A stretch of 64,000 nucleotides of DNA, taken from positions 68,375-132,374 of the forward strand of contig JBGSSJ010000014.1 in the NCBI GenBank assembly GCA_041737125.1, read 5' to 3'. The notes beneath the pieces are model-generated. The model saw only the letters and a program-made list of their open reading frames with translations. It had not been told where the DNA came from and did not search any database. Shown one piece after another: positions 1-64,000 of this stretch; position 1 is the first letter of the stretch, and each line of letters opens with the position of its first letter. A program made the translations under genes and the position numbers. This DNA is from Minisyncoccia bacterium (GTDB lineage: Bacteria > Patescibacteriota > Minisyncoccia > Phycocordibacterales > UBA9973).

Positions 1-565
1 GTCTTGGTATTTCAATTTGCTCAGTTCTTTTGGATCTTTGAGATTTATGATTTATTTCTTGCTCACGAATTGGTCTGTAAACAGAAAGTGCTTTACCAAT
101 TACACTACTCAAAACACTATTTACTTTTAAGAAATCATTTACGATGATGTGATAGATTTGTAATCGCTGTTCTTTAAGTAGCCCAAGAAGCCACACATTT
201 AAGGCGGTTTTTAATTTACCCCAAGAACGCTCTGGAGCAAACTTTTTATCCTCATCAATTTGTTTAGATATGATATTAAAACAGAAAAGATTATATAATC
301 TCTCTAAATCGTGCTGTGACATCTCTTGTTCATAACTGCTTCCCTCAGAAAGAAGCTCCTGCTTGAAATTATCATAGTCATCAATCTCAACATCAACAAT
401 AAGCCCATTTGTGACTTTTTTATCTAAAGAAAGTTTTTTATCATTAAACTTTTTTATAACATTTGCTTTTGTATCTTTTTCTATAATACCAAAATAATTA
501 TTTGCTACCTTTTTGAAAGTTTCTTGGAAGCTATCACCTAAATCGTTATAGTCAGTACGGCTCAT
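1..565 (-). CDS. hypothetical protein, partial (runs off window start); N-terminus MSRTDYNDLGDSFQETFKK
   Basis: Manual translation of the minus strand gives an open frame from ATG at 565..563 to the window edge with no stops. It is divergent from the 586..1806 ORF. Confidence 0.4.
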   Translation of the reverse strand, partial: MSRTDYNDLGDSFQETFKKVANNYFGIIEKDTKANVIKKFNDKKLSLDKKVTNGLIVDVEIDDYDNFKQELLSEGSSYEQEMSQHDLERLYNLFCFNIISKQIDEDKKFAPERSWGKLKTALNVWLLGLLKEQRLQIYHIIVNDFLKVNSVLSSVIGKALSVYRPIREQEINHKSQRSKRTEQIEIPR

Positions 566-585
566 AAACACTGAGTCAAGAACAA

Positions 586-1806
586 TTGGGTTCCTTGAAA
601 TACACCGACAACATAAAAATTACTATGGATACAGTTATTATTAAAATATATAGCCCTCATAATTTTAGGATTTCAAATTGGTCTTTATTTTTACCAGAAA
701 TTGTAAAAAGAAAATACGAAGATTTATCACCTACAGAGCGTTCGTCTACTCATCCCTATCTTAGACGATTTGTACTTCATCCTAAATCGCAAGAAGAGTA
801 TTTACCTCGTGTTGAGTTATTTGAAGCACTGACTGAAGACCGTAAAGATATACGTCATATTCTCAAGATTGAGTTTTCTGTCCCAAAGTTACTTTATTGG
901 AATAGTTTACAAGAAGCTGGAGAAAATGACGAGCAAAGAGTTTATTTATACTTAAAGTCAGCATTAGAAAGAGTTAGTATTTATGTAGAGATTGAAACAA
1001 TTAAAAACGCAACATTGTCATCAGTACACGCTTGTAAAAATATACCTCTACCTAAAACAATAAAAATGAGAGAAGTCATTAACGAACTTGCAAAGATGGA
1101 TATAAATAAAGCATTTGATATAAGTGATAAACAGTGCAAAAAAGGGGCTAGAGTTCTTAATATATATTCTGGGACGATAGATTGGTCTTTTTATGACAAG
1201 ATTTCTGACTCTCTTAGACCTAAGAATAAAAGAAGTGATAAAGGTCGTATAAATCAAGAAAGGGTTGTTATAGAAAGATATGGTTTACAGAATAGAGAGG
1301 TATTTCGTTATGAATACCGAATAAAGAAATCTCAAACAATCAAAAGAGAAATAAACGGTTTGCTTAATAGAAAATACGAAACTAAAGTTACTTTCAAAGA
1401 CCTATTTACTCCAAACTTATTAAAAACCCTAGTTCTTAATTCTTGGCATTCACTTATAGACCGACCTGAAAATCAATTGTCTCTTTTTAACACAATTGAT
1501 AAATTAGGACTTTTTCTGCATATATTGTCCGAAGCAAAAAAGAAGGGAGAAAAAGCTCACAGTATGAATAATGCTCTCATTTCATACGGATTAGCAACTG
1601 CCATAAGAGACCACGGAGTAAAGGAGGTTCGTGGAGCAATGTTTGATATATGGGATACAGACCATCCAGAAAGATTAACAAAGAAAATACGAACAGCTTC
1701 AGAACTAACCAAGGGCTTACCATATTCCAATAGTATCTCTTATCTTGATACAGCACTTAAAAGGTTTGAACTTATCAACTTAACTTCCTTGGAGAAAGGT
1801 ATATAA
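586..1806 (+). CDS. hypothetical protein (406 aa in ORF track; true start may be the internal Met near 625); cargo gene next to a serine recombinase
   Basis: Long uninterrupted ORF with no recognisable motif; lies immediately upstream of the recombinase gene. Confidence 0.45.
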   Translation: MGSLKYTDNIKITMDTVIIKIYSPHNFRISNWSLFLPEIVKRKYEDLSPTERSSTHPYLRRFVLHPKSQEEYLPRVELFEALTEDRKDIRHILKIEFSVPKLLYWNSLQEAGENDEQRVYLYLKSALERVSIYVEIETIKNATLSSVHACKNIPLPKTIKMREVINELAKMDINKAFDISDKQCKKGARVLNIYSGTIDWSFYDKISDSLRPKNKRSDKGRINQERVVIERYGLQNREVFRYEYRIKKSQTIKREINGLLNRKYETKVTFKDLFTPNLLKTLVLNSWHSLIDRPENQLSLFNTIDKLGLFLHILSEAKKKGEKAHSMNNALISYGLATAIRDHGVKEVRGAMFDIWDTDHPERLTKKIRTASELTKGLPYSNSISYLDTALKRFELINLTSLEKGI

Positions 1807-1947
1807 TGTATACATCTACCCGTTTTATGCAAAAGCATTTTTATTTAGACAACTTAATTGTTTTCTGTACAAATGGGCACCCTTGTCCGCTTTGCTTTTG
1901 CAAAATGGGTAGAGCAAGGTTGCCCTTTTGTGCCTTTATAAATAATT

Positions 1948-3591
1948 ATGGAAAATAAAAATACAATTAAATACTTTATCTATGCTCGTAAATCATCTGA
2001 GTCAGATGAAAAGCAAGTTCAATCTATTGATGACCAGATACTTGTTATGAATGGAATTGCAAAAAGTTATGGCTTTAAGATTGTAGATATTATTTCGGAG
2101 TCAAAATCAGCAAAAGAACCTCACGGACGACCAGAGTTTGAAAAAATGATTGAGCGTTTTCAAAAAGGTGAAGCACAGGGTGTACTTGTTTGGAAAATAG
2201 ACCGTCTCTCACGTAATCCAATAGATAGTGCAACTATTCAATGGTTTTTACAGAAAGGAGTTATTGCTTCAATTCGTACACCAGATAGAGAATACCGTCC
2301 AGAAGATAATGCTTTGCTTTTGAGTGTGGAGAGTAGTATGGCAAATCAATATATAAGAGATTTAAGTACAAATGTGAAGCGTGGTCTTAAAAGTAAACTA
2401 GAGAAAGGTTGGATGCCTTGTACTGCTCCACTTGGTTATTTGAATACAAAAACAGAAATACGGGGTGAGAATTATATTATTAAAGATACAGAACGTTTTG
2501 ATTTAATTCGTAAAGGTTGGGATTTATTACTTACTGGAAATTATAATGTAGTACAAGTAATGAGGAAACTTAATGAGTGGGGTTTTCGTACTAGAGCTTG
2601 GAAAAGGAGAGGTAACAAACCACTTGCTAAAAGCACTGTATATAAGATTTTTAATAACGTATTTTATGCTGGAATTATTCCGTATAAAGATTTATATGTT
2701 CAAGGCAAACACGACACAATGATTACTATTGAGGAGTTTGATAGAGTTCAAGTATTACTCGGTAAAAAAGGTAAGCCACGCCCACATAATTATGAATATG
2801 CTTATACAGGGCAAATAGTTTGTGGTGATTGTGGGGGTGTTGTTTCAGCTACATTCAAAGAAAAAATTATTAAGAAAACAAATAAACTCCAAAGTTATAT
2901 TTTGTATTATTGTATTTGTGCTCGTAAGCATAGTGATAAATGCCCAGACCAAAAACATTATACTAATTCAGATAAGATAGATGAAAAAATTGAGAAAGAA
3001 CTCATCTCCTTGACCATTTTACCAGAGTTCAAAGATTGGGCTCTTGCTATTATTGCTGAAAAGAATGATGAAGAAATTACAAACAGAACGAAGATTTATG
3101 AGACCCAACAAAAAGCTGTAAACGAAACACAGAAACAAATTGATAACCTCACACAACTACGTTTGAAAGATATGATAGATGATGATGAATATACGAAAGA
3201 AAAAACACGATTAAAAAATGAATTGGCTCTTTTAAGAACAAAGATGAAGGGTACAGAAGAAAGAGCTGATAATTGGCTAAAACTAACAGAACAAACATTT
3301 GAGTTCGCTTGTTATGCTCATAAGGCATTTATGTTTGGTGATATACAAACTAAGAGAGAAATACTAGGAACCATATCTCGTTTGAACTCAACATTAAAAG
3401 ACCACATACTCAATGTTACCAAAGTAGAATGGCTAGTACCCATAGAAAAACAGTATCCTTTGATAAAAGAGAAGTATGATGCGTTTGAACTGAAAAATAA
3501 GCATAACCCACAAAGACAAAAGGACGCTTTCGCGTCCTTGAGTCCCTTAATGCGCAGTCGAAGGGACTTGAACCCTCAACCTCCCACGTGA
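1948..3591 (+). CDS. large serine recombinase (resolvase/invertase-type catalytic domain, recombinase domain, zinc ribbon)
   Basis: N-terminal YARKSSESDEKQVQSIDDQ...VWKIDRLSRN serine-recombinase catalytic motif; CGDCGG Cys cluster; coiled-coil C-terminus. The 3' end reads through the antisense of tRNA-Asp. Confidence 0.85.
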   Translation: MENKNTIKYFIYARKSSESDEKQVQSIDDQILVMNGIAKSYGFKIVDIISESKSAKEPHGRPEFEKMIERFQKGEAQGVLVWKIDRLSRNPIDSATIQWFLQKGVIASIRTPDREYRPEDNALLLSVESSMANQYIRDLSTNVKRGLKSKLEKGWMPCTAPLGYLNTKTEIRGENYIIKDTERFDLIRKGWDLLLTGNYNVVQVMRKLNEWGFRTRAWKRRGNKPLAKSTVYKIFNNVFYAGIIPYKDLYVQGKHDTMITIEEFDRVQVLLGKKGKPRPHNYEYAYTGQIVCGDCGGVVSATFKEKIIKKTNKLQSYILYYCICARKHSDKCPDQKHYTNSDKIDEKIEKELISLTILPEFKDWALAIIAEKNDEEITNRTKIYETQQKAVNETQKQIDNLTQLRLKDMIDDDEYTKEKTRLKNELALLRTKMKGTEERADNWLKLTEQTFEFACYAHKAFMFGDIQTKREILGTISRLNSTLKDHILNVTKVEWLVPIEKQYPLIKEKYDAFELKNKHNPQRQKDAFASLSPLMRSRRDLNPQPPT

Positions 3592-3626
3592 CAGGCGGGT
3601 GCTCTAACCAGTTGAGCTACGACTGC
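3553..3626 (-). tRNA. tRNA-Asp (anticodon GTC)
   Basis: Manual cloverleaf: acceptor GCAGTCG/CGACTGC, D-arm GCTC..GAGC, anticodon loop CTGTCAC, T-arm GAGGG-TTCAAGT-CCCTT; CCA not encoded. Confidence 0.8.
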
Positions 3627-3671
3627 ATTTAATTTACTACTCAAGCCTAACTTAATTTACGAATATTGCCT

Positions 3672-3716
3672 AGGTGGGTGCTCGCTATATTCTAATTGAG
3701 TTGAGCTACGACTGCA
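3672..3716 (-). pseudogene. partial copy of the tRNA-Asp 5' half (acceptor 5' strand, D-arm and start of anticodon stem)
   Basis: The gggtgctc and agttgagctacgactgca blocks are identical to tRNA-Asp positions, but the D-loop is replaced and no 3' half is present. Confidence 0.4.
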
Positions 3717-3744
3717 AATTATTTTCCCGGCCAATTCCGGACTG

Positions 3745-3817
3745 TGTCGGCGACAGGGAATGATCCTGTGACCTCGGGCTTATGAGTCCCGCGCTCTACC
3801 AACTGAGCTACGCCGAC
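3745..3817 (-). tRNA. tRNA-Met-like (anticodon CAT)
   Basis: Acceptor GTCGGCG/CGCCGAC, D-arm GCTC-AGTTGGTA-GAGC, anticodon loop CTCATAA, unusual T-loop ATCATTC. Flanked by a CCGG..CCGG hairpin 3' of the gene. Confidence 0.7.
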
Positions 3818-3848
3818 ATATATTCTCGTGTCACTTGTCGCGACCTTG

Positions 3849-3919
3849 TTGCGGGGCCTAGAATCGAACTAGGGTCTTAAGGTTATGAGCCTTACGAGAT
3901 ACCATTTCTCTACCCCGCT
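3849..3919 (-). tRNA. tRNA with CAT anticodon (Met, initiator or Ile2/lysidine type), with A1/A72 mismatch
   Basis: Acceptor AGCGGGG/CCCCGCA, D-arm GAGA-AATGGTA-TCTC, anticodon loop CTCATAA, T-arm CCTAG-TTCGATT-CTAGG. Confidence 0.65.
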
Positions 3920-4048
3920 ATATAAAATAAGACATAAAAACGCTCAAACGAGCATAATAGCTATTATACTTAAAATAGAGAATTTTGCAATCATAGAATA
4001 TAATCCTTTGACTTTAATCCTAAATAGGTTTAGTCTATTTATGGTAAC

Positions 4049-4288
4049 TTGATTTTTTACAATCTAAACTCCCAAGTAATGATATGGCAAATATCTAACA
4101 TAACACGGCATCTTCTTTCTTGGGAATCAAATTATTCCCTAGATATATCACCAGACCTTGATTTTTATCATGGTATGGAAGATGAAGACTACTATTCACA
4201 AACTTATGATCTTTTCGATGAATTAGGCTATGCAAACGCCAAATCGATAGGGGAAGTAGGCATTGCGAGATTCTGTAGTGATTTATGA
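4049..4288 (+). CDS. hypothetical small protein
   Basis: ORF only; no motif recognised. Confidence 0.2.
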   Translation: MIFYNLNSQVMIWQISNITRHLLSWESNYSLDISPDLDFYHGMEDEDYYSQTYDLFDELGYANAKSIGEVGIARFCSDL

Positions 4289-4390
4289 TAATAAAAGTTT
4301 TCTCGGCCACCCAAAAGGTGGTCTTTTATATGGTATAAACATACCGTTTGACATTATTCTCAAATGGGTGCATTATGTTCCTAAGCGATT

Positions 4391-4801
4391 TTGCGAATAT
4401 TAAAAATAAATTTTATGTACGTTTTAATTCCTAACCGAAAGGTGGATATCATATTTAAATGGAATAAGTTGGGATTTTCTCTGGAAGAAGATCTGGAACT
4501 TTTTAAAAGAGAAAATAGTTTCGAGGAGCCGGAAAGTTTAGGGCTTCAAAAAATTAATTTTTCATACTTGTATTTAGAGGGATTGACTCTTCCAGTATGT
4601 AGTATTTGGGGGCAAACTTTCCAAATATCCTACGGGGATGTAGTAGTCCCGGAAGAGTTCTTTCAAACTAATTATTTTGAAATGGATAAAATATATCCAG
4701 GGCAAATAGTTAGTCCCAACTATCAAAAATTCGTTCTAACAGAAGATTGGCGAAAAATTGATCCAGATCTAAAGATTGTTTATATTTTTAGACCTTCCTA
4801 A
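4391..4801 (+). CDS. hypothetical protein
   Basis: ORF only; no motif recognised. Confidence 0.3.
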   Translation: MRILKINFMYVLIPNRKVDIIFKWNKLGFSLEEDLELFKRENSFEEPESLGLQKINFSYLYLEGLTLPVCSIWGQTFQISYGDVVVPEEFFQTNYFEMDKIYPGQIVSPNYQKFVLTEDWRKIDPDLKIVYIFRPS

Positions 4802-4903
4802 TTGCCTGTACTTTAAAAAATTTAACAAGGCTGTACTCTACATGAGGCAGCCTTTTTGTTTGGAAATAAACTTTAATTATAGTATTATCAGCATTATCTG
4901 CAC

Positions 4904-4978
4904 GCCGTCGTAGCTTAGTGGTAAAGCACTGTCTTGGTAAGACAGAGACCATGAGTCCGATTCTCATCGACGGCTCCA
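4904..4978 (+). tRNA. tRNA-Thr (anticodon GGT), CCA encoded
   Basis: Acceptor GCCGTCG/CGACGGC, D-arm GCTT-AGTGGTA-AAGC, anticodon loop TTGGTAA, T-arm ATGAG-TCCGATT-CTCAT, followed by TCCA. Confidence 0.85.
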
Positions 4979-4984
4979 AAATAA

Positions 4985-5030
4985 AAGGCCTCTTCTTATA
5001 AAAGAAGGGGCCTTAAGGGTTTGTTTTTTT
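4985..5030. terminator. bidirectional rho-independent terminator
   Basis: AAGGCCTCTTCTT-ataaa-AAGAAGGGGCCTT hairpin followed by a T-run; sits between the tRNA-Thr gene and the convergent proC-like gene. Confidence 0.55.
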
Positions 5031-6033
5031 ATTGCCAGAGGGGTAGCGCGTAAGGTTTAATGCTTTGCCCAGAAAGATTATCCGAATTGTTTTTCCTTCT
5101 CCATTCATTAAAATCATTGTTTATTTTACGTTTCATTGATTTAACCTTCTTGTACATAGCATCAAATGCTTTTGAAAGTTTTTCAACAGAGAGTATATCC
5201 TCAAGTGAGTTACATAAGGTTAATCCTCTCTCTGTGCATCCACCAGGTGTAGCTACAATCTTAATATAATCTTCAAGCTTGTCGCACCCATCATCCATAC
5301 CAATAGAAAGACATAGGGTGTAGTAAGTACTATCGAAGCTTAATCGAGCTGTTTGATGAAAACCCGAGCCAAATATTTTTAAAGTTGCCTCCTTTTTGGC
5401 GGTTAAATATTTTTCTATCAGGCCTTGTCTTGATTTCAATTGTCTCAGAAATACACCAAATGATTTATCTCCCCCTTCTATTTCATATCGAAGTTTTATG
5501 TATTGGGAATCAAACGCTGCCATTGATGCACATAACACTATGTATTTTTCAATATCTCCAGTAGAAACATCGAGCATTACTTGGTGTTTTAATTGTGGAA
5601 AAATTTTTTTCATTAATGAGACCTGATCTTCTTTTATGGCTCGATAGCAAATAATCCCATAACCATAAGCAATGTTTACATTTACTGTCGCTTTAACAAC
5701 ACTCTCCTCTGATATTTTTATTATCCTAGAAATTATTGTGATGTTAAGTCCTGTTACAAAGCTTATAATCTTAGCATCAGGGTTTATTCTACCTCTAAGA
5801 TCAACCAAAAGATTTACAGCATCAACTGGCCTTACAGCCAAAATAATATGTTTATAATCCTTTAGGTCGGGTGAGTTAATTTCCAGATTCCTTGCGTCTG
5901 GATTTTGAGGGTTGAAGTAGTCACGTTTTACTACAAAAATGTTTTCTTTTTTGTAGCCTGCGTAATTTATCAAGCCTTGAACAATTTCTTTACCAAGTTT
6001 ACCGTTGCCAATGATGGCGATTTGCTTACTCAT
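5029..6033 (-). CDS. proC: pyrroline-5-carboxylate reductase-like NAD(P)-binding oxidoreductase with a C-terminal extension
   Basis: N-terminal Rossmann motif IAIIGNGKLGKEI and C-terminal ATPGGCTERGL motif typical of ProC. Confidence 0.5.
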   Translation of the reverse strand: MSKQIAIIGNGKLGKEIVQGLINYAGYKKENIFVVKRDYFNPQNPDARNLEINSPDLKDYKHIILAVRPVDAVNLLVDLRGRINPDAKIISFVTGLNITIISRIIKISEESVVKATVNVNIAYGYGIICYRAIKEDQVSLMKKIFPQLKHQVMLDVSTGDIEKYIVLCASMAAFDSQYIKLRYEIEGGDKSFGVFLRQLKSRQGLIEKYLTAKKEATLKIFGSGFHQTARLSFDSTYYTLCLSIGMDDGCDKLEDYIKIVATPGGCTERGLTLCNSLEDILSVEKLSKAFDAMYKKVKSMKRKINNDFNEWRRKNNSDNLSGQSIKPYALPLWQ

Positions 6034-6304
6034 TTTTTCAGCCTCCTCTGGCTGTGTTTATTTGATTTTTAATGAACAAAAAAGAGCCCCACATTATGTA
6101 GAGCTCTTTTTTATAATTTAATCTTAGAAGGAGAATTACATTACAAAAAACAACCCTACATGTTTGTTCCATGGAGTACAGAAGGGAGTGTTATATTTTT
6201 GTATGTTTCTCGACATATTTTTAATGTATCATACACGTTTTCATATTGCAACAGTTGTGATAATCTATGTTTATCAGTTGGTAGACCTGCCCGCCATCGC
6301 CTAA

Positions 6305-6377
6305 GCCCATGTAGCTCAATTAGTAGAGCATCGGTATCGTAAACCGAAGGTTAGGAGTGCAATTCTCCTCGTGGGCT
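6305..6377 (+). tRNA. tRNA-Thr (anticodon CGT) embedded between GC-rich inverted-repeat arms
   Basis: Acceptor GCCCATG/CGTGGGC, D-arm GCTC-AATTAGTA-GAGC, anticodon loop ATCGTAA, T-arm AGGAG-TGCAATT-CTCCT (atypical T-loop). Confidence 0.65.
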
Positions 6378-6448
6378 CAGGCGTAGGCAGGCGGGGCGAC
6401 CCCTTCGTAAGGGGTAGGTCCGCAGTTCGATTCTGCGAGGTGGCTCCA
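6378..6448 (+). pseudogene. 5'-truncated tRNA-like element (anticodon arm with CGT, canonical T-arm TTCGATT, acceptor 3' strand plus encoded CCA) lacking a matching 5' acceptor strand or D-arm
   Basis: ACCCC-TTCGTAA-GGGGT anticodon arm, CGCAG-TTCGATT-CTGCG T-arm, AGGTGGC-T-CCA. No GCCACCT partner found upstream. Confidence 0.35.
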
Positions 6449-6467
6449 TATTTGCTATACTAGTCTG

Positions 6468-7352
6468 ATGGATACAGAAGAAATAAAAAGAGAAATAGAC
6501 AAGCTAGAGGAGGAAATAACAGCTCCAGATTTCTGGAATAATAAATTAGAAGCACAAACTAAGATAAAGAAATTAGGGGAACTGAAAGACGCTTTACTTG
6601 GTAGTCAGAAGTATGACAAAGGTAATGCAGTACTCTCTATTTTATCTGGGGCAGGGGGTGATGATGCAGAGGACTTCTCCTCTATGCTTCTTACTATGTA
6701 TCTCAAATATATGGCAAGAAAAGGTTGGCAAGTGAATCTCATCCATGAGAATAAGAATGATGTGGGTGGCTTCCGCAACATATCTATAGAAGTCGCAGGG
6801 AAGAACGCTTATGGCACGCTGAAGAACGAGTCTGGAGTACATAGACTGGTACGTATATCACCATTTAATGCGAAGTCTCTTCGTCATACATCATTCTCTC
6901 TCGTAGAGGTGATACCGAAGCTCACAGTGAACGATAGTGTAATAGAAATACCACCCGAAGACATGAAGATCGAGTTCTCCAAGTCTGGAGGTCCAGGAGG
7001 CCAGAATGTCAACAAGAGGGAGACAGCAGTTCGCATAGTCCATATACCGACCAATCTATCCGTTCACGTCGCTACCGAGCGTTCCCAAGAGCAGAATCGC
7101 GAACGAGCGCTTGAAATGCTTAAAGGCAAGCTTTTTAAGAAGCGCCAAGAGGATGAGGCCAAGCTAAAAGCCGGTCTTTCTGTGTCTACGAAGTCAACCG
7201 AGATAGAGTGGGGCAGTCAGATTCGCTCATATGTACTCCATCCTTATAAACAAATAAAAGATCATAGGACCGATGTCGAAGTTCGTGATGTTGACAGCGT
7301 ACTTCTGGATGGTGAACTAGATGTCTTCATTGAAGCGGAAGCTCATTTGTGA
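6468..7352 (+). CDS. prfB: peptide chain release factor 2, short form (N-terminal domain reduced)
   Basis: SPF tripeptide motif (RISPFNAKSLRHTSF) and GGQ motif (GGQNVNKRETAVRIVHIPT); TGA stop. Confidence 0.85.
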   Translation: MDTEEIKREIDKLEEEITAPDFWNNKLEAQTKIKKLGELKDALLGSQKYDKGNAVLSILSGAGGDDAEDFSSMLLTMYLKYMARKGWQVNLIHENKNDVGGFRNISIEVAGKNAYGTLKNESGVHRLVRISPFNAKSLRHTSFSLVEVIPKLTVNDSVIEIPPEDMKIEFSKSGGPGGQNVNKRETAVRIVHIPTNLSVHVATERSQEQNRERALEMLKGKLFKKRQEDEAKLKAGLSVSTKSTEIEWGSQIRSYVLHPYKQIKDHRTDVEVRDVDSVLLDGELDVFIEAEAHL

Positions 7353-7368
7353 TATCCTTAGTAAGTAA

Positions 7369-8046
7369 ATGATTTATTTCAATAACGTCACAAAGAAATA
7401 TACGGACAGTATGTCACTTGATAATGTGACTATCTCTATATCTGCCGGTGAGTTTGTCGCTATTGTTGGTCACTCTGGTGCAGGGAAGACTACGTTGACG
7501 AAGCTTATCCTCGCTGAAGAGAATCCGACCGAAGGAACTATATTCTTTGAATCTACTGACATCCACAAGCTATCTAGTCGTGATCTGACTAACTTCCGTC
7601 GCAAGGTGGGTGTTGTTTTCCAAGATTTCCGCTTACTTTCGAATAAGACAGCATATGAGAATATAGCATTTGCCATGGAAGCTACGGGCAAAGACGATGA
7701 AGAAATAAGAGAAGACATACCGCATGTACTCGACCTTGTCGACTTATCTCATCGTGCTACACATTTCCCTCATCAACTCTCAGGTGGAGAGAAGCAGCGC
7801 CTCGCTATCGCCCGCGCAATTATTACACAGCCAGAGCTTATCATTGCGGATGAACCTACGGGCAATCTCGACCCAGTGAATGCCCATGAAGTTATAAATA
7901 TTCTAAAGAAGATTAATGATCTAGGTACTACTGTTATACTCACTACTCATAACCGCGCTATTATCGACTCACTGAAGAAGAGGGTAATTACTCTTGATAA
8001 TGGGAAAGTTATTAGAGATGATAAAGACGGCAAGTATGTGATATAA
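7369..8046 (+). CDS. ftsE: cell-division ABC ATPase FtsE
   Basis: Walker [13 protein letters not shown] signature LSGGEKQR, Walker [12 protein letters not shown]; followed by ftsX. Confidence 0.85.
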
Positions 8047-8054
8047 TAAATTTT

Positions 8055-8978
8055 ATGTTCTGGACCCACACCAAAAGAATTATACGCTCAGGATATCGCA
8101 GTTTCGTGCGTAGTGGCTTCACCTCTCTTTCTTCTATCCTTATGATGGTAATAACTCTATTTGTTATTACTAGCCTTATCTTTGTAAAAACTACACTAAC
8201 TACAGCCCTCGGTAATATAAAAGACAAAGTTGATGTCACTGTTTACTTTATTCCAGATGCGAATGAAGAAGTGATTACTGATATAAAGACGGGCCTCGAG
8301 AAGCTACCAGAAGTAAAAGAAGTTTCTTATACTTCTGCAGATGAAGCATTAGAATCTTTCCGTGCAAGGCATGCGAACGACTATCTCGCCCTTCAGTCTC
8401 TAGATGAGCTCGGTGATAATCCATTAGGTGCGACACTCAATGTCAAAGCCAAAGACCCTTCACAATACGAAGGTATTGCAAGCTACCTAGGTAATGGCGA
8501 CGCACTATCCAAGGGTGCACTTACTATTATAGACAAGATAGATTACCATCAGAATAAAGTAGTTATAGATAGACTTACTGCAATTATCGCCGGAGCTGAA
8601 CGTTTAGGCTTCGTTATATCATTGGTACTCGTAATAATATCTATTATCATTACATTCTCTACAATACGCCTGATTATATATATGTCTCGTGAAGAGATCG
8701 GTGTCATGCGCCTTGTTGGTGCAGGTACAAGGTATATACAGGGACCTTTCGTTGTATCCGGAATACTCGTTGGTATTAGTGCGAGTATTATAAACTTGCT
8801 TTTGTTCATCCCTATTTCTATTTGGCTAGGGAACAAAGTCACCGACTTCATAGGGCTCAACCTATTCACTTATTTTAAAGATAATTTCTTTCAATTATTT
8901 ATTATTATGCTTGGTTCTGGAATTATCCTTGGTGGTATATCTAGTGCCTTTGCTATTGCCCGCTATCTGAAGAAATAA
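8055..8978 (+). CDS. ftsX: cell-division permease-like protein FtsX
   Basis: N-terminal TM segment, large extracytoplasmic loop, three C-terminal TM helices; position after ftsE. Confidence 0.8.
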   Translation: MFWTHTKRIIRSGYRSFVRSGFTSLSSILMMVITLFVITSLIFVKTTLTTALGNIKDKVDVTVYFIPDANEEVITDIKTGLEKLPEVKEVSYTSADEALESFRARHANDYLALQSLDELGDNPLGATLNVKAKDPSQYEGIASYLGNGDALSKGALTIIDKIDYHQNKVVIDRLTAIIAGAERLGFVISLVLVIISIIITFSTIRLIIYMSREEIGVMRLVGAGTRYIQGPFVVSGILVGISASIINLLLFIPISIWLGNKVTDFIGLNLFTYFKDNFFQLFIIMLGSGIILGGISSAFAIARYLKK

Positions 8979-8980
8979 AA

Positions 8981-10663
8981 ATGAAGAAGACGAAACCAAT
9001 AATTCCAAAGGAAGAAAAACAATGCAAATATATCTTTGTTATCGGTGGAGTCATCTCTGGTGTAGGTAAAGGAGTCGCAGCTTCTTCTATTGCTCGTATT
9101 TTACAAGACAGGGGACAGAAGGTAACTGCCATAAAAGTAGATCCATATATAAACCTTGATGCAGGTACTATGAACCCGACTGAGCACGGCGAAGTCTTTG
9201 TTCTGGATGATGGAGATGAATGCGACCAAGATATGGGTAACTACGAGAGATTTCTAGGTATTAATCTCTCTCGCATAAATTACATGACCACGGGCCGTGT
9301 ATATCAGACTGTTATAGAGAAGGAGCGCAACCTAGAGTATGCGGGTAAGTGTGTAGAAGTTGTGCCTCATATACCGCTCGAAGTAATTCGTCGTATAGAG
9401 CTTGCTCGTGATAATGCAGGCGCTGATGTAGTCGTCATAGAGATAGGGGGTACTGTCGGTGAGTATCAGAATATGCTTTTCCTCGAAGCTGCTCGTATGA
9501 TGAAGATCAAGCACAGAAGAGATGTATTCTTCGTCATGGTGTCCTATCTTCCTATACCTAGTAAAGTAGGAGAAATGAAAACAAAGCCGACTCAGTACGC
9601 TGTGCGCACACTTAATGCTTCAGGAATTCAGCCAGACATTATAATCGCTCGTAGTGTCATGCCACTAGATGATAGGCGCAAAGAGAAGCTCTCAATGTTC
9701 TGTAATCTTCCACCTGAGAATATTATATCTGCGCCCGATGTAGATAGCATATATGACATACCACTGAACTTCGAGAAGGAAGGTCTAGGTGACATGATTT
9801 GTGATGTCGTCGATATGAAATGTGAACCTACAGGCGGGGAAGGCTATAATAAATGGCGCAAATTCGCGAAAGCCACTCACTCTGCGAAAGAGAATTTAAA
9901 TATAGCTATCATTGGTAAGTATTTTAATACTGGTGATTTTACTTTATCTGATTCATATCTATCTGTTATAGAAGCTGTAAAATACTCTGCTTATACCCAA
10001 GGCAGAAAACCAGTCCTCACATGGATATCAGCAGTAGATTACGAGAAAGATCCGAAGAAGCTTAAAGAACTTAGTAAATACGATGGCATAATTGTGCCGG
10101 GTGGGTTCGGTTCACGCGGAGTAGAGGGTCTTATAATGGCTGTATCTTACGCTCGCACAAACAAGATTCCATACTTTGGGCTTTGCTACGGCATGCAACT
10201 TATGGTTATAGAGTATGCTCGTAATGTTCTCAAATACAAAGATGCCAATACACGTGAGATAAATCCGAATGGTGATCACTTGGTTATAGATGTAATGGAA
10301 GACCAGAAAGATAAAATCGAGAATAAGAAGATGGGTGGTACTATGAGACTTGGTGCATATGATGCAGTCCTCAAAAAGGGAAGCATAGCATATAAATCTT
10401 ACGGTAAAGATTTGATATCCGAGCGTCATCGCCACCGCTATGAAGTAAGTAATGTTTATAGGAGTGATATAGAGAAAGCCGGACTCATATTCTCAGGGCT
10501 CTCACCTGATGGCCACTTAGCTGAGATAGCAGAGCTGCCTACATCTGTACATCCATTCTTCCTTGGCACACAATTCCACCCAGAGTTCAAAGCACGGCCT
10601 CTTGATCCACACCCACTTTTCTCTGCCTTTGTGAAAGCTTGTGTAATTAATAAAAAGAAATAG
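8981..10663 (+). CDS. pyrG: CTP synthase
   Basis: N-terminal synthetase motif FVIGGVISGVGKG and C-terminal glutamine amidotransferase motif GLCYGMQ. Confidence 0.9.
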   Translation: MKKTKPIIPKEEKQCKYIFVIGGVISGVGKGVAASSIARILQDRGQKVTAIKVDPYINLDAGTMNPTEHGEVFVLDDGDECDQDMGNYERFLGINLSRINYMTTGRVYQTVIEKERNLEYAGKCVEVVPHIPLEVIRRIELARDNAGADVVVIEIGGTVGEYQNMLFLEAARMMKIKHRRDVFFVMVSYLPIPSKVGEMKTKPTQYAVRTLNASGIQPDIIIARSVMPLDDRRKEKLSMFCNLPPENIISAPDVDSIYDIPLNFEKEGLGDMICDVVDMKCEPTGGEGYNKWRKFAKATHSAKENLNIAIIGKYFNTGDFTLSDSYLSVIEAVKYSAYTQGRKPVLTWISAVDYEKDPKKLKELSKYDGIIVPGGFGSRGVEGLIMAVSYARTNKIPYFGLCYGMQLMVIEYARNVLKYKDANTREINPNGDHLVIDVMEDQKDKIENKKMGGTMRLGAYDAVLKKGSIAYKSYGKDLISERHRHRYEVSNVYRSDIEKAGLIFSGLSPDGHLAEIAELPTSVHPFFLGTQFHPEFKARPLDPHPLFSAFVKACVINKKK

Positions 10664-10675
10664 AAGTGATACAAA

Positions 10676-10703
10676 TTAAAAGAGGCTCGCATGAGCCTCT
10701 TTT
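10676..10703. terminator. bidirectional terminator hairpin between pyrG and the LOG-family gene
   Basis: Perfect hairpin AAAGAGGCTC-gcat-GAGCCTCTTT. Confidence 0.65.
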
Positions 10704-10713
10704 AATTTGTATA

Positions 10714-11442
10714 TTATTGTAATGCGTCTTGACCGTCGCGCATTCGGCTATCTGCTATGATATTTAGTATTTCATCTTCATTATCTGTGATTGTGTATAG
10801 GTTCATATCATTCGCACTGACGACTCCATACTTCTCTACGAGGACTTCTTTGATTATGTTCTGAATCGGAGTCCAGAATTCTACACCAAGGAGGATGATA
10901 GGTATTCTGCCAATTTTCTCTGTCTGTTGAAGTGTTAGCATTTCGAATAATTCATCAAGAGTACCGAATCCACCAGGGCAGAATACGCAAACTTCTGTTG
11001 TGTATGACATGGATACTTGGCGTGCAAAGAAGAAGTAGAAAGGTATCTCATCGGTTACGTACGGGTTCGTATGTTGCTCGTGGGGTAGGGTGATAGTCAG
11101 TCCTACAGATTTGCCTCCTGCTTCATAGGCCCCTCTGTTTGCAGCTTCCATGATGCCTCCTCCTCCACCAGAGAGTACTATGTAGCCTAGTTCCTTCGAT
11201 ATGCGGTAAGCAAGTGACCGAGCTTGCTTGTAAGCAGGGTGATCTTCATGAAGTCTTGCTGAGCCATAGAACGTGACAGAGGGGGTGAACTCACTTATCA
11301 TGTCTATTCCTTGGCGGAATTCTTCTTGAATCATGCAGAGCTTTGTCTCTTCTTTGCCTGCTCCATAGAGAGTCACACAGCCAGATTTTATATCATCGAT
11401 TGTTAATTTCTTCGGTCTATATACTTGTTTATTTGGTTCCAT
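10714..11442 (-). CDS. LOG-family (TIGR00730) Rossmann-fold nucleotide-binding protein / cytokinin riboside 5'-monophosphate phosphoribohydrolase-like
   Basis: GGGGGIMEAANRGAYEAGG and PGGFGTLDELFE motifs. Confidence 0.8.
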   Translation of the reverse strand: MEPNKQVYRPKKLTIDDIKSGCVTLYGAGKEETKLCMIQEEFRQGIDMISEFTPSVTFYGSARLHEDHPAYKQARSLAYRISKELGYIVLSGGGGGIMEAANRGAYEAGGKSVGLTITLPHEQHTNPYVTDEIPFYFFFARQVSMSYTTEVCVFCPGGFGTLDELFEMLTLQQTEKIGRIPIILLGVEFWTPIQNIIKEVLVEKYGVVSANDMNLYTITDNEDEILNIIADSRMRDGQDALQ

Positions 11443-11544
11443 ATCGTATGATTGTACCTTAAATTATTATTCTCAGCAATTTTGCATAAAAAAAGCCCAT
11501 TCGATTTGCATCGTAGGGCGGGGAATAAGGGTTAGCTTTGGATT

Positions 11545-11892
11545 TTAAGCTTTTCTAAGATCACGAATTGTACGTATTTTAGCCAGAACTATGGTAATTA
11601 TACATAGAACAGCGATAGTGCCGTTCATTATTGTTTCAGCCACAAATTTTTCTGTGTGACCTACGAAAACCATCCCTGTAAAAGCTAAAATCATAATAGC
11701 AAAATTAGTGATTCTTTCTTTCTCGAAAAGAATTCCTCTACCAGAGATAAAGATAACTGCTATATCCAGCAACCATCTAATAGCAGAAGAGTTGGAATGT
11801 GCATTATTCTTTTCTTGTTCGTGGAACAAGATAGCAATAGCTAATTCTAGGATTACCAATCCTAAAATTAAAAAATAATAATTTTTTTTCAT
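11545..11892 (-). CDS. small membrane protein, hypothetical
   Basis: Three hydrophobic helices; no motif recognised. Confidence 0.4.
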   Translation of the reverse strand: MKKNYYFLILGLVILELAIAILFHEQEKNNAHSNSSAIRWLLDIAVIFISGRGILFEKERITNFAIMILAFTGMVFVGHTEKFVAETIMNGTIAVLCIITIVLAKIRTIRDLRKA

Positions 11893-11983
11893 TTTTTCCC
11901 TAAACGGGTGTTTTATTTTTTTTCGAAATGTTCTTTGTCGGTTTTATTATAACCGATATGGCTCGCATTGTCAAGCAAAAAAA

Positions 11984-12066
11984 CTACACGTTTTTATGTT
12001 TTTTGTCGGCTTGTTTTTCGAGAATTTCTAGCTTTTTAGAGATTATTATCATTTCTTCTTTTATGT
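11984..12066 (-). pseudogene. ghost 3' gene fragment encoding ...IISKKLEILEKQADKKHKNV*, near-identical to the 3' end of the 15962..16411 gene
   Basis: About 60 bp matches 15986..16044 with roughly 5 mismatches. The minus-strand frame reproduces that gene's C-terminal peptide with its own stop, but there is no upstream coding body. Confidence 0.45.
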
Positions 12067-12117
12067 TTATGGTGGCCTAAAATATAATATTAATTCAAGT
12101 TATGATATAATTTTAAA

Positions 12118-15100
12118 ATGAAGTCTAAATATAACATTTTGTTGGGCCGTAAGCTTTTTTTAACAATAATAACACTATTGCTTTTCGTTCCATCCCTTAC
12201 TCATGCAGCACTCACGGACAACCTCATATCTTTCTGGAACTTAAATGAGAGCAGTGGTACTAGAAATGATGTAATAAGCACAAATCACCTAGCTGAGGTT
12301 GGTGGTGCTATCCCATCTGCAATAGGGGTAATAAATAACGCACCTGCTTTCTCTTCAAGTAAATATCTTTCTATTAACGATAATGCAGAACTCAGTACCG
12401 GTGACATTGATTTTACCGTTGCGGGATGGGTATACCTGGACTCTAAAGCTTCACCACAAGGTATTGTTTCTAAATATGACGGTTCATCAAACAGTGAATT
12501 TATGCTCTACTACGCATCCGGTACTGATAGACTTACCTTTTTAGTAACTTCCAGTGGGTCATCTGCAACTCAAGTGTCAGTTGCTGCTGAGGATCTCGGA
12601 TCTCCTGCGATCAACACATGGTACTACGTTGTGGGGTGGCATGACTCAGTAAATAATACGATTAATATTCAAGTTAATAACGGTGCTGTAAACAGTACCG
12701 CAACGACACTTGGAGTTTTTGATGGAACAGCTCCGTTTCTCATAGGTTCGTATTCTGGAGGGACAAGACCGCTGAGTGGTCGCGTCGACTCAGTAGGATT
12801 ATGGAAGCGAGTCTTAACAACAAATGAAAAAAATGAATTATATGCTAGCGGAGCAGGGTTTGAGCATCCATTTCTTCCTGCTACTGCTCCTGGAGCTCCG
12901 ACAGGCATAACATTTCAACCCAAAGATAATAGTGTTGCGCTACGATGGTTTGCTCCTGACAGTGGGAACAGTGCTATCACAGATTATATTATTCAATATA
13001 AACTAACAGCAAGTGGTTCATGGACAACCTTTAGTGATGGCACTAGTGTTTTGTCATCTACAACGGTTACTGGTCTTACAAATGAAAATAGTTATGATTT
13101 TAGAATCGCCGCTGTGAATAATGTTGGTACAGGTGAATACTCAACCCCAATGACGGGAACTATTCTTGCGACAACTCTCGATGATGATCTTATATCTTTT
13201 TGGAATTTAAATGAGACGAGTGGCGTTCGGTATGATGTGGTAAATTCAAATGATGTATCTCAGGTTGGTGGTACAATCTCATCAACAGTAGGAGTTATAG
13301 GCAATGCTCCCGCATTCTCTTCTGATAAATATCTTTCTATTAATGATAATGCAGAACTCAGTACCGGGAACATTGATTTTACCGTTGCGGGATGGGTGTA
13401 CCTGGACTCTAAAGCTTCACCACAAGGTATTGTTTCTAAATATGACGGAACAACGAACCGTGAATTTATGCTCTACTACGCATCCGGTACCGATAGACTT
13501 ACCTTTTTAGTAACCTCAGGAGGGTCAGTAGCAACACAGGTATTAGCTGCTGCAAATGATCTCGGATCTCCTGCGATCAACACATGGTACTACGTTGTGG
13601 GGTGGCATGACTCAGTAAATAATACGATTAATATTCAAGTTAATAATGGTGCTGTAAACAGTACCGCAACGACACTTGGAGTTTTTGATGGAACAGCTCC
13701 TTTTCGCATAGGTTCGTATTCTGGGACGACAGGACCACTTAATGGTCGCGTCGACTCAGTAGGATTATGGAAGCGAGTCTTAACAACACAGGAACGCACA
13801 GACCTTTATTTTGGTTCTTTAGGTGTTCAATACCCATTCGATCCTGATGCTTCAAATACAATTACTATTATAGGCCCGTTACAATATCAAACATTTCAGA
13901 GAAGTTCAGAAAGTAGCGGCTCAATACCCATCAGTGGTACCTATAGCGGAACCCCTACTACTATTGAAGCTAGTTGGAACGGGGGTGCGTATCAAGTAAT
14001 CGATAATTCATTGAGCAACGGGTTCTTTTCAGGTACACTTACAAGTCAAACCCCAGGACAGGGAACACTCACTGTGAGATTTACAAATGATACTGCAGTG
14101 ACTGCTACACAAACATACGTTGGACTCGGAGACGTGTATGTTGTTGCTGGTCAGTCAAATGCGATGGGACGTGGAGCATTCGCTCAACTATACACACACC
14201 CTACTCTAAAGGCATCAATTTTCAATCAAAATGATCAATGGCTAGAAGGGAATGATCCTACAGATATTGACACCAACGATGGATCTCCATGGCCACTTCT
14301 CTCAACATATATTATGGATGATCAATCCGTGCCAGTCGCATTTATTACTACCGCCACAGGGGGCACAGGTCTTGTTAGTCCAAACGACTGGGAAAAAGGT
14401 GGTGGAGGTGGAGAATATGAAAGAATGATTACACAAATTACAGATTCGGGCGTCAATAGCGTCAAAGCAGTTCTCTGGCACCAAGGAGAACAAGATGTAA
14501 ACAGCGGTGTATCACGGGCAACATATAATGCCGCAATAGATACACTTGCAGGTCATATGGCAGCTGATATTGTTGGTGCGCCTAAATTGGTGTTAGCACA
14601 AATAGGATACAAGACAACAAGTGGTGCAGTTCGTGACAATGTTGACGCAGTCAGATTAGCACAGTCAGACGCGTGGGATGATAATCCAGGAGTTGTCGCA
14701 GGCCCTATTCTCTATGACATTGGACCTCTCAGTGATGGTGTACACTTTAGTACAAACGAAGAAATAGAGGCTTTAGCAGAGCGATGGTGGGCGTCTCTAA
14801 ATAAAGAGTACTATGGTGGGACTGATGGGCGTGGTCCAATACTTACTGCCGCTGAACACAACGAAGCAAAATCAGAGATCACACTTACATTTTCAGATGA
14901 TTCTTTGCCGATTACCCCGTCAACAGGCTTAAGCGGGTTTAGGGTTGAGGAAGATACAGTGAGTGTTCCTATTAGTAGTGTCACACGAATTGCTAATAAT
15001 AAATTGAGAATAGTGCTTACCTCTGCAGCAACAGGAGCTTTGACTGTATCGCTCGGGAGTTTTAATGACGGTGCTGGTGTGACGATTCCTAAAGACTCTA

Positions 15101-15864
15101 GCGCATACGCACTTCCTGCTGAGATTTTTGTTGACTATCCAACAACACTTGCTGTTGATACCGGAGCGCCAACTATAGATTCTGTAACTTCAAATAAAAC
15201 TACAGGAACATATGGCGTAGGAGAAGTCATTGATATTGATGTGACGTTTTCTGAAGCCGTGACATCTGCGTCTGTAACTGTTACCTTAGAAACAGGGGAT
15301 ATTGATCGCACTTGTACGTTTTCAATATCTAATTCTTCTACGGGTTCGTGTGACTATACTGTTCAGGTAGGGGACACAAGTGCTGTGCTCACTGTAGCTA
15401 GTATCTCAGGGTCTATTGTTGATGAGGCAAATAATGCAATGACAGATTTTGAACCAACTATCAATCTCTTTAATAACCCCTTACTCGTGATTGATACGAC
15501 TACCTCATTTCGTTCTGCATATGGTTCGTATTCTAAAACATCTCCATTCTTTATCCAGAATCAAGTTATATCAAATTCTCCATTACAAAATATACAGAAA
15601 TATATATTTACAAGAAATTTTAAAATTATAATACCTAGAATAAAAGGGGAGGATGTGAAGGTGTTACAAGAATTCTTAAACTTTAAAGGCTATACTATAC
15701 CTCAGACTGCATATGAGAAAGCAAATAATATTCCATCCTCTGATGGCGTGTTTGGTCCTTTGACTAAGAAAGCCGTTATTTCCTTCCAGCTGGCCAATGG
15801 CCTAGTGCCAGATGGTATCGTAGGACCGAAGACTTTGGCGAAAATAAAGGAGTTAGCTCATTGA
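12118..15864 (+). CDS. large secreted multidomain protein: signal peptide, two LamG/ConA-like lectin repeats, FN3 domain, SGNH/sialate-O-acetylesterase-like (DUF303-like) domain, Ig-like domains, C-terminal peptidoglycan-binding (PG_binding_1-like) domain
   Basis: N-terminal hydrophobic leader; FN3-like APGAPTGITFQP...YDFRIAAVNNVGTGEYS; esterase-like GLGDVYVVAGQSNAMGRG and VLWHQGEQD; C-terminal LQEFLNFKGY...VFGPLTKKAVISFQ...PDGIVGPKTL. Confidence 0.8.
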   Translation: MKSKYNILLGRKLFLTIITLLLFVPSLTHAALTDNLISFWNLNESSGTRNDVISTNHLAEVGGAIPSAIGVINNAPAFSSSKYLSINDNAELSTGDIDFTVAGWVYLDSKASPQGIVSKYDGSSNSEFMLYYASGTDRLTFLVTSSGSSATQVSVAAEDLGSPAINTWYYVVGWHDSVNNTINIQVNNGAVNSTATTLGVFDGTAPFLIGSYSGGTRPLSGRVDSVGLWKRVLTTNEKNELYASGAGFEHPFLPATAPGAPTGITFQPKDNSVALRWFAPDSGNSAITDYIIQYKLTASGSWTTFSDGTSVLSSTTVTGLTNENSYDFRIAAVNNVGTGEYSTPMTGTILATTLDDDLISFWNLNETSGVRYDVVNSNDVSQVGGTISSTVGVIGNAPAFSSDKYLSINDNAELSTGNIDFTVAGWVYLDSKASPQGIVSKYDGTTNREFMLYYASGTDRLTFLVTSGGSVATQVLAAANDLGSPAINTWYYVVGWHDSVNNTINIQVNNGAVNSTATTLGVFDGTAPFRIGSYSGTTGPLNGRVDSVGLWKRVLTTQERTDLYFGSLGVQYPFDPDASNTITIIGPLQYQTFQRSSESSGSIPISGTYSGTPTTIEASWNGGAYQVIDNSLSNGFFSGTLTSQTPGQGTLTVRFTNDTAVTATQTYVGLGDVYVVAGQSNAMGRGAFAQLYTHPTLKASIFNQNDQWLEGNDPTDIDTNDGSPWPLLSTYIMDDQSVPVAFITTATGGTGLVSPNDWEKGGGGGEYERMITQITDSGVNSVKAVLWHQGEQDVNSGVSRATYNAAIDTLAGHMAADIVGAPKLVLAQIGYKTTSGAVRDNVDAVRLAQSDAWDDNPGVVAGPILYDIGPLSDGVHFSTNEEIEALAERWWASLNKEYYGGTDGRGPILTAAEHNEAKSEITLTFSDDSLPITPSTGLSGFRVEEDTVSVPISSVTRIANNKLRIVLTSAATGALTVSLGSFNDGAGVTIPKDSSAYALPAEIFVDYPTTLAVDTGAPTIDSVTSNKTTGTYGVGEVIDIDVTFSEAVTSASVTVTLETGDIDRTCTFSISNSSTGSCDYTVQVGDTSAVLTVASISGSIVDEANNAMTDFEPTINLFNNPLLVIDTTTSFRSAYGSYSKTSPFFIQNQVISNSPLQNIQKYIFTRNFKIIIPRIKGEDVKVLQEFLNFKGYTIPQTAYEKANNIPSSDGVFGPLTKKAVISFQLANGLVPDGIVGPKTLAKIKELAH
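12220..13800 (+). repeat. intragenic tandem duplication (about 620-bp unit at roughly 12220-12840 and 13177-13797) encoding the two lectin-like repeats
   Basis: Long stretches are nearly identical at nucleotide level between the two units (for example around 12380-12830 versus 13337-13790). Confidence 0.8.
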
Positions 15865-15961
15865 TTGATATGACTCTTATTAAATTTTAAAATTATTATA
15901 AATTCATTAATTTGATTTATTTTTTCGGCCTTCCTTCAAAAACCTTATACGAATCATAAAA

Positions 15962-16411
15962 CTATATATTTTTGTGGTTTTTATAAGCTTGTTTTTCGAG
16001 AATTTCGAGTTTTTTAGAGATTATTATCAGTTCTTCTTTTATGTCTGAAATAGCTGATACTTCACTTTTGAGTTCTGCGTCTGTTTTCTCTGTAAGCTTC
16101 CTTTCGCCTTTTAGACCTGCAAGTATAAGCTCATTACCAATGAAGCTTGAAGTGAAAGCTCCTGTTATATAGAGTGTGAAGGCCCCCACTACGAATGATA
16201 CTGGTCCATCCCACCAGTATGAATCTTTTAAGCTCAGCGAATGACTTTGCGCCAAATAGCCTATTGTGTCATGCATAACGTCCACAGTGTGCCAGACTCC
16301 TCTCCAGAAGAGCACAATACCTACTCCGACGATAAGTGCGTAGAGGGTAGGGTGGTGACTAAGGTGGCTTTGTATTTTGTGTTTTAATTCTTTCATCTCT
16401 CGATTATACAA
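15962..16411 (-). CDS. membrane protein with coiled-coil C-terminus, hypothetical
   Basis: Two TM helices followed by a charged helical tail; its 3' end is duplicated at 12008..12066. Confidence 0.5.
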   Translation of the reverse strand: MYNREMKELKHKIQSHLSHHPTLYALIVGVGIVLFWRGVWHTVDVMHDTIGYLAQSHSLSLKDSYWWDGPVSFVVGAFTLYITGAFTSSFIGNELILAGLKGERKLTEKTDAELKSEVSAISDIKEELIIISKKLEILEKQAYKNHKNI

Positions 16412-16423
16412 TATTTATAATTT

Positions 16424-17170
16424 TTAGAAAAATAGCATCTTTACTGCGGTTATGAGTATGACTATACCGAGCAGTGGTTTCAAAAATGCATCGCCTTTCT
16501 TTACTGCATAGCTTGTGCCCATATAGCCTCCGATTACCATACCCAAGAATAGTATTATAGCCACACGAAAATTTACAAAATCTGACTTTATAAATATAAT
16601 TACACTTCCAATAGTAGCAAGAATATGAGGAATTCGAGTAACAGCTTTTCCTTGTAGTATGGTATAGCCATATCCTCGCATTTTAATATAAGTTTCTGTT
16701 ATCCCTGACCCAGGAGAGAAGAATCCAGCCCATACACGAGCGAAGAAGAATGCTATGTGCGATACGACCCGCTTCCTGCCTACAGCTCTATCCTCTTTTA
16801 TGCCTAGATTTTTATTTATAAATAATAGCGGGATAATAATTAGAAGTATAACTCCTATTAATTTATTCAAAATTTCTGGATTAATAGATACTACCAAGCT
16901 CGCCCCAATTGCTGTAGCAGGCACAGCTATCAGTGTTAGGATTATTACATCCCTCCTTTTTATCCCTAGGTTTTTAATCTGAGCGAATTTAATTATGTTA
17001 CCAATTTTAAATCCTATATCACCAAAGTTGTAAGAGCCTAGGGCAATTTGTGTAGGTAGCCCTAGTGCTAGAAGTAGAGGCATAGCAACAAGCCCAGCTC
17101 CACCAGATACACTACCGACAAAGGCGCTAATAATACCGATTATGAAGAATAGGATATCGTTTAAGAACAT
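16424..17170 (-). CDS. TSUP-family (TauE/SafE, DUF81) membrane transporter
   Basis: Gly-rich repeated TM motifs GGAGLVAMPLLLALGLP. Confidence 0.7.
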   Translation of the reverse strand: MFLNDILFFIIGIISAFVGSVSGGAGLVAMPLLLALGLPTQIALGSYNFGDIGFKIGNIIKFAQIKNLGIKRRDVIILTLIAVPATAIGASLVVSINPEILNKLIGVILLIIIPLLFINKNLGIKEDRAVGRKRVVSHIAFFFARVWAGFFSPGSGITETYIKMRGYGYTILQGKAVTRIPHILATIGSVIIFIKSDFVNFRVAIILFLGMVIGGYMGTSYAVKKGDAFLKPLLGIVILITAVKMLFF

Positions 17171-17539
17171 CTATCTTGTTTGATTTAGTTTATGGAAAGA
17201 ATAATAAGACACAAAGAGTACGATAAGTGCGATGACAGGGAACAGTAAGTATACAGTGAATCCAGTCACTACCCACATGCTTATGAATGCTGCTATGAAG
17301 TCAAAAGTAAATCCAGCATATGCCCACTCTTTTATAGTTTTAGGAATATTAGGAATGATCAGCGCTATTCCTCCGAGGACTTTTGCGACTACGAGCATGA
17401 CTGCAAAGTAAGCCGGATATCCGAAGGATACTATCCCACTAACTGCTGCACCATTAAAATAGGCAACCAATTCAAGTACTACTTGTGTAATGAATATTAA
17501 TGAAGTCGCAACCCAGAACATGATTTTGTATTTTTTCAT
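17171..17539 (-). CDS. DoxX-family membrane protein
   Basis: Four TM helices and a GGIALIIP motif. Confidence 0.5.
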   Translation of the reverse strand: MKKYKIMFWVATSLIFITQVVLELVAYFNGAAVSGIVSFGYPAYFAVMLVVAKVLGGIALIIPNIPKTIKEWAYAGFTFDFIAAFISMWVVTGFTVYLLFPVIALIVLFVSYYSFHKLNQTR

Positions 17540-17563
17540 ATACTTTTATTATACATAATTTTT

Positions 17564-18178
17564 TTAATTTAATATTTTCTTCAGAGCTTCTATTACAGGT
17601 CCCATTTCTGTTATTTCATCTTCTTGTGTGTGCTGAATAGCTGGTTTACCTGTCGTCTTCGAGTAATACAGACATCGAACTGGCATATGTATATGTGGTG
17701 TACCAAATTCTTGGTTTGTTAGGACTACCTCTCTCCTAGATTCGATTTTCTTGACTTCACCGTTTGGATGTACCAATGCGAAAGCTTCTATCCAGGCAGC
17801 ATCCACTTGTCCTCCATGCCTAGTGGCAACTCCTTTCCAGAAGTTTAATAACTGCTTAGATATTTCTTCAGGGGATAAATTTTGTTCATCAATGCCTTCT
17901 AGGGCTTTTCTTTTGGGTACATCAGTGAAGCCATCACCTTCTACATAGAACCCCGTGTCGTTCGATATAATAGGGAAGTCTACTTTACCCAGGTAAGCTT
18001 GAGCTTTCAGAATAGCATTGTCCATTAAAGTTGTTCCATTCTCCTCTGTATCTAGAGTCTCGATTCCTAGTTCATCGGGGGAGAATAATTCAATATTAGG
18101 ATCAATATAATTTATCAATTTCCTAAATCTTTCTATTTTGCCTCCGTTATTAGTTGCAAGTAATACTTTCATCTTCAT
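17564..18178 (-). CDS. non-canonical purine NTP pyrophosphatase (RdgB/Ham1/ITPase family)-like
   Basis: N-terminal VLLATNNGGKIERF motif. Confidence 0.5.
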   Translation of the reverse strand: MKMKVLLATNNGGKIERFRKLINYIDPNIELFSPDELGIETLDTEENGTTLMDNAILKAQAYLGKVDFPIISNDTGFYVEGDGFTDVPKRKALEGIDEQNLSPEEISKQLLNFWKGVATRHGGQVDAAWIEAFALVHPNGEVKKIESRREVVLTNQEFGTPHIHMPVRCLYYSKTTGKPAIQHTQEDEITEMGPVIEALKKILN

Positions 18179-18205
18179 ATTGTAGCATTTTTATAAATTT
18201 CTAAT

Positions 18206-18240
18206 AAAATTAAAAAGAGCAGGCTTTAACCTTGCTCTTT
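18206..18240 (-). terminator. rho-independent terminator after the SIMPL-like gene
   Basis: AAAAGAGCAGG-ctttaac-CTTGCTCTTTTT hairpin with a T-run. Confidence 0.55.
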
Positions 18241-18264
18241 TTAATGATATTTTCTGAAAACTTC

Positions 18265-18948
18265 CTACTTTAGCAAGAATCTAAGTGTAGAAACAAGACG
18301 AATCTTCTTGTATTCAGGAGAGCCTGGATCTTTGTCTGTGATGTCGAATACTCCCTGATTACCCCGAGTGACACTACCAACAGATGAAGATGAATTCTCT
18401 GCGAATTGGTCAGCTGTAGCACGTGCGTTCTTGATGGCCTCGGCTAGCATTTCAGGCTTGATACTGTTTAAGTCAGAGAACTCGAAGGATATACTGTTCT
18501 GACTGAGTACAACACCTTTCTTCACTAATAGCAAAGTTTCATTTGATACTGATTTTGCTAGATCTACTTTTTTTGTATAGACAGAGACTTGGTTGTTCGA
18601 ATTGTATCTGAATGCTGCATCTCTGTATGTATCTTGGTAGATGTTCACTGGAGCTACATTTATCTCACTGTCTTCGAAACCTTTCTCTTTGAGGAAAGTT
18701 TTGATTGTGACTATATTCTTCTCTATACCTCCGTAGAGTGAATCTACATCATTGGTCTTCACATCAAAGCTCATAGACCAGATGGCAGTATCTGCCTTTA
18801 CTATCCTCTCTGATAATCCCTTCACTTCTACATACGCACCCTGATCAGAGAAGTCATGCGCTGATATATAGAATGCTCCTGAGAGCAAAATTGCGAGTAC
18901 TAATATCGCCCCACCTATAAAGTTGTAATTGTTTTTTGTATTTTCCAT
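18265..18948 (-). CDS. SIMPL-domain (DUF541)-like secreted or membrane-anchored protein
   Basis: N-terminal TM segment; VEVKGLSERIVKADTAIWSMSF pattern typical of SIMPL. Confidence 0.4.
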   Translation of the reverse strand: MENTKNNYNFIGGAILVLAILLSGAFYISAHDFSDQGAYVEVKGLSERIVKADTAIWSMSFDVKTNDVDSLYGGIEKNIVTIKTFLKEKGFEDSEINVAPVNIYQDTYRDAAFRYNSNNQVSVYTKKVDLAKSVSNETLLLVKKGVVLSQNSISFEFSDLNSIKPEMLAEAIKNARATADQFAENSSSSVGSVTRGNQGVFDITDKDPGSPEYKKIRLVSTLRFLLK

Positions 18949-19031
18949 ATGTTAAGTATAGCACATAAAAAATTTTATTCTGTAAAGCTTTTTTGTGCAA
19001 GGCATAATTACTTTTCTGTTATAATATTTCT

Positions 19032-19655
19032 ATGGAACAATTAAGTATATACCTAGAGCAATTATTTTTCCTCGTATCTCCCACAGCTCGCATTGTGCTT
19101 ATATTCTTATCATCCTTCGTAGAAGGACTACCTATCATAGGCTCGATACTTCCTGGCGGAACTATTGCGCTTCTTGTAGGCACACTTGCAAAAGATGGCT
19201 TTATATCTATACCTCTCTCTATAGCTATGATAGGTATCGGAGGATTCCTGGGCGACATAACTGGTTACTTGATAGGCCGGCGCTTTAAGGATTCGAAGTG
19301 GCTCCATAAACTTGTTTTCCAAGAGAAGCATCAGACCAAGTGGGACGTCTTCGACAGGCACCTAGCTATTATTGTAATCTTCGGCAAGCTCATCCCTGTG
19401 GTTCGTTCTACTCCATCAATATTTGCAGGAGCTCGCAATATCCATGTAAGGAAATATTTATTCCTGAGCTTCATTGGGTCATTCATTTGGGCATTTTTTG
19501 GAGTATATGGGGGAGTATTACTTGCTAAATTCTTTGGCCCTTCAGCTGTGGGTATCATTATCGGCATACTTATAATTACTGGAATTATCGCGCTTATAGT
19601 GAACCGTAGAAAGAATAAGCGAAAATCAAAGAAGCAAGAGGAAATTATTAAATAG
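19032..19655 (+). CDS. DedA/VTT-family membrane protein
   Basis: DedA core GGFLGDITGYLIGRRF. Confidence 0.7.
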   Translation: MEQLSIYLEQLFFLVSPTARIVLIFLSSFVEGLPIIGSILPGGTIALLVGTLAKDGFISIPLSIAMIGIGGFLGDITGYLIGRRFKDSKWLHKLVFQEKHQTKWDVFDRHLAIIVIFGKLIPVVRSTPSIFAGARNIHVRKYLFLSFIGSFIWAFFGVYGGVLLAKFFGPSAVGIIIGILIITGIIALIVNRRKNKRKSKKQEEIIK

Positions 19656-19674
19656 ATAATTTTTTATTTTCTTA

Positions 19675-21528
19675 TTATTTAAATAAATATAGATACTTTT
19701 CATATCCTTGCGCTCTCATCTCTTCTTTTGGAATAAAGAGAAGTGATGCTGAATTAGTACAGAATCTGCGACCGCCTTCTGTAACTGGGCCGTCATTAAA
19801 TACATGTCCTACGTGTCCAGCGTCGCTACGTACTTCAGTACGGGTTGTGGACAAAGAATTATCCTCATGGAGTGTCACCGAGTCATCATCAATTGTTCTC
19901 CAGAAGCTCGGCCAACCAGTACCAGAGTCGTACTTATGCGTACTAGAAAAGAGGGGCTTTTTGGTAATGATATCTACATAAATTCCTTCTGCTTTATTGT
20001 CCCAATATTTGTTATTAAACGGAGATTCAGTACCATTTTCTGCGACGACGTGATACGCAAGCGGATCGAGATTCTTGAGCAGCAACGCTATCTCTTCTTC
20101 TGTATAGTCATAATCATTTTTTACTTCTTTTTTTAGAGAAGCAGTTTGTTCATCTTTTAGGAATTTGATCGCTGCATCTTTTGCCCATGTTTCTTCGACA
20201 AAGTCGGCTCTACCTGATCCTTTTTTGTATCTCTCGTAATGATCGGAAGCTTTTTTGTAATAGTCCTGATGATATTCTTCAGCTTTGAAGAAATGAGTAA
20301 ATGGTAAAATCTCTGTCGCTACAGGCTTTGCGAAAAGTTTACTTTTTTGAAGTCGTACTTTAGAATCTAACGCTACTTCTTTCTGTGTATTATTATGATA
20401 GAGGATTGCAGTAGTGTATTGGAATCCTTTATCTGCAAATTGACCTTCAGCGTTTGTAGGATCGATATGTGACCAGTAGATGTCTAGTATTTCTTCAGTG
20501 GAAATAATGGTAGGGTCATATGTTATCTGCACAGCCTCTCGGTGCATGGTAGTACCTTTTGAAACTTTGAGATATGTCGCATCTTGTTCCTTTCCGCCTG
20601 TATACCCGGAGACTGCATCTATGACACCTCCATTTTCTTGAAAATACGCTTCAGTACACCAGAAGCATCCACCAGCCAAAGTGATTGTTTCGTAGCCTTC
20701 AGTATTCACTACACTTTCTTTTACTAAAGATTCGTCTTCACGTATTTCTTTTGGTGCAAACTTTTCTATCAACTTATCTTCTAGTTGTATAGTTGCTCCG
20801 TATCCTGAATCGAGGATTAAGGTCTGAATCTTTTTGTCGTAGCCAGTGAGTATAAGAACACCGACGATAACAATAATTATTCCGAATACTCGTTTTATCT
20901 TTCCGGTTGATTGCATATGAGTATTTATTTTATTTATAATTTTTTGTCCGAAGTATGCAATAAGCAGTAGTGCAAGTGCAAGCCCAAATGTAAATCCGAG
21001 AAGATATATAATTCCAACAATAAAGCTTGCCGGTAGTGTGGTCGCAATGATGAATAGATATGTCGGAGAGCATGTCGTAAATACTGGCCCAAGTGCAAGA
21101 CCTATCAGCATATCACCCTTGTAACTTTTCTTTTGATATCCAGCCCCGACTACTTTATTGCTCGCTATACTAAGCTTCTCTACGAAAGGTATATTTGCCC
21201 AAAGTGATGGAAATACTATTGCCAAACCAACCAAGATGATAATTACCCCTGAAAAGCTAGTCCAGAATACTTGAGGAATGTTTATGAACAGTGTCGTCGC
21301 CTTCAGGAGAAGAGTGAACAGAATCACCGATAAAGAAAGTGATCCGATAACGGTAATTGCTCGCTTTGATATACGCTGTTCACCTGCCTCCGAAGCGCCA
21401 ATAACAATCGGAAGGAGTGGCAATATGCACGGAGCTACTACTGTGAATATTCCTGCTAGTACAGCTATAAGAAAGAAAATCATACTACTGTATTTGGGAA
21501 AGGAGGCTATCGAGACTTCCGCTTCCAC
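19675..21528 (-). CDS. msrAB: fusion protein: CcdA/DsbD-like thiol-disulfide transporter, peptide methionine sulfoxide reductase MsrA and MsrB (likely start at internal Met near 21483)
   Basis: CcdA Cys motifs APCILP and TTCSP; MsrA GGCFWC; MsrB HVGHVFNDGP and RFC. Confidence 0.85.
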   Translation of the reverse strand: MEAEVSIASFPKYSSMIFFLIAVLAGIFTVVAPCILPLLPIVIGASEAGEQRISKRAITVIGSLSLSVILFTLLLKATTLFINIPQVFWTSFSGVIIILVGLAIVFPSLWANIPFVEKLSIASNKVVGAGYQKKSYKGDMLIGLALGPVFTTCSPTYLFIIATTLPASFIVGIIYLLGFTFGLALALLLIAYFGQKIINKINTHMQSTGKIKRVFGIIIVIVGVLILTGYDKKIQTLILDSGYGATIQLEDKLIEKFAPKEIREDESLVKESVVNTEGYETITLAGGCFWCTEAYFQENGGVIDAVSGYTGGKEQDATYLKVSKGTTMHREAVQITYDPTIISTEEILDIYWSHIDPTNAEGQFADKGFQYTTAILYHNNTQKEVALDSKVRLQKSKLFAKPVATEILPFTHFFKAEEYHQDYYKKASDHYERYKKGSGRADFVEETWAKDAAIKFLKDEQTASLKKEVKNDYDYTEEEIALLLKNLDPLAYHVVAENGTESPFNNKYWDNKAEGIYVDIITKKPLFSSTHKYDSGTGWPSFWRTIDDDSVTLHEDNSLSTTRTEVRSDAGHVGHVFNDGPVTEGGRRFCTNSASLLFIPKEEMRAQGYEKYLYLFK

Positions 21529-22045
21529 TCCATTTCTTTATTAAATTGCCATTCTTATCAACTTGCACGAGTGTGTGTTGGTAGGTCACACCATATTTCT
21601 TCTTTAGCTCTGTTTCTTTATCATAGTCAGTTTTCAGAATAGTTACGTCTGCTGGAATCGACTTCGTATTACTTTCTATATTTGTATTCAGTCCACGACA
21701 TGAAGGACACCATGAAGCGTGGAAGAAGAGTACGACATCGCCATCTTCTGCACGAGCTATCTTCTCGGCACTATACGCCTCATATTTACCGACGTTCATC
21801 ACTGTGTCTTGGTTCTCTATCGTGCTTGTCTCATTCTTTTTCATCATGCTCTCGTTTGAAGTCACATCATCTTTCTCCATTACCACTTCATCTTTTTGCA
21901 TTACTGCTTTGTCTTCCATACTTTTCTGCTCCATAGCCTCTTTTGTGAGCGCATTATTCTCCTTATCATTCATTGATGCATATACACCTCCGACAATTAC
22001 TAACAATATGATAATCCCGATGATAACACTTGTGTTTTTATTCAT
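21485..22045 (-). CDS. membrane-anchored thioredoxin-like protein (TlpA/ResA-like)
   Basis: N-terminal TM segment and WCPSC active site; directly upstream of the CcdA-MsrAB gene. Confidence 0.75.
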   Translation of the reverse strand: MNKNTSVIIGIIILLVIVGGVYASMNDKENNALTKEAMEQKSMEDKAVMQKDEVVMEKDDVTSNESMMKKNETSTIENQDTVMNVGKYEAYSAEKIARAEDGDVVLFFHASWCPSCRGLNTNIESNTKSIPADVTILKTDYDKETELKKKYGVTYQHTLVQVDKNGNLIKKWSGSGSLDSLLSQIQ

Positions 22046-22145
22046 ACAATATATTCTTAAATTATTTATATGTATTTAGTATAAATAAAAGAAAAATAAA
22101 TGTAAAGTTTACTTTACATTTACTATGTGGATAACTTATAGAATA

Positions 22146-22550
22146 TTATAAATTCTTTTCACTCCAGTAGCGTGTAATGAATTTAACAACTACCATTCCG
22201 ATAAGAGCAACGACCAACCATGGATCTACTGTATGAGTGTAGCCTTGTACTATAATACCTATCATAAGTATTCCAGAACCAGCGAGGAACGCATTTCTCC
22301 CTGCTAGGGATTTGTGTTGGTGCTCTCTTTCATCAGTTGATTTCTCTTGAATAATATAACTCGCAAATATTCCAAATAGTGCTAATGCTGTGGCAAGCAT
22401 GCATATGACCATCATATCTGGCATCCAGAAATGAAAAGGATTAAGTAGTAGGATAGCGATTGCTATGAGAGCGGCAGTAACAATTGTTTCTTTTATATTA
22501 TTTTTCATATGATATTTTAAATATTTTTTCGACTGGCACCTTGAAGACAC
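22146..22550 (-). CDS. small membrane protein (DUF2178-like partner of an XRE regulator), hypothetical
   Basis: Four TM helices; overlaps the 3' end of the XRE gene (likely start at Met near 22511). Confidence 0.4.
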   Translation of the reverse strand: MSSRCQSKKYLKYHMKNNIKETIVTAALIAIAILLLNPFHFWMPDMMVICMLATALALFGIFASYIIQEKSTDEREHQHKSLAGRNAFLAGSGILMIGIIVQGYTHTVDPWLVVALIGMVVVKFITRYWSEKNL

Positions 22551-22710
22551 CAGCGATTTTTAGAGCTAGTAATATCGACGGGGTGTAATTCCCTTTTTCC
22601 AATGCGATAATAGTCTGTCTACTAACATTCACTTTGGAAGCTAGATCTTCTTGTGTTACACCCATATCAGACCTGTATTTAACTACTTCATTTTTTATCT
22701 TTTCTTGCAT
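22498..22710 (-). CDS. XRE-family helix-turn-helix transcriptional regulator
   Basis: GVTQEDLASKVNVSRQTIIALEKG HTH motif. Confidence 0.8.
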   Translation of the reverse strand: MQEKIKNEVVKYRSDMGVTQEDLASKVNVSRQTIIALEKGNYTPSILLALKIAGVFKVPVEKIFKISYEK

Positions 22711-22790
22711 ATGCTTATGTTAAGTTGATTATACATAGAATAAATAACAATGCAAAATAATTCTCTTTTTGAGATCAGAGTATCTATTAA

Positions 22791-23813
22791 TCAAAACCCC
22801 ATAAGATAATTTTTCACATTTTCTATTGATTGCATTTTGTTCTTCTTGTGGAAAATAGGGAATTTCGTATATGCGATAAATATTAGGAAGTTCTTTAAGA
22901 CCGCTCTGTCATAGATACCACGATCAGCACTGAAGTAGCCCTCGATTATCTGCTCGGATACTCTTGGATCTGCATACTGATCAAGAGTCTGGATTATGCT
23001 TTTGCTCAAGTCTATATATGGATGATTAACTACGCATACTGGATCAAATACTGTAATAGGACCAGTGTTGAATATATTATACGGAGAGAAGTCGAAGTGA
23101 CAGTAAGTACTTCTATTATCTTTATCTACATAGTTAACCATGGTATTTATAATCTCATCGATTGAGCCATAGACTTCTATAGGTAGCAGATTGTGCTCTT
23201 TTACATATGCCTTTTGATTGTTCACATATTTATCATGAGTAAGCCAGTCACTAAATGTCGCATATTTTGCTACTTCATCCTCTGTCCATAGTCCGAAGCC
23301 TTGTGCCTCGAGATTGTGCATTTTCCGCAGTGTTTGCCCCATAGAGAAGAATATATTCTTCTCTATAAGTTCTTCCTCTGTGTATGCTTGTGCGAGAGTA
23401 TCCGCCTCGATGTATTCCATCAGTGTATAGTTATATCCATCTATCTTACCGTATTCATATATATGAGGAACTTTTATGATACTTGCCCACTTCTTTAGAA
23501 AGCTTGCTTCCATGTTTGTATCACTCGGACGGAGCTTCATTTTCAAGATATATTTATCTGAATCTGTACTAAGTAATGCGACGAGCGAAGACACTCCTCC
23601 GGTAGGGAACGATACTGATACATTTTTGTTTTGGAATAATGGGTTACTCTCGATAAAGCCCTCTATCTTTGGGGCGAGTATAACTCTTACTTCATTGAGC
23701 TCTTTGTCTGTAATGTGCCCTGAGAGTTTCGGTTGATTCAAAAATGTCACAGTGGATGTATTTGCCATAAGGTTAATTATATACAAAAATATTGTATTTG
23801 TATAAACCCTCAA
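22791..23813 (-). CDS. aminoglycoside/choline kinase-like phosphotransferase (APH family)
   Basis: Brenner motif HFDFSPYNIF (HxDxxxxN) and downstream FDP. Confidence 0.6.
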   Translation of the reverse strand: MRVYTNTIFLYIINLMANTSTVTFLNQPKLSGHITDKELNEVRVILAPKIEGFIESNPLFQNKNVSVSFPTGGVSSLVALLSTDSDKYILKMKLRPSDTNMEASFLKKWASIIKVPHIYEYGKIDGYNYTLMEYIEADTLAQAYTEEELIEKNIFFSMGQTLRKMHNLEAQGFGLWTEDEVAKYATFSDWLTHDKYVNNQKAYVKEHNLLPIEVYGSIDEIINTMVNYVDKDNRSTYCHFDFSPYNIFNTGPITVFDPVCVVNHPYIDLSKSIIQTLDQYADPRVSEQIIEGYFSADRGIYDRAVLKNFLIFIAYTKFPIFHKKNKMQSIENVKNYLMGF

Positions 23814-23919
23814 TATAAATCATATGGTTCCAAGAGGAATTTTTTCGTCTTATTTGAGTAATAAAAAAAGCACCAAATACTTTGTGTACTGGTGCTTCCA
23901 TGTTTTCTTGGTTGCGACG

Positions 23920-24264
23920 CTATGCGTTATTTTGTTTTTCGATGTCCGTTAGCTTCGATATTCTAGGATGAAAAACTTTTCTTAAAATAGCATAAAGCTC
24001 TTCAAGGGTTATTTCCGTTAAGTCAAAACGAAAATCGTCGGGGTCACATTCATCGTAATCAATAAGAATCCTAAAAAGTTTTTCAAGTTTCTCTATGAGA
24101 TGAAAGGATTCAAATTGTATTTGAATTCTAGATCTAGGGTCATGAGCTTCAGGTTGGAATATCGTTAACTGATATTTTTTTCTGTATACACTAAATATGT
24201 CCGTTACGCGTTTTTCCTTTTCTGTCAACTCCCGGTCGACGAGAAAGATAGTTAAATCTTCCAT
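23920..24264 (-). CDS. hypothetical protein
   Basis: ORF only. Confidence 0.35.
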   Translation of the reverse strand: MEDLTIFLVDRELTEKEKRVTDIFSVYRKKYQLTIFQPEAHDPRSRIQIQFESFHLIEKLEKLFRILIDYDECDPDDFRFDLTEITLEELYAILRKVFHPRISKLTDIEKQNNA

Positions 24265-24372
24265 ATTTTTTGATTTTATGTTTTAGAATAACAATACAAT
24301 TAGGAATACCTTATAACATATATAGTTCAATGTCAATTTTTTCATAATACAGATTCTTTTCAGTATCTATCA

Positions 24373-25062
24373 ATGCTGTCCAAAAAGCGAAAATGTAGTA
24401 CAATTTACCCATTCATGGACTTTCAGGTATCGGCACAATTTCTTTCTGCTTTTCCTCCCGCATTTATATATGTAGGGGTCCTTGTCGCTGGATTCTTGTC
24501 GAACATGGTAATTCCTGTTCCGGAGGAAATTGTGTTCATAGGGCTTGGCTACCTGGTAGGGAGTGGAAGTCTGGCATACTTGCCTACAGTACTATTTATT
24601 ATCCTCGGATTACTTTTCAACGATGCACTACTGTACTACTTGGCACGAAAGGGGAACAAATTTACCCGCTCCATATACAATAGACTTTTTGCTGATATTC
24701 TTCCGCTTGATTCTCCATTCCTACACAGGCATTTACGTACAGTTATCATATCCTCACGCTTTCTCATGCAGTTCCGATTTCTTGGGCCGTTCTTTGCAGG
24801 GACGCTCCATGTGCCGCTGAAGACATTTTTAAAATGGGATTTGATTGCACTCATAGTGTATGTGCCACTTTTCGTAGGGCTTGGTGCATTCTTCCAATCG
24901 CGAGTAGAGCGCGTCATCGGCGGGCTTGGAAGCTTTCATAATATCCTCTTCATTTTCGTGGGATTAATTGTGGTTATTGCACTCCTCAAATATATCAAGA
25001 AGTTTGCATTTAGGATGTATAAAAAGGTGAGAGACGAAGAGGGTATACGAAACGATTTGTAA
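24373..25062 (+). CDS. DedA-like membrane protein
   Basis: IPVPEEIVFIGLGYLVGSG motif and multiple TM segments. Confidence 0.45.
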   Translation: MLSKKRKCSTIYPFMDFQVSAQFLSAFPPAFIYVGVLVAGFLSNMVIPVPEEIVFIGLGYLVGSGSLAYLPTVLFIILGLLFNDALLYYLARKGNKFTRSIYNRLFADILPLDSPFLHRHLRTVIISSRFLMQFRFLGPFFAGTLHVPLKTFLKWDLIALIVYVPLFVGLGAFFQSRVERVIGGLGSFHNILFIFVGLIVVIALLKYIKKFAFRMYKKVRDEEGIRNDL

Positions 25063-25203
25063 ACTTAGATTAGCGAGGACTGCCTTAGCCATTTTGAAAT
25101 TATAAATTACTTTACATTTTTTTATTCTACTGTTACTCTTTAAGTAAGTACCGTCGGAAAAACAAAAAAACACGCTACCGTCTTATGATGGGAAACGTGT
25201 TTT

Positions 25204-25536
25204 TTATTTTAGTGGTTCGAATTCGAATGCTATAATTTTTACTTCGGTATCTTCGTTTACTTTGTCGCCGTAAAAGTTCCTATAATTCGCATACATCGCT
25301 TCGTTAGAAGGGAACTTCTCATGACCTACCCAGTCCTCATCTGTTAGTGTGCCGAGTGTCTTCGTGTGTAGGGAAGTGATAACTGCGGTGCCGAATGGCT
25401 CTAGTGTTGCTTTATTTATAAAAGTTAATTCGTCTCCCACTTTCAAATCCTTATCGTCGAACAGCCTCCAGGTTATCGTCTTCTCTCCTTGGAGTATCAT
25501 TTGCGCTAGGCTTGGCATAAATTTGAGGGATTTCAT
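25204..25536 (-). CDS. ASCH-domain (PUA-like) protein
   Basis: MILQGEKTITWR motif. Confidence 0.6.
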   Translation of the reverse strand: MKSLKFMPSLAQMILQGEKTITWRLFDDKDLKVGDELTFINKATLEPFGTAVITSLHTKTLGTLTDEDWVGHEKFPSNEAMYANYRNFYGDKVNEDTEVKIIAFEFEPLK

Positions 25537-25655
25537 GTTTTTTATTATAGCAAAAAAATAAAGACTAGCTAGTCATAGATAGTCATTACCCGAGCCATAT
25601 CTTGACAAGTTGGTATTTATTTGTTAGTGTAAGACGAATTAAAAAAATCAAATCA

Positions 25656-25829
25656 ATGAAGCAAATCAAAAAATTTGTAGCAGCAGTAGTACTTTTGTCG
25701 TTCTTATCTTTGAGCGAAAAATCGTTCGCGACCGAGCCGGTGAAGGTGCCACCACCTCCACCGCAAAAGTCAGAGCCACAGCCAAAGCCAGGTCGTGGGC
25801 GAACAATCATACCCATAATAGTGGTTTAA
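25656..25829 (+). CDS. small secreted proline-rich peptide, hypothetical
   Basis: Signal-peptide-like MKQIKKFVAAVVLLSFLSLS followed by a PPPPPQKSEPQPKP tract; terminator downstream. Confidence 0.3.
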   Translation: MKQIKKFVAAVVLLSFLSLSEKSFATEPVKVPPPPPQKSEPQPKPGRGRTIIPIIVV

Positions 25830-25879
25830 ACCATATATGGTGTTTGGACTTTGGAAATATCCTAAGGTCAAAAAATTAG

Positions 25880-25912
25880 TATAAATAGCAGGCATCTTTA
25901 TGATGTCTGCCT
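25880..25912 (+). terminator. rho-independent terminator
   Basis: GCAGGCATC-tttatg-ATGTCTGCC hairpin followed by TTTTTTT. Confidence 0.6.
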
Positions 25913-26142
25913 ATTTTTTTATTATTTTTCTTAGATTATATTAAAACTAATTATTTGGAACGTTCTTCCTTTAACCTCGATTTAATTATCTTGGTTATGA
26001 GGGGAAGTGGGAGAGATTTGTCGTAAGGGAACCTGATGCACCCCTTGGAGAAACTGATTCCTTTTTTCGTAAGTTCGTTCTCGAAAGGCTTTATTCTGGA
26101 CGAGAGTAGTAAGGATGGTACTTGCTACTCATTCGCTAGTTG

Positions 26143-26180
26143 AATTAAAAAAGGCACCTCAAGATTGCTCTCAAGGTGCC
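26143..26180 (-). terminator. terminator of the Na+/H+ antiporter gene
   Basis: GGCACCT..AGGTGCC stem followed by a T-run on the minus strand. Confidence 0.5.
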
Positions 26181-26188
26181 ATATAAAA

Positions 26189-27490
26189 TTAAATCCTTTT
26201 CTTCCTACCCAAAAAATAGGCAAGAATAGGTGGAGTCAGAAGTGTCGTCATAATGACCATTATGACGATAACCGAAAATAGGTTATCGTTCAGCACCCCC
26301 AATTCTCTACCTGCTGTGGCGAAGATAAGACCCACTTCTCCGCGGGGAACCATTCCGAACCCGATAATATTCTTATCGAGCCCTTTAGTCCCCAATGAGG
26401 AAACATATTTGCCGATAAAGGCAAATAGGGTTACCACTAGTGCGACAAGTAGGACCTGTGGGTCAAATAAGACCCGTAAATCTACCTGTAACCCAGTGTA
26501 GACGAAGAATACAGGGACAATAAAGTGCCCGATGGGCTCGATCAGTTTATCGACATGTTCCTCCTTCGCTTTCTCTCTTTCGTTTTTAAAGAAAGTTCTG
26601 AAGTGCACGGGATCAAGCACAAGTCCCGCAGCGAATGCCCCTATTATCGGATCTAAGCCAATCCATCCAGCAATTGCTGAGTAAATAAAGCATAAGGTCA
26701 GACATAAGGTTACCCTCGACCCTAGTCCGTCGTGCATTCTAGAAAAGATTGACCCCAAGTATGGCGCAGCTTTTGTGCCTAGGTATATTGATCCTACTAG
26801 GAACAATAACGCCTTGCCCGTGATAAGTGCTACTGTCATAGGACTTACTGTTCCCAATGTCACAATCGCCGAAACAACGGCGAGTATGATGAGTCCAAAG
26901 ACGTCATCAATAACCGCAGCCCCCAATACAATTTTAGCTTCTTTTGTATTGAGCTTCCCGAAGTCTTTAAAGACCCGAGATGTTATCCCCACTGAAGTTG
27001 CCGTTAAAGCAGCCCCAAGGAATAAATGGGTTTCAAACCTAGACCCTGGGAAGAGCCATGGGCCTGCAACCCAGGTACCCAACACGAAGGGGACTATTAC
27101 CCCTACAGTGGCCACTTTAAAGGCGCTACCACCAACCTTCCTCATTTCTCCCAGGTTAGACTCAAGTCCAACTTGGAACAGTAGGATTAACAGACCCACT
27201 TGTCCTAGAAAGGACACATATTGATCTTCTTTTATTCCTTCGAAGAAAGATAGACCCACTAATCCTAGATTCCCCAGAAGTACCCCTATAAGGAGCTCTC
27301 CTAAGACTCCTGGTTGTTTGAACTTTTCGACTAACCTGCCAATTATGGCAAGCAGCAGTATCAAACCGATCCAAAAGAATGTCTGGGTAGGGCCATGCCC
27401 TCCACCCTCATTACCTCCATTCGCAAATGTTTGCGATGAAGTAACAAGTAAACATGCGGTGGCCAGTATGGCCGTTTTTTTATTCTTCAC
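26189..27490 (-). CDS. cation:proton antiporter (Na+/H+ exchanger family)
   Basis: 10-12 TM helices, N-terminal signal-like segment, typical CPA composition. Confidence 0.75.
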   Translation of the reverse strand: MKNKKTAILATACLLVTSSQTFANGGNEGGGHGPTQTFFWIGLILLLAIIGRLVEKFKQPGVLGELLIGVLLGNLGLVGLSFFEGIKEDQYVSFLGQVGLLILLFQVGLESNLGEMRKVGGSAFKVATVGVIVPFVLGTWVAGPWLFPGSRFETHLFLGAALTATSVGITSRVFKDFGKLNTKEAKIVLGAAVIDDVFGLIILAVVSAIVTLGTVSPMTVALITGKALLFLVGSIYLGTKAAPYLGSIFSRMHDGLGSRVTLCLTLCFIYSAIAGWIGLDPIIGAFAAGLVLDPVHFRTFFKNEREKAKEEHVDKLIEPIGHFIVPVFFVYTGLQVDLRVLFDPQVLLVALVVTLFAFIGKYVSSLGTKGLDKNIIGFGMVPRGEVGLIFATAGRELGVLNDNLFSVIVIMVIMTTLLTPPILAYFLGRKKRI

Positions 27491-27672
27491 TATCCCAGCC
27501 CTCCTAGGCCGTTATTATTGGTTTTTTAAAATCAAATTCAGGCTAATATAAACATATTTTTCTACAAAAGTCGAGAAAAGGTTCTATTGGGTAGCAAGGA
27601 CTGTACTTGTTAGTTATGTTTGACTTTAAGGGTTTTATAATGTAGTTTAACTATAAACAAAGGAGGTTTTTA

Positions 27673-28059
27673 TTGAAACAAAAATTATTACAAATCGGAC
27701 GCTTCCTTATTGGTGGACACACTGCTGTACTTATTTACTATGCAATTCTGTACTTCCTTACGGAACACATGAGGGTCTGGTATCTATTGTCATCGGTCAT
27801 AGGCTTTTTGGGTTATGTAGGAATAAATTTCTACATCCAAAAAAACTGGGTTTTCAAGAATAGTGAGAAGGGAATGAAAACAAAGGCACAGATTATAAGA
27901 TACTTTATAATGATGATTATTTTCTTCGTTGTGAATACTATTCTTATGTATTTACTTGTTGAAGGTCTTCATTTGAAGTATTTACTTGCCCAAGTTTTCC
28001 TCACTATTTTTTTAAGCGCGATAAGTTTCGTGCTTACCAAGAAGATCTTAAGCAAATGA
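27673..28059 (+). CDS. GtrA-family polysaccharide-biosynthesis membrane protein
   Basis: Four TM helices and GtrA-like FLIGGHTAVLIYYAILYFL. Confidence 0.65.
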   Translation: MKQKLLQIGRFLIGGHTAVLIYYAILYFLTEHMRVWYLLSSVIGFLGYVGINFYIQKNWVFKNSEKGMKTKAQIIRYFIMMIIFFVVNTILMYLLVEGLHLKYLLAQVFLTIFLSAISFVLTKKILSK

Positions 28060-28424
28060 ATCACATACGTAACCCGCGTGTGATTTTTTTATTGAATTTA
28101 AAGTTTAGGAAAATCTTCTTCAGGTAAAGGCAAAGAATTATTTATTCTAAATGAAATAAATCTATCAATAATCATCCAGCTTCTTTTAAGTATTCCTCTC
28201 CTCTCTTCGCCACTTAATAGAATACCTATATGTCCATGTCTAATTTTTTTCATTTCGTCTGAATAAATTATTTGAATGAAATCGTCAGTTATCCTTAATG
28301 TTTCTTTAAATTTTATCCACGCTTTTTCTTCTTTTTCATATGGATATAATGAATTTCTTAGCCTTTCAATAGCCCGATGACATCCCGATATATCAGTAGT
28401 GCCGTCTCTTAAATTAGGGACTAT

Positions 28425-28859
28425 TTAAGATATTGATAAAAAAAGCTGAGGTTCTTTCCTTACCAAGTTAAGTGCTAAGTGAAAACCGCTTGTATTTTCA
28501 ATAGAGAAAGATTTACAACTATCTTTTAAATACCCATTTTTTGAAAAATTACATTCTATGTTATTTGGAGTGATTACTCTATTTAAAAAAACATCAAAAT
28601 AAATACCAAGAGAAAAACTATATAGCTGAACAATTGTACGTACAAAATCTGAAGCATAATCCAAATAATAGCCTAAATTTTCTTCTTTATATAGATCGAT
28701 TTCACAGCGAACTGTTACAATAGAATTTTCTATGCTTATCAAATAACTAATTGTTTGATTAATTGGTTGAATTGTATAAATTATTTTTGGTATTTCTTTT
28801 ACAATTAAAATTTTTTCATCATTAGGGAATATTCGTCCTGTAAATTTGAATGTTTGCAT
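28425..28859 (-). CDS. hypothetical protein (last gene of the LexA-headed operon)
   Basis: ORF only; co-directional with the upstream defense-like genes. Confidence 0.3.
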   Translation of the reverse strand: MQTFKFTGRIFPNDEKILIVKEIPKIIYTIQPINQTISYLISIENSIVTVRCEIDLYKEENLGYYLDYASDFVRTIVQLYSFSLGIYFDVFLNRVITPNNIECNFSKNGYLKDSCKSFSIENTSGFHLALNLVRKEPQLFLSIS

Positions 28860-29015
28860 GTTTATTGTGAATTAAGATAACATCCTCCAGATTCCTTTTC
28901 TTATTGCTAATTTTATATACAAAGCTGGCGTCTTTGAGCCAGAACGGTGCTCGGTCAAGCCCTGCAAGGACATTTTCAATACTTTTAGACCATGATTTCG
29001 ACGATCTTTGAGCAC

Positions 29016-29207
29016 CTATAAAGTTACCTCGTTTCCATGTCCGTCTAACACCACTCCTTTTGGAAGCTTATACAGATCAGGGTTCTGCTTCTTATCCATT
29101 TTGATCAGCAGATCAAACAGACCAACGACTCTATCTCGTTCTTCCTCAGTCCAGTTATTAGGATTTTTCTTATCTTCTTGATTCATAAAAAGTGACAAAA
29201 GTGACAC
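29016..29207 (-). CDS. hypothetical small protein
   Basis: ORF only. Confidence 0.2.
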   Translation of the reverse strand: MSLLSLFMNQEDKKNPNNWTEEERDRVVGLFDLLIKMDKKQNPDLYKLPKGVVLDGHGNEVTL

Positions 29208-29243
29208 GGATTAGGCTTATAAAATTACAGTCATGTGTCACTT

Positions 29244-29969
29244 TCAACCTAGTGGATGATTCTTCATATCCTCCTCCGCTTTCTTTGGGTTTGTAGCAAA
29301 AAACACTTGCCCAATATACCCAGGTTCATCAATCAGCATAATGCCACCATCCAGATCGTATTTAGTGCAGACTTCTTTCAAGCTCATTAGTGTAATGACA
29401 CAAGTGTCTGCTCTGACTATTCTCTTCAAGTTCTCAACAAAAGGTCTCTTCTCTTTAAAATCAATCTTTGATGGTCTGTACGTTGGGTGAATAAACTCTG
29501 ACAACCTTTGATATGACGTTAGGTATTGGGACTCAGAATTTACGGCTGTAAACTTCTCACGAATCTTAGTCTCCTTGTAGCCTTTCAGTTGCTCCTTAAA
29601 AAATTCATACATTTCCTTTGCCTCAGGTGTGTATTCATCTAGTGCTTCGAACTTTTTCGCCATGCCTTTGACTTGTGTCAGCTTAAAGTTTGTCGCTCTC
29701 TTTTCAGTGTCCTCCTTGTAGATGTATTGGAGATTGATTGAGTTTTCTAAGATTGATCTAGATAGCTTTATACACCCCTCAAAATCATTTCTCATGATCA
29801 ACGTGTCCATTGATTCAAATATCCCAATGAACTCTTCTATAGAAAATTTGGTCACATCAAAAACGTCCTCGGGTATGGATTTCCGCTTTTCCTGAATCTG
29901 CTCCAGATGATCCTGAAGAATCGACTTCATGGCTCCGAACACTGTCTTTTTCTTGAAGAGGTTAAACAT
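29244..29969 (-). CDS. hypothetical protein (operon member, unknown function)
   Basis: ORF only; tightly packed with neighbours. Confidence 0.4.
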   Translation of the reverse strand: MFNLFKKKTVFGAMKSILQDHLEQIQEKRKSIPEDVFDVTKFSIEEFIGIFESMDTLIMRNDFEGCIKLSRSILENSINLQYIYKEDTEKRATNFKLTQVKGMAKKFEALDEYTPEAKEMYEFFKEQLKGYKETKIREKFTAVNSESQYLTSYQRLSEFIHPTYRPSKIDFKEKRPFVENLKRIVRADTCVITLMSLKEVCTKYDLDGGIMLIDEPGYIGQVFFATNPKKAEEDMKNHPLG

Positions 29970-29983
29970 TGTTTTACTATTAA

Positions 29984-30199
29984 TTACTTTCCGTTAGTCT
30001 TTTCAAATTTCTCTAGCTCCTGTTTGATCACATTCCTACAAAGGACTTCGAGGTAATTCAATCTTTTCAATATCTGTTCTTCGGTACTTGTTTCGTCAGA
30101 CATTATTTTCCTATACTCCTCTATAGAGATCGACATGTTAAATGAGTACGATAAGTTGAAGTATGAATCCACTAAGAAGTAGTACGCCTCCAATAACAC
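29984..30199 (-). CDS. hypothetical small protein (likely start at internal Met near 30136)
   Basis: ORF overlaps the upstream gene unless the internal Met is used. Confidence 0.2.
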   Translation of the reverse strand: MLLEAYYFLVDSYFNLSYSFNMSISIEEYRKIMSDETSTEEQILKRLNYLEVLCRNVIKQELEKFEKTNGK

Positions 30200-30929
30200 C
30201 CCATTTTCTTTGAGTCAGACGATCTTGAACTTGCGGTAGTTTTAGATTCTCTTCATCAGTACCACCCCAACGAGAAACACCCAATCGTAGTGCTTCTTTT
30301 TGAGAAATAAACAAACCTTTTGCAAAAGCGATACTTCCTAGAAAGCTCAATGTGAGTCCAGCGATATTTAAGTACCCATCAATACCAGTCAATTGAACTG
30401 TAGGTATATCAAAGAAACCAGACAAAGCTGACCACGGGATAACCGACAGGATCAATGCGAGATAAATAACGATGAATATTTTTGGAACATATAATTCGAT
30501 GTGACTGAACGGCCAGTAAACTTTCTTATCTTCTCCACGACCCAACATTTCCCATTCCGTATCGTACAGAGCAAGTGGTAGTCGCATTTCAATCGCGTGG
30601 ACTACTTTGAATTTCGCACTGTTCAGCCCCTTGTATGATGCGATGATTCTGTACCACAAGTAACAGATGGTTATACCTGCAATCGAAGATACACCAAGCA
30701 TAAGACTTATTTCGGACTGACTTGTCTTTGTTGCAATAAATCCCAAAAGAGCAACAAGTGCGGTATTCAAACCAAGAAAGAACTCGTTAGTCTTTTGTCT
30801 GCGATCACTTATCTTCTCAGTAGCGTTGATATAAATCTTGTACTGATCCAAAAGGTGCTCAATATACTTATCACCGTATTTTTCCGATGCAGAGATAAAT
30901 AATATTTTTTCAATATCTTCTTTTTGCAT
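30138..30929 (-). CDS. multi-TM membrane protein with short N-terminal cytoplasmic helix; SLATT/DUF4231-like putative pore-forming effector
   Basis: N-terminal KYIEHLLDQYKIYINATEKISDRRQKTNEFFLGLNTAL pattern followed by about 5 TM helices; 4-bp gap to the TIR-like gene. Confidence 0.45.
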   Translation of the reverse strand: MQKEDIEKILFISASEKYGDKYIEHLLDQYKIYINATEKISDRRQKTNEFFLGLNTALVALLGFIATKTSQSEISLMLGVSSIAGITICYLWYRIIASYKGLNSAKFKVVHAIEMRLPLALYDTEWEMLGRGEDKKVYWPFSHIELYVPKIFIVIYLALILSVIPWSALSGFFDIPTVQLTGIDGYLNIAGLTLSFLGSIAFAKGLFISQKEALRLGVSRWGGTDEENLKLPQVQDRLTQRKWGVIGGVLLLSGFILQLIVLI

Positions 30930-30932
30930 AAA

Positions 30933-31340
30933 TTATGACAGCTCACGGATACCAGCCACGATAGAACTTGTGTTCCATTTGACTATTTTGTCCGCATTTT
31001 TCTTTACGACCAATGATGTTTTTTCACTCGCCCAAGGTTCGATAGCAAGAATCGGTTTCGGATTTGTGAACCCTTTTGCAAGTGCAATCTCTTTATTAAT
31101 CCAATCGCTGTAACTTGAGTATACTCCCGCAAGAATTATGATCACATCACAAAAACGCATCTGATCTTGTATAGCTCGTGATAAAGCAATAGAGCTTGGA
31201 GCGTTGTGAATGGGATCATTCTTCGGTACAGAATAGTCCTTAAAATTAAATCGTGGGTCTGCGTTGAGCATTTTAATGAGCTTATCGTATGCATCACCGT
31301 ACGCCCAAGAGTGACTTATGAATATGTTGTAGTGTCTCAT
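30933..31340 (-). CDS. TIR-like domain protein (DUF1863/ThsB-type)
   Basis: N-terminal YNIFISHSWAYGD and conserved W..KEIALAKG glutamate region; 135 aa. Confidence 0.6.
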   Translation of the reverse strand: MRHYNIFISHSWAYGDAYDKLIKMLNADPRFNFKDYSVPKNDPIHNAPSSIALSRAIQDQMRFCDVIIILAGVYSSYSDWINKEIALAKGFTNPKPILAIEPWASEKTSLVVKKNADKIVKWNTSSIVAGIRELS

Positions 31341-31343
31341 ATA

Positions 31344-32285
31344 TTATATCTTTCCCTCCTTAACTAACCTCCAATAATGGTAACCGAGCGCCGTTAACTT
31401 ACATGTCTTTGAATTTTGAGCAACATAATACATATGCTCCTCTCCCACAGGCATCACCAAACCTATGCTCACCAACTTCTGCAGATTTTTTAGTATCGCG
31501 ACTTTTTCAGGAACAGCGATATCCTTATTATCAAATTCATAGGTTGGATCGAGTTGATACTCTTGCTCTGGTACCGAAAAATACTCCGTCATCTTTCTTA
31601 AGACTTCTACTGGTACCTGCGGACTAATGGTTCGCAAAGAAGTGAATCTTGTGACATTTGTTTTAAAAACTGGTCGCTGATCCCATGGACCAAGAGCTTG
31701 ATCAATATAGGCGTAGACACTGCCTGGTGTTATGTGACCACGCAAATCCGCCGCACCCCCTTGTAGTGCGTCAATAAGTAAATTAGTGAAGATGCCATGA
31801 CCATTAACCTCAATAGCACTTTCCGCAGACCTGCTCGCAGTCAGAATTACTACACCTTCGATTATTTGAGCAGAACCATTTCCAATTATCGCAGGAGATC
31901 CAAATGCTCCAGAATGACAACAATCCAAAATTATCACCTTATCTTTCGCTTTGGATTTATTTGCCAAAGTAAGTATTTCGTCCATTGAAACACCCTCATC
32001 ATTCTGCTGGTAATCTGGTGTCACTATATAACCACCAAGATCATTGAAGAATCCGTGACCTGAAAAGTAAAACAAGGCAATGTCACTATCACCCTCAAAC
32101 AATTCTCTGACCATGGTTTTTAGCTGTGACTTTGTTGTAACATCAGTCTCCAATTTCACGGCAAAATTAGGAGCGCCGTCACCATTCTTCTCAATTGTGG
32201 TAGCAAAGGCTGTGGCATCATTAACACACCCCTTAAGAGGTGCTGTTGGATAGTTATTTATACCGATAACAAGTGCCTTTCTCAT
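31344..32285 (-). CDS. caspase-family (peptidase C14, metacaspase-like) cysteine protease
   Basis: ALVIGINNY...GCVNDA, FYFSGHG (His) and ILDCCHSG (Cys) catalytic dyad motifs. Confidence 0.75.
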   Translation of the reverse strand: MRKALVIGINNYPTAPLKGCVNDATAFATTIEKNGDGAPNFAVKLETDVTTKSQLKTMVRELFEGDSDIALFYFSGHGFFNDLGGYIVTPDYQQNDEGVSMDEILTLANKSKAKDKVIILDCCHSGAFGSPAIIGNGSAQIIEGVVILTASRSAESAIEVNGHGIFTNLLIDALQGGAADLRGHITPGSVYAYIDQALGPWDQRPVFKTNVTRFTSLRTISPQVPVEVLRKMTEYFSVPEQEYQLDPTYEFDNKDIAVPEKVAILKNLQKLVSIGLVMPVGEEHMYYVAQNSKTCKLTALGYHYWRLVKEGKI

Positions 32286-32289
32286 GTTG

Positions 32290-32661
32290 TTAAAGTTTGC
32301 TCAAGAATGATTTTATGTTTGTCCAACTCCAAACATTAATAAGTCGTGTGTTCAGAGGATATGAAAGTGTAGGACGATCACTGGTTGAGTACATCAACAT
32401 TGTCGGGATCTTTTCTTCCTCTGCGGTTTTAATTTCAAATAGCTGACCTGTTGCTGATGGCGTATTTTTACTTATGAGTGCAATAACGCCGTCACAGCCT
32501 TTGATTTTTGTTCGACACTTCGATTCCCAGTCTGTCTCCCATGGTGTCTTTACAGACATATCAACAAACTCAAATGGTGAGTTGTCGTTTTTTGCTTGCC
32601 CTACAAGAAAATCTCGAGATGTCTTGTCTTCAATAGCGAATGCGATAAATATTCTTTTCAT
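32290..32661 (-). CDS. TIR-like domain protein (DUF1863/ThsB-type), second copy
   Basis: MKRIFIAFAIEDK N-terminus and GVIALISKNTPSATGQLFEIKTAEEE conserved Glu region. Start moved to the internal Met, which leaves a 4-bp gap to the LexA stop. Confidence 0.6.
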   Translation of the reverse strand: MKRIFIAFAIEDKTSRDFLVGQAKNDNSPFEFVDMSVKTPWETDWESKCRTKIKGCDGVIALISKNTPSATGQLFEIKTAEEEKIPTMLMYSTSDRPTLSYPLNTRLINVWSWTNIKSFLSKL

Positions 32662-32665
32662 AATT

Positions 32666-33283
32666 TTAATAGAGATCTCCGGGAAGTACCGCAACTACTA
32701 CTCCTTGGATCATGCAGTTATCTGTTAATACGATCGGCTTGTAGGTTTTGTTGCTCGACTTTGGTCTGAGAACAACTACGCCGTCTGCCTTTTCAAAAAC
32801 CTTCACAGTAGCCTCGTCATTGATGAGTGCAACTACTTTGTCTCCGTCCTGTGCAGTATCTTGCTGACGAATCAGTAAGAGATCGCCACTGTCGATACCT
32901 GCCTCATTCATTGAGTCGCCAACCGCACGCAGAATAAAATACTTTGAACCTTTCTTTGCCAGACCTGTAGAGACTGGGATATAGGTTTGTATATTCTCTT
33001 CTGCAAGCGCTGGAGTACCGCAGGTAACAGCTCCGATCAGAGGAACATTCACAGTGCTTACTGAAGCTACCGACTGTGTACCAATGATCACGAGCTGTCT
33101 CCCGATCTTCTTTACCAATCCTGCTTCGATCAAACGATCAATCACAAGACTAGCGGAGCGTGGAGATTTTCCTCCCGTTACCTCGTTTATTTCACGAAGC
33201 GATGGGCTTTCACCATAATGGATAATCTTGTTGCGGATAAGGGCAAAAGCTTTTTTGTCTTTGTCACTAAGGTTATTTGTCAT
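32666..33283 (-). CDS. lexA: LexA-like repressor (winged HTH plus S24 peptidase); likely start at Met of MTNNLSDKDKKAFALIRNKI
   Basis: LexA-like N-terminal domain, cleavage-site region VTCGTPALAEEN, Ser motif VGDSMNEAGI and Lys in ATVKVF. Confidence 0.75.
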   Translation of the reverse strand: MTNNLSDKDKKAFALIRNKIIHYGESPSLREINEVTGGKSPRSASLVIDRLIEAGLVKKIGRQLVIIGTQSVASVSTVNVPLIGAVTCGTPALAEENIQTYIPVSTGLAKKGSKYFILRAVGDSMNEAGIDSGDLLLIRQQDTAQDGDKVVALINDEATVKVFEKADGVVVLRPKSSNKTYKPIVLTDNCMIQGVVVAVLPGDLY

Positions 33284-33373
33284 GGTATAAACAGTATAAA
33301 ATATCGTATACAAAAAAGCAAGACTCCCTACTGAGGGGGAGAACACTGTCAAGGATTCTTTTGACTCTTCCAC

Positions 33374-33607
33374 TTTTAAAGCGTCAGAATCTTCACGACT
33401 GCAAATAACTCAAAGAACGTTTATATCCTTTATTACAAGGATATTTTTATGCTGACGCATTCAGCGTGCGTACACGCAGGAGCTTGCACATTACTTTCCC
33501 CAAAAATCCAAACGCACTTTCTTAGTATCGTGACTATGTAACACAGTGCTGTCATTTTCTAGAGATGACACCCCTGATTACATCATTATCACTAATTCAC
33601 ACACATT
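33374..33607. promoter_or_regulatory. divergent control region between the LexA-like gene and the ParB-MTase/terminase genes, with several palindromes (candidate operators)
   Basis: TATCCTT-attac-AAGGATA, ACACAGTGCTGTCA, GCTGACGCATTCAGCGTGCG and GAACGTTT-like elements in a 234-bp non-coding gap between divergent genes. Confidence 0.4.
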
Positions 33608-34888
33608 ATGAAAAAAGAAACATTGGAATGGATTTCAGGAATTGAGGACGTTAAAAAGTTAAAGCCTTGGAAAGACAATCCCAGGGACATAACGAATGCA
33701 GGGTTTGAAAGATTGAAAGACAGAATCAGACTGCGTGGTTTTCACAGTTCGATAGTTGTTGATATTGATAACACCATCCTCTCAGGAAACATGAGATGGC
33801 GGGCACTTAATGCACTCGGTATTAAAAGGGTCAATATTCTCAGACCGAATAGAAAACTAACGAACGAGGAGCGAAAAAAGATTGCACTCGAAAGTAATTT
33901 GAACGACGGCGAGTGGAACATGGAAGCCTTGAAGTCATTTAACTTGGAGCTACTGACTGATGTCGGGTTCGATCAGATGAAGCTCGTGGAGTTCTGGGAC
34001 AAGGATGCGAAGGTTGCGAATGAACCTTTTGATCTTGAGAAAGAAATCAAGATTGCTCAGAAGACTGATATTAAACACGGGAACATGTATCAGCTCGGTC
34101 GCCACAGATTAATTTGCAGTGACGCTACGGATCCAAATACCGTCATCAGGTTGATGAACGGAGCAAAGGTAGACCTCATCAATCAAGATCCACCTTTTAA
34201 TATAGGGCTGTCATACGACAAAGGAGTTGGTGGAAAGAAGAGCAACAAGAACTACGGCGGTGGAACGAACGACAACATGAGCGATGAGGGATACAAGGAC
34301 TTCATCAGGAAGATGATCACGAATGCGTTGTCCGTCAGTAAGAAGGACTGTCATGTTGCCTATTGGGCAGATGAGAGGTTCGTCTGGATTTTTCAAACCT
34401 TATACAAAGAATTGGGTGTCGCTTCCAAGAGACTTCTCATATGGGTTAAGAACAATGCGAGTCCGACACCTAGAACTGCTTTTAACAAAGCAACGGAATA
34501 CATTATCTATGGCACAGTTGGCTCTCCGTACCTTTCTCCAAATGTCCACAATGCCAATGAAATAATAAATCCCGATACGACAACGGGAAATGATCTGCTC
34601 GACGAGTTGAGTAACATCATTCTCCAAAAGAGATTGCCGAGCAACCAATATAATCACCCCACACAAAAGGATCCTCAGGTGCACACCAAGATACTCAAAC
34701 GCTGTACCAAGATCGGTGATGTGGTGCTTGATCTAACCGCTGGTTCTGGAAGTATCATGTCCGCCTGTGAGCAGTTAGGCAGAGTCGCCTACATGTGTGA
34801 CTACGAGCCTATTTTCTGCCAAGTAATCCTGAATAGATACAAGAAGATGACTGGACTTAATCCTGTACAGATATATGAAGAAAAATAA
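33608..34888 (+). CDS. ParB-like nuclease domain fused to a beta-class DNA (N6-adenine or N4-cytosine) methyltransferase
   Basis: N-terminal ParB/Srx-like region; motif IV DPPF (LINQDPPFNIG) precedes motif I VVLDLTAGSGS, the order typical of beta-class amino-MTases. Confidence 0.7.
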   Translation: MKKETLEWISGIEDVKKLKPWKDNPRDITNAGFERLKDRIRLRGFHSSIVVDIDNTILSGNMRWRALNALGIKRVNILRPNRKLTNEERKKIALESNLNDGEWNMEALKSFNLELLTDVGFDQMKLVEFWDKDAKVANEPFDLEKEIKIAQKTDIKHGNMYQLGRHRLICSDATDPNTVIRLMNGAKVDLINQDPPFNIGLSYDKGVGGKKSNKNYGGGTNDNMSDEGYKDFIRKMITNALSVSKKDCHVAYWADERFVWIFQTLYKELGVASKRLLIWVKNNASPTPRTAFNKATEYIIYGTVGSPYLSPNVHNANEIINPDTTTGNDLLDELSNIILQKRLPSNQYNHPTQKDPQVHTKILKRCTKIGDVVLDLTAGSGSIMSACEQLGRVAYMCDYEPIFCQVILNRYKKMTGLNPVQIYEEK

Positions 34889-35264
34889 GATACAGGATAA
34901 ATTTTTTGAAGAACTCAAAACTATCCCGATCGTTCAGGTCGCTTGTGAAAAATCAGGGGTTTCCAGAAACAGCGTGTATCGTTGGAAGAAAGAAGATAAG
35001 TCGTTCTCAAAGAAAATGGATCAGGCGCTTGCTGACGGCGTGGCATTCGTGAGTGATATGAGTGAAAGCCAGCTCCTCACGCTAATCAAAGAAAAGAGTT
35101 TCCCTGCACTTAGCTTTTGGCTACGGCACAGGAATGACAACTACAAAACCAAGGTCGAAGTATCGGGATCAATATCAACAAAAGAAGATCCGCTCACCAA
35201 AGAACAGAAGAATCTCGTACGGCAAGCACTGAAATTATCTTCTCTCAAACACCATGAGAAATGA
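34875..35264 (+). CDS. phage terminase small subunit-like HTH protein
   Basis: HTH CEKSGVSRNSVYRWKKED, and position immediately upstream of the terminase large subunit with an overlapping start. Confidence 0.5.
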   Translation: MKKNKIQDKFFEELKTIPIVQVACEKSGVSRNSVYRWKKEDKSFSKKMDQALADGVAFVSDMSESQLLTLIKEKSFPALSFWLRHRNDNYKTKVEVSGSISTKEDPLTKEQKNLVRQALKLSSLKHHEK

Positions 35265-36696
35265 AAGTAAGCAGATCTTCGAGCGAGTCCTGAAAGATCA
35301 GCGGTTTCGGCAAGAAGTCGTTAGAAAAAGTTTGGAGTTTTTCTTTCCTATATATCTGCACGAATACATCAAGTACGAAACACCACCCTTTCACAATGAG
35401 ATATTTCGTATTCTTCAAAATGAGAAAAACAAGCTTGCTGTCATCGCTGCATTTCGAGGTTCAGCAAAATCAACTATCGTAACAACCGCATATGTTCTGT
35501 GGTCTATCTTAGGAGTACAACAAAAAAAGTTCATCATCGTATGTTCACAGACTGAAGCAAAAGCAAGACAACATCTGAACAATATTAAATATCAACTTCT
35601 CAATAATGAACTCTTAAAGAAAGACCTTGGACCATTCGAAGAAGAGAAGAATAATCTTGGGAATGCCACTGCTCTGATTATTAAACGAATGAATGTGAAG
35701 ATTATGATCTGCTCCATTGAGCAGAGTATTCGTGGTATGCGACATAATGAGCATCGTCCTGATCTTATTATTCTCGATGACATTGAAGATATGAACTCAG
35801 TCAAAACAAAGGAGGGTCGAAACAAAACATTTGACTGGCTCACTGGCGATATTATCCCTGCAGGTACCCGAAAGACTCGGATCATCGCTATCGGCAACCT
35901 GCTCCACGAAGACTGTGTATTGAAACGACTGGAGAAGAAGATTGAAAAAGGTGAAGTGAAATTAATGAATGGTATCTATCGCGAGTATCCAATTATAGAC
36001 AACAAAGGCAACGCACTTTGGGCTGGTAAATACCCAACCACTGAATCTATTGAGGAAGAGCGAGAAAAGGCTCTGAACGATATTGCGTGGCATCGAGAGT
36101 ACCTACTCAAGATCATTTCAAGCGATGAGCAGATCGTAAAACCAGAATGGATAAAGTTGTATGACAAATTTCAAACTGATGGATTCAGGGGTATCTATAT
36201 TGGCGTAGACTTGGCTATCGGCGAGAAAGAAACGAATGATTGCACAGCTATGGTTATCGGGTATGTCTTTGGTATCGGAAAGAAGATGAAAATATACATC
36301 CGTCCAAAACCATTTAATGCCAGAGTTCCATTTCCTGAGCAAGCTGAGTATTTAGCAAATTTGATTGCAAGGGAAAAAATCACACACAATAGAGTCAAAG
36401 TATACGTCGAGGACGTTGGGTATCAGCGAGCACTTGTGCAGTACTTCGATAGCAACAAGTACGATATCGAAGCTGTGCCAGTTGGCAGAATGAGTAAGTC
36501 ATTGCGACTGCAATTGACCACACCACTCCTCAAAGAAAGTAGAGTTCTCTTTCCAGAGGAAGGGTGCGAAGAACTTATTGAGCAGTTACTTGGATTTGGA
36601 AAAGAAAAGCATGACGATCTGGTCGATGCGTTTTCTTTGCTAGTGATGAAAGTGATCGATAATAACCCGAGTAACGCAGGAATAATATTTGGATAG
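35254..36696 (+). CDS. phage terminase large subunit
   Basis: ATPase Walker A-like AFRGSAKST, Walker B-like LIILDDIED, and C-terminal nuclease motif EKHDDLVDAFSLLV. Confidence 0.7.
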   Translation: MRNESKQIFERVLKDQRFRQEVVRKSLEFFFPIYLHEYIKYETPPFHNEIFRILQNEKNKLAVIAAFRGSAKSTIVTTAYVLWSILGVQQKKFIIVCSQTEAKARQHLNNIKYQLLNNELLKKDLGPFEEEKNNLGNATALIIKRMNVKIMICSIEQSIRGMRHNEHRPDLIILDDIEDMNSVKTKEGRNKTFDWLTGDIIPAGTRKTRIIAIGNLLHEDCVLKRLEKKIEKGEVKLMNGIYREYPIIDNKGNALWAGKYPTTESIEEEREKALNDIAWHREYLLKIISSDEQIVKPEWIKLYDKFQTDGFRGIYIGVDLAIGEKETNDCTAMVIGYVFGIGKKMKIYIRPKPFNARVPFPEQAEYLANLIAREKITHNRVKVYVEDVGYQRALVQYFDSNKYDIEAVPVGRMSKSLRLQLTTPLLKESRVLFPEEGCEELIEQLLGFGKEKHDDLVDAFSLLVMKVIDNNPSNAGIIFG

Positions 36697-36700
36697 ATTT

Positions 36701-37618
36701 TTATTCGTTTATCTTAAAAGAGACAATCGCAAGCAGTAGCTCAAAGTCATTCATTGAAATAATAAATGGAGCTTCTTTTCCTTTCTTGAATAGATACAAA
36801 AATCCATCTCTAATATCCAAAGAAGATATTTTATCGTAAGGAATACTAAGATGTTTATTAAGACCAATGTACCCAAGATTATCTGTGGTTAGATATAGAG
36901 TACCTGCATCATCAGTCATCATCACATTCACTTTTTGTGGATTAATTTTGATGTTACCAACTCGATACCTTAATCCCTTGGCGATCTTTATAGATGCAGA
37001 AAAGCCACTATAGTTGTAACTCTTCGTTATTGATTTGTTTTTAACAATAAATGCCTTATTTACACAGTGCAGTTTTTCACCTGCCTTTAAATTGACATTC
37101 AGATTTGGAACATCAATGGTCGGTAGCTTTCCCTCGTCTATTAAATAAAGCGTATGGTATTTATTAAAATCACTTTGATTATACGCAAGATTATCTGTAG
37201 AGAGATTCAGATCAGAATAAATTTTAACAAGCTCTTTTCTCTCGGCTTCTGTAATTCTTGAGTCGTCCGTAATTTTATCAAAGAAAGTTTTGAATCCTAT
37301 GAGATTATATTTTTCGACATCCTTGTCAGACAAATTATGATCTTTTTTAATTCCCTCTAAAACTACCTTGTCGTCTTCTGACAGGTTTCCATCAATCAGT
37401 AATTCTTTGATTTTTTCTGAATATAAACTTAACGCTTTTCTTTTAGGTGATCTAAATACTTTTGTAAATAGAAAATAAACTGCACCTATGGCGATACCTA
37501 TGTAGAGGAGATCTTTAAATAAACTGAAATTGACGATGATTATCGTGAGCACTATAAGAGTAAGTATTATCTGCTTGGCAAGAGATAAATCCTTAAACTT
37601 TTGTAAAAGATTTTTCAT
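36701..37618 (-). CDS. membrane-anchored hypothetical protein
   Basis: Two N-terminal TM helices and an unknown C-terminal domain. Confidence 0.4.
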   Translation of the reverse strand: MKNLLQKFKDLSLAKQIILTLIVLTIIIVNFSLFKDLLYIGIAIGAVYFLFTKVFRSPKRKALSLYSEKIKELLIDGNLSEDDKVVLEGIKKDHNLSDKDVEKYNLIGFKTFFDKITDDSRITEAERKELVKIYSDLNLSTDNLAYNQSDFNKYHTLYLIDEGKLPTIDVPNLNVNLKAGEKLHCVNKAFIVKNKSITKSYNYSGFSASIKIAKGLRYRVGNIKINPQKVNVMMTDDAGTLYLTTDNLGYIGLNKHLSIPYDKISSLDIRDGFLYLFKKGKEAPFIISMNDFELLLAIVSFKINE

Positions 37619-37977
37619 TAACTTTGGACGGTTTTTCTAATAATGAACTGGGCAGGTAGCAAAAAACTCCTAGCCAGATCCGACATACCCCGTGAGGTAT
37701 GCCCACATCAGTTTCCCGATGTGACCGTCCAAAGTAGACCCCTGACTAGGAGATCTTTGCTTTGGACGGATTTGCAACCATATCCTTTGGCGAACCAAAG
37801 GGGTTAGGTCGACTGATATTCAGTTGTAAATGAATAATAACATTTTCAGAGTTATTACTCTAGATTGATTGTATCGCTGATACGTGGTTTTGCTAAGGAT
37901 AGTATCGCGAGTATGCGACGTATTTCTTAGTCTGCATAGTCTTAGCAAAATAGATGATCTGCGTCATTAATTAATAT
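37619..37977. promoter_or_regulatory. palindrome-rich non-coding region upstream of the second serine recombinase (candidate attachment site and promoter)
   Basis: CTTTGGACGG at 37621 and 37758 with its inverse CCGTCCAAAG at 37725; CTCCTAG / CTAGGAG inverted pair; TTGCTAAG..CTTAGCAA inverted pair. Confidence 0.35.
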
Positions 37978-39300
37978 ATGGAAACGCAGTACATAAGTAA
38001 CCTTGGTGTTAAGACGGAGGTAATTCAAGCGAAAGTAAGATATGTCTTATACGCCAGAAAATCAACTGAATCTGATGAGAAGCAAGCCCTTTCGATTGAG
38101 TCTCAAGTAAAGGAGATGTTAACTATCGCAGATCGAGACGGTTTAACAGTCGTCGATATTAGGCGTGAATCTCATTCTGCAAAAGAGTCAGGGCAACGAC
38201 CAGTATTTAAAGAATTACTTGAGGATATTCGGCGAGGTAGATATACAGGAATTCTGACCTGGGCACCTGATCGTCTTTCTCGAAATGCCGGTGATCTTGG
38301 TTCAGTTGTTGACCTTATGGACGAAAACAAGCTTATAGAGATTAGGACATATGGACAACACTTTAAGAATTCACCAAACGAGAAGTTTCTTTTAATGATT
38401 TTATGCTCACAAGCAAAACTCGAGAACGATAATAAAAGTATCAATGTAAAACGAGGATTACGGACAAGATGTGAAATGGGGCTTCGCCCAGGTCCTGCAA
38501 TATTTGGATATTTAAACGAAAAGCATGTAGATAAAAAATGTGAAGTTATTATCGACACAGAGCGAGCACCTGTAGTTAAAAAGATATTTGAAAAAGTAGC
38601 ATATGAAAAATGGAGTGGGAGAAAAATATATCACTGGTTAAAGTTTGAGTTAAATCTAAAAACTCGTAACGGAAACAAAGGACTTACCCTCAGCAACATC
38701 TATATGATTTTAGAAAACCCCTTTTACTACGGGGTTTTTGAATATCCCAAGAAAAGTGGAAATTTTTATAAAGGTAGACACGAACCAATCATCACAAAAG
38801 AACTGTTTGATACTGTGCAAGAACAAGTTAAATCACAAACTCTTCGTACTCAAGAGCCAAAAGAATTCGCTTTTATTAAAATGATGAATTGTGGTCTTTG
38901 TGGATCAGGAATTACCGCAGAAGAAAAATTTAAGAAACTTAAAGACGGCAGCATAAACAGACATGTGTATTATGGCTGTGCCAAATCTAAGGATAGATTT
39001 TGTAAGTGTGGGTATATTAATGAGAATGATTTGATTCAACAATTTGAAAAACTAATTGATCAAATTGATATCAATGAAATTGGAATGAAAGAAAAAATTA
39101 AATACGAAGTTGAGCGAATTAAAAGATTTAACCATTCTGTATTAAATATAAAACAACAAATACAGATAAAAGATGTGGATGTAAGGGACTACGCCAAGTT
39201 TATTTTGAAAGATAGCTCGATTGAAGACAAGCGAGAATTACTCATGTGCTTTAAAAACAACATTTTGTTAGATAATAAAACTATTAGGTTGAGTTATTAA
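37978..39300 (+). CDS. large serine recombinase (paralog of 1948..3591)
   Basis: YVLYARKSTESDEKQALSIESQ...WAPDRLSRN catalytic domain and a Cys cluster CGLCGS...CAKSKDRFCKCG. Confidence 0.85.
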   Translation: METQYISNLGVKTEVIQAKVRYVLYARKSTESDEKQALSIESQVKEMLTIADRDGLTVVDIRRESHSAKESGQRPVFKELLEDIRRGRYTGILTWAPDRLSRNAGDLGSVVDLMDENKLIEIRTYGQHFKNSPNEKFLLMILCSQAKLENDNKSINVKRGLRTRCEMGLRPGPAIFGYLNEKHVDKKCEVIIDTERAPVVKKIFEKVAYEKWSGRKIYHWLKFELNLKTRNGNKGLTLSNIYMILENPFYYGVFEYPKKSGNFYKGRHEPIITKELFDTVQEQVKSQTLRTQEPKEFAFIKMMNCGLCGSGITAEEKFKKLKDGSINRHVYYGCAKSKDRFCKCGYINENDLIQQFEKLIDQIDINEIGMKEKIKYEVERIKRFNHSVLNIKQQIQIKDVDVRDYAKFILKDSSIEDKRELLMCFKNNILLDNKTIRLSY

Positions 39301-39379
39301 CAGTGTATTATCATAAAGCTTAGACTTTCGGTTTTATTTCGGATATAATTGAATTGTAGCAAATTAGATTTCTAAACAA

Positions 39380-40957
39380 ATGACCACACTAACCAAAAAA
39401 CAAAAAGAAGTATTTGATTATATAAGCACATATATCGCTGAAAATGGTATTTCTCCAACCATTGATCAGATTCGTAAAAAATTAAAGCTGAAGGCAGTCT
39501 CTACTGTTCATGAACATATCGCTTCCCTAAGAGAAAAAGGATACCTTTCAAAGTCAGATAGTACAGATCGAGGGATGACACCAAAAAAAGAAATCAAATC
39601 GGTAATTGAGATTCCTATAGTTGGTAAAATTGCTGCTGGTCAACCAATTGAGGCATTAGAAGATCATCAGGCTACTATTTCAATAATAAATCCCTCTATT
39701 AAGAGTGCTAAGGATCATTATGCTTTACGAGTAGTTGGTGACAGTATGATCGATGAAGGTATTTTTAATGGAGATATTGTGGTTATTAAAAAACAATCCG
39801 TAGCAGAGAATGGACAAACTGTTGTCGCGATTATTGACGATAACCAAGCAACCCTCAAAAAATTATATAAGGAGGATAAAAAAATAAGGCTACAGCCTGG
39901 AAATCCTGACATGAAGCCTTTGTTTAGAGTAGATGTTGAGATCAGAGGTGTTGTTGTTCAAGTTATAAGAAATATCGATAATGAAGCAGAAGTGTTACCT
40001 ACAAAGAAACAGAAGCATGGTTTTAGAACAATAGACTTATTTGCTGGAGTAGGAGGCATCCGAAAAGGATTTGAAAATGCAGGTTTTAAAACAGTCTTTG
40101 CAAATGATTTTGATGCCCCTTGTAAGCAGACATATGATTTGAATTTTAAAGATTCTAAATTAATAATTGAAGACATTAGAAAAATTGGTATCAATGATTT
40201 ACCAGAGTTTGACTTTATACTCGGAGGTTTTCCTTGTCAGGCATTTTCTATAGCAGGCTATCGCAAAGGCTTTGATGATCCTAAAAATAGAGGTAACCTG
40301 TTTTTTGATATTGCGAAGATTATTGAAGCAAGAAAACCAGCAGGCTTCATGTTGGAAAATGTTAAAAATCTAAAAAGCCATGATGATGGAAATACTTTTA
40401 GAATTATCGAAGAGACCCTCAGAGATCTTGGTTACCATGTAAAATCCAAAGTACTAAACACTATGGAATATGGAAATGTTCCCCAAAATCGTGAGAGAAT
40501 TTATATTGTAGGATTTAGAAATAAAGATTACTTTGATAGGTTTAACTTTCCAGAACCAGTAAAACTCACAAAAAAAATAACAGATCTCTTAGAGAAAAAT
40601 GTTCCTGAAAAATACTATTACAATGGCAAACCTCTTTTTGATAAATTAAAGAAAGACGTAAAAGAAGAAGGTAAGGTATACCAATGGCGAAGGCAATATG
40701 TTCGCGAAAATAAAAGTGGGGTTTGCCCTACTCTCACAGCAAATATGGGAATGGGTGGACACAATGTACCAATTATCAAAGATAAGAAAGGTATCAGAAA
40801 ACTTACGCCATTAGAGTGCTTTAGAATACAAGGATTTCCTGCAACTTATATTTTACCCAAGATCGCAGACTCTTCTTTGTATAAACAAGCTGGCAATTCA
40901 GTTAGTGTCCCTGTTATTGAAGCCGTTGCTAAAAAAATGATGGAGGCAATGAAGTAG
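39380..40957 (+). CDS. fusion of a full-length LexA repressor (wHTH plus S24 autopeptidase) to a cytosine-5 DNA methyltransferase
   Basis: LexA part: LTKKQKEVFDYI, cleavage site KIAAGQP, VGDSM Ser, TLKKL Lys. MTase part: motif I DLFAGVGG, motif IV GFPCQAFS (PCQ), ENV, C-terminal QAGNSVSVPV. Confidence 0.85.
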   Translation: MTTLTKKQKEVFDYISTYIAENGISPTIDQIRKKLKLKAVSTVHEHIASLREKGYLSKSDSTDRGMTPKKEIKSVIEIPIVGKIAAGQPIEALEDHQATISIINPSIKSAKDHYALRVVGDSMIDEGIFNGDIVVIKKQSVAENGQTVVAIIDDNQATLKKLYKEDKKIRLQPGNPDMKPLFRVDVEIRGVVVQVIRNIDNEAEVLPTKKQKHGFRTIDLFAGVGGIRKGFENAGFKTVFANDFDAPCKQTYDLNFKDSKLIIEDIRKIGINDLPEFDFILGGFPCQAFSIAGYRKGFDDPKNRGNLFFDIAKIIEARKPAGFMLENVKNLKSHDDGNTFRIIEETLRDLGYHVKSKVLNTMEYGNVPQNRERIYIVGFRNKDYFDRFNFPEPVKLTKKITDLLEKNVPEKYYYNGKPLFDKLKKDVKEEGKVYQWRRQYVRENKSGVCPTLTANMGMGGHNVPIIKDKKGIRKLTPLECFRIQGFPATYILPKIADSSLYKQAGNSVSVPVIEAVAKKMMEAMK

Positions 40958-40959
40958 GG

Positions 40960-41523
40960 TTACCAAACCTTTACATCAGTCGCGATTGGCTTAAGGTCAT
41001 ATTTTGCAATCACATCTTTTTTGATACAAAATCTAGGTCGTCTCTTTTCTTCTTGTTGCTGTTTTAGCGTTTGAAGTTTATTGACCGGGTTATCATAGAT
41101 AAAATTATTAGGTATTTTATATACCTTAAAAGTTCCGTCGACTCTGCCGTCAGCATAAAAATCTAAAAAATATAAATCGTCCCACTTAGATTTTGGACCA
41201 AAAGAAGTAAGATCATTTTCTACACTACAAGCTTTGATTTGTTCTGCTCTCTTTGTTTTAGTATTAAACGTATCAAATGATGTATTAGAAAGTTTTTTAG
41301 CACTTATTAATCTTGTGGATCCAGACCATAAACAAAAAGCAACCTCAGATAATCCTTCAGGAAAATTTGGTTCACGCGATTTATAATCACGCATTCCCAT
41401 CTTTAATCCTTTCCATAGATCAAATAGTGTTTTCCATTTTTTTCCATCAGAAGAATCAAACTCCATTAGATCAACGGTGCAGTCTTCATCAAAAATAGTA
41501 GTGTTTACTTTAACTAAGTTCAT
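40960..41523 (-). CDS. putative type II restriction endonuclease partner of the C5-MTase (small, possibly Bsp6I-like)
   Basis: Convergent with only a 3-bp gap to the C5-MTase gene; 187 aa with acidic/Lys clusters compatible with a PD-(D/E)xK enzyme. The call rests on context only. Confidence 0.35.
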   Translation of the reverse strand: MNLVKVNTTIFDEDCTVDLMEFDSSDGKKWKTLFDLWKGLKMGMRDYKSREPNFPEGLSEVAFCLWSGSTRLISAKKLSNTSFDTFNTKTKRAEQIKACSVENDLTSFGPKSKWDDLYFLDFYADGRVDGTFKVYKIPNNFIYDNPVNKLQTLKQQQEEKRRPRFCIKKDVIAKYDLKPIATDVKVW

Positions 41524-41628
41524 GATGTATTTATACTATATTTTTATCAATTTCTCAAACAAAAACACCTTTTTAATTAAAGGTGTTTTTGTTTTAAAAC
41601 TAGCTATCTTTGAGCTAGCTCTTGTTTG

Positions 41629-41728
41629 CTGCCAGACCTGGACTCGAACCAAGGAAGTGTCCTACCCGCCCGCCATTGCAAGCATGAGCTTGCTCAGGCG
41701 TTGCGGGCGGGCCATTAGACGATCACTG
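41629..41728 (-). pseudogene. degenerate tRNA-Gln paralog: T-arm and acceptor 3' strand intact, anticodon arm deleted, 47-nt GC-rich palindrome inserted in the D-loop, 5' acceptor mutated
   Basis: Aligns base-for-base with tRNA-Gln at 41743..41813 except for the missing anticodon arm and the inserted CCCGCCCGCC...GCGGGCGGG hairpin (41665..41711). Confidence 0.45.
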
Positions 41729-41742
41729 ATTTCTGCACAAAG

Positions 41743-41813
41743 CTGCCAGACCTGGACTCGAACCAAGATAACCTCCTCCAGAGGGAGGTGTCCTACCATT
41801 AGACGATCTGGCA
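41743..41813 (-). tRNA. tRNA-Gln (anticodon CTG)
   Basis: Acceptor TGCCAGA/TCTGGCA, D-arm GTCT-AATGGTA-GGAC, anticodon arm CCTCC-CTCTGGA-GGAGG, T-arm CTTGG-TTCGAGT-CCAGG. Confidence 0.8.
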
Positions 41814-41828
41814 GCTTTGTGCATAAAT

Positions 41829-42065
41829 TTATATTCTCTCTTTTAAAAATCTTCTCCCAAAACCTGTTTTAAAATACTTTTCTCTTTTCAATGCTTTTTC
41901 TTTACTATTACAAGCTTCATAATATAAAATTTCTAAAGGTCTTCTATTCTCAGTAGCTGGTACTTTGCCTGCAGAATGAAGATTAAATCTATTCTTCAGG
42001 TCTTCGGTATAACCTACATATAAATCACCATCCTTTAAACTTTTTAATACATATGTGTAATACAT
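41829..42065 (-). CDS. GIY-YIG nuclease superfamily small protein (YhbQ/UPF0213-like)
   Basis: YTYVLKS...GDLYVGYTEDLKNRFNLHSAG GIY-YIG motif and C-terminal REKYFKTGFGRRFL. Confidence 0.75.
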   Translation of the reverse strand: MYYTYVLKSLKDGDLYVGYTEDLKNRFNLHSAGKVPATENRRPLEILYYEACNSKEKALKREKYFKTGFGRRFLKERI

Positions 42066-42073
42066 AAATTAAA

Positions 42074-42136
42074 GTCCTACCCGCCCGCCATCGCAAGTAT
42101 GAGCTTGCTCAGGCGTTGCGGGCGGGCTATTAGACG
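42074..42136. repeat. second copy of the GC-rich ~47-nt palindromic element with tRNA D-arm-like flanks (gtcctac...attagacga)
   Basis: 42079..42125 matches 41665..41711 with 3 substitutions; the flanks gtcctac and c(t/c)attagacga are conserved. Confidence 0.55.
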
Positions 42137-42162
42137 AGCCGGCAATGCGATCGGCAAATACT

Positions 42163-42213
42163 GCTCAATGTCGATATATTACCACAAAAAAGCTAAAAAA
42201 CAATTAAAAATAT
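42163..42213. repeat. ~50-bp direct repeat, copy 1 (CTCAATGTCGATATATTACCACAAAA...TAAAAAACAATTAAAAATA); copy 2 at 43586..43636
   Basis: Two near-identical copies bracket the 42264..43523 gene. Confidence 0.7.
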
Positions 42214-42263
42214 GCTCTTGAATCAATTCCTAGAATAACTATTCATACTAACTTACAGTTAGG

Positions 42264-43523
42264 TTATTCTTGTTTAGGTTCGTAAATTACAGTACCTTTT
42301 GCTATCTTATTATTTTTTTCATCTTCTTCATCTACGGTATTAAATAAAATGTTAAATTCTAAATTATCACCAGTAGAATTTTTTTGAATATCCACAGACT
42401 TTGGCTCTCCCTCTGTTGGCTTATCAGATGCAATCACTTTTACATTATAAACCTTGGACATTTCCTCTGCGAGTCCACCCTCAACACCTGTAAGACAACT
42501 CGATAATACTAGTTCCGCATTATTTTCAAATAATTCTTTGACTCTCTGTATACCTTTACCACTTAAATCTTTTTGCTGGAGCATGCGGTTATCACCCTCT
42601 CTATCGCCAAATCCTACAACATCTGTATTGCCATGAACATGCATATACATGAACTTTATTTTTTGATTATATTTATCTCGAAGATATAGTAGTCGTTTTG
42701 CTAAATCAATTTTTCCATTTGACTCAATAATTCTTATCATAAAGGAATTTTCTTCCACTTTCTCTCTGATACCTTCTGATTGATTCGATTGGGAGAAGGA
42801 ACCATTCCAATCCATAACTGCCTGAAAAAATAAACCATAAGGACCTTTCGCATCTCTCTCCTCATACTGTTTTTTAAGTTCATGTATTGTATATCTCCCA
42901 AAACCACGAATACCAAAATTATCAAATAAATACTTTACAGATCCTTTTTCAAAATTTTGAAGAAATCTTATTTTTCTAAATGTTTCATATATGTACCAGT
43001 CAGCTATTTCGTCATCCTTAACTGTAAGCCAGCTCTGAATAAGATCTTCTGCTTCGTGTTCAGAAAAACCAAACTGTTTTAATATGTAATCAGCCAAATA
43101 CTCTTTATACTCTAAATCTTTTTCTTTTGAAGTATATAATTCTCTCTTTCTTAAAATATCGCGAGCTAGTGTATGATCAATATCATTTGATATCATATAC
43201 AATCTTGCAGTTATTTCTTTATTTGAATCAGTAAGCAAATCAAGTTTATCAATAAGTTCAAAATAAAACTCGTATTCTCGGGATATACTAAAATGTAATT
43301 CTCCTGTTTCTTCTCTTTCTATATATTTTCGAATTTCACTTTCAACTACCGGTTGAATTTTTATAAAATTTTCTTTTATTTCATTAAACTTTCTGGTTCC
43401 AGGTGAAGATTTTAAAATATCTTTTGCTAATACCTCTAGTTTAGACTTTATATCTTCAGGAGTTTTCATCTCTTCAAGATCTATGCTTCCTGTTTTTATT
43501 ATATTAGGGTTAGGTTCTTTCAT
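42264..43523 (-). CDS. hypothetical 419-aa protein bracketed by 50-bp direct repeats; possible His/Cys-dyad hydrolase in its C-terminal half
   Basis: Long ORF; HVHGNTDVVGFGD and LVLSSCLTGVEGG segments about 45 residues apart (weak caspase-like His...Cys spacing); no firm motif. Confidence 0.45.
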   Translation of the reverse strand: MKEPNPNIIKTGSIDLEEMKTPEDIKSKLEVLAKDILKSSPGTRKFNEIKENFIKIQPVVESEIRKYIEREETGELHFSISREYEFYFELIDKLDLLTDSNKEITARLYMISNDIDHTLARDILRKRELYTSKEKDLEYKEYLADYILKQFGFSEHEAEDLIQSWLTVKDDEIADWYIYETFRKIRFLQNFEKGSVKYLFDNFGIRGFGRYTIHELKKQYEERDAKGPYGLFFQAVMDWNGSFSQSNQSEGIREKVEENSFMIRIIESNGKIDLAKRLLYLRDKYNQKIKFMYMHVHGNTDVVGFGDREGDNRMLQQKDLSGKGIQRVKELFENNAELVLSSCLTGVEGGLAEEMSKVYNVKVIASDKPTEGEPKSVDIQKNSTGDNLEFNILFNTVDEEDEKNNKIAKGTVIYEPKQE

Positions 43524-43585
43524 GTCTCTTTACTTATAGATTTATTACTAAAGTTTTAATATGATATATTGTTTCTCACAAGAAT

Positions 43586-43636
43586 CCTCAATGTCGATAT
43601 ATTACCACAAAATTAGTAAAAAACAATTTAAAAATA
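43586..43636. repeat. ~50-bp direct repeat, copy 2; also carries promoter-like elements for the CDF transporter gene
   Basis: Matches 42163..42213; followed by an extended -10 TGCTATAAT at 43641..43649. Confidence 0.7.
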
Positions 43637-43654
43637 AAAGGAAAATTTGCTATA

Positions 43655-44668
43655 ATGGGTGACATGGCAACAAAAACTCATGGGAAGAAATCAGTTATAG
43701 CAGCATTGCTCGGGAATACATTCGTCACTATCATCAAAGGAACAATATTCTTCATTACAGGCTCGGCTAGTATGTTCGCGGAGAGCGTGCACTCATTGGC
43801 AGACACTCTCAACCAATCACTCCTCCTCATCGGCCTTAACCGTTCGAAAAGACCAGCTGACCATATACGAGGTTATGGCTATGGTATCGAGAGGTTCTTC
43901 TGGTCACTCATATCTGCTTGCGGAATATTATTCATCGGTGCAGGGGTGACTATATACCACTCGATAGATTCACTGATGCATGTAGATAAAGAATTACATC
44001 CTTTCAGTTACCTCAGTATGATAGTGCTATTCGTCGCTCTTATTATCGAAGGTATTACTCTATGGCTTGCAATTAAAGAATTGAAAAAGGGTAGAAAGTT
44101 TTCGAAAGAAATATTCCGAGATGCAGATCCTGTAATACTTGCTATAGTATATGAAGACGGTGCCGCAGTGCTCGGTGTGCTCATAGCTTTGCTTGCACAA
44201 TGGCTCGCTTACCTTACTGGCAATGTGGTGTATGATGCAATAGGAGGAATAGTCGTAGGACTTATACTTGGCTTCCTCGCAGTAATACTGATAATTAAGA
44301 ACCATCAGTATATAATAGGTAAGGCCTTGGATGAGGAGATAACAGAGGAGATAGTAGAATTCCTAGGCCAAGATCCTTGTATAGAACGAATACTCGAATT
44401 CAAATCAGTAGCAGTCGATGTCGGTAAGTATAGAATATTCGCAACTGTTGAGTGGAACGGCTCGCCCCTCTATGAAGAGATATACGAAGCAGGGGATTTG
44501 CAAGAAGAGTGGATAAATATTAAAGACGATTTTGGTGAATTTGCTAAACTAATGTTCAAGACGACAGATCGCATACCACGCCTCGTCGGTAGCCACATAG
44601 ATGAGATAGAGAAAGAGATAGTGAATAAATTCCCACAAGTAGCTTATGTAGATATAGAAATTAATTAA
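43655..44668 (+). CDS. cation diffusion facilitator (CDF) family divalent-cation efflux transporter
   Basis: SASMFAESVHSLADTLNQ signature; six TM helices plus a cytoplasmic C-terminal domain. Confidence 0.8.
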   Translation: MGDMATKTHGKKSVIAALLGNTFVTIIKGTIFFITGSASMFAESVHSLADTLNQSLLLIGLNRSKRPADHIRGYGYGIERFFWSLISACGILFIGAGVTIYHSIDSLMHVDKELHPFSYLSMIVLFVALIIEGITLWLAIKELKKGRKFSKEIFRDADPVILAIVYEDGAAVLGVLIALLAQWLAYLTGNVVYDAIGGIVVGLILGFLAVILIIKNHQYIIGKALDEEITEEIVEFLGQDPCIERILEFKSVAVDVGKYRIFATVEWNGSPLYEEIYEAGDLQEEWINIKDDFGEFAKLMFKTTDRIPRLVGSHIDEIEKEIVNKFPQVAYVDIEIN

Positions 44669-44675
44669 TTATTTT

Positions 44676-45806
44676 ATGAGTAACATCACACGATTCATAT
44701 ATAAGAATATAGTCAAACGGATACTTTTCTTATTTCCGGCTGATAGTGTGCATAGCTTATTCCTTCGTACTGGGCGGTATCTAGGAGCGAGTGACTTTGC
44801 GAAGAATTTTATAAGGCGCATTTGGCACTATGGTGACCCGCGACTCGTGCAAGAAATATCCGGACTCAAATTCGATAATCCGATCGGGCTATCGGCAGGC
44901 TTCGACTATAATGCTGACCTAGGCGCGATACTTCCTCATGTAGGCTTTGGTTTCCATACTGTTGGCACACTTTCTTATGAGCGATATGAAGGGAACCCGA
45001 TGCCTATGCTTGCAAGATTACCGAAGTCAAAGTCCTTACTCGTGAATAAGGGATTTAAGAATGAAGGAGTGGCGAAAGTGCTTGCCAATATGAGCGAAGG
45101 GAAGAGGCGCGCTATTCGCGGAGTAAGTATAGGAGTCACCAATAAGTCATACGAATCTTTCGAGGAGATGGTGGATAACTTGATTGCCGGGTTCAAAGAA
45201 GCGGATAAGTTCGCGAACTTCGACTACTATGAATTTAATATTAGCTGTCCTAACTTACGCAATGTGAAAGGCTTCGCTACTGATTTAGGCTCACCTGAAG
45301 GGCTCAAGCATGCACTACAGAGGATACATACACTCGGACTCAAGCGCCCAGTATGGATGAAGATGCCACTCGAGCGCTCCAATCAAGACATGATCAAACT
45401 TATCGACACTATTAAGCTCTTCTCATTCGTCGAAGGATTAATATTCTCGAACTTAGTGAAAGACCGCACGAATAAAGCATTCGATAGGTGCGAGGTAGAG
45501 AATGCAGGCGCAGGGAACTTCAGCGGTAAGCCAGTCGAGAGTCAGTCCAATATCCTCATTCGTTTTGCTTATAAATTATACGGCGATCGATTTGTAATTA
45601 TAGGTACTGGCGGAGTGTTCTCTGCAGAGGATGCGTATATGAAGATCCGAAGTGGTGCAAGCTTGGTGCAACTTATTACAGGTATGGTCTACGAAGGACC
45701 ACAATTAATAGGTGATATAAATCGGGGACTCGCTCAAATGCTTGAGCGTGATGGGTACAATCATATAAATGAGGCGATAGGTGTAGATGTCCTTCTTGAT
45801 AGGTAG
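44676..45806 (+). CDS. pyrD: dihydroorotate dehydrogenase (class 2-like)
   Basis: GLSAGFDYNADL and IIGTGGVFSAEDAYMKIRSGASLVQLITGMVYEGPQLI motifs. Confidence 0.75.
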   Translation: MSNITRFIYKNIVKRILFLFPADSVHSLFLRTGRYLGASDFAKNFIRRIWHYGDPRLVQEISGLKFDNPIGLSAGFDYNADLGAILPHVGFGFHTVGTLSYERYEGNPMPMLARLPKSKSLLVNKGFKNEGVAKVLANMSEGKRRAIRGVSIGVTNKSYESFEEMVDNLIAGFKEADKFANFDYYEFNISCPNLRNVKGFATDLGSPEGLKHALQRIHTLGLKRPVWMKMPLERSNQDMIKLIDTIKLFSFVEGLIFSNLVKDRTNKAFDRCEVENAGAGNFSGKPVESQSNILIRFAYKLYGDRFVIIGTGGVFSAEDAYMKIRSGASLVQLITGMVYEGPQLIGDINRGLAQMLERDGYNHINEAIGVDVLLDR

Positions 45807-45846
45807 GTCTTTCAATTTATCCAAAAACAATGTATTGTAGTAACAC

Positions 45847-47319
45847 ATGGCACACGGCGAAGTAGTAATACGTTTCGAGAACGTATCATTTGAATATGGA
45901 CACAATAAACACATTCTAGATAATGTGGATTTTTCTATTCGTCGTGGTATGAAGGTGACTATCATGGGGCAGAATGGTGCAGGGAAGAGTACAATCTTCT
46001 CTCTTATTACCGGCGCGAATACTCCTGAAGATGGCCAAGTGCACCTCGCTCAGAGGACTACTATCGCACACTCTCGCCAAGTCATCCCTCGCGATGAACT
46101 CGACCTCACAGTCCGCGCATTCTTCGAGAAATGCTTCAAAGAGAAAGTTTACGACATAGATCCACGTATTGATGAAGTGCTCGAAGTTGTGAACCTAAAA
46201 GGCCACGAAAAGGTCCATGACCGCATAGTGAAGTCTTTCTCTGGTGGCCAGCAAGCACGCCTACTCCTCGCATCTGCACTTATCCAAGCACCAGACATAC
46301 TACTACTCGATGAGCCGACGAATAATCTCGACAAAGCAGGTATTGCACACTTAACAGACTTCCTCGTTAAATACAAGAAGACCGTTCTAGTCATTTCTCA
46401 CGATGCGCATTTCTTAAATGCATTTACTGACGCCGTGCTGTATCTCGATGTATACACAAGGAAGATCGAGCAATACGTCGGGAACTATACAGATGTACGC
46501 GATCAGATAGCCGCTCGTATGGAGCGCGAGAATAGGAAGAATGCACTCCTATCGAAAGAAATTCAAGCGAAGAAAGATCAAGCGAATGCTTTCGCGATGA
46601 AAGGAGGTAATCTCCGTGCAGTAGCGAAAAGAATGCGCGACCTAGCCGAAGAACTCGAAGAAGAGAAGGTGGACGTAAGGAAAGAAGACAAAACTATTAA
46701 AAATTTTATTATTCCTGCACAGCCCGACCAGATAGGTGACATAGTAGTGCTCACTTCTGTAGGGATATTAAAAAACGGCAAACCAAAGAAAGTGAAAGTA
46801 AATATAAAGCTCAGGAAGAACAAGCACTTACTACTCTCAGGTCCAAACGGCATAGGGAAGAGTACATTACTCGAAGCTCTCGCAAGTGGGAAGGCTGAAG
46901 GTGCAGACATTACAGCTGGGGTCCGAGTCGGCTACTATAGGCAGGATTTCTCGACGCTTAATTTCAATGACACTGTCTATGAATCACTTGCTGATGTATC
47001 TCGCAAAGTCACAGGTAGAGTAGACGAAGAGAAGATCCGTGCAGTAGCCGCAGGATTCCTGATAGTAGGGGATATGGTTCATACGAAAATAGGAAGCCTA
47101 TCCGAAGGGCAGAAGGGCTTGGTGGCATTCGCACGACTAGTACTCGAAGCACCCGGATTACTCATACTCGATGAGCCGACGAATCATATAAACTTCCGTC
47201 ACTTACCAGTGATAGCTAAAGCTCTCGACTCCTACATGGGTGCGATGATCCTAGTATCGCACGTGCCAGAATTCGTAGAACAGATTCGCATAGATGAGAC
47301 ACTCGATCTCGATAAATAA
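45847..47319 (+). CDS. ABC-F family ATPase (two tandem ABC domains, no TM domain)
   Basis: Two Walker A motifs (GQNGAGKST; GPNGIGKST), two ABC signatures (FSGGQQARL; LSEGQKGL), and a charged inter-domain linker. Confidence 0.85.
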   Translation: MAHGEVVIRFENVSFEYGHNKHILDNVDFSIRRGMKVTIMGQNGAGKSTIFSLITGANTPEDGQVHLAQRTTIAHSRQVIPRDELDLTVRAFFEKCFKEKVYDIDPRIDEVLEVVNLKGHEKVHDRIVKSFSGGQQARLLLASALIQAPDILLLDEPTNNLDKAGIAHLTDFLVKYKKTVLVISHDAHFLNAFTDAVLYLDVYTRKIEQYVGNYTDVRDQIAARMERENRKNALLSKEIQAKKDQANAFAMKGGNLRAVAKRMRDLAEELEEEKVDVRKEDKTIKNFIIPAQPDQIGDIVVLTSVGILKNGKPKKVKVNIKLRKNKHLLLSGPNGIGKSTLLEALASGKAEGADITAGVRVGYYRQDFSTLNFNDTVYESLADVSRKVTGRVDEEKIRAVAAGFLIVGDMVHTKIGSLSEGQKGLVAFARLVLEAPGLLILDEPTNHINFRHLPVIAKALDSYMGAMILVSHVPEFVEQIRIDETLDLDK

Positions 47320-47830
47320 AAATATGAAAAAAATTGTCGTAAACGATGCATTCCAGAAGAATTATTCTTACACACTTTCCGAACCTATGGGGAAGAATTT
47401 CGATAAGGAATTTAAGCCTGACTTAACTCCGAAGCAAATGCTTGGGCTTGGTGTGTTTGGTGGTGTATATTTCCATGATGAACCGAAAGAGATACCAAAG
47501 GCGTGGTTTAAAAAAGCGAAGCAGTCGCCCGATGGCAAACAGCATAAAGAATTAAATTACTTTGGAGTGCTCGCAAGTCAACCCCTCTCTGTCTGGCAGA
47601 AGAAAGGATGGATATACAAAGATGATCCACGTGGATGGTTCCAGTGGTATGTGCGATATTATCTAGGTAGGAGAATAAAGGAAGAAGATGCTCGCCAAAT
47701 AAAAAGATGGAAAGCTATAAGTAGGCATGTAGCTCAAGTAGCAAAGAATTGTAGAGTAGGGGACATTAATTGCCGTCCACGCCAACGCCAAGCCCTCCTC
47801 CATTGGGCTTATGATAGTAGGAAGATATAG
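47294..47830 (+). CDS. hypothetical protein
   Basis: ORF only (likely start at MKKIVVND). Confidence 0.35.
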   Translation: MRHSISINKNMKKIVVNDAFQKNYSYTLSEPMGKNFDKEFKPDLTPKQMLGLGVFGGVYFHDEPKEIPKAWFKKAKQSPDGKQHKELNYFGVLASQPLSVWQKKGWIYKDDPRGWFQWYVRYYLGRRIKEEDARQIKRWKAISRHVAQVAKNCRVGDINCRPRQRQALLHWAYDSRKI

Positions 47831-49882
47831 TTATTTATTACCTTTTGCTAAGCCATCTTGGTACATTTTTGTATCGGCTGATCTACTGTAACGAGGTCCT
47901 ACGTGTTCTGGTAGTTTTTCAAGACCTGTAATACTAATACTAGTATTATTTTTTAATTTTTTTTCATAAGTATTTACTAACGCATATTCCTGAGTTGCTA
48001 TCTCTTCTTTTAATAGATCTATATTTTTGTTTTTATTATTACCAAGGGTGTTAATAATTCCTTGTATCTTTATTTTATTTTCTCTATAATTTTTGTTTAG
48101 GGCTGTCATTGCTTTTTGTAATGCTGTTTTGTCTTCTTGATATCTTGTATTTAGTTTTTGAATTTCCATAATTAAGACATCTCTATTTAAACTCTCTTCT
48201 CCTGTTTGCACTTCATCAGGTGTGCTAATTTTTTTAGCAGAAATTTTTTCTTTTAAAGATTCTTCAATTACCTTATATTCTTTATCTAATTTTTCAATCT
48301 TTTGTTCCAAATTTTCCTTATTTATTTTGTATGATGAATCGTATGCTGCAATTTTTTCATTTAGATTTTTTTCTATATTTTTCTCATCTTCAATATAACT
48401 TTTTAATTCAGATATATATTTTTTTGTATCCTCTACATTTGCTGTTAATCTCGTTATGTTTTCCTTAAGCTTTTCTTGATAATAAGTATCAAAGATTGTT
48501 CTTATATCTTCAAGAGATAATACTTTGATACCTTCTTTTGTTCTCATTCTTATTTCAAAATTTATATTTTGTTCTCTTGCTATTGATTCTAAACGAGTAA
48601 GATTATCATTTGTTACATTCTGCAATTCTTCATCAGTTTGCCATATCATTAAGTTGTTTTCATTTGATTTGAAGCTAAATTCGTTCTTCTCGGACAAAAC
48701 TTTAATCGCAATATCAATAGCGTATTCTTTACCATCTCTAGAAGATTTTAGTTCAAGAATCTTCTGTGCTGCTTCTTTAGAATTTTTCACCGTAAATCTA
48801 CCTTCAATTGTAGAAGCAAATCCTATTATTTCGAAAGGCTTTTCTTGGTTTAAACTCTCTATCTCTTTTGCAACAGCCTGTCTGTCATTATTCATAGAAC
48901 TACTGAGGTCCAAAAGCAATTTTACATTCTGGGCTTTCTCTAAGCTTGTAGAATCTTTTACTTCCGGAGTTTTCTGGTTGGGGATAGCAAGCTCGAGCGT
49001 GACAAAGCGCATGTTCTTATAAGCTTCTAAAAGCTTGGATTCATTACCTGGTTTATTTAATTCTGCCCATTGTTCAGTGCTATAATTTAGTTGATGATAA
49101 TCAATTACTCCACCAGGTGGTATATCTACTCCTATGTTTTGCAATTTCTCTTTAACACTTTTTAGTTTTTCTTGAGTTAAATTACTATTTTCTATATTAT
49201 AACTTTTTATTATTCCCATAGCCTCCTTCGCGCGAGCTTCTGCTAGTCCAACGTTTCCATTCTCGTATGAATTAGTCGGTCTTGGGTCACAACTTACACG
49301 CAAAGTAACTTCTTTTTTTAAGAATTCATCTACATTACTCATATCTAAATTATCTGTATATTGGGATATAAGTCTAAGCATTTCTTTTGCATCCTCGGGT
49401 GAGATGTTTGCTTTATCTGTCTCGAAATAATTTGCTAGTTTTATCTGTACTCTGTCTGCTGTTTTAACAACCTCAGCTTTTAATTTATTTATATCATCCC
49501 TGTTTTCTACTTTATTTTTCTCTTTACCTGTAAAAGTCTCGTCGGCTGTGGCTCCTTTAGCAAGGTTGGGGAATAGACTGGAAATTAATACACTAGCAGC
49601 AACTGACATGTTAGTAAATTTTTTAAAAAGTTTTGCCACTTTGCCAGTCTCTGATTTTACACCTGGAGTTTTTGCTTTTTCAATATTGGTATTTACTATA
49701 ACAGGCTCATCAGGAGGATATTTTTCAATTACGCCTTGTTTTGCTATAGCAATTGCTTGTTCTTTTTCTAATTTACTTAAAACAGCCTCAGGTTTTGCTC
49801 CAGATTCATTTTTTTTAGGAGATTCTTTGTTTCTAGCAACTTTATTTTCTCCATGCTCTAAATTTTTTTTCTTTTCTATCAT
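47831..49882 (-). CDS. large coiled-coil protein with a vWA-like domain, hypothetical
   Basis: DxSxS-like MIDAS motif LLLDLSSSM and an extensive Lys/Glu-rich coiled-coil C-terminal half. Confidence 0.45.
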   Translation of the reverse strand: MIEKKKNLEHGENKVARNKESPKKNESGAKPEAVLSKLEKEQAIAIAKQGVIEKYPPDEPVIVNTNIEKAKTPGVKSETGKVAKLFKKFTNMSVAASVLISSLFPNLAKGATADETFTGKEKNKVENRDDINKLKAEVVKTADRVQIKLANYFETDKANISPEDAKEMLRLISQYTDNLDMSNVDEFLKKEVTLRVSCDPRPTNSYENGNVGLAEARAKEAMGIIKSYNIENSNLTQEKLKSVKEKLQNIGVDIPPGGVIDYHQLNYSTEQWAELNKPGNESKLLEAYKNMRFVTLELAIPNQKTPEVKDSTSLEKAQNVKLLLDLSSSMNNDRQAVAKEIESLNQEKPFEIIGFASTIEGRFTVKNSKEAAQKILELKSSRDGKEYAIDIAIKVLSEKNEFSFKSNENNLMIWQTDEELQNVTNDNLTRLESIAREQNINFEIRMRTKEGIKVLSLEDIRTIFDTYYQEKLKENITRLTANVEDTKKYISELKSYIEDEKNIEKNLNEKIAAYDSSYKINKENLEQKIEKLDKEYKVIEESLKEKISAKKISTPDEVQTGEESLNRDVLIMEIQKLNTRYQEDKTALQKAMTALNKNYRENKIKIQGIINTLGNNKNKNIDLLKEEIATQEYALVNTYEKKLKNNTSISITGLEKLPEHVGPRYSRSADTKMYQDGLAKGNK

Positions 49883-50104
49883 TTATTTTTCAGGTTCCTT
49901 ATAAAACACTGATTTTATTTTTTCTAAGTCGTCTGCCTCTGGAAGAGGATTTTCGTAATATATATCAGAATCTTTGAGTGGTTCAGGAATCTCTGCTGGG
50001 GCACTTTGTGATACGTATTCATTATTACCACCATTCTTTCTATCTTCTGGTGATATTTTTTTTTCTGGGCCACTTGTATTAAAAAAATTCTCAAATATAG
50101 ACAT
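49883..50104 (-). CDS. hypothetical small protein
   Basis: ORF only. Confidence 0.2.
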   Translation of the reverse strand: MSIFENFFNTSGPEKKISPEDRKNGGNNEYVSQSAPAEIPEPLKDSDIYYENPLPEADDLEKIKSVFYKEPEK

Positions 50105-50188
50105 ATTATTATAAGATTATATTGTAATGTGCATATTATATCACGCTATTATTAGCTTGGCTAGTAAGGTGTATGATATAATCTCTAC

Positions 50189-50803
50189 ATGAAAGACGAG
50201 AAGAAACATTTAAAAAGAGAGAAGAACATCCTCTATACCGGCTTTGGCGATAAAGGTACGACTACTCTTTATGGCAAGAACAGGGAGCGCGTATCGAAAA
50301 GCTCACATATTATAGAGGCCCTGGGCTCCGTAGATGAACTAAATGCATATCTGGGTGTAGTTAAGGTTTATTCAGAGAAAGATAATCTCTCCATAAAGAT
50401 AGGATCTAAAAAAGTTATGTATACGAGTATTATAGGTGACATACAGCAAGTGCTATTCATCGTGCAAGCCGAGCTTGCAGGTTCTGATATGACAGTAGGT
50501 AAAGCGCCACTAAATGATATAGAGAAAGTTATCGAGAGTATAAGCGACTTACTACCTCCGATCACTTCATTCACTATCTCAGGTGGGACTATTGCCGGGG
50601 CGAAGCTCGATGTCGCTCGCACACTTGCACGAAGAGCCGAGCGTAGAATAGTATCTGTTCTTGAAGATAAGATAAGGATAATGGGTGAGGGGACTATTGC
50701 ATACCTCAATCGTTTATCAAGTGTATTATTTGCATTATCTAGATATGCGAACCATTTATCATCTGTTACTGAAGAGCATCCAACTTATTTAAAGAAAAAA
50801 TAA
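50189..50803 (+). CDS. ATP:cob(I)alamin adenosyltransferase, PduO-type
   Basis: ILYTGFGDKGTTTL N-terminal motif and overall PduO-type fold signature. Confidence 0.7.
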   Translation: MKDEKKHLKREKNILYTGFGDKGTTTLYGKNRERVSKSSHIIEALGSVDELNAYLGVVKVYSEKDNLSIKIGSKKVMYTSIIGDIQQVLFIVQAELAGSDMTVGKAPLNDIEKVIESISDLLPPITSFTISGGTIAGAKLDVARTLARRAERRIVSVLEDKIRIMGEGTIAYLNRLSSVLFALSRYANHLSSVTEEHPTYLKKK

Positions 50804-50804
50804 T

Positions 50805-51728
50805 ATGAAAATTTTCAAAAATATAAACGGTCCACTGCTTATTATTATTGCTGCGACCCTGTGGGCTCTTGATGGGGTAATCCGAAGGAATCTCTACAGT
50901 CTGCCACCTATCACTATTATATTCTTCGAACATATTATAGGGCTTGCTATACTTCTACCTTTTGTAATTAAAAGTCTGAAAATTGAACGACCGAGCAAGC
51001 GTGAAATGTGGCTACTACTTCTCATTGCCGTACTAAGCGGACTACTTGGTACGCTATGGTTTACAACAGCATTACTCAAAGTGCATTTCATATCATTCTC
51101 CGTCGTCTTCCTCATACAGAAGCTCCAGCCAATATTCGCTATAACTACAGCTTCTATATTCCTCAAAGAGAAGCTAGATCGGCGCTATATAAAGTGGGCA
51201 GTGCTCGCACTCATTGGTGCATTCTTCGTGACATTCCCGAACGGTCAGGTGAACTTATCTACAGGAGAGGGTACAATCATCGCTGCTCTCTACGCGCTAG
51301 GGGCTGCATTTGCTTGGGGGTCTTCTACTACATTTTCTAAAATGGTGCTTACGAAGCTATCCTACAAAGTCAGCACTTTCTACCGCTTCCTCTTCACTAG
51401 TATCATCGCGTTCATCATCATAATGGTCCTGGGTTATAGTCCGTCACTATCTCTGCCGACGATGCCACAGCTAGGATTGTTCTTCGTCATTGCTTTATCG
51501 ACGGGGCTTGTGGCACTTATGATATACTACAGAGGACTTTCGAAAACTTCAGTTCATGTCGCTACAATTCTTGAGCTTATGTTCCCACTCATCGCAATCA
51601 TCATAGATATGACTATCTATGACACCACACTTTCATTCTCACAATACCTTGCAACTTGTGTATTATTAATATCTATTTATAAAATCTCTAAATTAAAGTC
51701 CGATGATATTCGTTTCCAAGCAAATTAA
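50805..51728 (+). CDS. EamA/DMT-family transporter
   Basis: Ten TM helices arranged as duplicated EamA halves. Confidence 0.7.
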   Translation: MKIFKNINGPLLIIIAATLWALDGVIRRNLYSLPPITIIFFEHIIGLAILLPFVIKSLKIERPSKREMWLLLLIAVLSGLLGTLWFTTALLKVHFISFSVVFLIQKLQPIFAITTASIFLKEKLDRRYIKWAVLALIGAFFVTFPNGQVNLSTGEGTIIAALYALGAAFAWGSSTTFSKMVLTKLSYKVSTFYRFLFTSIIAFIIIMVLGYSPSLSLPTMPQLGLFFVIALSTGLVALMIYYRGLSKTSVHVATILELMFPLIAIIIDMTIYDTTLSFSQYLATCVLLISIYKISKLKSDDIRFQAN

Positions 51729-52077
51729 AGGCAAAGGCAGGGGAGTCAAAATCGGCTTTCCTACTATTAACATGCGCATACCCGATGACTTTATACTTGA
51801 TGAAGGTATCTATTCTGCATGGGTAGCAATTCACAATAAGACATACAAAGGCGCCCTTCACTATGGACCAGTACCGACTTTCGGTGAGAAAGAGGTGAAC
51901 TTGGAAGTTTTCTTGATTGATGTCACAAGTAGTGACTTCCCAGATATAGACAAGGATACGGATATAGAGGTAGATATTGTTTCTTTTGTTCGTGATGTGA
52001 AGAAGTTCACAAATGTAGAAGATCTCACTATACAGATAGATTATGATGTGAATAATATTCGTAGCATTCTAAGCTAA
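51703..52077 (+). CDS. riboflavin kinase domain protein
   Basis: GKGRGVKIGFPTINM motif, matching the RibF C-terminal GxGRG..GFPTAN. Confidence 0.6.
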   Translation: MIFVSKQIKGKGRGVKIGFPTINMRIPDDFILDEGIYSAWVAIHNKTYKGALHYGPVPTFGEKEVNLEVFLIDVTSSDFPDIDKDTDIEVDIVSFVRDVKKFTNVEDLTIQIDYDVNNIRSILS

Positions 52078-53724
52078 TTACTTATTACACCCTTCGTCCA
52101 CCGGTACTTTCACGAAAGTGAATAATTGTTTACACAAATCTTGTATCGTATCTTTCCTTTTATACACATGATCTTCCCCAACGTATGCCACTAGTTCTAC
52201 CTTTTTCTTTTCTTCTTTTAATTTGTCATACATGAGTGTCGCTTGAGTGTAAGGGATAGTCCTATCTGAGACGCCTGAGATAATAGAGATCCTCTGCTTC
52301 TTTATATTGTCTACTTTGTCTAATATTGAGGCTTTCTTGTATAAATCTTTGTTAGCTTCATTTGGTGCACCATTAAAATGCACGTTGAATATTGAAGTTT
52401 GCATATCATTTAGTAATTTCTCCCAATCAGTGACACCATTTATAGATACAACTCCAGCAAATGCACTCGGATGCTCAACTAGTGCTCGGAGTGCCATGTA
52501 CCCACCATAGCTATTACCCATGAGGTATACATCAGTTACTCCGTACTTATTCTTTGTATAAGTGATAGCTGTCATGATATCTTCTGTATCTCCTATACCA
52601 ACTGTATTCTTGATACCTTCAGAATATGTACGACCGAAGCCAAAGCTTCCTCTGTAGTCGAGTTTGAGAACCATCACATCATTCTTCCGGAGTAATTCTA
52701 GGATAGAATCATAAGTACCATAACTATGAAATGGGTGATAGCCGTAGCTCGTCTGCCTATATGGTCCACCGTGTAGCCATATGACGAGTGGGTAGCTTCG
52801 AGCAAAAGTATCAGGATCGGGCTTCATGATCACTCCTTTGATTGTGTCATGTTTTATAATTTCTTGCTTTAGGATATTTGTATTTTGTTTTATGTAGGGA
52901 GTTTGGAATTGTTTGATAGCTTTCGTCTTTACATTGTATGCTTTCGGACTATAGCCATCCTCTTGGAGGTGATTGTATATAATATTGGAACCAATTTTTA
53001 CCAATGGATCACTATAAGACACCATTGTGTCTAGTACTGTCTCTTCCTTTCTACTTAAATCATAACGATAAAGCGACCACATGTAAGGATTACTCTTATC
53101 ATTACCGATATAGTATATAGTGTCGTTATCAGTAAAAATGAAGTCGTCTACTTGTAATGCACTAGTATTTATCTTCGTACTGTTCCAGCCTTCAGTTTTC
53201 AATCTAGTAGTATCTACGATGTATAGAGCAAAGGCTCCATCTGTATCATCTGTATAAATGAGTTTCTTGTCATTGGGGGAGAATGCATAGACTCTTGCTT
53301 GCTCGGAAACTAGATCCCAGTAAGTGGAAGTTTTAGTTTGGGTATATTCCTTCTTTGTCTTTACATCTTTTATACCGAAAGTACGAGTATCTCTACCTTC
53401 TTTATTCCTTATATAGTATGCGACCCATTTGGAAGTATTAGAGAGAGTGAGGTGGTTCGCTCCTTTATTATAGAGCTCACGTCGTAATGTGGTAGAGATG
53501 GATGAAGGTTTGCTTTTGCTTATCGTCTCTTTGGTCGTCTTTGTACATACGAAAGTATTTACATTACATAGATATCTCTCTTTGGCTTCTATCTTGTTGT
53601 ATTCTACTAATATGTGGGTATTATTTTTGTCTATTATCGTGCTGTAATTTATATCTAGAGCTTCGCTTTTGTTATATACAAAAAGTATGAGGGCTATTAT
53701 AAGTAGGTATTTGTATTTAATCAT
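52078..53724 (-). CDS. S9-family serine peptidase (prolyl oligopeptidase / dipeptidyl-peptidase-like) with N-terminal beta-propeller
   Basis: Nucleophile elbow LMGNSYGGYMA with downstream Asp/His; signal peptide. Confidence 0.8.
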   Translation of the reverse strand: MIKYKYLLIIALILFVYNKSEALDINYSTIIDKNNTHILVEYNKIEAKERYLCNVNTFVCTKTTKETISKSKPSSISTTLRRELYNKGANHLTLSNTSKWVAYYIRNKEGRDTRTFGIKDVKTKKEYTQTKTSTYWDLVSEQARVYAFSPNDKKLIYTDDTDGAFALYIVDTTRLKTEGWNSTKINTSALQVDDFIFTDNDTIYYIGNDKSNPYMWSLYRYDLSRKEETVLDTMVSYSDPLVKIGSNIIYNHLQEDGYSPKAYNVKTKAIKQFQTPYIKQNTNILKQEIIKHDTIKGVIMKPDPDTFARSYPLVIWLHGGPYRQTSYGYHPFHSYGTYDSILELLRKNDVMVLKLDYRGSFGFGRTYSEGIKNTVGIGDTEDIMTAITYTKNKYGVTDVYLMGNSYGGYMALRALVEHPSAFAGVVSINGVTDWEKLLNDMQTSIFNVHFNGAPNEANKDLYKKASILDKVDNIKKQRISIISGVSDRTIPYTQATLMYDKLKEEKKKVELVAYVGEDHVYKRKDTIQDLCKQLFTFVKVPVDEGCNK

Positions 53725-53746
53725 ATATACATAGTATTATATATGC

Positions 53747-54373
53747 ATGGATAATCAAAGCTTGAGGGACAAAGAATTAGTATTAGTTCAAATACTTTAT
53801 ATATTCATATTACCAATACTACTTCTGTACTATGGTGTCATCTCAGGTGATTATCGTATTGTATTACTCGTTAGTGTAACTGCACTGCTATTCGGCATCA
53901 TTCACCATGCACATTGGACCCATCAAGATTTGGGAATAAAGAAAGATTTTCTGAAAGATTTGATTCCGTACACCCTATTCACTATTGTAGGTGTTGTGTT
54001 TATCCTTTACTTGGGCAGTATTCTACCTACAAGTAGACCGATAGAACAATATAAATGGTGGGAAGATGTGCGATTCCTTTTACTATTTATTCCTATTAGT
54101 GTATTGCAAGAAGTTATCTTCCGTGGAGTGCTCATGCACATGCTACTTCGTGCTTTCCATAACATACCTTTTATTATTATCGTGAATGCTTCTCTTTTTG
54201 CTCTTATACATATTATATACCTCAATGTAAACATTGTATTACCAATTACATTTATTGGGGGGATAGGATTCGCTCTTATGTATTACAAATATCCGAACTT
54301 AATAATGATTTCTATCTCACACACCATATTGAATTTCACTGCAATGATACTAGGCTTCTTCGTCTTGCGTTAA
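53747..54373 (+). CDS. CPBP-family (CAAX protease-like) intramembrane metalloprotease
   Basis: EEVIFRGVLMHML motif and a second conserved His in a TM helix. Confidence 0.7.
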   Translation: MDNQSLRDKELVLVQILYIFILPILLLYYGVISGDYRIVLLVSVTALLFGIIHHAHWTHQDLGIKKDFLKDLIPYTLFTIVGVVFILYLGSILPTSRPIEQYKWWEDVRFLLLFIPISVLQEVIFRGVLMHMLLRAFHNIPFIIIVNASLFALIHIIYLNVNIVLPITFIGGIGFALMYYKYPNLIMISISHTILNFTAMILGFFVLR

Positions 54374-54441
54374 TATATTTATATTGACAACTTTTTCTAA
54401 ATTTTTAAAATTAATATGTTATCATAAGTTATAGATAAAAT

Positions 54442-55767
54442 ATGCAAAATTTCAATATAAACACATATAAAATAAAGAAAATATTTAGAAGTGCAATATT
54501 TCGTATTGCCCTGGTCAGTTTCATAACCATTATACTTACTTTAGGAATTATTTTCTCCATAGCTTGGCATTATCGAGAACAAGTTTTCGATGTTCTAGCT
54601 GTGCAATACAATAATAAATATAAGCCTGCTCCCCAAACTTTCGTCCTCGATGAAAAGGATGAGTTAGTAGTGGCAGATGAATCAATTATGGCAACTGATA
54701 TTCCAGTAGAAGAGGACACAGTAGTAGGCGCAGTGAAGAAAGCAAAGCCAGCGGTAGTATCTATTGTAGTAAGTAAAGAAATTCCTAAATACGAAATAGC
54801 GTACGAACAGAGGAATGCGACGAATCCATTTGGGGTGCCTATCCCTGATCTTTTCTTGCAGGTTCCGGTACAGAAGCAAGTGGGTACAGAGAGGAAGCAA
54901 ATAGGTAGTGGTTCCGGCTTTTTCATATCTTCCTCTGGCACTATTATTACAAACCGTCATGTGGTCAGTGATAAGACTGCTATATATGAAGTCCAGCTAA
55001 ATAACGGGAAGAAGTATGATGCAGAAGTGCTTGCTCGTGATGGAGTGCTCGATGTAGCTATGATGAAAATTAAAGGCTCCAACTTCCCATATCTAGAATT
55101 GGGTGATTCTGATACTCTCGATGTAGGTGAGAGTGTGATAGCGATAGGTAACTCGCTTGGAGAATTTAAGAACACAGTATCGGTTGGTGTAGTATCGGGG
55201 CTTTCTCGCTCGGTCACTGCGTCGGATAATTCTGGCCAAGTCGAAAGATTAGATAAAGTCATACAAACAGATGCAGCTATTAACCCAGGGAATTCCGGGG
55301 GACCTTTACTTAACCTGAAGGGCCAAGTGATAGGTATCAATGTGGCTATCATTAGAGGGTCTTCAAATGTAGGCTTCGCCTTACCAGTGAATAATGTGAA
55401 GAGTATTATTGATTCCGTAAATAAGACAGGGAAGATAGTGAGGCCTTATGTGGGAGTAAGATATGTAAATGTAACACCGGCACTTAAGACTAAGAATAAT
55501 TTATCTGTTGACTATGGTGTATTAATACAAAGAGGTGAGAATCCGGCTGATATAGCCATAGTTCCTGGTTCACCTGCTGTTAATGCAGGTATTGTGGAAG
55601 GGGATATAATACTTGCGATAGATGGAGTAAAAATTGATGAAGATAACAACTTCACCTCAGTAATTCGTTCGAAGAAAGTAGGTAATACAATAAAAGTTAA
55701 ATTATTATCAAATGGAGTGGAGAGGACCGTGTCTGTAAAGCTCGCCCAAGCCCCAGAAGATCTGTAG
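54442..55767 (+). CDS. HtrA/DegP-family serine protease with PDZ domain
   Basis: GNSGGPLLNLKGQVIGIN and a C-terminal PDZ-like domain. Confidence 0.85.
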   Translation: MQNFNINTYKIKKIFRSAIFRIALVSFITIILTLGIIFSIAWHYREQVFDVLAVQYNNKYKPAPQTFVLDEKDELVVADESIMATDIPVEEDTVVGAVKKAKPAVVSIVVSKEIPKYEIAYEQRNATNPFGVPIPDLFLQVPVQKQVGTERKQIGSGSGFFISSSGTIITNRHVVSDKTAIYEVQLNNGKKYDAEVLARDGVLDVAMMKIKGSNFPYLELGDSDTLDVGESVIAIGNSLGEFKNTVSVGVVSGLSRSVTASDNSGQVERLDKVIQTDAAINPGNSGGPLLNLKGQVIGINVAIIRGSSNVGFALPVNNVKSIIDSVNKTGKIVRPYVGVRYVNVTPALKTKNNLSVDYGVLIQRGENPADIAIVPGSPAVNAGIVEGDIILAIDGVKIDEDNNFTSVIRSKKVGNTIKVKLLSNGVERTVSVKLAQAPEDL

Positions 55768-55802
55768 TTTGATTATTCATAATAAAGGCATATAATAGTT
55801 CC

Positions 55803-56294
55803 ATGGTAGATCAAGATTCACATAAAAGACCTTCTTGGGATGAATACTTTCTTCAGATGGCTGAAATGATTGGTTCGCGTGGTACTTGTGACCGTGGACA
55901 CGCGGGCGCTGTTATTGTAAAAGATAAAAGAATCCTTTGCACAGGTTATGTGGGTGCTCCGGTAGGTCTTGCTCATTGTGATGATGTCGGCCATGAAATG
56001 CATACTGTTAAGCAAGAAGATGGCACTGAATCTCGCCACTGTATACGCACTGCACACGCAGAACAAAATGCTATAAATAATGCCGCTCGTGTCGGTGTTG
56101 CCGTGGAAGGCGGAACTATGTATTGCAAAATGATACCGTGTTATAAATGTGCGCAGAGTGTTTTAAATTCTGGTATAGTTAGAGTTGTGGCATTGAAAGA
56201 TTATCACGGAGCAGGTAGAACTAAAGAAATATTCAAAGAAGCAGGAATAGAATATGAAATTTTAGGAGAAATGGAAGTTTATAAAGATATGTAA
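55803..56294 (+). CDS. dCMP deaminase (cytidine/deoxycytidylate deaminase family)
   Basis: HAEQNAI and PCYKCAQ zinc-binding motifs. Confidence 0.8.
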   Translation: MVDQDSHKRPSWDEYFLQMAEMIGSRGTCDRGHAGAVIVKDKRILCTGYVGAPVGLAHCDDVGHEMHTVKQEDGTESRHCIRTAHAEQNAINNAARVGVAVEGGTMYCKMIPCYKCAQSVLNSGIVRVVALKDYHGAGRTKEIFKEAGIEYEILGEMEVYKDM

Positions 56295-56299
56295 ATATT

Positions 56300-56629
56300 A
56301 TGGTAGATCTCAAAGAACTTCAAAAAGAAGTAATGCGTAATAAAATAGAAAAAGGTTTTAATACTACAGACGTAGCGTTAGAATTTTGTCGTGCACATGA
56401 AGAACTTTCTGAAGCCTTTTCAAAACACAATAAGAATCAAGATGGTGTAGCAGAAGAGTTCGCAGATGTGGCTATATTCCTACTCGGCATGTGTGAGATA
56501 CTTGGTTATGATTTAGAAAAAGAGTTAGTAAGTAAAATGGAAACAAATAAAAATCGTAAATATAAGAAGCTTAAATCTCCAGATGGTAAAGACATTTTTA
56601 TAAGAGAAAAGACAGACATAGACCCATAA
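56300..56629 (+). CDS. MazG-like nucleotide pyrophosphohydrolase
   Basis: EExSE...EEFADVAIFLLG pattern. Confidence 0.55.
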   Translation: MVDLKELQKEVMRNKIEKGFNTTDVALEFCRAHEELSEAFSKHNKNQDGVAEEFADVAIFLLGMCEILGYDLEKELVSKMETNKNRKYKKLKSPDGKDIFIREKTDIDP

Positions 56630-56645
56630 AAAAACTGCTTAATAA

Positions 56646-57158
56646 TTAAGCAGTTTTTTTATAAATTACAAATGAGTAAGCGGGGTTTTGATCCATGCGA
56701 TCGTTTCTTGATGTTTCTTGCCAAATACTTTTATCAATAATAGGGAAGAGGGTGTCACCTTCAAAATCTTGATGAACTTCAGTGATGTAAAGCTTGTTTG
56801 CTTTATCCATGGCTTGTCTATATATCTCGCCTCCACCGATGATGAAGACTTCTACTTCATCTTGATTCTCTTCAAATTCTCTACCTTGTTCAAGGGAAGC
56901 TAAACGTAGTGCTTCCTCGAGTGATGTCACAACTTCAATCCCTTGTGCACCGTATGTAGCATCACGAGTGATAACAATATTCTTCCTTTTCGGCAAAGGT
57001 CTACCTATGCTTTCATAAGTCTTCCTTCCCATTATGACAGTGTGCCCACGTGTGGTATCTAAGAAGTACTTCATATCCTCGGGAATATCCCAAAGCAAAG
57101 TATTACCTCCACCTATAATATTATTCTTTGCAACTGCAGCAATGAGAGAGATGATCAT
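56646..57158 (-). CDS. folA: dihydrofolate reductase
   Basis: IAAVAKNNIIGGGNTLLW and VIMGRKTYESIG motifs. Confidence 0.85.
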   Translation of the reverse strand: MIISLIAAVAKNNIIGGGNTLLWDIPEDMKYFLDTTRGHTVIMGRKTYESIGRPLPKRKNIVITRDATYGAQGIEVVTSLEEALRLASLEQGREFEENQDEVEVFIIGGGEIYRQAMDKANKLYITEVHQDFEGDTLFPIIDKSIWQETSRNDRMDQNPAYSFVIYKKTA

Positions 57159-57160
57159 AA

Positions 57161-58033
57161 TTATATTGCAATCTCAAAAGGGATACGATCATAACTTTCA
57201 TAACCAGAAATTTTTGTATCTTCTGCTTTCCATTCAAATATTGATTTCCAATTATTTGTTTCTATTTTAGCTAATGGATATTTATTAGGGTCACGTGATA
57301 ATTGTTCTCTTGCTCCTTCAACATGATTTTCAAAAAGATGAACATCAGCTAGAAATCCCACAAGCTTGCCTTCTTTCAATCCTGCTTCTTTGGCAATCAA
57401 GTGAAGAAGTATTGCATAACTTGCAATATTAAAAGGAAGTCCAAGCATTGTATCGACAGATCTTTGATTCCAAAGTAAATTTACTCTTCCATTTATCGTG
57501 GTAACTTGAAAAGAGTAGTGGCAAGGTGGTAATCCCATTTCTTCTAGCTGTTGAGGATTCCAAGCATTCACAATCATTCGACGGTCTCTTGGATTTCTTT
57601 TTAAAGTATCTATTAATTTTTTTAATTGATCTATTCCTTGACCTGCATAATCTGTATCATAGTTTTCATATTTTGCATTGAAATGACGCCATTGGAATCC
57701 ATATATAGGACCAAGGTCACGCTCTTCTAGCATTCTTTTTTTGGATTCTTCATCGTGTCCATAAGGAGCTTTCTTCGGACTTGCCCACTCATCCCAAATA
57801 TGATTGTTTCTATCTAATAACCATTGTTTGTCTGTAATACCATTAATAAAAAATTCTAGCTCAGTAGAAATAAGTCTAAAGGGCATTTTTTTAGTTGTAA
57901 GCAAAGGAAAACCTTTGGACATATCATGTTCAAATATCGCTCCAGCCATGGTATATGCTTTAGTTCCTTGTCTTGTTTCTACTAATTCACCAGTTTCTAA
58001 TACTTTTTTTACAATGTCTAAATATGCTCTCAT
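57161..58033 (-). CDS. thyA: thymidylate synthase
   Basis: LPPCH motif with active-site Cys and overall ThyA similarity. Confidence 0.9.
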   Translation of the reverse strand: MRAYLDIVKKVLETGELVETRQGTKAYTMAGAIFEHDMSKGFPLLTTKKMPFRLISTELEFFINGITDKQWLLDRNNHIWDEWASPKKAPYGHDEESKKRMLEERDLGPIYGFQWRHFNAKYENYDTDYAGQGIDQLKKLIDTLKRNPRDRRMIVNAWNPQQLEEMGLPPCHYSFQVTTINGRVNLLWNQRSVDTMLGLPFNIASYAILLHLIAKEAGLKEGKLVGFLADVHLFENHVEGAREQLSRDPNKYPLAKIETNNWKSIFEWKAEDTKISGYESYDRIPFEIAI

Positions 58034-58084
58034 GTCCTCATTATACAGTTTTTATTTTCTTCTTCAACATGGTAAAATCTCTGT

Positions 58085-59344
58085 ATGAATTACATCAAAC
58101 TACAAGACGAGGAGGTATTACAAGCAATAGAGGGTGAGGCACGTCGTGAAGAGGATGGACTAGAACTTATCCCTTCCGAGAACTATGTGTCCATGGCAGT
58201 GCGCGAAGCGAACGGTTCTGTATTTACTAACAAATACTCTGAAGGTTATCCAGGTAAGCGCTACTACGGTGGGCAGGATTTCACTGACCAAGTAGAGAGG
58301 CTAGCTATAGCTCGCGCCTGTGAACTATTTAATTGTAAGTTTGCTAACGTCCAGCCTCACTCTGGTGCACCTGCGAACCTCGCTGTCTACTCTGCATTAC
58401 TTGAGCCGGGCGACACAGTGCTCGGTATGGATCTCTCACACGGTGGGCACCTTACTCATGGCCACCCGATGACACTACCTGCGAAGATTTATAATTTCGT
58501 CACTTATAAAATGAAGGACCCCGACACAGGAGAGATAGATTACGATGCCCTACGCCAGGTGGCTATTGAGACGAAGCCAAAAATTATCCTTGCTGGATTC
58601 TCTGCTTATTCCCGAACTCTGGATTACCAGAAGTTTGTAGATATTGCAAAAGAAGTCGGAGCTATAACTATGGCTGACATGGCGCACATTGCAGGGCTGA
58701 TAGCTGCGAAAGCACTTCCAAATCCATTTGATTTCGGTTTCGATATTATTACCACTACTACACACAAGACACTTCGTGGTCCACGCGGAGGTATGATACT
58801 GACAAGAGAGAATGAAGATATAGCAAAGAAGATCGACAAATCTATCTTCCCAGGTATCCAAGGTGGCCCACATATGCACACGATAGCTGCGAAAGCTATT
58901 GCTTTCGGTGAAGCATTGAGACCTGAATTTAAAAAATATGCACAGCAAATATTAAAAAATGCGAAAGCTATGGAAGAAGTTTTGCGAGAGAGTGGTGTCC
59001 GTATGATTGGTGGAGGTACAGACAATCACCTTATACTTGCTGATGTCTTCGGCTCACTCGGAGTCACAGGTAAAGAAGCACAAACAGTGCTTGATGAAGT
59101 AGGTATTACACTCAATATGAACTCTATAGCAGGTGACACAAGGAAGCCTCTTGATCCATCCGGCATACGCTTCGGTACTCCAGCTATAACTACACGAGGT
59201 TTCAAAGAAGAAGATTGCAAAGAAGTAGCAAGGCTCCTCATCGAGACGTTGAAGAACAAAGATGATTCCACAAAGAAAGCAGAAATAAAAGCAAAAATTA
59301 AAACCCTCGCCCACGCCCACCCAATACCTGAAAGCTTCATATAA
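58085..59344 (+). CDS. glyA: serine hydroxymethyltransferase
   Basis: PLP-lysine region TTTTHKTLRGPRGG. Confidence 0.9.
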   Translation: MNYIKLQDEEVLQAIEGEARREEDGLELIPSENYVSMAVREANGSVFTNKYSEGYPGKRYYGGQDFTDQVERLAIARACELFNCKFANVQPHSGAPANLAVYSALLEPGDTVLGMDLSHGGHLTHGHPMTLPAKIYNFVTYKMKDPDTGEIDYDALRQVAIETKPKIILAGFSAYSRTLDYQKFVDIAKEVGAITMADMAHIAGLIAAKALPNPFDFGFDIITTTTHKTLRGPRGGMILTRENEDIAKKIDKSIFPGIQGGPHMHTIAAKAIAFGEALRPEFKKYAQQILKNAKAMEEVLRESGVRMIGGGTDNHLILADVFGSLGVTGKEAQTVLDEVGITLNMNSIAGDTRKPLDPSGIRFGTPAITTRGFKEEDCKEVARLLIETLKNKDDSTKKAEIKAKIKTLAHAHPIPESFI

Positions 59345-59347
59345 TTT

Positions 59348-59722
59348 ATGGGATCATTTATTGAAATAAACGACACATTGCAAATAAACAAGGAACAAGG
59401 TTTCCCCGTTGATGTTTTAGATATTCATAAGCATTTAGAAGATCCATACACTACAGAGCAGTTTGTAGATAAAGTTTTTAGTTTTAAAGATAAGCCACAA
59501 ATCCGTTTATATAAAGTACCACCTGTTAGGAATTTTCTGGTAGAGAATAGAGATTGTAAATGGATTTACTGGGGTCTGTGTCATATAACAGAAACAACTT
59601 GTGATTATGTAAACAAAATAACTTCAGGTAAATTCAAAATAATATACATAAACACACCCGAGGAAATGAAGAAAGCACATGAATTAATAGATCGAAACCC
59701 AGATACTAACTACTTTAGTTAA
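59348..59722 (+). CDS. hypothetical protein
   Basis: ORF only. Confidence 0.35.
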   Translation: MGSFIEINDTLQINKEQGFPVDVLDIHKHLEDPYTTEQFVDKVFSFKDKPQIRLYKVPPVRNFLVENRDCKWIYWGLCHITETTCDYVNKITSGKFKIIYINTPEEMKKAHELIDRNPDTNYFS

Positions 59723-59740
59723 GTAAAGTATATAAATAAT

Positions 59741-60343
59741 ATGATTGAAGTAGAAAAGAAAACTCAACCCACAGAAGAACAACTTGAGGTCTTACTAAAA
59801 GAAGCAGAGTTTATCCAAGAAAAAATAATACACGATATGTATTATGATTTTCCAGATTATAGTTTATTTAAAAAAGGTATCAGATTACGTAAACGTGACT
59901 CAGGATTTGAATTAAAAGGATATTTAGGTAATTCGGACTCTGTATCTATAAGAGCTGCAAGAGAAATAGAAGATGAATCTGAAATTAAAAAACATTTAAA
60001 CATGGGTGACGATAAATCTCTTGAAGAAATAATAAATAAAGATTTTATATTATTGTGTGGATACACAACAAAAAGAAAAAAATATAAAAAAGAGGGTTTT
60101 ATTATCGACGTGGATGAAACAGATTTTGGGTACAATATGACTGAAATTGAAATACCCGTAGAAGATGAAACTAAAATTAAAGAAGCTGAGGATAGATTAA
60201 TATCTTTTGCTAAGAAATATAATTTAGAAATACTAGACCTGCCGATTAAGCCTGATGAATATTTAAGAAGACTAAAGCCTGAAATATATAATCTTATTCA
60301 CAGGAAGGAGGATGAAAAAAGTAAAGAGTTTAAAATGAAATGA
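59741..60343 (+). CDS. CYTH-domain (triphosphate tunnel metalloenzyme) protein
   Basis: N-terminal EVEKK (ExExK) motif and C-terminal EIEIPVEDE acidic motif. Confidence 0.5.
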   Translation: MIEVEKKTQPTEEQLEVLLKEAEFIQEKIIHDMYYDFPDYSLFKKGIRLRKRDSGFELKGYLGNSDSVSIRAAREIEDESEIKKHLNMGDDKSLEEIINKDFILLCGYTTKRKKYKKEGFIIDVDETDFGYNMTEIEIPVEDETKIKEAEDRLISFAKKYNLEILDLPIKPDEYLRRLKPEIYNLIHRKEDEKSKEFKMK

Positions 60344-61029
60344 ACAATATGAACCTAAAAGATAAAATTGTAGTAATAACAGGAGGGGTAAGTGGCTTAG
60401 GCAGATATATGGCCGAAGTATTTATTTCTCGTGGGGCTATAGTTATCGTCACTACACATAGCGAGGTATCAGAGGCTTCTACAGACAAACTTATTATTAT
60501 GCAGTCCGATATTCGGAATGAGGACGATGTGAACAAATTAGCAGATGAAGTCGTAGCGAAATTCGGCCGGACAGATATCTGGGTGAATAATGCCGGTATC
60601 TGGTACCCGAATATGCCTATTGAAGAAGTTGATATGAATCGCGCACATGACGTATTCGAGACGAATGTGTTCGGCACTATGTACGGCTCTCGGTCTGCGA
60701 TGATTCAAATGCGTAAACAACAATCTGGGGCTATTGTGAATATAGTGTCGACGGCTGTTTTAAAGCTGCGACTGATGACTTCTATCTATACTGCTAGTAA
60801 GTGCGCAGTCGATGGATTTACGAAAGGCTTGCGCATGGAGCTTGAAGGTAGTGGTGTGAAGGTGTTTAGTATTTACCCAGGAGGAATGAAAACAAATCTT
60901 TTCGACGAGAAGAAGCCTGCGGACTTCGATGACTATATGGACCCAAATGATATCGCAAAAAAAATTGTAGATAATATAGAATCTGAGAATGGAGAGCTTG
61001 AGTTAATTATCAGAAGACCGAAAAAGTAA
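60340..61029 (+). CDS. SDR-family short-chain dehydrogenase/reductase
   Basis: TGGVSGLGRYMA cofactor motif and YTASK catalytic motif. Confidence 0.8.
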   Translation: MNNMNLKDKIVVITGGVSGLGRYMAEVFISRGAIVIVTTHSEVSEASTDKLIIMQSDIRNEDDVNKLADEVVAKFGRTDIWVNNAGIWYPNMPIEEVDMNRAHDVFETNVFGTMYGSRSAMIQMRKQQSGAIVNIVSTAVLKLRLMTSIYTASKCAVDGFTKGLRMELEGSGVKVFSIYPGGMKTNLFDEKKPADFDDYMDPNDIAKKIVDNIESENGELELIIRRPKK

Positions 61030-61613
61030 TGCTACCGAATTACTTCGCCTATATATCCATAGTCACTTCGCTCATAGGCGGGATTTCATATATTCGGTCG
61101 ACTTTGAAAGGTGACACTAAGCCGAATCAAGCAAGCTGGCTTATATGGTTCCTAGCGGCGACCACTGCGTCATTCGTACAGCTCGCTTATGGAGCGAAAG
61201 CTTCATTTATACCAATATTCATGGCTGGGTTCATACCACTCATTGTCCTTATTGCTTCATTTAGGAATAAGAATTCATACTGGGAAGCGGGTAGATTAGA
61301 ATATGTTTGTCTTGTCTTAGCAATACTTTCTATTATTATGTTTGTAGTTTTCAAGACGGGGATTTGGGCTACAGTGTTCGCTATCCTTGCTGATGGATTG
61401 GGCTTTATACCTACATTCGTGAAATCTTGGCGCGAGCCGAAGACGGAGAACCTTGGTCCTTTTGTTTCCGGTATATTTAATCCTACTGTTACGATGCTGA
61501 CACTTCCTATATTGTCGTTTAACACAGCAGGATTTGCTATCTATCTATTCTTTGGGAACTTGATGGAGATTATTATTGTTTTATACAGAAAAAGAGTATT
61601 ATATAAATCATAA
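61029..61613 (+). CDS. membrane protein, hypothetical
   Basis: Five to six TM helices. Confidence 0.4.
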   Translation: MLPNYFAYISIVTSLIGGISYIRSTLKGDTKPNQASWLIWFLAATTASFVQLAYGAKASFIPIFMAGFIPLIVLIASFRNKNSYWEAGRLEYVCLVLAILSIIMFVVFKTGIWATVFAILADGLGFIPTFVKSWREPKTENLGPFVSGIFNPTVTMLTLPILSFNTAGFAIYLFFGNLMEIIIVLYRKRVLYKS

Positions 61614-61617
61614 ACAT

Positions 61618-62079
61618 ATGGCTCACATACACGACAAAATAGATTTCACTGTAGAAGTATTTATTGTTCACAAGAACAAAGTTCTTCTTCGTATGCATGA
61701 CAAGCATAATATCTGGCTATCTGTCGGTGGGCATATAGAGCTCGATGAAGATCCAATAGAGGCAGCCTATAGAGAAGTGAAAGAAGAGGTAGGCTTGGAT
61801 ATAAAGATTGCAGGTGAAGCGCTTTCTTTCGGCGAAGATGATTATTCATACCTAGTAACTCCGAAGTATTTAGGTCGCCACAAAGTAAATGATAATCATG
61901 AGCATGTAGTGTTCGTATATTTTGCTACTGCAAATACAGATATACTTACTGACTCTACTCTCGAACACGAGAAAGGAGCAGAGACGAAGTGGGCGACACT
62001 TGCTGATCTACAAAGTATGAACTTACGACCCAATATCCTACACTTGGCAACTGAAGCATTAAAAGAATTAGGAGAATAA
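61618..62079 (+). CDS. NUDIX hydrolase
   Basis: NUDIX box GGHIELDEDPIEAAYREVKEEVGL; start moved to Met of MAHIHDK. Confidence 0.75.
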   Translation: MAHIHDKIDFTVEVFIVHKNKVLLRMHDKHNIWLSVGGHIELDEDPIEAAYREVKEEVGLDIKIAGEALSFGEDDYSYLVTPKYLGRHKVNDNHEHVVFVYFATANTDILTDSTLEHEKGAETKWATLADLQSMNLRPNILHLATEALKELGE

Positions 62080-62185
62080 TTAATTTATTTTTTTAATTAC
62101 ACTTAAAACAGGGGAACCAAGTTTTTCTGGATCCATTTCTTTTTCGAATAGTATATAAGGATTATTTTGATTGTCATATTTAATC

Positions 62186-62848
62186 TCAGCATTTAATTCT
62201 TTTATTTTCAGGGTCAATAATTTCGTTTGGGACCCAATAAGGGTCCTTCATATAATTATCATGTTTTATTTGTATAGGTATCAGCGAGTATAAATTAGGA
62301 TCATTTAATCGATTTAAAATAAGATCAAGATTATCTACGGGTTGGTAGTTATTTTTTAAAAACCAATTTAAAACTCGTAGTTGTGATATTTCACCAAATA
62401 ATAAATGAGTATCTATTTTTTTATTTTTTATTAAAATTTTAAAATAATTTTCTATCCAAGAATAAATATCACTACCAGAAATACCCTCATTTTTTGCGTG
62501 AGCTAGTCTATGTTCTAAATCCCAGACTTCTTGTTCTTGATTATTAATTATTTTTTTCTTTTTATTAAAAGTGAATTCTGAAATATTTATATCATCACGT
62601 GCAAGTTCAAAAGTTATTTTTTCTAAATTATAATTATATTCTTGTGTGCTGATATAGTATTCAAATTCATTATCTATACCAAATTTCTTTTGGTATCTTT
62701 TTTTAAGTCCAAGTGATTCACCTCCCGGAACATTTGTAGAATTATTCCACTCAGATAAAACTTCTTTTTCTGGGGGTTGGCCTTTGAAAAAAGTCTCTAA
62801 ATCACTCTTCTTTTCTATTTTTGGGTTGGTTGATAAGTATTCTTTCAT
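62186..62848 (-). CDS. hypothetical protein
   Basis: ORF only. Confidence 0.35.
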   Translation of the reverse strand: MKEYLSTNPKIEKKSDLETFFKGQPPEKEVLSEWNNSTNVPGGESLGLKKRYQKKFGIDNEFEYYISTQEYNYNLEKITFELARDDINISEFTFNKKKKIINNQEQEVWDLEHRLAHAKNEGISGSDIYSWIENYFKILIKNKKIDTHLLFGEISQLRVLNWFLKNNYQPVDNLDLILNRLNDPNLYSLIPIQIKHDNYMKDPYWVPNEIIDPENKRIKC

Positions 62849-62903
62849 AATGCTTAGTTTAGCAGATTTTTATTTTTTGACTAATATGTAGTATAGTCTC
62901 TAT

Positions 62904-63623
62904 ATGAGAAAAGGCAAATTAATAGTCATAGACGGCACAGACGGCAGTGGTAAGGCTACGCAAGTGGAACTTTTGCGCAAGCGCTTGGTGGCAGAAGGGA
63001 ATAAGGTGCGAGTTATAGACTATCCAGAATACTACAAGAACTTTTTCGGTAAATTCATCGGGCACTGTCTGTCCGAGCAGTATTATAACTTCGTGAAAGT
63101 ACATCCGAAGATTGCATCAGTACTTTATGCTGCAGACAGATTTGAGTCGAAAGACGAGACGGTAGGCTGGCTTTCGAAAGGCTATGTCGTGATAGCGAAT
63201 CGTTATGTCTCTGCGAATCAGATTCACCAAGGAGGCAAGATAAAGAGTCCGAAGAAGCGCCAAGCATTCATAGAGTGGCTAGAAGAGATGGAGTATAAAG
63301 TTTTCAAAATTCCAAAGCCTGATGTGGTGTTCTATTTAGACTTGCCGATAAAGTTATCGAAAGCTCTCATCAAAGAGAGGAATAAGAATGCCGTACGTTC
63401 ATATCTAGGGAATAAAAAAGATGTTCACGAGAAAGATCTTGAGTTTCTCGAGAATTCTAGGAAGAGCGCTCTTTGGCTTGCCAAGACTCAGAAGAATTTC
63501 CTAAAGATAGATTGCGCACAGGGTGCCTCTATCCGCATGCGTGAAGACATACATGAAGAGATTTATAATAAAGTAAAGATTTTGGTAAAAAAAATCCAGC
63601 ACCAAAAGGTACTGGATCTGTGA
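62904..63623 (+). CDS. tmk: thymidylate kinase family protein
   Basis: P-loop IVIDGTDGSGKATQ and overall NMP-kinase layout. Confidence 0.7.
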   Translation: MRKGKLIVIDGTDGSGKATQVELLRKRLVAEGNKVRVIDYPEYYKNFFGKFIGHCLSEQYYNFVKVHPKIASVLYAADRFESKDETVGWLSKGYVVIANRYVSANQIHQGGKIKSPKKRQAFIEWLEEMEYKVFKIPKPDVVFYLDLPIKLSKALIKERNKNAVRSYLGNKKDVHEKDLEFLENSRKSALWLAKTQKNFLKIDCAQGASIRMREDIHEEIYNKVKILVKKIQHQKVLDL

Positions 63624-63829
63624 CATCAAAGAGTTACTTATTAACCCAAACTCTCTTCGATGCCAATTACTTTGGTTTTTTGCCAGCGTTCATCGCTGGT
63701 GTTACTTTTTTGGAGGGTGGGGTATTTTTTACCCTAACCCTTTTATGCCTTGTTTTTTCTGATCCACGCCCTTTAAGGCTTTGGGGCGTAGGACCGTACT
63801 TTTTGCCCATCGGTTTTTGTATTAGTTAA
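63620..63829 (+). CDS. hypothetical small membrane protein
   Basis: ORF only. Confidence 0.2.
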   Translation: MTSKSYLLTQTLFDANYFGFLPAFIAGVTFLEGGVFFTLTLLCLVFSDPRPLRLWGVGPYFLPIGFCIS

Positions 63830-63899
63830 AACCAAATTATCATGAATACCATTATTTGTCAAATAAATTCTTAAAACAAATTATGGTATATTTATAATA

Positions 63900-64000
63900 T
63901 GAAGATTCCAGTTATAAATGAAGATGGAGAAGTAATAGGCTATGAAGAAAGAACTATTGTTCACGAAAAAGGAATGCTTCATCCAGAAGTTTTCGTCCTT
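63900..64000 (+). CDS. partial CDS (N-terminus MKIPVINEDGEVIGYEERTIVHEKGMLH), possibly NUDIX/Idi-like; runs off window
   Basis: ATG at 63900, open to the window end. Confidence 0.25.

Follow-up and report, generated by a model that had tools for sequence, protein, structure and literature searches.

For the insertion of large DNA into genomes, large serine integrases are the main tools, and the way in which they choose site and direction is actively studied. In the classic serine-integrase systems, to our knowledge, attP lies outside the integrase ORF. An attP within the integrase ORF is known from the SSV1-type integrases of archaeal fuselloviruses, which target tRNA genes and whose own gene is partitioned upon integration; the SSV1 integrase is an archaeal tyrosine recombinase, and the split takes away a large part of the protein. 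In pSAM2, the genes are ordered rep-xis-int and replication proceeds by rolling circle. AICEs such as pSAM2 and SLP1 are elements of ∼10 kb with attP directly downstream of int and attB over the 3′-end of a tRNA gene, which remains functional (PMC2440964). The mycobacteriophages BPs, Brujita and Charlie have attP inside the repressor ORF and use a tyrosine integrase, such that integration at a tRNA 3′-end removes an ssrA-like degradation tag and so alters how the repressor behaves (PMC4557955). Large serine recombinases, both the known examples and the 6,207 of one survey, are described as targeting protein-coding genes, and the word ‘tRNA’ is absent from the main text of that survey (PMC10083194).

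Here we analyze a serine integrase gene that runs antisense into a tRNA-Asp gene, within a 64,000-nt stretch of DNA referred to as the window. Our main reading, to which we assign a probability of about 0.8, is that positions 1..3555 of the window are the right part of an integrated element whose integrase gene would span attP, such that integration swaps the C-terminal tail of the enzyme. GC content over 1..3000 is ∼32–33%, compared with ∼40% for most of the window.

The integrase gene (1948..3591, plus strand) encodes 547 aa in what would be the integrated, tail-swapped form of the enzyme. The protein matches PF00239 (Resolvase) over residues 10–154 with an E-value of 2.4e-20, above the Pfam cut-off, and PF07508 (Recombinase) at 29.9 bits (cut-off 21.1); PF13408 (Zn_ribbon_recom) scores 21.5 bits, just below its cut-off of 25.3, and is precomputed for most homologues. 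Across 47 homologues, the catalytic-type residues R14, S16, Q23, R86 and R89 are invariant, as are Y12 and four cysteines (C292, C295, C322 and C332). With its predicted catalytic, recombinase and zinc-ribbon domains, the window integrase belongs to the large serine recombinases. A scan of IMG/VR returned only four distant relatives, so these do not appear to be typical phage integrases. The window also holds a second serine recombinase gene (37978..39300), which we considered as another case of the same junction and rejected: it encodes a shorter paralogue, 34% identical, with no ORF entering tRNA-Gln. This second recombinase appears truncated and immobile.

The tRNA-Asp(GTC) gene lies on the minus strand, at 3552..3626 according to ARAGORN and at 3553..3626 according to Rfam (RF00005, 68.8 bits, gathering score 29). 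It is intact, with a full cloverleaf and the GTC anticodon. Since the ORF at 1948..3591 has no in-frame stop earlier than 3591, the initial annotation was right that the integrase reads antisense into the 3′ part of this tRNA. The overlap is 40 nt long, comprising one base of M535, codons R536–T547 and the stop. The element-encoded part of the protein ends at R536 (3555), and codons 537–547 and the stop are antisense of tRNA-Asp, resulting in a tRNA-templated end of 11 codons (SRRDLNPQPPT) that shows no protein-level conservation of its own.

The integrase has more than 3500 homologues, and we compared the tails of 120 database homologues. Each fetched locus was tested for overlap between the integrase stop and a tRNA gene: the stop falls inside an antisense tRNA gene in 59 of the 81 loci whose integrase ORF reaches a stop. 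The tRNAs at these 59 junctions have 10 identities (Asp, His, Asn, Trp, Ser, Gln, Glu, Lys, Arg and Val), with overlaps of 10–109 nt, and the junction codon recurs among relatives that are 45–83% identical to the window integrase. The junction with tRNA-Asp itself is found in L001–L004, L007, L060, L067, L074, L079 and L093, with the tRNA-Asp/Met/Met cluster kept in L001 and L007. Some loci (L037, L082 and L090) fit the tail-swap model less cleanly.

In contrast to these tRNA-ended forms, 20 of the 120 homologues continue from the same codon into a conserved tail, and they are interleaved with the tRNA-ended ones when ranked by identity. After the shared codon, the long-tail relatives read GCCCTAGTGGACGCTGTTGGAAC, and the tail extends for ∼25–45 aa with the pattern [AG]-L-V-D-x-V-[GR]-T ... 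Y-I-[YF]-I-P-D-L. No tRNA was found at the 3′-end of the long-tail integrases, and in L006, L098 and L099 plasmid- or conjugation-like genes (TrwB, ArdC, PemK, an S24 repressor and methylases) lie to either side of the integrase gene. An HMM of the tail further detected 12 integrated loci with an orphan tail, in each case 6.6–11 kb upstream and on the same strand as the integrase. The orphan tail of L001 is ALVDSVGTKIREHQGYIFIADLKDKVPN followed by a stop, and it begins directly after TTGCGC, which is also the core at the integrase/tRNA junction of that locus; the 23-mer P′ motif occurs once in L001, where none is expected by chance. Taken together, the comparative evidence of the junctions in tRNAs, the long-tail homologues and the orphan tails indicates that attP lies inside the 3′ coding end of the integrase and that integration swaps the tail, a point that goes beyond the initial annotation. 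Across the family, the comparison of long-tail with tRNA-ended homologues and the orphan tails at far element ends thus place attP within the integrase ORF, with the gene partitioned.

The Y-I-[YF]-I-P-D-L motif lies ∼50–65 nt from the core, beyond the 25-bp half-site, and is kept in both attached and orphan tails; the conserved tail would have a function. An ssrA-like degron was rejected as the tail's general role, ends of the form ..LAA, ..VAA or ..KAA being in the minority and most orphan tails lacking them. Many contigs end less than 100 nt from the integrase stop. In contig L076, the last 17 nt run from the integrase into the tail, and this tail is found also at position 2260. A terminal-overlap test of 16 contigs found no closed circles. 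The P′/tail motif marks the other element end in relatives and is absent from the entire 64,000-nt window. This supports the earlier proposal that the element body (the 406-aa gene and more) leaves the window at the left, and the window's own attR and tail would lie left of position 1, the tail being expected there as GCCCTAGTGGAC-N-CTGTTGGAAC or the in-frame peptide ALVDxVGT...IP(D)L on the plus strand, preceded by TGCGC. As they are outside the visible DNA, this copy could be a fixed remnant. In a mobile copy, excision would be expected to rebuild the long integrase ORF.

We next consider the attachment site itself. The putative attL spans 3527..3580, with a P arm (∼3527..3551) within the integrase ORF, a TGCGC core (3551..3555) and a B′ arm (3556..3580). 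The core corresponds to the end of the acceptor stem, the discriminator and the first trailer base of the tRNA. In the relatives, the attL/attR cores likewise sit at the last 5–8 nt of the tRNA, with 5–8 nt shared between the two sites (TTGCGC in both attL and attR of L001; cores for L012, L026 and L037 were read by eye). Comparison with these relatives supports the initial annotation in that a serine-recombinase element has its integration junction at tRNA-Asp. The attL/attR pairs refine its suggestion that the crossover probably lies in the tRNA: they keep it at the last few tRNA bases and take it out of the tRNA body. With the crossover at its last bases, tRNA-Asp is left whole and chromosomal. 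Read in this way, this chromosomal tRNA serves as the target, with its acceptor and T arm making up the predicted B′ half-site of attL.

The B′ arm of the window contains GGAC (3564..3567) and the T-loop TTGAAC (3568..3573). The P arm has the GGAC motif and no clear zinc-ribbon motif. For the LI integrase, the zinc-ribbon motif sits 5 bp further from the centre in attP than in attB (PMC3783163). In accordance with this, GAAC is 5 bp nearer the core in B′ than in P′ in L001, L058 and L068 (+14/+11/+13 versus +19/+16/+18, measured by script), and the same shift was read by eye in L012, L026 and L052. In the window, GAAC of B′ is at +14, compared with +19 in the attP sites of L005, L006 and L009. 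The att sites of the window family, as reconstructed, thus show the 5-bp offset between attB and attP that is expected of serine integrases. The dyad symmetry of the reconstructed attP is centred on a palindromic GC, which as crossover dinucleotide would not fix the orientation of integration.

The strand opposite the last element-encoded codons appears to have a further role. A terminator scan identified an intrinsic-terminator-like hairpin (3520..3539) with a T-run, together spanning 3510..3539 on the minus strand. The hairpin is 13 nt downstream of the tRNA-Asp 3′-end and antisense to the integrase codons QKDAFASL. Across 53 non-redundant junction loci, the equivalent 50 nt have a mean folding z of –3.2 relative to shuffles, and the hairpins have stems of 8–14 bp and are followed by T-runs, while their sequences differ. 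The antisense of the integrase's last element codons therefore encodes a predicted terminator for tRNA-Asp.

A second feature beside the tRNA bears on how the junction arose. At 3672..3716 (minus strand) is a degenerate copy of the tRNA-Asp 5′ half, seen both in an alignment and as repeat family D1, and comprising the acceptor 5′ strand, the D arm and the 5′ strand of the anticodon stem. Positions 1–17 of the tRNA match exactly and positions 22–34 match at 12 of 13, the D-loop region being longer by ∼10 bases, and the match breaks off precisely at the anticodon loop. A 26-nt repeat that takes in 9 nt of upstream flank favours a real duplication over a chance match. The initial annotation had explained it as a scar of past integration or excision, which would agree with a crossover in the tRNA body, the element supplying the 3′ part of the tRNA and the 5′ copy remaining from earlier cycles. 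In favour of this, the 3′ part of the tRNA is indeed overlapped by the ORF, and the relic ends exactly at the anticodon loop, a classic crossover position of tyrosine integrases. However, strand exchange by serine integrases takes place at a 2-bp overlap and makes no duplications, the cores of the relatives are at the tRNA's last 5–8 nt and not in its body, and in free-form integrases no tRNA sequence follows the junction codon. Moreover, a relic beside the target tRNA is seen only in the window (1 of 41 junction loci). It is missing from L001, L007 and L093, the last of which is 95.5% identical to window positions 588..3629 and diverges directly after the tRNA. The scar explanation is therefore not borne out, a crossover in the tRNA body is very unlikely, and the 5′-half copy is, judged by these loci, lineage-specific and outside the integration mechanism.

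The same relic could alternatively mean that the intact tRNA-Asp was brought in by the element, the insertion into the anticodon loop of a chromosomal tRNA-Asp having left the 5′ half at 3672..3716. The order of relic 5′ half, 45-nt spacer, whole tRNA and integrase fits this, as does the decay of the relic by a D-loop insertion, expected of an unselected fragment. Yet the long-tail relatives, which represent the attP state, have no tRNA downstream of the integrase, L001 and L007 keep the Asp/Met/Met cluster and have no relic, and the L001 tail directly follows the core, which places the tRNA on the chromosomal side; we regard an element-borne tRNA as very unlikely. Another possibility is coincidence, in which an integrase that has lost or lacks a stop codon happens to run on into the tRNA next to it, with the attachment site elsewhere or the gene a domesticated or immobile remnant. 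The unconserved tRNA-templated tail, the position of the element's left end outside the window and the truncated look of the window's other serine recombinase all leave room for this. Against it, 59 loci with tRNAs of 10 identities share this junction codon at 45–83% protein identity, orphan tails and junctions have common cores, and the 5-bp motif shift holds. Chance overlap is thus ruled out at the level of the family, as far as these comparisons reach, and we consider this explanation very unlikely overall; the window copy by itself may be an immobile remnant.

We now turn to the remainder of the visible element. The gene upstream of the integrase (586..1806, plus strand) encodes 406 aa from a TTG at 586, or 393 aa from an ATG at 625, and together with the integrase gene forms a conserved Rep-int module. 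The 406-aa protein is probably a rolling-circle replication initiator: its predicted fold corresponds to that of Rep_trans, and its family shows two invariant tyrosines, Y190 and Y229, and a nearly invariant one, Y231. It has no match in Pfam (including Rep_trans) or PHROGs, and one of its 49 homologues matches PF05144, at 4e-5. Matches to uS4 in a PDB profile search, the only ones obtained, were rejected as spurious. Such a Rep would replicate the excised circle.

Between the two genes is a conserved non-coding spacer (1807..1947, plus strand) whose nucleotide conservation exceeds that of the flanking proteins. It contains a long imperfect hairpin (1875..1925) with a T-run, in which pairing is kept after changes on both sides in 6 of 23 predicted pairs, and the terminator scan gave terminator-like matches at 1874..1889 and 1907..1925. 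The spacer is a candidate origin, terminator or regulatory element, and the 50-aa ORF at 1806..1958 is probably not a gene. On the minus strand, a cargo ORF (2..565, 188 aa visible) is cut by the window edge, the element continuing left of position 1, and has no match in Pfam or PHROGs. L092 and L093 have other genes at this position. The ORF was considered as a target gene of a diversity-generating retroelement, like that at the same position in L001, and rejected, the two not being homologous. Some copies of the element family do carry diversity-generating retroelements. No transfer genes were recognised with Pfam or PHROGs in positions 1..3600 of the window, where the element is cut by the window edge.

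These observations can be assembled into a mechanism. At its core, the element would have a rolling-circle Rep gene with the large serine integrase gene downstream of it, and in the free circle the integrase ORF would run beyond R536 into the conserved tail of ∼25–45 aa. Integration would recombine attP with an attB straddling the tRNA-Asp 3′-end, with crossover within TGCGC (3551..3555), thereby moving the tail to the far (left) element end as an orphan and giving the integrase its 11 tRNA-templated codons. In the B′ half-site, the zinc-ribbon-domain motif would be the T-loop TTGAAC; the V-[GR]-T codons of the tail (GTTGGAAC or GTTAGAAC) would mimic this T-loop 5 bp further out in P′. The terminator hairpin opposite the last element-encoded codons would replace the tRNA's own displaced terminator.

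Since attP is inside the integrase coding sequence, the free and the integrated element encode different forms of the enzyme. We tentatively suggest, as a speculative extension, that the tail swap is a built-in sensor of integration state, the free form with its Y-I-Y-I-P-D-L tail and the prophage form with its tRNA-templated stub differing in activity, stability or directionality, and that the family also retargets among tRNAs, with the T-loop as a fixed anchor and the inner half-site tracking the acceptor stem. If the former is true, integration state would set recombinase behaviour without, or beside, a separate directionality factor; if the latter is true, large serine integrases would have in it a natural, modular way of being targeted. 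The family raises the questions of whether a C-terminal swap can encode directionality and how target specificity is re-tuned in evolution. Independent of these suggestions, ∼60 bp would carry three codes (protein, att half-site and antisense tRNA terminator), and the universal T-loop is apparently used as one recognition motif by a family that targets the 3′-ends of tRNAs of at least 10 identities, among relatives 45–83% identical to the window integrase. The database ‘C-termini’ of these integrases are partly tRNA antisense, true full-length proteins existing only in the excised state. The element also appears to be a common small mobile element of CPR bacteria, whose mobilome is poorly known.

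Compared with described systems, the window integrase has the same domain set as the canonical large serine integrases (LI/A118, Bxb1, phiC31, TP901-1 and SPbeta SprA), which likewise use short att sites with half-site motifs. Unlike them, the window family targets tRNA 3′-ends, uses the T-loop as distal motif and has attP in the last codons of the enzyme. Its small size, its Rep-like gene at 586..1806, the integrase at 1948..3591 with attP at the end of int, and the intact tRNA-Asp recall the AICEs, whereas AICEs have tyrosine integrases, long identity segments and transfer genes, in contrast to the serine integrase, 5–8 nt shared core and CPR host seen here. Relative to Rep_trans/G2P initiators (pT181 RepC/RepD and RepSTK1), the 406-aa protein is 10–12% identical, lacks a Pfam Rep_trans match and has an extra C-terminal helical domain of ∼150 aa. 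As in BPs-type immunity, attP is in an ORF and integration at a tRNA 3′-end alters the C-terminus of a protein, though the window family splits the integrase rather than the repressor and ends in ..AA occur in some tails only. Like SSV1, the family has attP inside the integrase ORF, a tRNA target and a partitioned gene; unlike SSV1, it is bacterial and has a serine recombinase, which sheds no more than a C-terminal tail of 25–45 aa and keeps all of its catalytic and DNA-binding domains.

The serine integrase ORF of the window (1948..3591, plus strand, 547 aa) runs without an earlier in-frame stop into tRNA-Asp(GTC) (3552..3626, minus strand; ARAGORN, and 68.8 bits with the Rfam tRNA model). 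It covers 40 nt of the 3′ part of the gene, where codons R536–T547 and the stop codon lie antisense to the tRNA, bearing out the initial annotation that the ORF ends antisense to tRNA-Asp. Against Pfam, the ORF matches Resolvase (E 2.4e-20) and Recombinase above the cut-offs and Zn_ribbon_recom slightly below its cut-off, and none of 47 homologues departs from it at the active-site-type residues of serine recombinases (R14, S16, Q23, R86 and R89) or at four zinc-ribbon cysteines. Judged from these domains and from the att-site geometry described below, the protein is a genuine large serine integrase. GC content is ∼32–33% over window positions 1..3000 and ∼40% elsewhere in the window.

More than 3500 homologues came out of a protein search, most of them with the C-terminus R-[GSE]-R-x-D-[LS]-N-[PR]-x-x-x-x, the encoding of an antisense acceptor and T arm. 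Among the best 120, 20 instead diverge there, at the same codon, and carry a longer tail that is conserved, A-L-V-D-A-V-G-T..., and both kinds of C-terminus mix in the identity ranks (tRNA-ended 76%, long-tail 74%, tRNA-ended 74%). Ninety loci containing relatives (designated L) were retrieved, and we classified the 81 whose integrase ORF reaches a stop. The stop lies inside an antisense tRNA gene at 59 of the 81, with overlaps of 10–109 nt (Asp 15, His 11, Asn 9, Ser 7, Trp 5, Gln 3, Glu 3, Lys 3, Arg 2, Val 1); five are long-tail, seven stop <75 nt from a contig end, and 10 are unclassified, several with DSNP-type tails and some with variant long tails. At L012, a fragment resembling a tRNA acceptor and T arm (GCGCGTCTGGATTCGAACCAGAGACC..., 11591..11635), with no 5′ half, lies between the integrase junction and tRNA-Val, and the ORF passes through it into tRNA-Val to give a 28-aa tail. 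Source names on the RF2, integrase and Rep homologues belong to Patescibacteria/CPR (Paceibacterota, Parcubacteria, Taylorbacteria, Nomurabacteria), and L007 belongs to a Saccharibacteria MAG.

The two C-termini can be related through the long-tail loci L005 and L006, which have no tRNA at the junction. After the junction codon CGC both read GCCCT(A/C)GTGGACGCTGTTGGAAC, kept at the nucleotide level between integrases just 74% and 57% identical to that of the window. The 23-mer of the long-tail loci occurs once, with one mismatch and 0 occurrences expected by chance, in the tRNA-junction locus L001, in the same orientation as the integrase, at a point 6.9 kb upstream of the tRNA junction. It is preceded there by TTTTTGCGC and translates in frame as ALVDSVGTKIREHQGYIFIADLKDKVPN followed by a stop, while the integrase/tRNA junction of L001 reads TTATTGCGC/AGTCG. 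TTGCGC is thus common to attL, the integrase/tRNA junction, and attR, the far end with the orphan tail, and excision would restore the long-tail ORF. With a tail HMM, 12 integrated loci proved to contain orphan tails, in every case 6.6–11 kb upstream and on the integrase strand. The cores shared by attL and attR are the final bases of each locus's tRNA: TGGCTCC in L083 (CCA, discriminator and three acceptor bases), GGGGTGCC in L058 and CTGGG in L052. The crossover in the tRNA that was initially proposed is narrowed, by comparison with these relatives, to the last few bases of the gene. The motif Y-I-[YF]-I-P-[DNS]-[LF] lies 17–22 codons past the junction, beyond the 25-bp half-site, in attached and orphan tails alike, and by this conservation the tail is a protein feature. 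Since the tail motif, which forms the P′ arm of attP, is absent across the entire window, the attR of the window presumably lies left of position 1, in agreement with the initial view that the element body extends beyond that edge.

The long-tail copies represent the attP configuration. The integrases of L006, L098 and L099 are flanked on both sides by plasmid- or conjugation-type genes (TrwB coupling protein, ArdC, PemK, S24 repressor, methylases), with neither tRNA nor housekeeping genes around them. Many contigs break ≤100 nt from the integrase stop. In sibling samples, L002 begins 55 nt before attR and L003 stops 14 nt past the integrase stop; the final 17 nt of L076 lead from the integrase into the tail, and the same tail also occurs at position 2260. 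This pattern indirectly suggests assembly of mixed integrated and excised forms; no closed circular contig was found. On its 74-kb plasmid-like contig, L006 carries a second, orphan tail (ALVDAVGTNIRQCVGNLVIP..., 13422, plus strand) 1.7 kb downstream of the intact long-tail integrase, perhaps left by a recombination event involving two related elements.

The half-sites show the spacing shift described by Rutherford et al. (PMC3783163), in which the zinc-ribbon motif occupies attP half-site positions 16–24 and lies 5 bp nearer the centre in attB. Past the core, GAAC lies at 14, 11 and 13 nt in the tRNA (B′) arms of L001, L058 and L068 and at 19, 16 and 18 nt in the matching P′ arms; the same 5-bp shift was read by eye in L012, L026 and L052, and GAAC is at +14 in the window B′ arm versus +19 in the attP sites of L005, L006 and L009. 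The tRNA T-loop (TTCGAAC or TTGAAC) supplies this motif in B′, and the V-[GR]-T codons (GTTAGAAC or GTTGGAAC) supply it in P′. In our reading of the Asp group, GGAC occupies positions 9–12 of the P, P′ and B′ arms. A universal T-loop anchor with a variable acceptor-stem part would explain the spread over many tRNAs. The rebuilt L001 attP dyad, GAGTCC-N18-GGACTC, is centred on a palindromic GC, so by itself it would set no orientation and does not fix the crossover dinucleotide.

The element also appears to give the tRNA a replacement terminator. A terminator scan placed an 8-bp hairpin, AAGGACGC-GAAA-GCGTCCTT, followed by TTGTCTTTGT, at 3539..3520 (minus strand), starting 13 nt past the tRNA-Asp 3′ end within the integrase codons QKDAFASL. 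At 53 non-redundant junction loci, the corresponding 50-nt stretches hold 8–14 bp stems of differing sequence plus T-runs, with a mean folding z of −3.2 against mononucleotide shuffles. Such a terminator would further protect the integrase against antisense read-through.

Directly upstream of the integrase lies a 406-aa rolling-circle-initiator-like Rep (586..1806, plus strand), with homologues in the same place at 15 fetched loci besides the window and tRNA-Asp, -His or -Arg as targets. L093 matches window 588..3629 at 95.5% identity and has different flanks on both sides, which marks Rep-int as a module with changing cargo. The L001 cargo is a complete diversity-generating retroelement (4828..8362), with a 284-aa phrog_8036 protein, reverse transcriptase, bAvd, a TR (7139..7270) and, at the 3′ end of a 248-aa target gene, a VR (7629..7760; 89% TR/VR identity); such retroelements thus ride on tRNA-targeting Rep-int elements. 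The Rep-int spacer (1807..1947), more conserved than the proteins and containing a long hairpin (1875..1925), may be an origin, and the 50-aa ORF over it (1806..1958) is probably not a gene. A different, 63-aa ORF (9806..9997) precedes the L001 integrase and is missing from the window.

The degenerate tRNA-Asp 5′-half copy at 3672..3716, initially taken as expected from past integration or excision cycles, is real: it matches the tRNA exactly at positions 1–17 and at 12/13 over 22–34, has ∼10 extra D-loop-region bases, and loses similarity precisely where the anticodon loop begins. Of the 41 junction loci with sufficient flanking sequence, only the window has a relic of the target tRNA alongside it, and L001, L007 and L093 lack a tRNA-Asp 5′-half relic. 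Unexplained by the integration mechanism, the copy is best treated, on this comparison, as a lineage-specific partial duplication. A promoter-like TTTGCA-18-TAGAAT (9/12; 3689..3718, minus strand) overlaps it, with the −10-like hexamer in the extra D-loop bases; conceivably, though on weak evidence, the relic might now serve as the tRNA-Asp promoter; promoter-like matches in the region number 13 versus 8.8 expected. L001 has an inverted tRNA-Asp 3′-part relic by attR (4650..4706, plus strand; GTTCAAGTCCCTT, a 25-nt hairpin insert, then CGACTGCGC) and, past its tRNA-Met pair, a 54-nt duplicate of the tRNA-Met 5′ part and flank (11945..11998). Relative to tRNA-Thr/RF2/FtsE, the segment with the element and tRNA-Asp/Met/Met is inverted between the window and L001.

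A second island, at 37978..41813, possibly represents a decayed element of this type. Its 440-aa serine recombinase, shorter at the C-terminus, is 34% identical to the first over its N-terminal 350 aa, and is accompanied by a LexA/S24-C5 cytosine methylase fusion (39380..40957), a Bsp6I-like restriction enzyme (40960..41523, minus strand) and tRNA-Gln(CTG) (41742..41813), the target in relatives L008 and L045. A degenerate tRNA-Gln copy (41626..41730, minus strand), the second tRNA relic adjoining an island in the window, lies 11 nt from the real gene; it retains an intact acceptor 3′ strand and T arm, lacks the anticodon arm, and near the D arm carries an inserted 45-nt GC-rich hairpin (CGCCCGCC...GGCGGGCGGG).

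The evidence for the proposed tail swap, with attP within the integrase ORF, is comparative throughout, the element being visible only right of window position 1. Our literature searches found no description of a serine integrase with a tRNA 3′-end target and attP in its own ORF; characterised large serine integrases differ from this family in both respects. We take SSV1-type tyrosine integrases to be among the closest analogues in logic, and the rep-int order and size presumably also resemble pSAM2-type elements. A large survey of large serine recombinases groups targets by protein-coding genes, and 'tRNA' is absent from its main text (PMC10083194). Actinomycete integrative elements such as pSAM2 (PMC2440964) are alike in having attP beside int and a tRNA 3′ end, but the present family differs in using a serine-type enzyme. 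Also among the closest analogues in logic is phage BPs, with its integration-dependent immunity (PMC4557955).

Follow-up and report, generated by a model that had tools for sequence, protein, structure and literature searches.

The tRNA-Thr(CGT) locus preceding prfB in the DNA analysed here (a stretch of 64,000 nucleotides, hereafter the window) consists of a complete tRNA-Thr(CGT) gene, flanked by GC-rich palindrome arms, inserted into a resident tRNA-Thr(CGT) gene. Relatives keep the empty site, and related elements recur elsewhere at stereotyped positions, within tRNA genes of matching anticodon, nested and in various states of decay. We consider it probable that the region 6274-6448 represents a resident tRNA-Thr(CGT) gene split by a tRNA-carrying element belonging to a homing-type, tRNA-replacing selfish family that is distributed Patescibacteria-wide. 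The family is apparently undescribed, as no Rfam family corresponds to it and no account of the element was found in the literature searched (GIY-YIG and tRNA in Patescibacteria, CPR palindromes, nested tRNA, CPR tRNA introns, UPF0213/YhbQ). The parts of the locus are given below, with nt numbers referring to the tRNA and a slash marking a junction or insertion point.

6274..6285, plus strand: 5' remnant of the outer tRNA-Thr(CGT), D-arm TCAGTTGGTAGA (nt 12-23), identical to the intact L243 orthologue, GCCACCTTAGCTCAGTTGGTAGA/GC
6286..6304, plus strand: 5' arm of the cargo palindrome, CCTGCCCGCCATCGCCTAA, pairing with the 3' arm
6305..6377, plus strand: inner complete tRNA-Thr(CGT), the cargo of the element (ARAGORN, Rfam RF00005)
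6378..6395, plus strand: 3' arm of the cargo palindrome, CAGGCGTAGGCAGGCGGG, pairing with the 5' arm
6396..6448, plus strand: 3' part of the outer tRNA-Thr(CGT) (nt 24-76), 82% identical to nt 24-73 of the L243 orthologue

A previous reading of this DNA, made from the letters alone (the sequence-only reading), had described a complete tRNA nested within an inverted repeat and followed by a 5'-truncated tRNA-like copy. The complete tRNA was confirmed by ARAGORN, which assigns it as Thr(CGT), and by Rfam (6305-6377/8, RF00005, 63.9 bits, the gathering score being 29). Its T-loop, TGCAATT, is as odd as had been stated, with an unusual G at position 55 that departs from the canonical T54-Psi55-C56, and its D-loop, AATTAGTA, has no GG and thereby departs from the canonical G18 G19. 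The same pair of T-loop and D-loop changes is found in L227 and in L153/L206 and may represent a tertiary covariation. The inner tRNA is 97% identical to the inner tRNA of L227, compared to 64-71% identity to the resident-lineage tRNA-Thr(CGT) of L242 and L243. Judged by these comparisons, it is foreign to the resident lineage, and it is presumably the working gene now.

The arms pair with each other and thereby lengthen the acceptor stem of the inner tRNA into a long, very stable helix, as indicated by a minimum free energy of -77.6 kcal/mol for 6270-6450 (shuffled sequences, -58.8 +/- 4.3 kcal/mol; z = -4.4; equalled by 0 of 200 shuffles). The pairing and stem extension proposed previously therefore hold, whereas the end of the 3' arm had to be moved from 6399 to 6395, positions 6396-6399 being nt 24-27 of the outer tRNA. 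Within the 110-nt insert, 73 nt are tRNA, and there is no ORF; a conserved GCTCAGGCGT motif starts at 6375, overlapping the 3' end of the inner tRNA. A promoter and terminator scan of 6040-6480 found none. Apart from tRNA, Rfam at E <= 10 returned no match in 6200-6480 save one of the T-arm to cyano_tmRNA (7.5 bits, E = 5.9), and ARAGORN reported no tmRNA, so that a tmRNA at this locus is not supported. The palindrome is likewise uncovered by Rfam at E <= 10 at both loci described here (6.3 kb and 41.6-42.15 kb) and at the gathering threshold over the whole window, where only tRNAs and LOOT were matched.

Regarding the second copy, the anticodon arm with CGT (6399-6415, loop TTCGTAA), the canonical T-arm (6421-6437) and AGGTGGC-T-CCA (6438-6448), that is, the 3' acceptor strand, the discriminator T and CCA, are all present within 6396-6448 as had been described. 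Its overlooked D-arm TCAGTTGGTAGA at 6274-6285, however, shows that this copy is interrupted and 5'-decayed and not merely truncated. The outer 5' acceptor strand (about 6263-6273) has decayed from GCCACCT to an AT-rich, ATCTATG-like sequence, and no 5' partner strand for AGGTGGC was found within the window; the GCCACCT 5' strand that L243 and L068 retain complements AGGTGGC exactly. With this strand gone and the D-stem split by the 110-nt insert, the outer gene has lost needed parts in the manner of a pseudogene. Since intact orthologues read GGCTCAAA and GGCTCATA at the place of the CCA, the CCA encoded by the outer copy is probably incidental.

The uninterrupted state of this gene is preserved in L243, whose RF2 is 81% identical, and in L242. 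Both share the gene order of the window and carry tRNA-Thr(CGT) as GCCACCTTAGCTCAGTTGGTAGA/GCAC...GAGGTGGCT, about 22 nt ahead of prfB, and the spacer between the tRNA and the prfB ATG is conserved between the window and L243. The outer remnant (6274-6285 plus 6396-6448) is orthologous to the intact gene at the same position in these relatives, and the orthologous site is polymorphic, filled in the window and empty in L242 and L243. Given that relatives of the same gene order have an unbroken gene directly ahead of prfB, the 110-nt unit was inserted at nt 23/24. In silico removal of the insert restores the tRNA sequence exactly, without duplicated bases, and the inverted repeats are thus not flanked by a target-site duplication as those of MITE/DDE elements are.

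The unit as a whole is 98.2% identical to that of L227, while the flanks are only 60-67% identical and the neighbouring sequence is different. Near-identical copies in unrelated contexts, encountered here and, for the short form described below, across phyla, are a mark of mobile elements. Together, the empty site in relatives and the 98%-identical copy in a different context support a tRNA-targeting mobile palindrome, which the sequence-only reading had proposed as one of several possibilities. The locus goes beyond that proposal in that a complete tRNA is carried as cargo, inside a resident tRNA gene of the same anticodon. As to its surroundings, the host is bacterial (RF2, FtsE/FtsX), an ultra-small member of the Patescibacteria, and a large serine recombinase gene (1948-3591), overlapping tRNA-Asp, lies 2.7 kb upstream of the 6.3-kb locus.

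Counting the window, 34 non-redundant metagenome loci were recovered in which these arms enclose a complete tRNA and the whole is nested in a tRNA gene. The cargo is tRNA-Thr in 33 of these (CGT, TGT or GGT anticodons) and tRNA-Pro in one. Retrieval required 22 exact arm bases, and its GCTCAGGCGT anchor overlaps the tRNA-Thr 3' end, so that both this Thr dominance and the uniformity of the arms are partly due to ascertainment. Within these limits, the 5' arm sequence of the window is identical in 25 of 32 non-redundant tRNA-Thr elements (1-3 differences in the other 7), the last 17 nt of the 3' arm are identical in 30 of 32, and arm identity over the 18 positions that the search pattern left free is 96.8%, compared to 74.4% for the cargo tRNA. 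Insertion sites are stereotyped, lying at nt 23/24 in 22 loci, at nt 21/22 in two and within the anticodon (34/35 or 35/36) in eight, with no site assigned for L126 and L144; the junction GGTAGA/CCTGCC is common to the window and 21 other loci. Outer and inner anticodons agree in all 22 cases with a readable outer anticodon.

In nearly every recovered locus, L144 apart, the arms are enclosed by the recognisable, if often decayed, shell of an outer tRNA, and some shells have received further insertions or lost parts. Upon in silico removal of the insert, the outer tRNA looks intact in about half of the loci, the others showing extra insertions or decay; a recent insertion would explain the intact-looking outer tRNAs, as retained function equally would. 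In L139 and L172, decayed arms flank the outer tRNA itself, and solo palindromes are present in L238, L191 and L234. A comparison of inner tRNAs with their own outer shells gave no clear signal of conversion (0.35 vs 0.29).

The palindrome had also been assigned to one family with elements at 41.7 and 42.1 kb of the window, which we can corroborate: the arm motif has five matches against 0.27 expected, the 3' motif two against none, and an HMM search of the window returned exactly three members (6286-6395, 41665-41711 and 42080-42126). The latter two are short, cargo-less copies of 47 nt that are part of a tRNA-Gln module containing a nuclease gene.

41629..41664, minus strand: tRNA-Gln 3' remnant, TAGGACAC-TTCC-T-arm-TCTGGCAG (read directly)
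41665..41711, no strand assigned: short palindrome copy B, at nt 19/20 of a tRNA-Gln D-loop (nhmmer E = 8.2e-17)
41712..41724, minus strand: second tRNA-Gln D-arm remnant, GATCGTCTAATGG (read directly)
41742..41813, minus strand: intact tRNA-Gln(CTG), brought in along with the GIY-YIG cassette (ARAGORN; Rfam, 58.3 bits)
41829..42065, minus strand: 78-aa GIY-YIG nuclease ORF, catalytic domain only, UPF0213/YhbQ-like (Pfam PF01541, 59.1 bits)
42074..42079, minus strand: TAGGAC, continuation of the tRNA-Gln remnant (nt 20-25) beyond the palindrome (read directly)
42080..42126, no strand assigned: short palindrome copy C, at nt 19/20, within the D-loop of the tRNA-Gln remnant (nhmmer E = 2.9e-17)
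42127..42144, minus strand: tRNA-Gln 5' remnant, acceptor strand and D-loop, TGCCGGCTCGTCTAATAG, paralleling nt 1-19 of the intact tRNA-Gln, TGCCAGATCGTCTAATGG

The 3' remnant has its anticodon arm deleted and is identical to the intact copy in T-arm and acceptor strand, and the GIY-YIG start codon lies 14 nt past palindrome copy C. This module accordingly places a GIY-YIG domain beside a disrupted conserved gene, as in a homing cassette, which is not the case for the 6.3-kb copy. The nearest solved relatives of the protein are the UPF0213 proteins 1zg2 and 1ywl; it has more than 1100 homologues, and among the best 120 of those identity is about 70%, some being named for different Patescibacteria phyla. 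In all six GIY-YIG loci that were sampled independently of the palindrome, the order is a 5' tRNA remnant with the palindrome, the GIY-YIG gene and the same tRNA in intact form; conversely, 29 of 97 short copies lie at most 42 nt from a GIY-YIG ORF. The 47-mer of copy C recurs across Patescibacteria and is nearly invariant over at least about 90 copies from many phyla. Since the short form is found in either orientation and its apex changes without compensation, with no base-pair covariation, it is the sequence and not the structure that is kept. A strand-specific target rule was also considered and rejected, as "TA on the left" is true of the D-loop copies and fails for others. Rfam analysis of 18 palindrome loci outside tRNA genes revealed no other structured-RNA host, hairpin BLAST against phage and plasmid collections gave no match, and scans of viral contigs with both gap lengths gave a single match, by chance, in a GC-rich phage.

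Taken together, these observations suggest a model in which the element would wreck the tRNA gene that it enters and yet supply that tRNA in working form. Thanks to this supply, the cell would survive, the outer gene would become a dispensable, decaying shell, and the inner tRNA would become both the new resident gene and the next target. We infer that spread takes place at the DNA level and is of the homing type, a break in an uninterrupted tRNA gene being mended on the template of a copy that bears the element, for which the tRNA halves provide the homology. Repair of this kind would account for exact junctions without target duplication, fixed orientation, anticodon matching, Russian-doll nesting and tandem remnants. 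More speculatively, the near-invariant arms could serve the machinery as its cis-acting site, with the small GIY-YIG nuclease (41829-42065) as a candidate enzyme working in trans. Since the 6.3-kb copy has neither a nuclease nor a transposase gene beside it, and a GIY-YIG gene lies within the fetched flanks of only 3 of the about 34 cargo loci, the enzyme would be linked to the element by association only. Moreover, an element-bearing genome keeps an intact supposed target, so that a simple homing logic would need immunity or a low cutting rate. A broader reading, which we put forward tentatively, would unite the GIY-YIG protein of 78 aa with the arms and the cargo-less 47-mer in an unrecognised, Patescibacteria-specific class of mobile element. 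Its minimal nuclease, with a conserved DNA hairpin as guide or as substrate, would home into tRNA genes, and the element, instead of splicing out, would offset the damage by delivering a whole replacement tRNA.

Alternatively, the arms could owe their extreme conservation to an RNA role at the level of the host. In such a case, the GC-rich arms would be a host-beneficial RNA signal for excision of the inner tRNA, such as a double-stranded site of the RNase III type, or would clamp the inner tRNA against mispairing with neighbouring sequence. The prolonged acceptor stem and the higher conservation of the arms than of the tRNA that they enclose are consistent with this explanation, and precedents exist in the conserved GC-rich palindromes beside Neurospora mitochondrial tRNA genes (Yin, Heckman and RajBhandary 1981, as cited in PMC4478555) and in the stable hairpins that regulate expression upstream of free-standing endonuclease genes in T4-like phages (PMC2988022). 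Nevertheless, arms are present at only one of the six tRNA genes of the window, compared to most tRNA and rRNA genes in the Neurospora situation, and they lie within an outer tRNA shell at nearly all recovered loci. Orthologous tRNA-Thr(CGT) genes work without arms, older shells carry decayed ones, and the related short form varies without compensation in both orientations. We therefore regard a processing scaffold as unlikely to be the origin of the structure. The processing structure that the sequence-only reading had considered may be a secondary role of the arms, and as a full account it leaves the one armed tRNA in six, the outer shells and the orientations of the short form unexplained.

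In nanoarchaeal split tRNAs, the halves are joined via GC-rich complementary sequences. An analogous explanation would have the insert removed like an intron, or the inner tRNA excised by RNase P and RNase Z, and the outer halves ligated or clamped by the GC-rich arms, so that both tRNAs are made. Many outer tRNAs elsewhere are indeed intact save for the insert, the arms would keep the halves together, and the anticodon-internal site coincides with the unusual 35/36 position at which group I introns interrupt Patescibacteria tRNA genes (PMC13011429). Unlike those introns and archaeal split or permuted tRNAs, the 110-nt insert lacks a group I or II core and matches no ribozyme in Rfam, the junctions read from the sequence (GGTAGA/CCTGCC and GGCGGG/GCGA) give no 3-4-3 bulge-helix-bulge arrangement, there is no evidence of splicing, and the interrupted gene decays, further insertions and deletions accumulating in the outer shells. 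An outer tRNA cannot form in the window, where its 5' acceptor strand has been lost, and in the site class that cuts the anticodon an unligated nick would abolish decoding. The order of 5' remnant, insert and 3' part on one strand, with the 5' acceptor strand decayed, also speaks against the split or permuted arrangement raised previously. Overall, we find an intron-like or split tRNA very improbable.

Least probable of all is an origin as the scar of an integrase island that has since largely departed, with the intact tRNA and the partial 3' copy as attL/attR duplication, as a chance local duplication or as an assembly artefact: integrative elements typically leave partial tRNA repeats and the serine recombinase gene is near, yet that recombinase, the nearest one, is associated with tRNA-Asp, orthology identifies the partial copy as the resident, with the complete copy as the newcomer, the insert is bounded by conserved palindrome arms and not by direct repeats of a tRNA 3' end, and the identical architecture is found in more than 30 independent assemblies. 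The tRNA-replacing element does share with tRNA-targeting phages, ICEs and genomic islands the insertion into a tRNA gene, the keeping of a functional tRNA and the partial tRNA repeat left behind. Those are kb-scale elements with tyrosine or serine integrases that duplicate only the 3' part of the tRNA, whereas the 110-nt insert comes with a full tRNA of its own and remains enclosed by the two halves of the old gene.

Insertion of the yeast GC42 cluster is accompanied by an AG target duplication. Similar to this and other GC palindromes of fungal mitochondria (Neurospora PstI, Allomyces double-hairpin), the Patescibacteria palindromes are about 40-50 nt long, conserved and GC-rich within an AT-rich reduced genome, sporadically present or absent, nesting or merging, without an enzyme of their own and suspected to rely on endonucleases encoded elsewhere (GC-cluster traits, including the Neurospora palindromes beside tRNA genes, in part as given in PMC4478555 and its citations). 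In contrast to the fungal palindromes, with which they share no sequence similarity, they are bacterial and occupy stereotyped positions within the tRNA coding sequence, where no target duplication accompanies them. Moreover, one subfamily carries a same-anticodon tRNA as cargo and another is tied to a 78-aa GIY-YIG gene.

GIY-YIG ORFs of mitochondria bring a replacement end for the gene that they displace. Free-standing GIY-YIG cassettes such as SegB in the tRNA gene cluster of phage T4 (PMC2988022) resemble the tRNA-Gln module in several respects: the nuclease gene lies in the midst of tRNA genes or inside one, a remnant of the displaced target persists, a functional substitute comes with the cassette, and the ORF is directly preceded by stable hairpins. 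In the Patescibacteria module, by contrast, the 78-aa protein is a bare catalytic domain with no recognisable DNA-binding domain and a predicted nuclease role, the conserved palindrome is always in the 5' tRNA remnant, and the cargo subfamily carries no nuclease gene.

A further resemblance is to the multi-copy, non-coding imperfect palindromes of bacteria that are probably mobilised in trans (REP/BIME with RAYT, Rickettsia palindromic elements, Correia/RUP/BOX, IS200/IS605). Rickettsia palindromic elements also insert into genes, RNA genes included, and IS200/IS605-type elements insert without target duplication. In contrast to these repeats, no RAYT, TnpA, DDE or HUH (Y1) transposase was noticed beside the copies examined (loci of 2-14 kb), the copies recovered per genome were few (a lower bound), the association with tRNA genes is strong and almost exclusive, a whole tRNA is carried, and the same sequence spans many phyla.

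For the biology of Patescibacteria, the tRNA-replacing element would represent a strategy absent from the literature searched, in which a non-splicing insertion persists in an essential single-copy gene by carrying a full spare, and the spare then becomes the next target, giving rise to nested shells of tRNA within tRNA. This implies repeated horizontal replacement of tRNA genes in Patescibacteria, which bears on tRNA-based phylogeny, on codon and anticodon evolution and on the tRNA counts used for genome completeness, while interrupted shells and nested genes confuse annotators. The abundant, uncharacterised minimal GIY-YIG family (UPF0213-like) gains a DNA context, a 47-nt hairpin and a tRNA D-arm, which could reveal how a nuclease without a DNA-binding domain finds its target. 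The parallel with the GC-cluster and endonuclease ecology of AT-rich mitochondria suggests convergent parasite dynamics in reduced genomes. If the broader reading with the GIY-YIG protein is true, the element would be a natural gene-replacement drive, repeatedly overwriting tRNA genes across phyla and leaving nested fossil shells behind.

The complete tRNA-Thr(CGT) that the sequence-only reading had placed within a GC-rich inverted repeat was confirmed by both prediction tools and by the pairing of its flanking arms, which lengthen the acceptor stem of this inner tRNA.

6274-6285, 12 bases of a tRNA D-arm, TCAGTTGGTAGA, directly before the 5′ arm
6286-6304, 5′ arm CCTGCCCGCCATCGCCTAA, pairs with the 3′ arm
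6305-6377, complete inner tRNA-Thr(CGT), called by ARAGORN and Rfam (63.9 bits)
6378-6395, 3′ arm CAGGCGTAGGCAGGCGGG, pairs with the 5′ arm
6396-6448, downstream of the insert: anticodon arm (CGT), canonical T-arm and AGGTGGC-T-CCA, without a 5′ partner strand

The folding energy of the 181-nt stretch is −77.6 kcal/mol, compared to −58.8 ± 4.3 for shuffles (z = −4.4), in a window that is AT-rich (GC content 31–44%). Both arm motifs occur much more often than chance predicts (5 versus 0.27 expected for one, 2 versus 0 for the other), and a profile built from relatives detected three family members and no more in the window (6286–6395, 41665–41711 and 42080–42126), which substantiates the kinship proposed earlier between the palindrome at 6.3 kb and the elements at 41.7 and 42.1 kb. 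In the inner tRNA itself, T-loop position 55 is G rather than U and the D-loop has no G18 (AATTAGTA); the same pair of changes occurs in two further element-borne tRNAs (inner tRNAs of L227 and L153/L206, loci fetched for comparison from metagenome assemblies and other genomes), suggesting covariation of the tertiary 18–55 contact.

The window is bacterial, since the genes for RF2 (prfB), FtsE and FtsX come after the 6.3-kb locus; its placement in Patescibacteria is based on named homologues at ∼76% identity and on where the element occurs. The locus was compared to loci encoding the closest RF2 homologues (∼80% identical). Two of those fetched are arranged in the same gene order as the window: L242 has a tRNA-Asp/Met/Met/Thr(GGT) cluster followed by prfB-ftsE-ftsX, and L243 has tRNA-Thr(GGT), then an unannotated ORF placed like the 5029–6033 ORF of the window, then prfB-ftsE-ftsX. 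Both carry an uninterrupted tRNA-Thr(CGT) ∼22 nt upstream of prfB, in which GCCACCTTAGCTCAGTTGGTAGA directly joins GCACGTCTTTCGTAAAGACGGGGTCCGCAGTTCGATCCTGCGAGGTGGCT. By alignment, window positions 6396–6448 are 82% identical to nt 24–73 of this intact orthologue, the spacer from the tRNA to the prfB start codon is likewise conserved, and the orphan 3′ strand AGGTGGC is perfectly complementary to GCCACCT in L242/L243. For these reasons we assign 6274–6285 and 6396–6448 to one resident gene, which is split at nt 23/24 by a 110-nt insert (6286–6395), its 5′ acceptor strand having decayed since. The second tRNA copy had been described as 5′-truncated; its missing 5′ partner strand, CGT anticodon arm, T-arm and CCA stand, but the D-arm had been overlooked. 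The encoded CCA is probably accidental, as the orthologues have TCAA and TCAT at the same place. The inner tRNA, just 64–71% identical to the resident lineage, is the newcomer.

Scanning metagenomes for both arm motifs at a spacing of 60–90 nt gave at least 120 matching loci; GC-rich matches were rejected as chance matches, many lying within one conserved protein gene. At least 33 non-redundant loci on AT-rich contigs (at least 34 with the window) have an identical architecture, in which near-invariant arms surround a complete tRNA and the whole unit lies inside another tRNA gene. Among the matches listed, the cargo is tRNA-Thr (CGT, TGT or GGT) in 33 of 34 loci and tRNA-Pro in one, a dominance that, like the uniformity of the arms, is partly ascertainment because retrieval needed 22 exact arm bases and the anchor GCTCAGGCGT shares bases with the tRNA-Thr 3′ end (GGCT). 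One reversed tRNA-Gly case was additionally observed, and diverged variants are present in L030, L245, L248 and L250. Insertions among the matches listed lie at nt 23/24 (between GGTAGA and GC; 22 loci including the window), at nt 21/22 (two loci) or inside the anticodon (between TTTTG and TAAAC, nt 34/35 or 35/36; eight loci), with L126 and L144 unassigned in this tally. The anticodon-internal nt 35/36 site of type II loci (L129, L173, L153, L193, L238 and similar) coincides with the unusual group I intron position recently reported for Patescibacteria tRNA-Asn and tRNA-Asp (PMC13011429). Outer and inner anticodons are the same in all 22 listed loci with a readable outer loop, with no mismatched pair. 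The unit of L227 is 98.2% identical to that of the window, whereas its outer flanks are only 60–67% identical and the neighbouring sequence differs. Together with the empty site in relatives and the number of loci, this upholds the earlier suggestion of a tRNA-targeting mobile palindrome.

Roughly half of the outer genes (shells) were still recognised as tRNAs once the insert had been taken out in silico, and the others had lost parts or carried additional small hairpins. As decayed arms bracket the outer tRNA as well in L139 and L172 (for example, CCTGCTCGCTATATCCAA in place of the expected CCTGCCCGCCATCGCCTAA, then ...CAGGCGTAGACAGG followed by TAAACA), these loci contain three nested generations. 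A single shell in L238 contains both a solo palindrome (CCTGCCCGCC joined to GGCAGGCGGG) at nt 23/24 and a full element in the anticodon; similar solo palindromes occur in L191 and L234. Outer-shell acceptor stems of one locus recur as inner stems elsewhere, a pattern that fits today's shell being former cargo. A second, unrelated GC hairpin (CCGCC-AAA/AGA-GGCGG, then ATAAAC) lies repeatedly in the anticodon loop of dead outer tRNA-Thr shells (L138, L143, L160, L187, L219 and L234) and may be another tRNA-loop-seeking mini-element.

The palindrome also exists without cargo. A genome scan for this short form gave at least 119 loci, with at least about 90 copies of a 47-mer that hardly varies, CCCGCCCGCCATCGCAAGCATGAGCTTGCTCAGGCGTTGCGGGCGGG, in MAGs labelled Saccharibacteria, Gottesman-, Roizman-, Davies-, Magasanik-, Doudna-, Komeili-, Vogel-, Wildermuth-, Taylor- and Giovannonibacteria, WWE3 and Paceibacterota, some records being labelled just "bacterium" or, doubtfully, "Gammaproteobacteria". 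Among the matches listed, a third or more of the copies lie in the 5′ part of tRNA sequence (nt 7/8, 9/10, 13/14, 19/20 or 21/22), in both orientations, and no target duplication was found at these tRNA-borne copies. Some short palindromes lie within long open frames of 441–678 codons (L089 5284–5317, L061 6263–6309, L104 2556–2589 and L107 6453–6480); these frames may be real genes that the element interrupts or extends, as Rickettsia palindromic elements do.

Among the matches listed, 29 of 97 short copies lie ≤42 nt from a 78-aa GIY-YIG ORF, and in almost every case the copy immediately precedes the ORF start (12 in the same and 16 in the opposite orientation). To remove selection bias, six GIY-YIG homologues from long contigs were picked independently of the palindrome; all six loci show a 5′ tRNA-X remnant split by the family palindrome or a diverged variant, then the GIY-YIG gene, then an intact tRNA-X (Lys, Thr, Asn or Gln). 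The second locus of the window is a module of the same type, on the minus strand:

42144-42127, minus, tRNA-Gln remnant
42126-42080, minus, palindrome copy C
42079-42074, minus, TAGGAC
42065-41829, minus, GIY-YIG ORF, bare catalytic domain (PF01541, 59 bits)
41813-41742, minus, intact tRNA-Gln(CTG)
41724-41712, minus, second D-arm remnant
41711-41665, minus, palindrome copy B
41664-41629, minus, 3′ tRNA-Gln remnant without anticodon arm

The nearest solved relatives of the GIY-YIG protein are the UPF0213 proteins 1zg2 and 1ywl. A 10-nt inverted repeat, TGCACAAAGC ... GCTTTGTGCA (41814–41823/41732–41741, minus), which has no sequence relationship with the GC-rich arms, brackets the intact tRNA-Gln(CTG) and extends its acceptor stem. 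After tRNA-Lys in two different MAGs (L074 6040–6130 and L245), the tRNA 3′ end and terminator form a long palindrome, followed by a further conserved hairpin, GAGCAAGCCAACTGCTTGGCTTGCG.

Directly beside the tRNA-Gln module, LexA DNA-binding, S24 peptidase and C5 cytosine DNA methyltransferase domains are combined in a single 525-aa ORF (39380–40957, plus), which adjoins a Bsp6I-like restriction endonuclease ORF (40960–41523, minus); the two resemble a restriction-modification pair whose methylase is fused to a self-cleaving regulator of the SOS type. Elsewhere, a LOOT RNA (Rfam RF03000, a candidate structured RNA) scores 79 bits (gathering score 46.4) at 37682–37810 (minus). A 547-aa large serine recombinase (Resolvase, Recombinase and zinc-ribbon domains; 1948–3591, plus), whose 3′ end overlaps tRNA-Asp 3552–3626 on the opposite (minus) strand, may be part of an element integrated at the tRNA-Asp/Met/Met cluster.

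Taken together, a resident tRNA gene has received a 110-nt unit of palindrome arms and a complete tRNA whose anticodon matches its own; relatives have the empty site, members of the family are widespread and the old gene decays. We infer that spread occurs by homing-type repair: an uninterrupted tRNA gene would be broken in the D-arm or anticodon loop, its ends would pair with the homologous outer halves of a copy that bears the element, with all sequence between the halves then copied in. Such repair would yield exact junctions without duplication, a constant orientation of cargo units, the requirement for the same isoacceptor (homology of 23–35 nt on one side, 40–50 nt on the other) and tandem 5′ remnants around GIY-YIG genes (window, L074, L088 and L253); nesting would follow, as the target is present once more in the delivered tRNA. 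An insertion in a single-copy tRNA gene would survive selection only if accompanied by a working copy. More speculatively, arms and 47-mer could be the cis site of a machinery in which the candidate GIY-YIG protein acts in trans, against which count the lack of a nearby GIY-YIG gene at most cargo loci and the intact target retained by an element-bearing genome.

A processing scaffold, like the palindromes of Neurospora mitochondria, would account for the stable helix and conserved arms and fits in part. However, either orientation of the short form works, and turning it round alters its RNA sequence but not the sequence of the DNA; substitutions at its few variable positions are uncompensated; cargo arms are 96.8% identical (on 18 positions outside the fixed search pattern) versus 74.4% for the carried tRNA; and arms of older shells decay, indicating that the host does not maintain them in old elements. 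These four features favour recognition of DNA sequence. In addition, arms are missing from five of the six window tRNAs and from orthologous tRNA genes; the earlier proposal of a processing structure is thus disfavoured. The tighter constraint on the arms than on the tRNA may reflect a requirement for continued spread; no evidence was found for remodelling of inner tRNAs by their own shell (0.35 versus 0.29). An intron, or the split (or permuted) tRNA raised earlier, does not hold for the window locus, which has lost the outer 5′ strand, and is implausible at anticodon-internal sites. An integrase scar or assembly artefact is contradicted by the orthology of the outer gene and by recurrence in >30 assemblies.

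No Rfam family covers the palindrome, phage and plasmid collections gave no match to it, and the literature searched contains no description of the element; a recent survey of interrupted Patescibacteria tRNA genes treats only group I introns (PMC13011429). The element behaves like a blend of its four closest analogues, namely the mobile, GC-rich palindromes known from AT-rich mitochondrial genomes (PMC4478555), free-standing GIY-YIG homing cassettes, of which T4 SegB within a tRNA cluster is an example (PMC2988022), bacterial REP/RPE-type repeats and integrative elements restoring the tRNA they enter. From each of them it departs in a defining feature: it makes no target duplication, has neither transposase nor integrase, does not splice, and carries as cargo a complete tRNA that is nested in its own target. 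We therefore file it with the small palindromic/homing kind, with a real chance that the hairpin and its minimal candidate nuclease system form a class of their own.

Follow-up and report, generated by a model that had tools for sequence, protein, structure and literature searches.

A stranded gene tail beside a large surface-protein gene in a Patescibacteria genome: a possible scar of homology-anchored recombination

Duplicated or displaced gene ends have been described as products of several processes in bacteria. Prophage e14 integrates in the 3′ end of icd and brings a replacement end of its own, leaving an icd 3′ pseudogene behind. Large serine recombinases, for their part, act on short sites with a 2-bp crossover. 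For Campbell-type insertion-duplication and homology-facilitated illegitimate recombination (HFIR), the studies to be named are reportedly those of de Vries and Wackernagel from 2002 and of Prudhomme and colleagues from the same year, while for C-terminal displacement in the Rhs, CDI, and T6SS systems the corresponding study is reportedly that of Jackson and colleagues from 2009. Single crossover of a circular molecule gave anchor duplications of 109–950 bp, and HFIR has been described alongside it (PMC3240628). At Rhs, CDI, and T6SS effector–immunity loci, C-terminal displacement leaves orphan 3′ ends and orphan immunity genes, and in T6SS and Rhs arrays the displaced 3′ ends lie beside displaced downstream genes (PMC5361080). 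Members of the Saccharibacteria have been shown to be naturally competent (PMC10633639).

Here we describe a locus of Patescibacteria in which the tail of a conserved membrane-protein gene occurs twice, once as the genuine end of that gene and once as an orphan, with a gene for a large secreted protein between the two. The window, by which we mean the whole stretch of DNA that was analysed, is 64 kb long, and the features on which the argument turns are the following.

10714–11442, minus strand: LOG (lysine-decarboxylase-like) gene, the conserved left flank.
11545–11892, minus strand: p115, an ORFan of 115 aa containing four hydrophobic segments; its position is immediately downstream of the ghost.
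11946–11974, minus strand: predicted sigma-70 promoter facing p115, a perfect consensus (TTGACA-17-TATAAT, 12/12) that begins 6 nt past the repeat end.
11980–12066, minus strand: the "ghost", an upstream repeat copy that consists of the 26 terminal codons and the stop (11984–11986) of a p144-type gene and is bodiless.
12103–12111, plus strand: extended −10 box TGATATAAT, 6 nt before the BIG ATG, read directly in the sequence.
12118–15864, plus strand: BIG, whose product is a secreted protein of 1248 aa; it has a signal peptide, two Laminin_G_3 domains, fn3, a SASA carbohydrate esterase, and PG_binding_1 at the C-terminus.
15958–16044, minus strand: downstream repeat copy, the genuine p144 3′ end with its stop at 15962–15964.
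15962–16396, minus strand: p144, coding for a membrane protein of 144 aa that is conserved in Patescibacteria.
16424–17170, minus strand: TauE-family permease gene, the conserved right flank.

A repeat search of the window returned the two copies as a direct repeat of 87 nt with 87% identity and a spacing of 3978 nt. Their core (12008–12066 versus 15986–16044) carries 4 mismatches in 59 nt, and the longest identical run common to both measures 20 nt (12009–12028 and 15987–16006). Against the 64-kb window, the downstream copy as a blastn query recovers the upstream one at E=2.7e-21, and the p144 protein does so by tblastn at E=1.3e-8; besides the two copies, neither search gave a further match in the window. 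Read on the minus strand, the upstream copy ends in IKEEMIIISKKLEILEKQADKKHKNV and the genuine p144 C-terminus in IKEELIIISKKLEILEKQAYKNHKNI, each followed by a stop codon, and the two stop codons are in register. The homology runs 4 nt beyond the stop codon and then stops. On the gene-body side it is lost at 12066/12067, beyond which there is at most weak similarity up to 12078; just 51 nt are left before the BIG ATG, and the ghost thus lacks a gene body. It sits in a divergent intergenic region, with p115 on one side and BIG on the other. An assembly artefact was considered and rejected, since each copy has distinct flanks on both sides and the two junctions are reproduced in separate Logan contigs of run SRR28170474 (L083, identical to window positions 10978–12462, and L001, identical to 14976–18344), which makes a simple misassembly unlikely.

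The membrane protein p144, in which two hydrophobic segments are accompanied by an amphipathic helix at the C-terminus, has 574 homologues, with one copy per locus, and finds no match in Pfam, NCBIfam, or the PDB; its tail is conserved across the family, as judged from 29 aligned homologues. The underlying open reading frame (15962–16411) gives 149 aa from a TTG and 144 aa from the ATG at 16396. The ATG is the more likely start, 144 aa being the length recorded in a public protein collection. On the far side of the ghost lies p115, for which a search of 5.8 billion protein clusters gave no homologue.

Within the flanked segment of ~3.9 kb, BIG is the sole credible gene. The −10 box lies inside the 51-nt unique stretch between ghost and BIG, so that the insert brings its own predicted promoter, and from its sequence the BIG mRNA may be leaderless. 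The composition of the gene is ordinary (GC 41.8%, GC3 0.29); only a related donor therefore fits, and composition gives no independent sign of transfer. Internally, BIG contains a 606-nt duplication (12223–12828 versus 13189–13794) with 87.5% identity and a dS of 0.31. Its homologues reach 40–47% identity at most and lie in unrelated contexts of other Patescibacteria, which points to a relocating accessory gene; the cluster to which BIG itself belongs is represented by a 47-aa fragment, and the homologue search accordingly did not recover BIG.

A preliminary description of this locus had anticipated much of the above. It had placed a 3.9-kb segment with a large surface-protein gene between repeats whose cores differ at about five positions, slightly above our recount, and had assigned lectin, esterase, and PG-binding functions to that gene, with which the domain search agrees. 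It had likewise read the upstream copy as the same peptide plus a stop but without a gene body, as the 26 codons and the short distance to BIG bear out, and the downstream copy as the C-terminal end of a 149-aa membrane protein gene. The latter is indeed a genuine 3′ end, albeit of a protein whose length is more likely 144 aa.

The divergence between the two tails is of a coding type. Ghost and working tail show 11 differences, apportioned as 6.5 synonymous and 4.5 non-synonymous, and over the 78 nt compared (~14 synonymous and ~64 non-synonymous sites) these 11 substitutions, on which the whole signal rests, yield a dS of 0.72 and a dN of 0.074. Comparable values separate functional orthologues: between the window and the closest relative recovered (P0002/L082), dS and dN are 1.0 and 0.061 for p144, and 0.63 and 0.042 for TauE. 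The three tails, namely ghost, working, and L082, are comparably diverged, with 11, 14, and 17 differences in 81 nt. D and V are common to the ghost and the L082 tail, against Y and I in the working tail; L and N are common to the working tail and L082, against M and K in the ghost. When duplication in situ followed by neutral decay of the ghost was simulated, the observed synonymous excess was reached in only 1–5% of runs; a recent local duplicate decaying neutrally fits these data poorly. The tails have thus diverged like two functional alleles, which suggests that the ghost derives from a diverged allele, be it the displaced original or an imported one. The upstream copy had been described as a ghost of the neighbour's 3′ end, a view that has to be corrected in one point: it did not arise from that end by recent copying.

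A scan of 185,579 species genomes for p144 gave 80 loci, the best only 67% identical; gene order in these loci is scrambled, and none has BIG, p115, or a ghost adjoining p144. Of the related loci from other genomes, 78 carry p144 (within L002–L082, 20 kb each); the gene is single-copy in every one, and no second partial copy or ghost occurs in any of them. Together with the window itself, which holds no second p144 gene, these loci speak against the earlier proposal of recombination within a p144 gene family, and the search for paralogues that had been suggested at the time was thus negative over the 64 kb. The 3′ flank of p144 was also considered as an insertion hotspot and rejected, as it is no more variable across the family than the 5′ flank (47 neighbour clusters in 78 loci downstream, 51 in 74 upstream).

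In the closest relative, TauE and p144 are co-linear with the window, with 85% nucleotide identity over 1239 nt and 88% amino acid identity for p144. Its contig, from JGI sample 3300033569, is 2.6 kb long and ends 250 nt past p144; within that distance, 30 nt on from p144, lies a gene in convergent orientation with a PG-binding domain at its end. This domain aligns end to end with the C-terminus of BIG, at only 34% identity as opposed to the 88% of p144. Sliding identity to this relative along TauE–p144 has no step at which a crossover could be placed. On the opposite flank, a metagenome scan based on LOG recovered L095 (87%), L087, and L088, all of which differ from the window upstream of LOG, and relatives carry tRNA-Gln there instead of p115, ghost, or BIG. 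Neither p115 nor the ghost was found in relatives reached through p144 or LOG, and the LOG-to-p144 interval is lineage-specific. Among the relatives recovered, of which L082 extends only to the point given above, there was neither a donor nor an empty site (LOG–p115–p144 without BIG), and an exact look-up in 15 billion proteins returned neither of two hybrid p144 sequences combining the body with the ghost tail. The locus is furthermore a synteny breakpoint: compared with related genomes, a block of ~30 kb appears to be inverted, and the locus lies at its junction.

Taken as a whole, we consider it an evenly balanced proposition that the ghost is the dead tail of a second, diverged p144 allele, left by homology-anchored recombination that brought BIG from a related lineage. 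In this respect the preliminary description, which had the segment inserted or duplicated by recombination within the gene family, survives in part: recombination at the tail of p144 explains the locus best, and no such gene family turned up in the 64-kb window. The repeat is real, and the one gene it encloses has its own predicted promoter. The duplicated sequence is homologous to the host on both sides of the insert, one copy being broken at the non-homologous joint at 12066/12067 and the other running into intact p144. An anchor plus an illegitimate joint yields this pattern, in which homology gives out at the stop codon at one boundary and breaks off abruptly in unrelated sequence at the other. 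The coding-type divergence of the tails, within the range of the orthologues (dS 0.6–1.0, dN 0.04–0.06) though it comes from 11 substitutions only, agrees with this origin. We infer the direction of transfer, the arrangement in the donor, and the route of DNA entry as follows. The donor would have been a related lineage with a BIG-type gene tail-to-tail with p144, a layout of the kind seen in L082 with its p144 and convergent PG-binding gene. Incoming DNA would have undergone homologous recombination inside p144 at one end, and at the other, on the promoter side of BIG, an illegitimate joint would have formed ~80 nt above the resident stop codon. It may have entered as a linear fragment by HFIR, in which case the ghost would be the resident's old tail and the working tail would have arrived with BIG, or as a circular molecule through a single Campbell-type crossover. 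Either route would duplicate the tail, keep p144 intact, and strand the old tail beside the old downstream gene p115, giving an order of p115, leftward ghost tail, joint, promoter with rightward BIG, and leftward intact p144. The same L082 layout also provides an argument against this origin, as the adjacency of p144 and a BIG-type gene might be older than the split of the two lineages, with ghost and p115 a later arrival. Also weighing against it are the failure to find an empty site, a donor, or a hybrid p144 and the unbroken identity to L082 along TauE–p144. Given the inversion junction at the locus, the ghost could also be debris of a larger rearrangement instead of marking an insertion specific to BIG.

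Several other histories would leave a similar structure. BIG and part of p144 might have been duplicated in tandem within this genome, with most of one copy lost later. Flanking direct repeats are the usual product of tandem duplication, and BIG does contain a recent internal duplication whose two copies are about as similar at the nucleotide level (87.5%), yet at least two further deletions would be needed, one of them ending exactly at the stop codon. Neutral decay would moreover be expected, whereas most differences between the tails are synonymous and the ghost retains its reading frame and stop codon (a simulated P of 0.6–5%), and the tail dS of 0.72 exceeds by more than twofold that of the internal duplication (0.31), so that we regard local duplication as unlikely. 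The origin of the ghost and p115 as junction debris of the ~30-kb inversion, formed as the inverted block came to lie with its p144 end beside LOG, draws on the flanks: in relatives, tRNA-Gln with its promoter is the immediate upstream neighbour of LOG, and an oppositely oriented p144 lies a few kilobases on, whereas the window has the tRNA-Gln promoter at 42157–42210 and 43580–43633 and p144 abutting the LOG side, and the other junction also holds a lineage-specific gene between 54-nt imperfect direct repeats. Staggered breaks or inverted repeats, however, give inverted duplicates at opposite ends rather than direct ones at the same end, and junction filler is not expected to show 13% divergence of a coding type; this origin is distinctly unlikely. 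A long-lived second p144 paralogue, such that two functional copies once flanked BIG until a deletion or the arrival of the BIG promoter region recently destroyed the upstream one, would account for the coding-type divergence equally well as the allele model. It is nevertheless quite improbable in view of the single p144 in 78/78 related loci, none with a second partial copy, and of a 64-kb window that is likewise without another.

Site-specific integration at the p144 3′ end by an integrase acting in trans would resemble e14 in icd or a cis-mobilisable island, with the repeats as attL and attR and the element bringing a replacement 3′ end. The geometry is identical, as an element-borne tail would keep the target gene intact and leave the displaced tail at the far end; the direct repeats do reconstitute the 3′ end of the target gene, they share the identical 20-nt run, and a large serine recombinase gene lies 22 kb off (37978–39300). 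The flanked 3.9 kb has no integrase, though, neither a tyrosine nor a serine recombinase domain being found in BIG; large serine recombinases are not known to make repeats of 80 nt; and none of the 78 related p144 loci has an insertion with such repeats or a second copy of the tail that would indicate recurrent use of the site. We hold this integration to be very unlikely. Last, the ghost might have been kept as a functional element, be it a DNA or RNA signal or a 22-aa micro-ORF, MIIISKKLEILEKQADKKHKNV, that starts at a new ATG created by a ghost-specific CTG>ATG change. Its intact frame and stop and its synonymous-biased substitutions would accord with function, but the micro-ORF lacks a convincing ribosome-binding site or promoter, no Rfam match appears at E<=1, folding z-scores (−0.8 to +0.1) are no better than shuffled on either strand, and no such fragment exists in the 78 related loci. 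Retention for function is hardly credible.

Among the described systems, the locus most readily compares with Campbell-type insertion-duplication and HFIR. As in these, foreign DNA would have been joined beside a single homologous anchor (the p144 tail); the anchor is present twice in direct orientation, with one copy cut off at a non-homologous joint, and no element-encoded enzyme is needed. Unlike the described cases, this would be a natural event in uncultured Patescibacteria, with an anchor of only ~80 nt that is ~13% diverged. The likeness to Rhs, CDI, and T6SS displacement lies in a new module beside a conserved gene, with the old 3′ end and old downstream gene (ghost and p115) retained aside. 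In contrast to those loci, p144 is not a polymorphic toxin, and no toxin domain was found in it; its tail is conserved rather than variable, the cargo is a convergently transcribed surface protein in place of a toxin tip plus immunity gene, and there is a single orphan rather than an array. With e14 in icd, the locus has in common an intact target gene, a displaced tail at the other end of the insert, and tails differing mainly at synonymous sites, but no integrase, phage, or island gene lies between the repeats, and the cargo is one 3.7-kb gene. A transposon target-site duplication would also put the inserted segment between direct repeats; here the repeats are 87 nt long and imperfect, without terminal inverted repeats or a transposase. 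The repeat, the truncation of one copy, the single-gene content, the coding type of the tail divergence, and the absence of a recombinase and of inverted ends are all observed directly. The BIG segment bears no sign of being a mobile element, as it has no recombinase, transposase, boundary inverted repeats, or unusual composition; on the recombination reading no element-encoded enzyme would be involved, and the structure is better termed a scar.

Should the homology-anchored origin be right, the ghost would be the footprint of an uncultured, host-dependent lineage of Patescibacteria gaining or swapping a large cell-surface protein. Host recombination and a short conserved anchor would have sufficed for this without mobile-element machinery, in keeping with the competence reported in cultivated relatives. 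Orphan gene tails of this sort also carry a practical warning, as they would be recombination scars and neither the ends of mobile elements nor small genes. The type of scar is already known, no new mechanism is involved, and no open question is settled by it. A wider reading, which we think highly doubtful, would make BIG one of a set of integrase-free, homology-flanked cassettes that could be excised as circles when host recombination acts on their repeats, reach related Patescibacteria through natural transformation, and integrate again at conserved sequence. Were it true, it would amount to a general route of accessory-gene exchange in reduced genomes, with reversible loss that restores an intact p144. 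Its scope is two lineage-specific genes bracketed by 54–87-nt imperfect duplicates of conserved host sequence, the second being a 419-aa ORFan at 42264–43523 that lies between two 54-nt imperfect copies of the clade-wide tRNA-Gln promoter.

A repeat search of the window recovers an 87-nt direct repeat of 87% identity, the copies of which, spaced 3978 nt apart, bracket a large surface-protein gene. The locus is laid out as follows:

11545–11892, minus strand, p115, a 115-aa ORFan with four hydrophobic segments, downstream of the ghost
11946–11974, minus strand, p115 promoter, a perfect sigma-70 consensus (TTGACA-17-TATAAT, 12/12) starting 6 nt past the repeat end
11980–12066, upstream repeat copy (the ghost)
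12118–15864, BIG, the large surface-protein gene (1248 aa), with a signal peptide, two Laminin_G_3 domains, fn3, a SASA carbohydrate esterase and a C-terminal PG_binding_1
15958–16044, downstream repeat copy
15962–16411, minus strand, ORF of the small membrane-protein gene p144, containing the downstream copy as its end

The match far exceeds chance (blastn E 2.7e-21, tblastn E 1.3e-8 in the 64-kb window), and the near-identity of a 59-nt core, put at about 5 mismatches in a preliminary description, is borne out by a count of 4. Two Logan contigs from run SRR28170474, identical to window 10978–12462 and 14976–18344, match across separate repeat copies; each copy is thus independently assembled with its own flanks. 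Treated as RNA, the repeat matches no Rfam family, and shuffled sequence folds at least as well.

Read on the minus strand, the ghost is IKEEMIIISKKLEILEKQADKKHKNV-stop and the genuine p144 tail IKEELIIISKKLEILEKQAYKNHKNI-stop, and the two stop codons align. Homology extends 4 nt past the stop; at the opposite end it breaks off sharply at 12066/12067, leaving only 51 nt before the BIG ATG: the upstream copy indeed lacks a gene body, as first described. These unique 51 nt hold an extended −10 box, TGATATAAT, 6 nt ahead of that ATG. The downstream copy is likewise the genuine gene end it was taken to be, but the 149 aa assigned to the gene give way to 144 aa, since p144 most likely starts at ATG 16396, and its entry in the public protein collection has this length. 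The p144 family is well conserved (~140–150 aa, 574 matches, Patescibacteria and Paceibacteria MAGs). p144 has two hydrophobic segments, its C-terminal helix is conserved, and it has no relatives in Pfam, NCBIfam, or PDB; p115 has no homologues among 5.8 billion protein clusters. BIG aside, the interval between the repeats holds no credible gene, transposase, or boundary inverted repeats, and its composition is ordinary for this genome. BIG carries a recent internal duplication of 606 nt (12223–12828 vs 13189–13794) that covers a LamG domain, at 87.5% nucleotide identity (dS 0.31, dN 0.084).

The sole close p144 relative in the protein collection (P0002, 88% amino acid identity) lies on a 2.6-kb contig, L082, which shares with the window p144 and the adjoining permease gene TauE (16424–17170), 1.24 kb at 85% nucleotide identity. 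Thirty nucleotides past its p144 stop lies a convergent gene, the last 82 residues of which form a PG-binding domain that aligns end to end, at 34% identity, with the C-terminus of BIG, whereupon the contig ends. A tail-to-tail pair of p144 and a PG-binding surface protein is therefore present in a second lineage, with a very different allele. L082 1–1112 and window 17171–18178 are unrelated, and similarity is confined to TauE-p144 with both flanks differing; even between these two lineages, the two-gene module is thus set in different contexts. Across 80 species-level loci, the genes next to p144 vary to the same degree on either side. BIG homologues of 40–47% identity occupy unrelated locations in other genomes, one within a ribosomal-protein operon. 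There, in another Patescibacteria MAG (L084 4695–8900), a 1401-aa homologue of 45% identity directly follows the L5 gene.

The 11 differences between the tails divide into 6.5 synonymous and 4.5 non-synonymous, giving dS 0.72 and dN 0.074 because the stretch holds only ~14 synonymous vs 64 non-synonymous sites. Between the window and L082, p144 shows dS 1.0 and dN 0.061, and TauE dS 0.63 and dN 0.042; judged from these sequences, the profile of ghost and working tail matches that of two functional orthologues. When an in-situ duplicate was simulated, with the truncated copy decaying neutrally and the working copy under selection, 1–5% of runs attained the observed synonymous excess, and 0.6–3.6% did so with the ghost frame and stop required intact. 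Pairwise comparison of the ghost, working, and L082 tails counts 11, 14, and 17 differences in 81 nt, and every pair has common states missing from the third. The ghost is therefore best taken as the end of a diverged allele that was once functional and was truncated recently, a reading that the small numbers of substitutions make suggestive and short of proof.

In most relatives, a tRNA-Gln(CTG) and its conserved promoter lie directly upstream of LOG, the lysine-decarboxylase-like left-flank gene (10714–11442), with p144 a few kilobases off in opposite orientation. In the window, the corresponding elements are placed as follows:

41742–41813, tRNA-Gln
42157–42210 and 43580–43633, minus strand, copies of the tRNA-Gln promoter

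Relative to LOG, both p144 and tRNA-Gln are flipped, the LOG/tRNA-Gln adjacency is broken, and the promoter now adjoins a cation-efflux gene at 43655. The simplest reading is a ~30-kb inversion relative to the order typified by the related locus L002, spanning about 11.5–43.6 kb. A LOG-based metagenome scan reached relatives up to 87% identical, and upstream of LOG all of them lack p115, the ghost, and BIG. By this comparison the whole of 11443–15961 is confined to this lineage and coincides with a synteny breakpoint; neither an empty site nor a donor was found among the relatives compared.

The repeat geometry fits a homology-anchored event, by a linear or circular route, an explanation to which we give about an even chance. 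A linear fragment from a related lineage, carrying the BIG promoter, BIG, and convergently the p144 tail with some body, would have crossed over homologously at its right end inside the resident p144, and its left end would have formed an illegitimate joint ~80 nt above the resident stop. The outcome would be the resident tail (the ghost), BIG, and a donor tail joined to the resident body; a circular molecule could give the same product by a single crossover. Such homology-facilitated illegitimate recombination is documented in competent bacteria, and single-crossover events have produced anchor duplications of 109–950 bp (PMC3240628). Saccharibacteria have been shown to be naturally competent (PMC10633639). 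At T6SS and Rhs loci, a displaced 3′ end is retained with the old downstream gene (PMC5361080), and the likeness to the present locus lies in that evolutionary pattern.

Local duplication followed by deletions is unlikely, given how few simulated runs (0.6–5%) reach the synonymous excess. That the ghost is debris of the inversion gains from its position, with BIG, at the left junction, and is still distinctly unlikely. Decay of a long-lived p144 paralogue is quite improbable, since p144 is single-copy in each of the 80 species-level loci and the ghost occurs in none; the same absence makes a functional micro-ORF scarcely credible. Integration by an integrase acting in trans is very improbable, no recombinase being encoded between the repeats. 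Of the insertion or duplication within a gene family originally proposed, recombination survives and the family does not, as blastn and tblastn detect no third tail copy across the 64-kb window. Returning to the homology-anchored event, the locus looks like a recombination scar of an already known type, in a phylum that has been little studied, and neither a mobile element nor a new mechanism. A second lineage-specific gene in the window, with imperfect duplicates of a conserved sequence as flanks, leaves a slight probability that cassettes are exchanged more generally without an integrase.

The two promoter copies near tRNA-Gln (clade-wide, TTGTTT-17-TGTGGTAATAT, situated between LOG and tRNA-Gln in relatives) form a 54-nt direct repeat of 85% identity flanking a minus-strand ORF at 42264–43523, the same pattern as BIG between p144 tails. 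One copy faces a tRNA-like fragment and the other now faces this 419-aa gene, which is low in GC (30.6%) and matches nothing in Pfam or NCBIfam. tRNA-Gln-like fragments at 41620–41727 and 42074–42150 (repeat 41659–41722 / 42074–42137, 95%) flank the true tRNA-Gln and a 78-aa GIY-YIG ORF (41829–42065). In each, the D-arm region is broken by a 47-nt GC-rich hairpin, CCCGCCCGC...GCGGGCGGG, and the same hairpin (97%) adjoins a GIY-YIG ORF at 9804–9885 of a related contig, L011. The arrangement, for which Rfam has no family, could represent a homing-endonuclease-type element located at tRNA-Gln. Adjoining this region is a low-GC island (36701–41523) that encodes:

37978–39300, a large serine recombinase
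39380–40957, a 525-aa fusion of LexA DNA-binding, S24 peptidase, and C5 cytosine methyltransferase
40960–41523, a Bsp6I-like restriction endonuclease

The LexA-methylase fusion is unusual.
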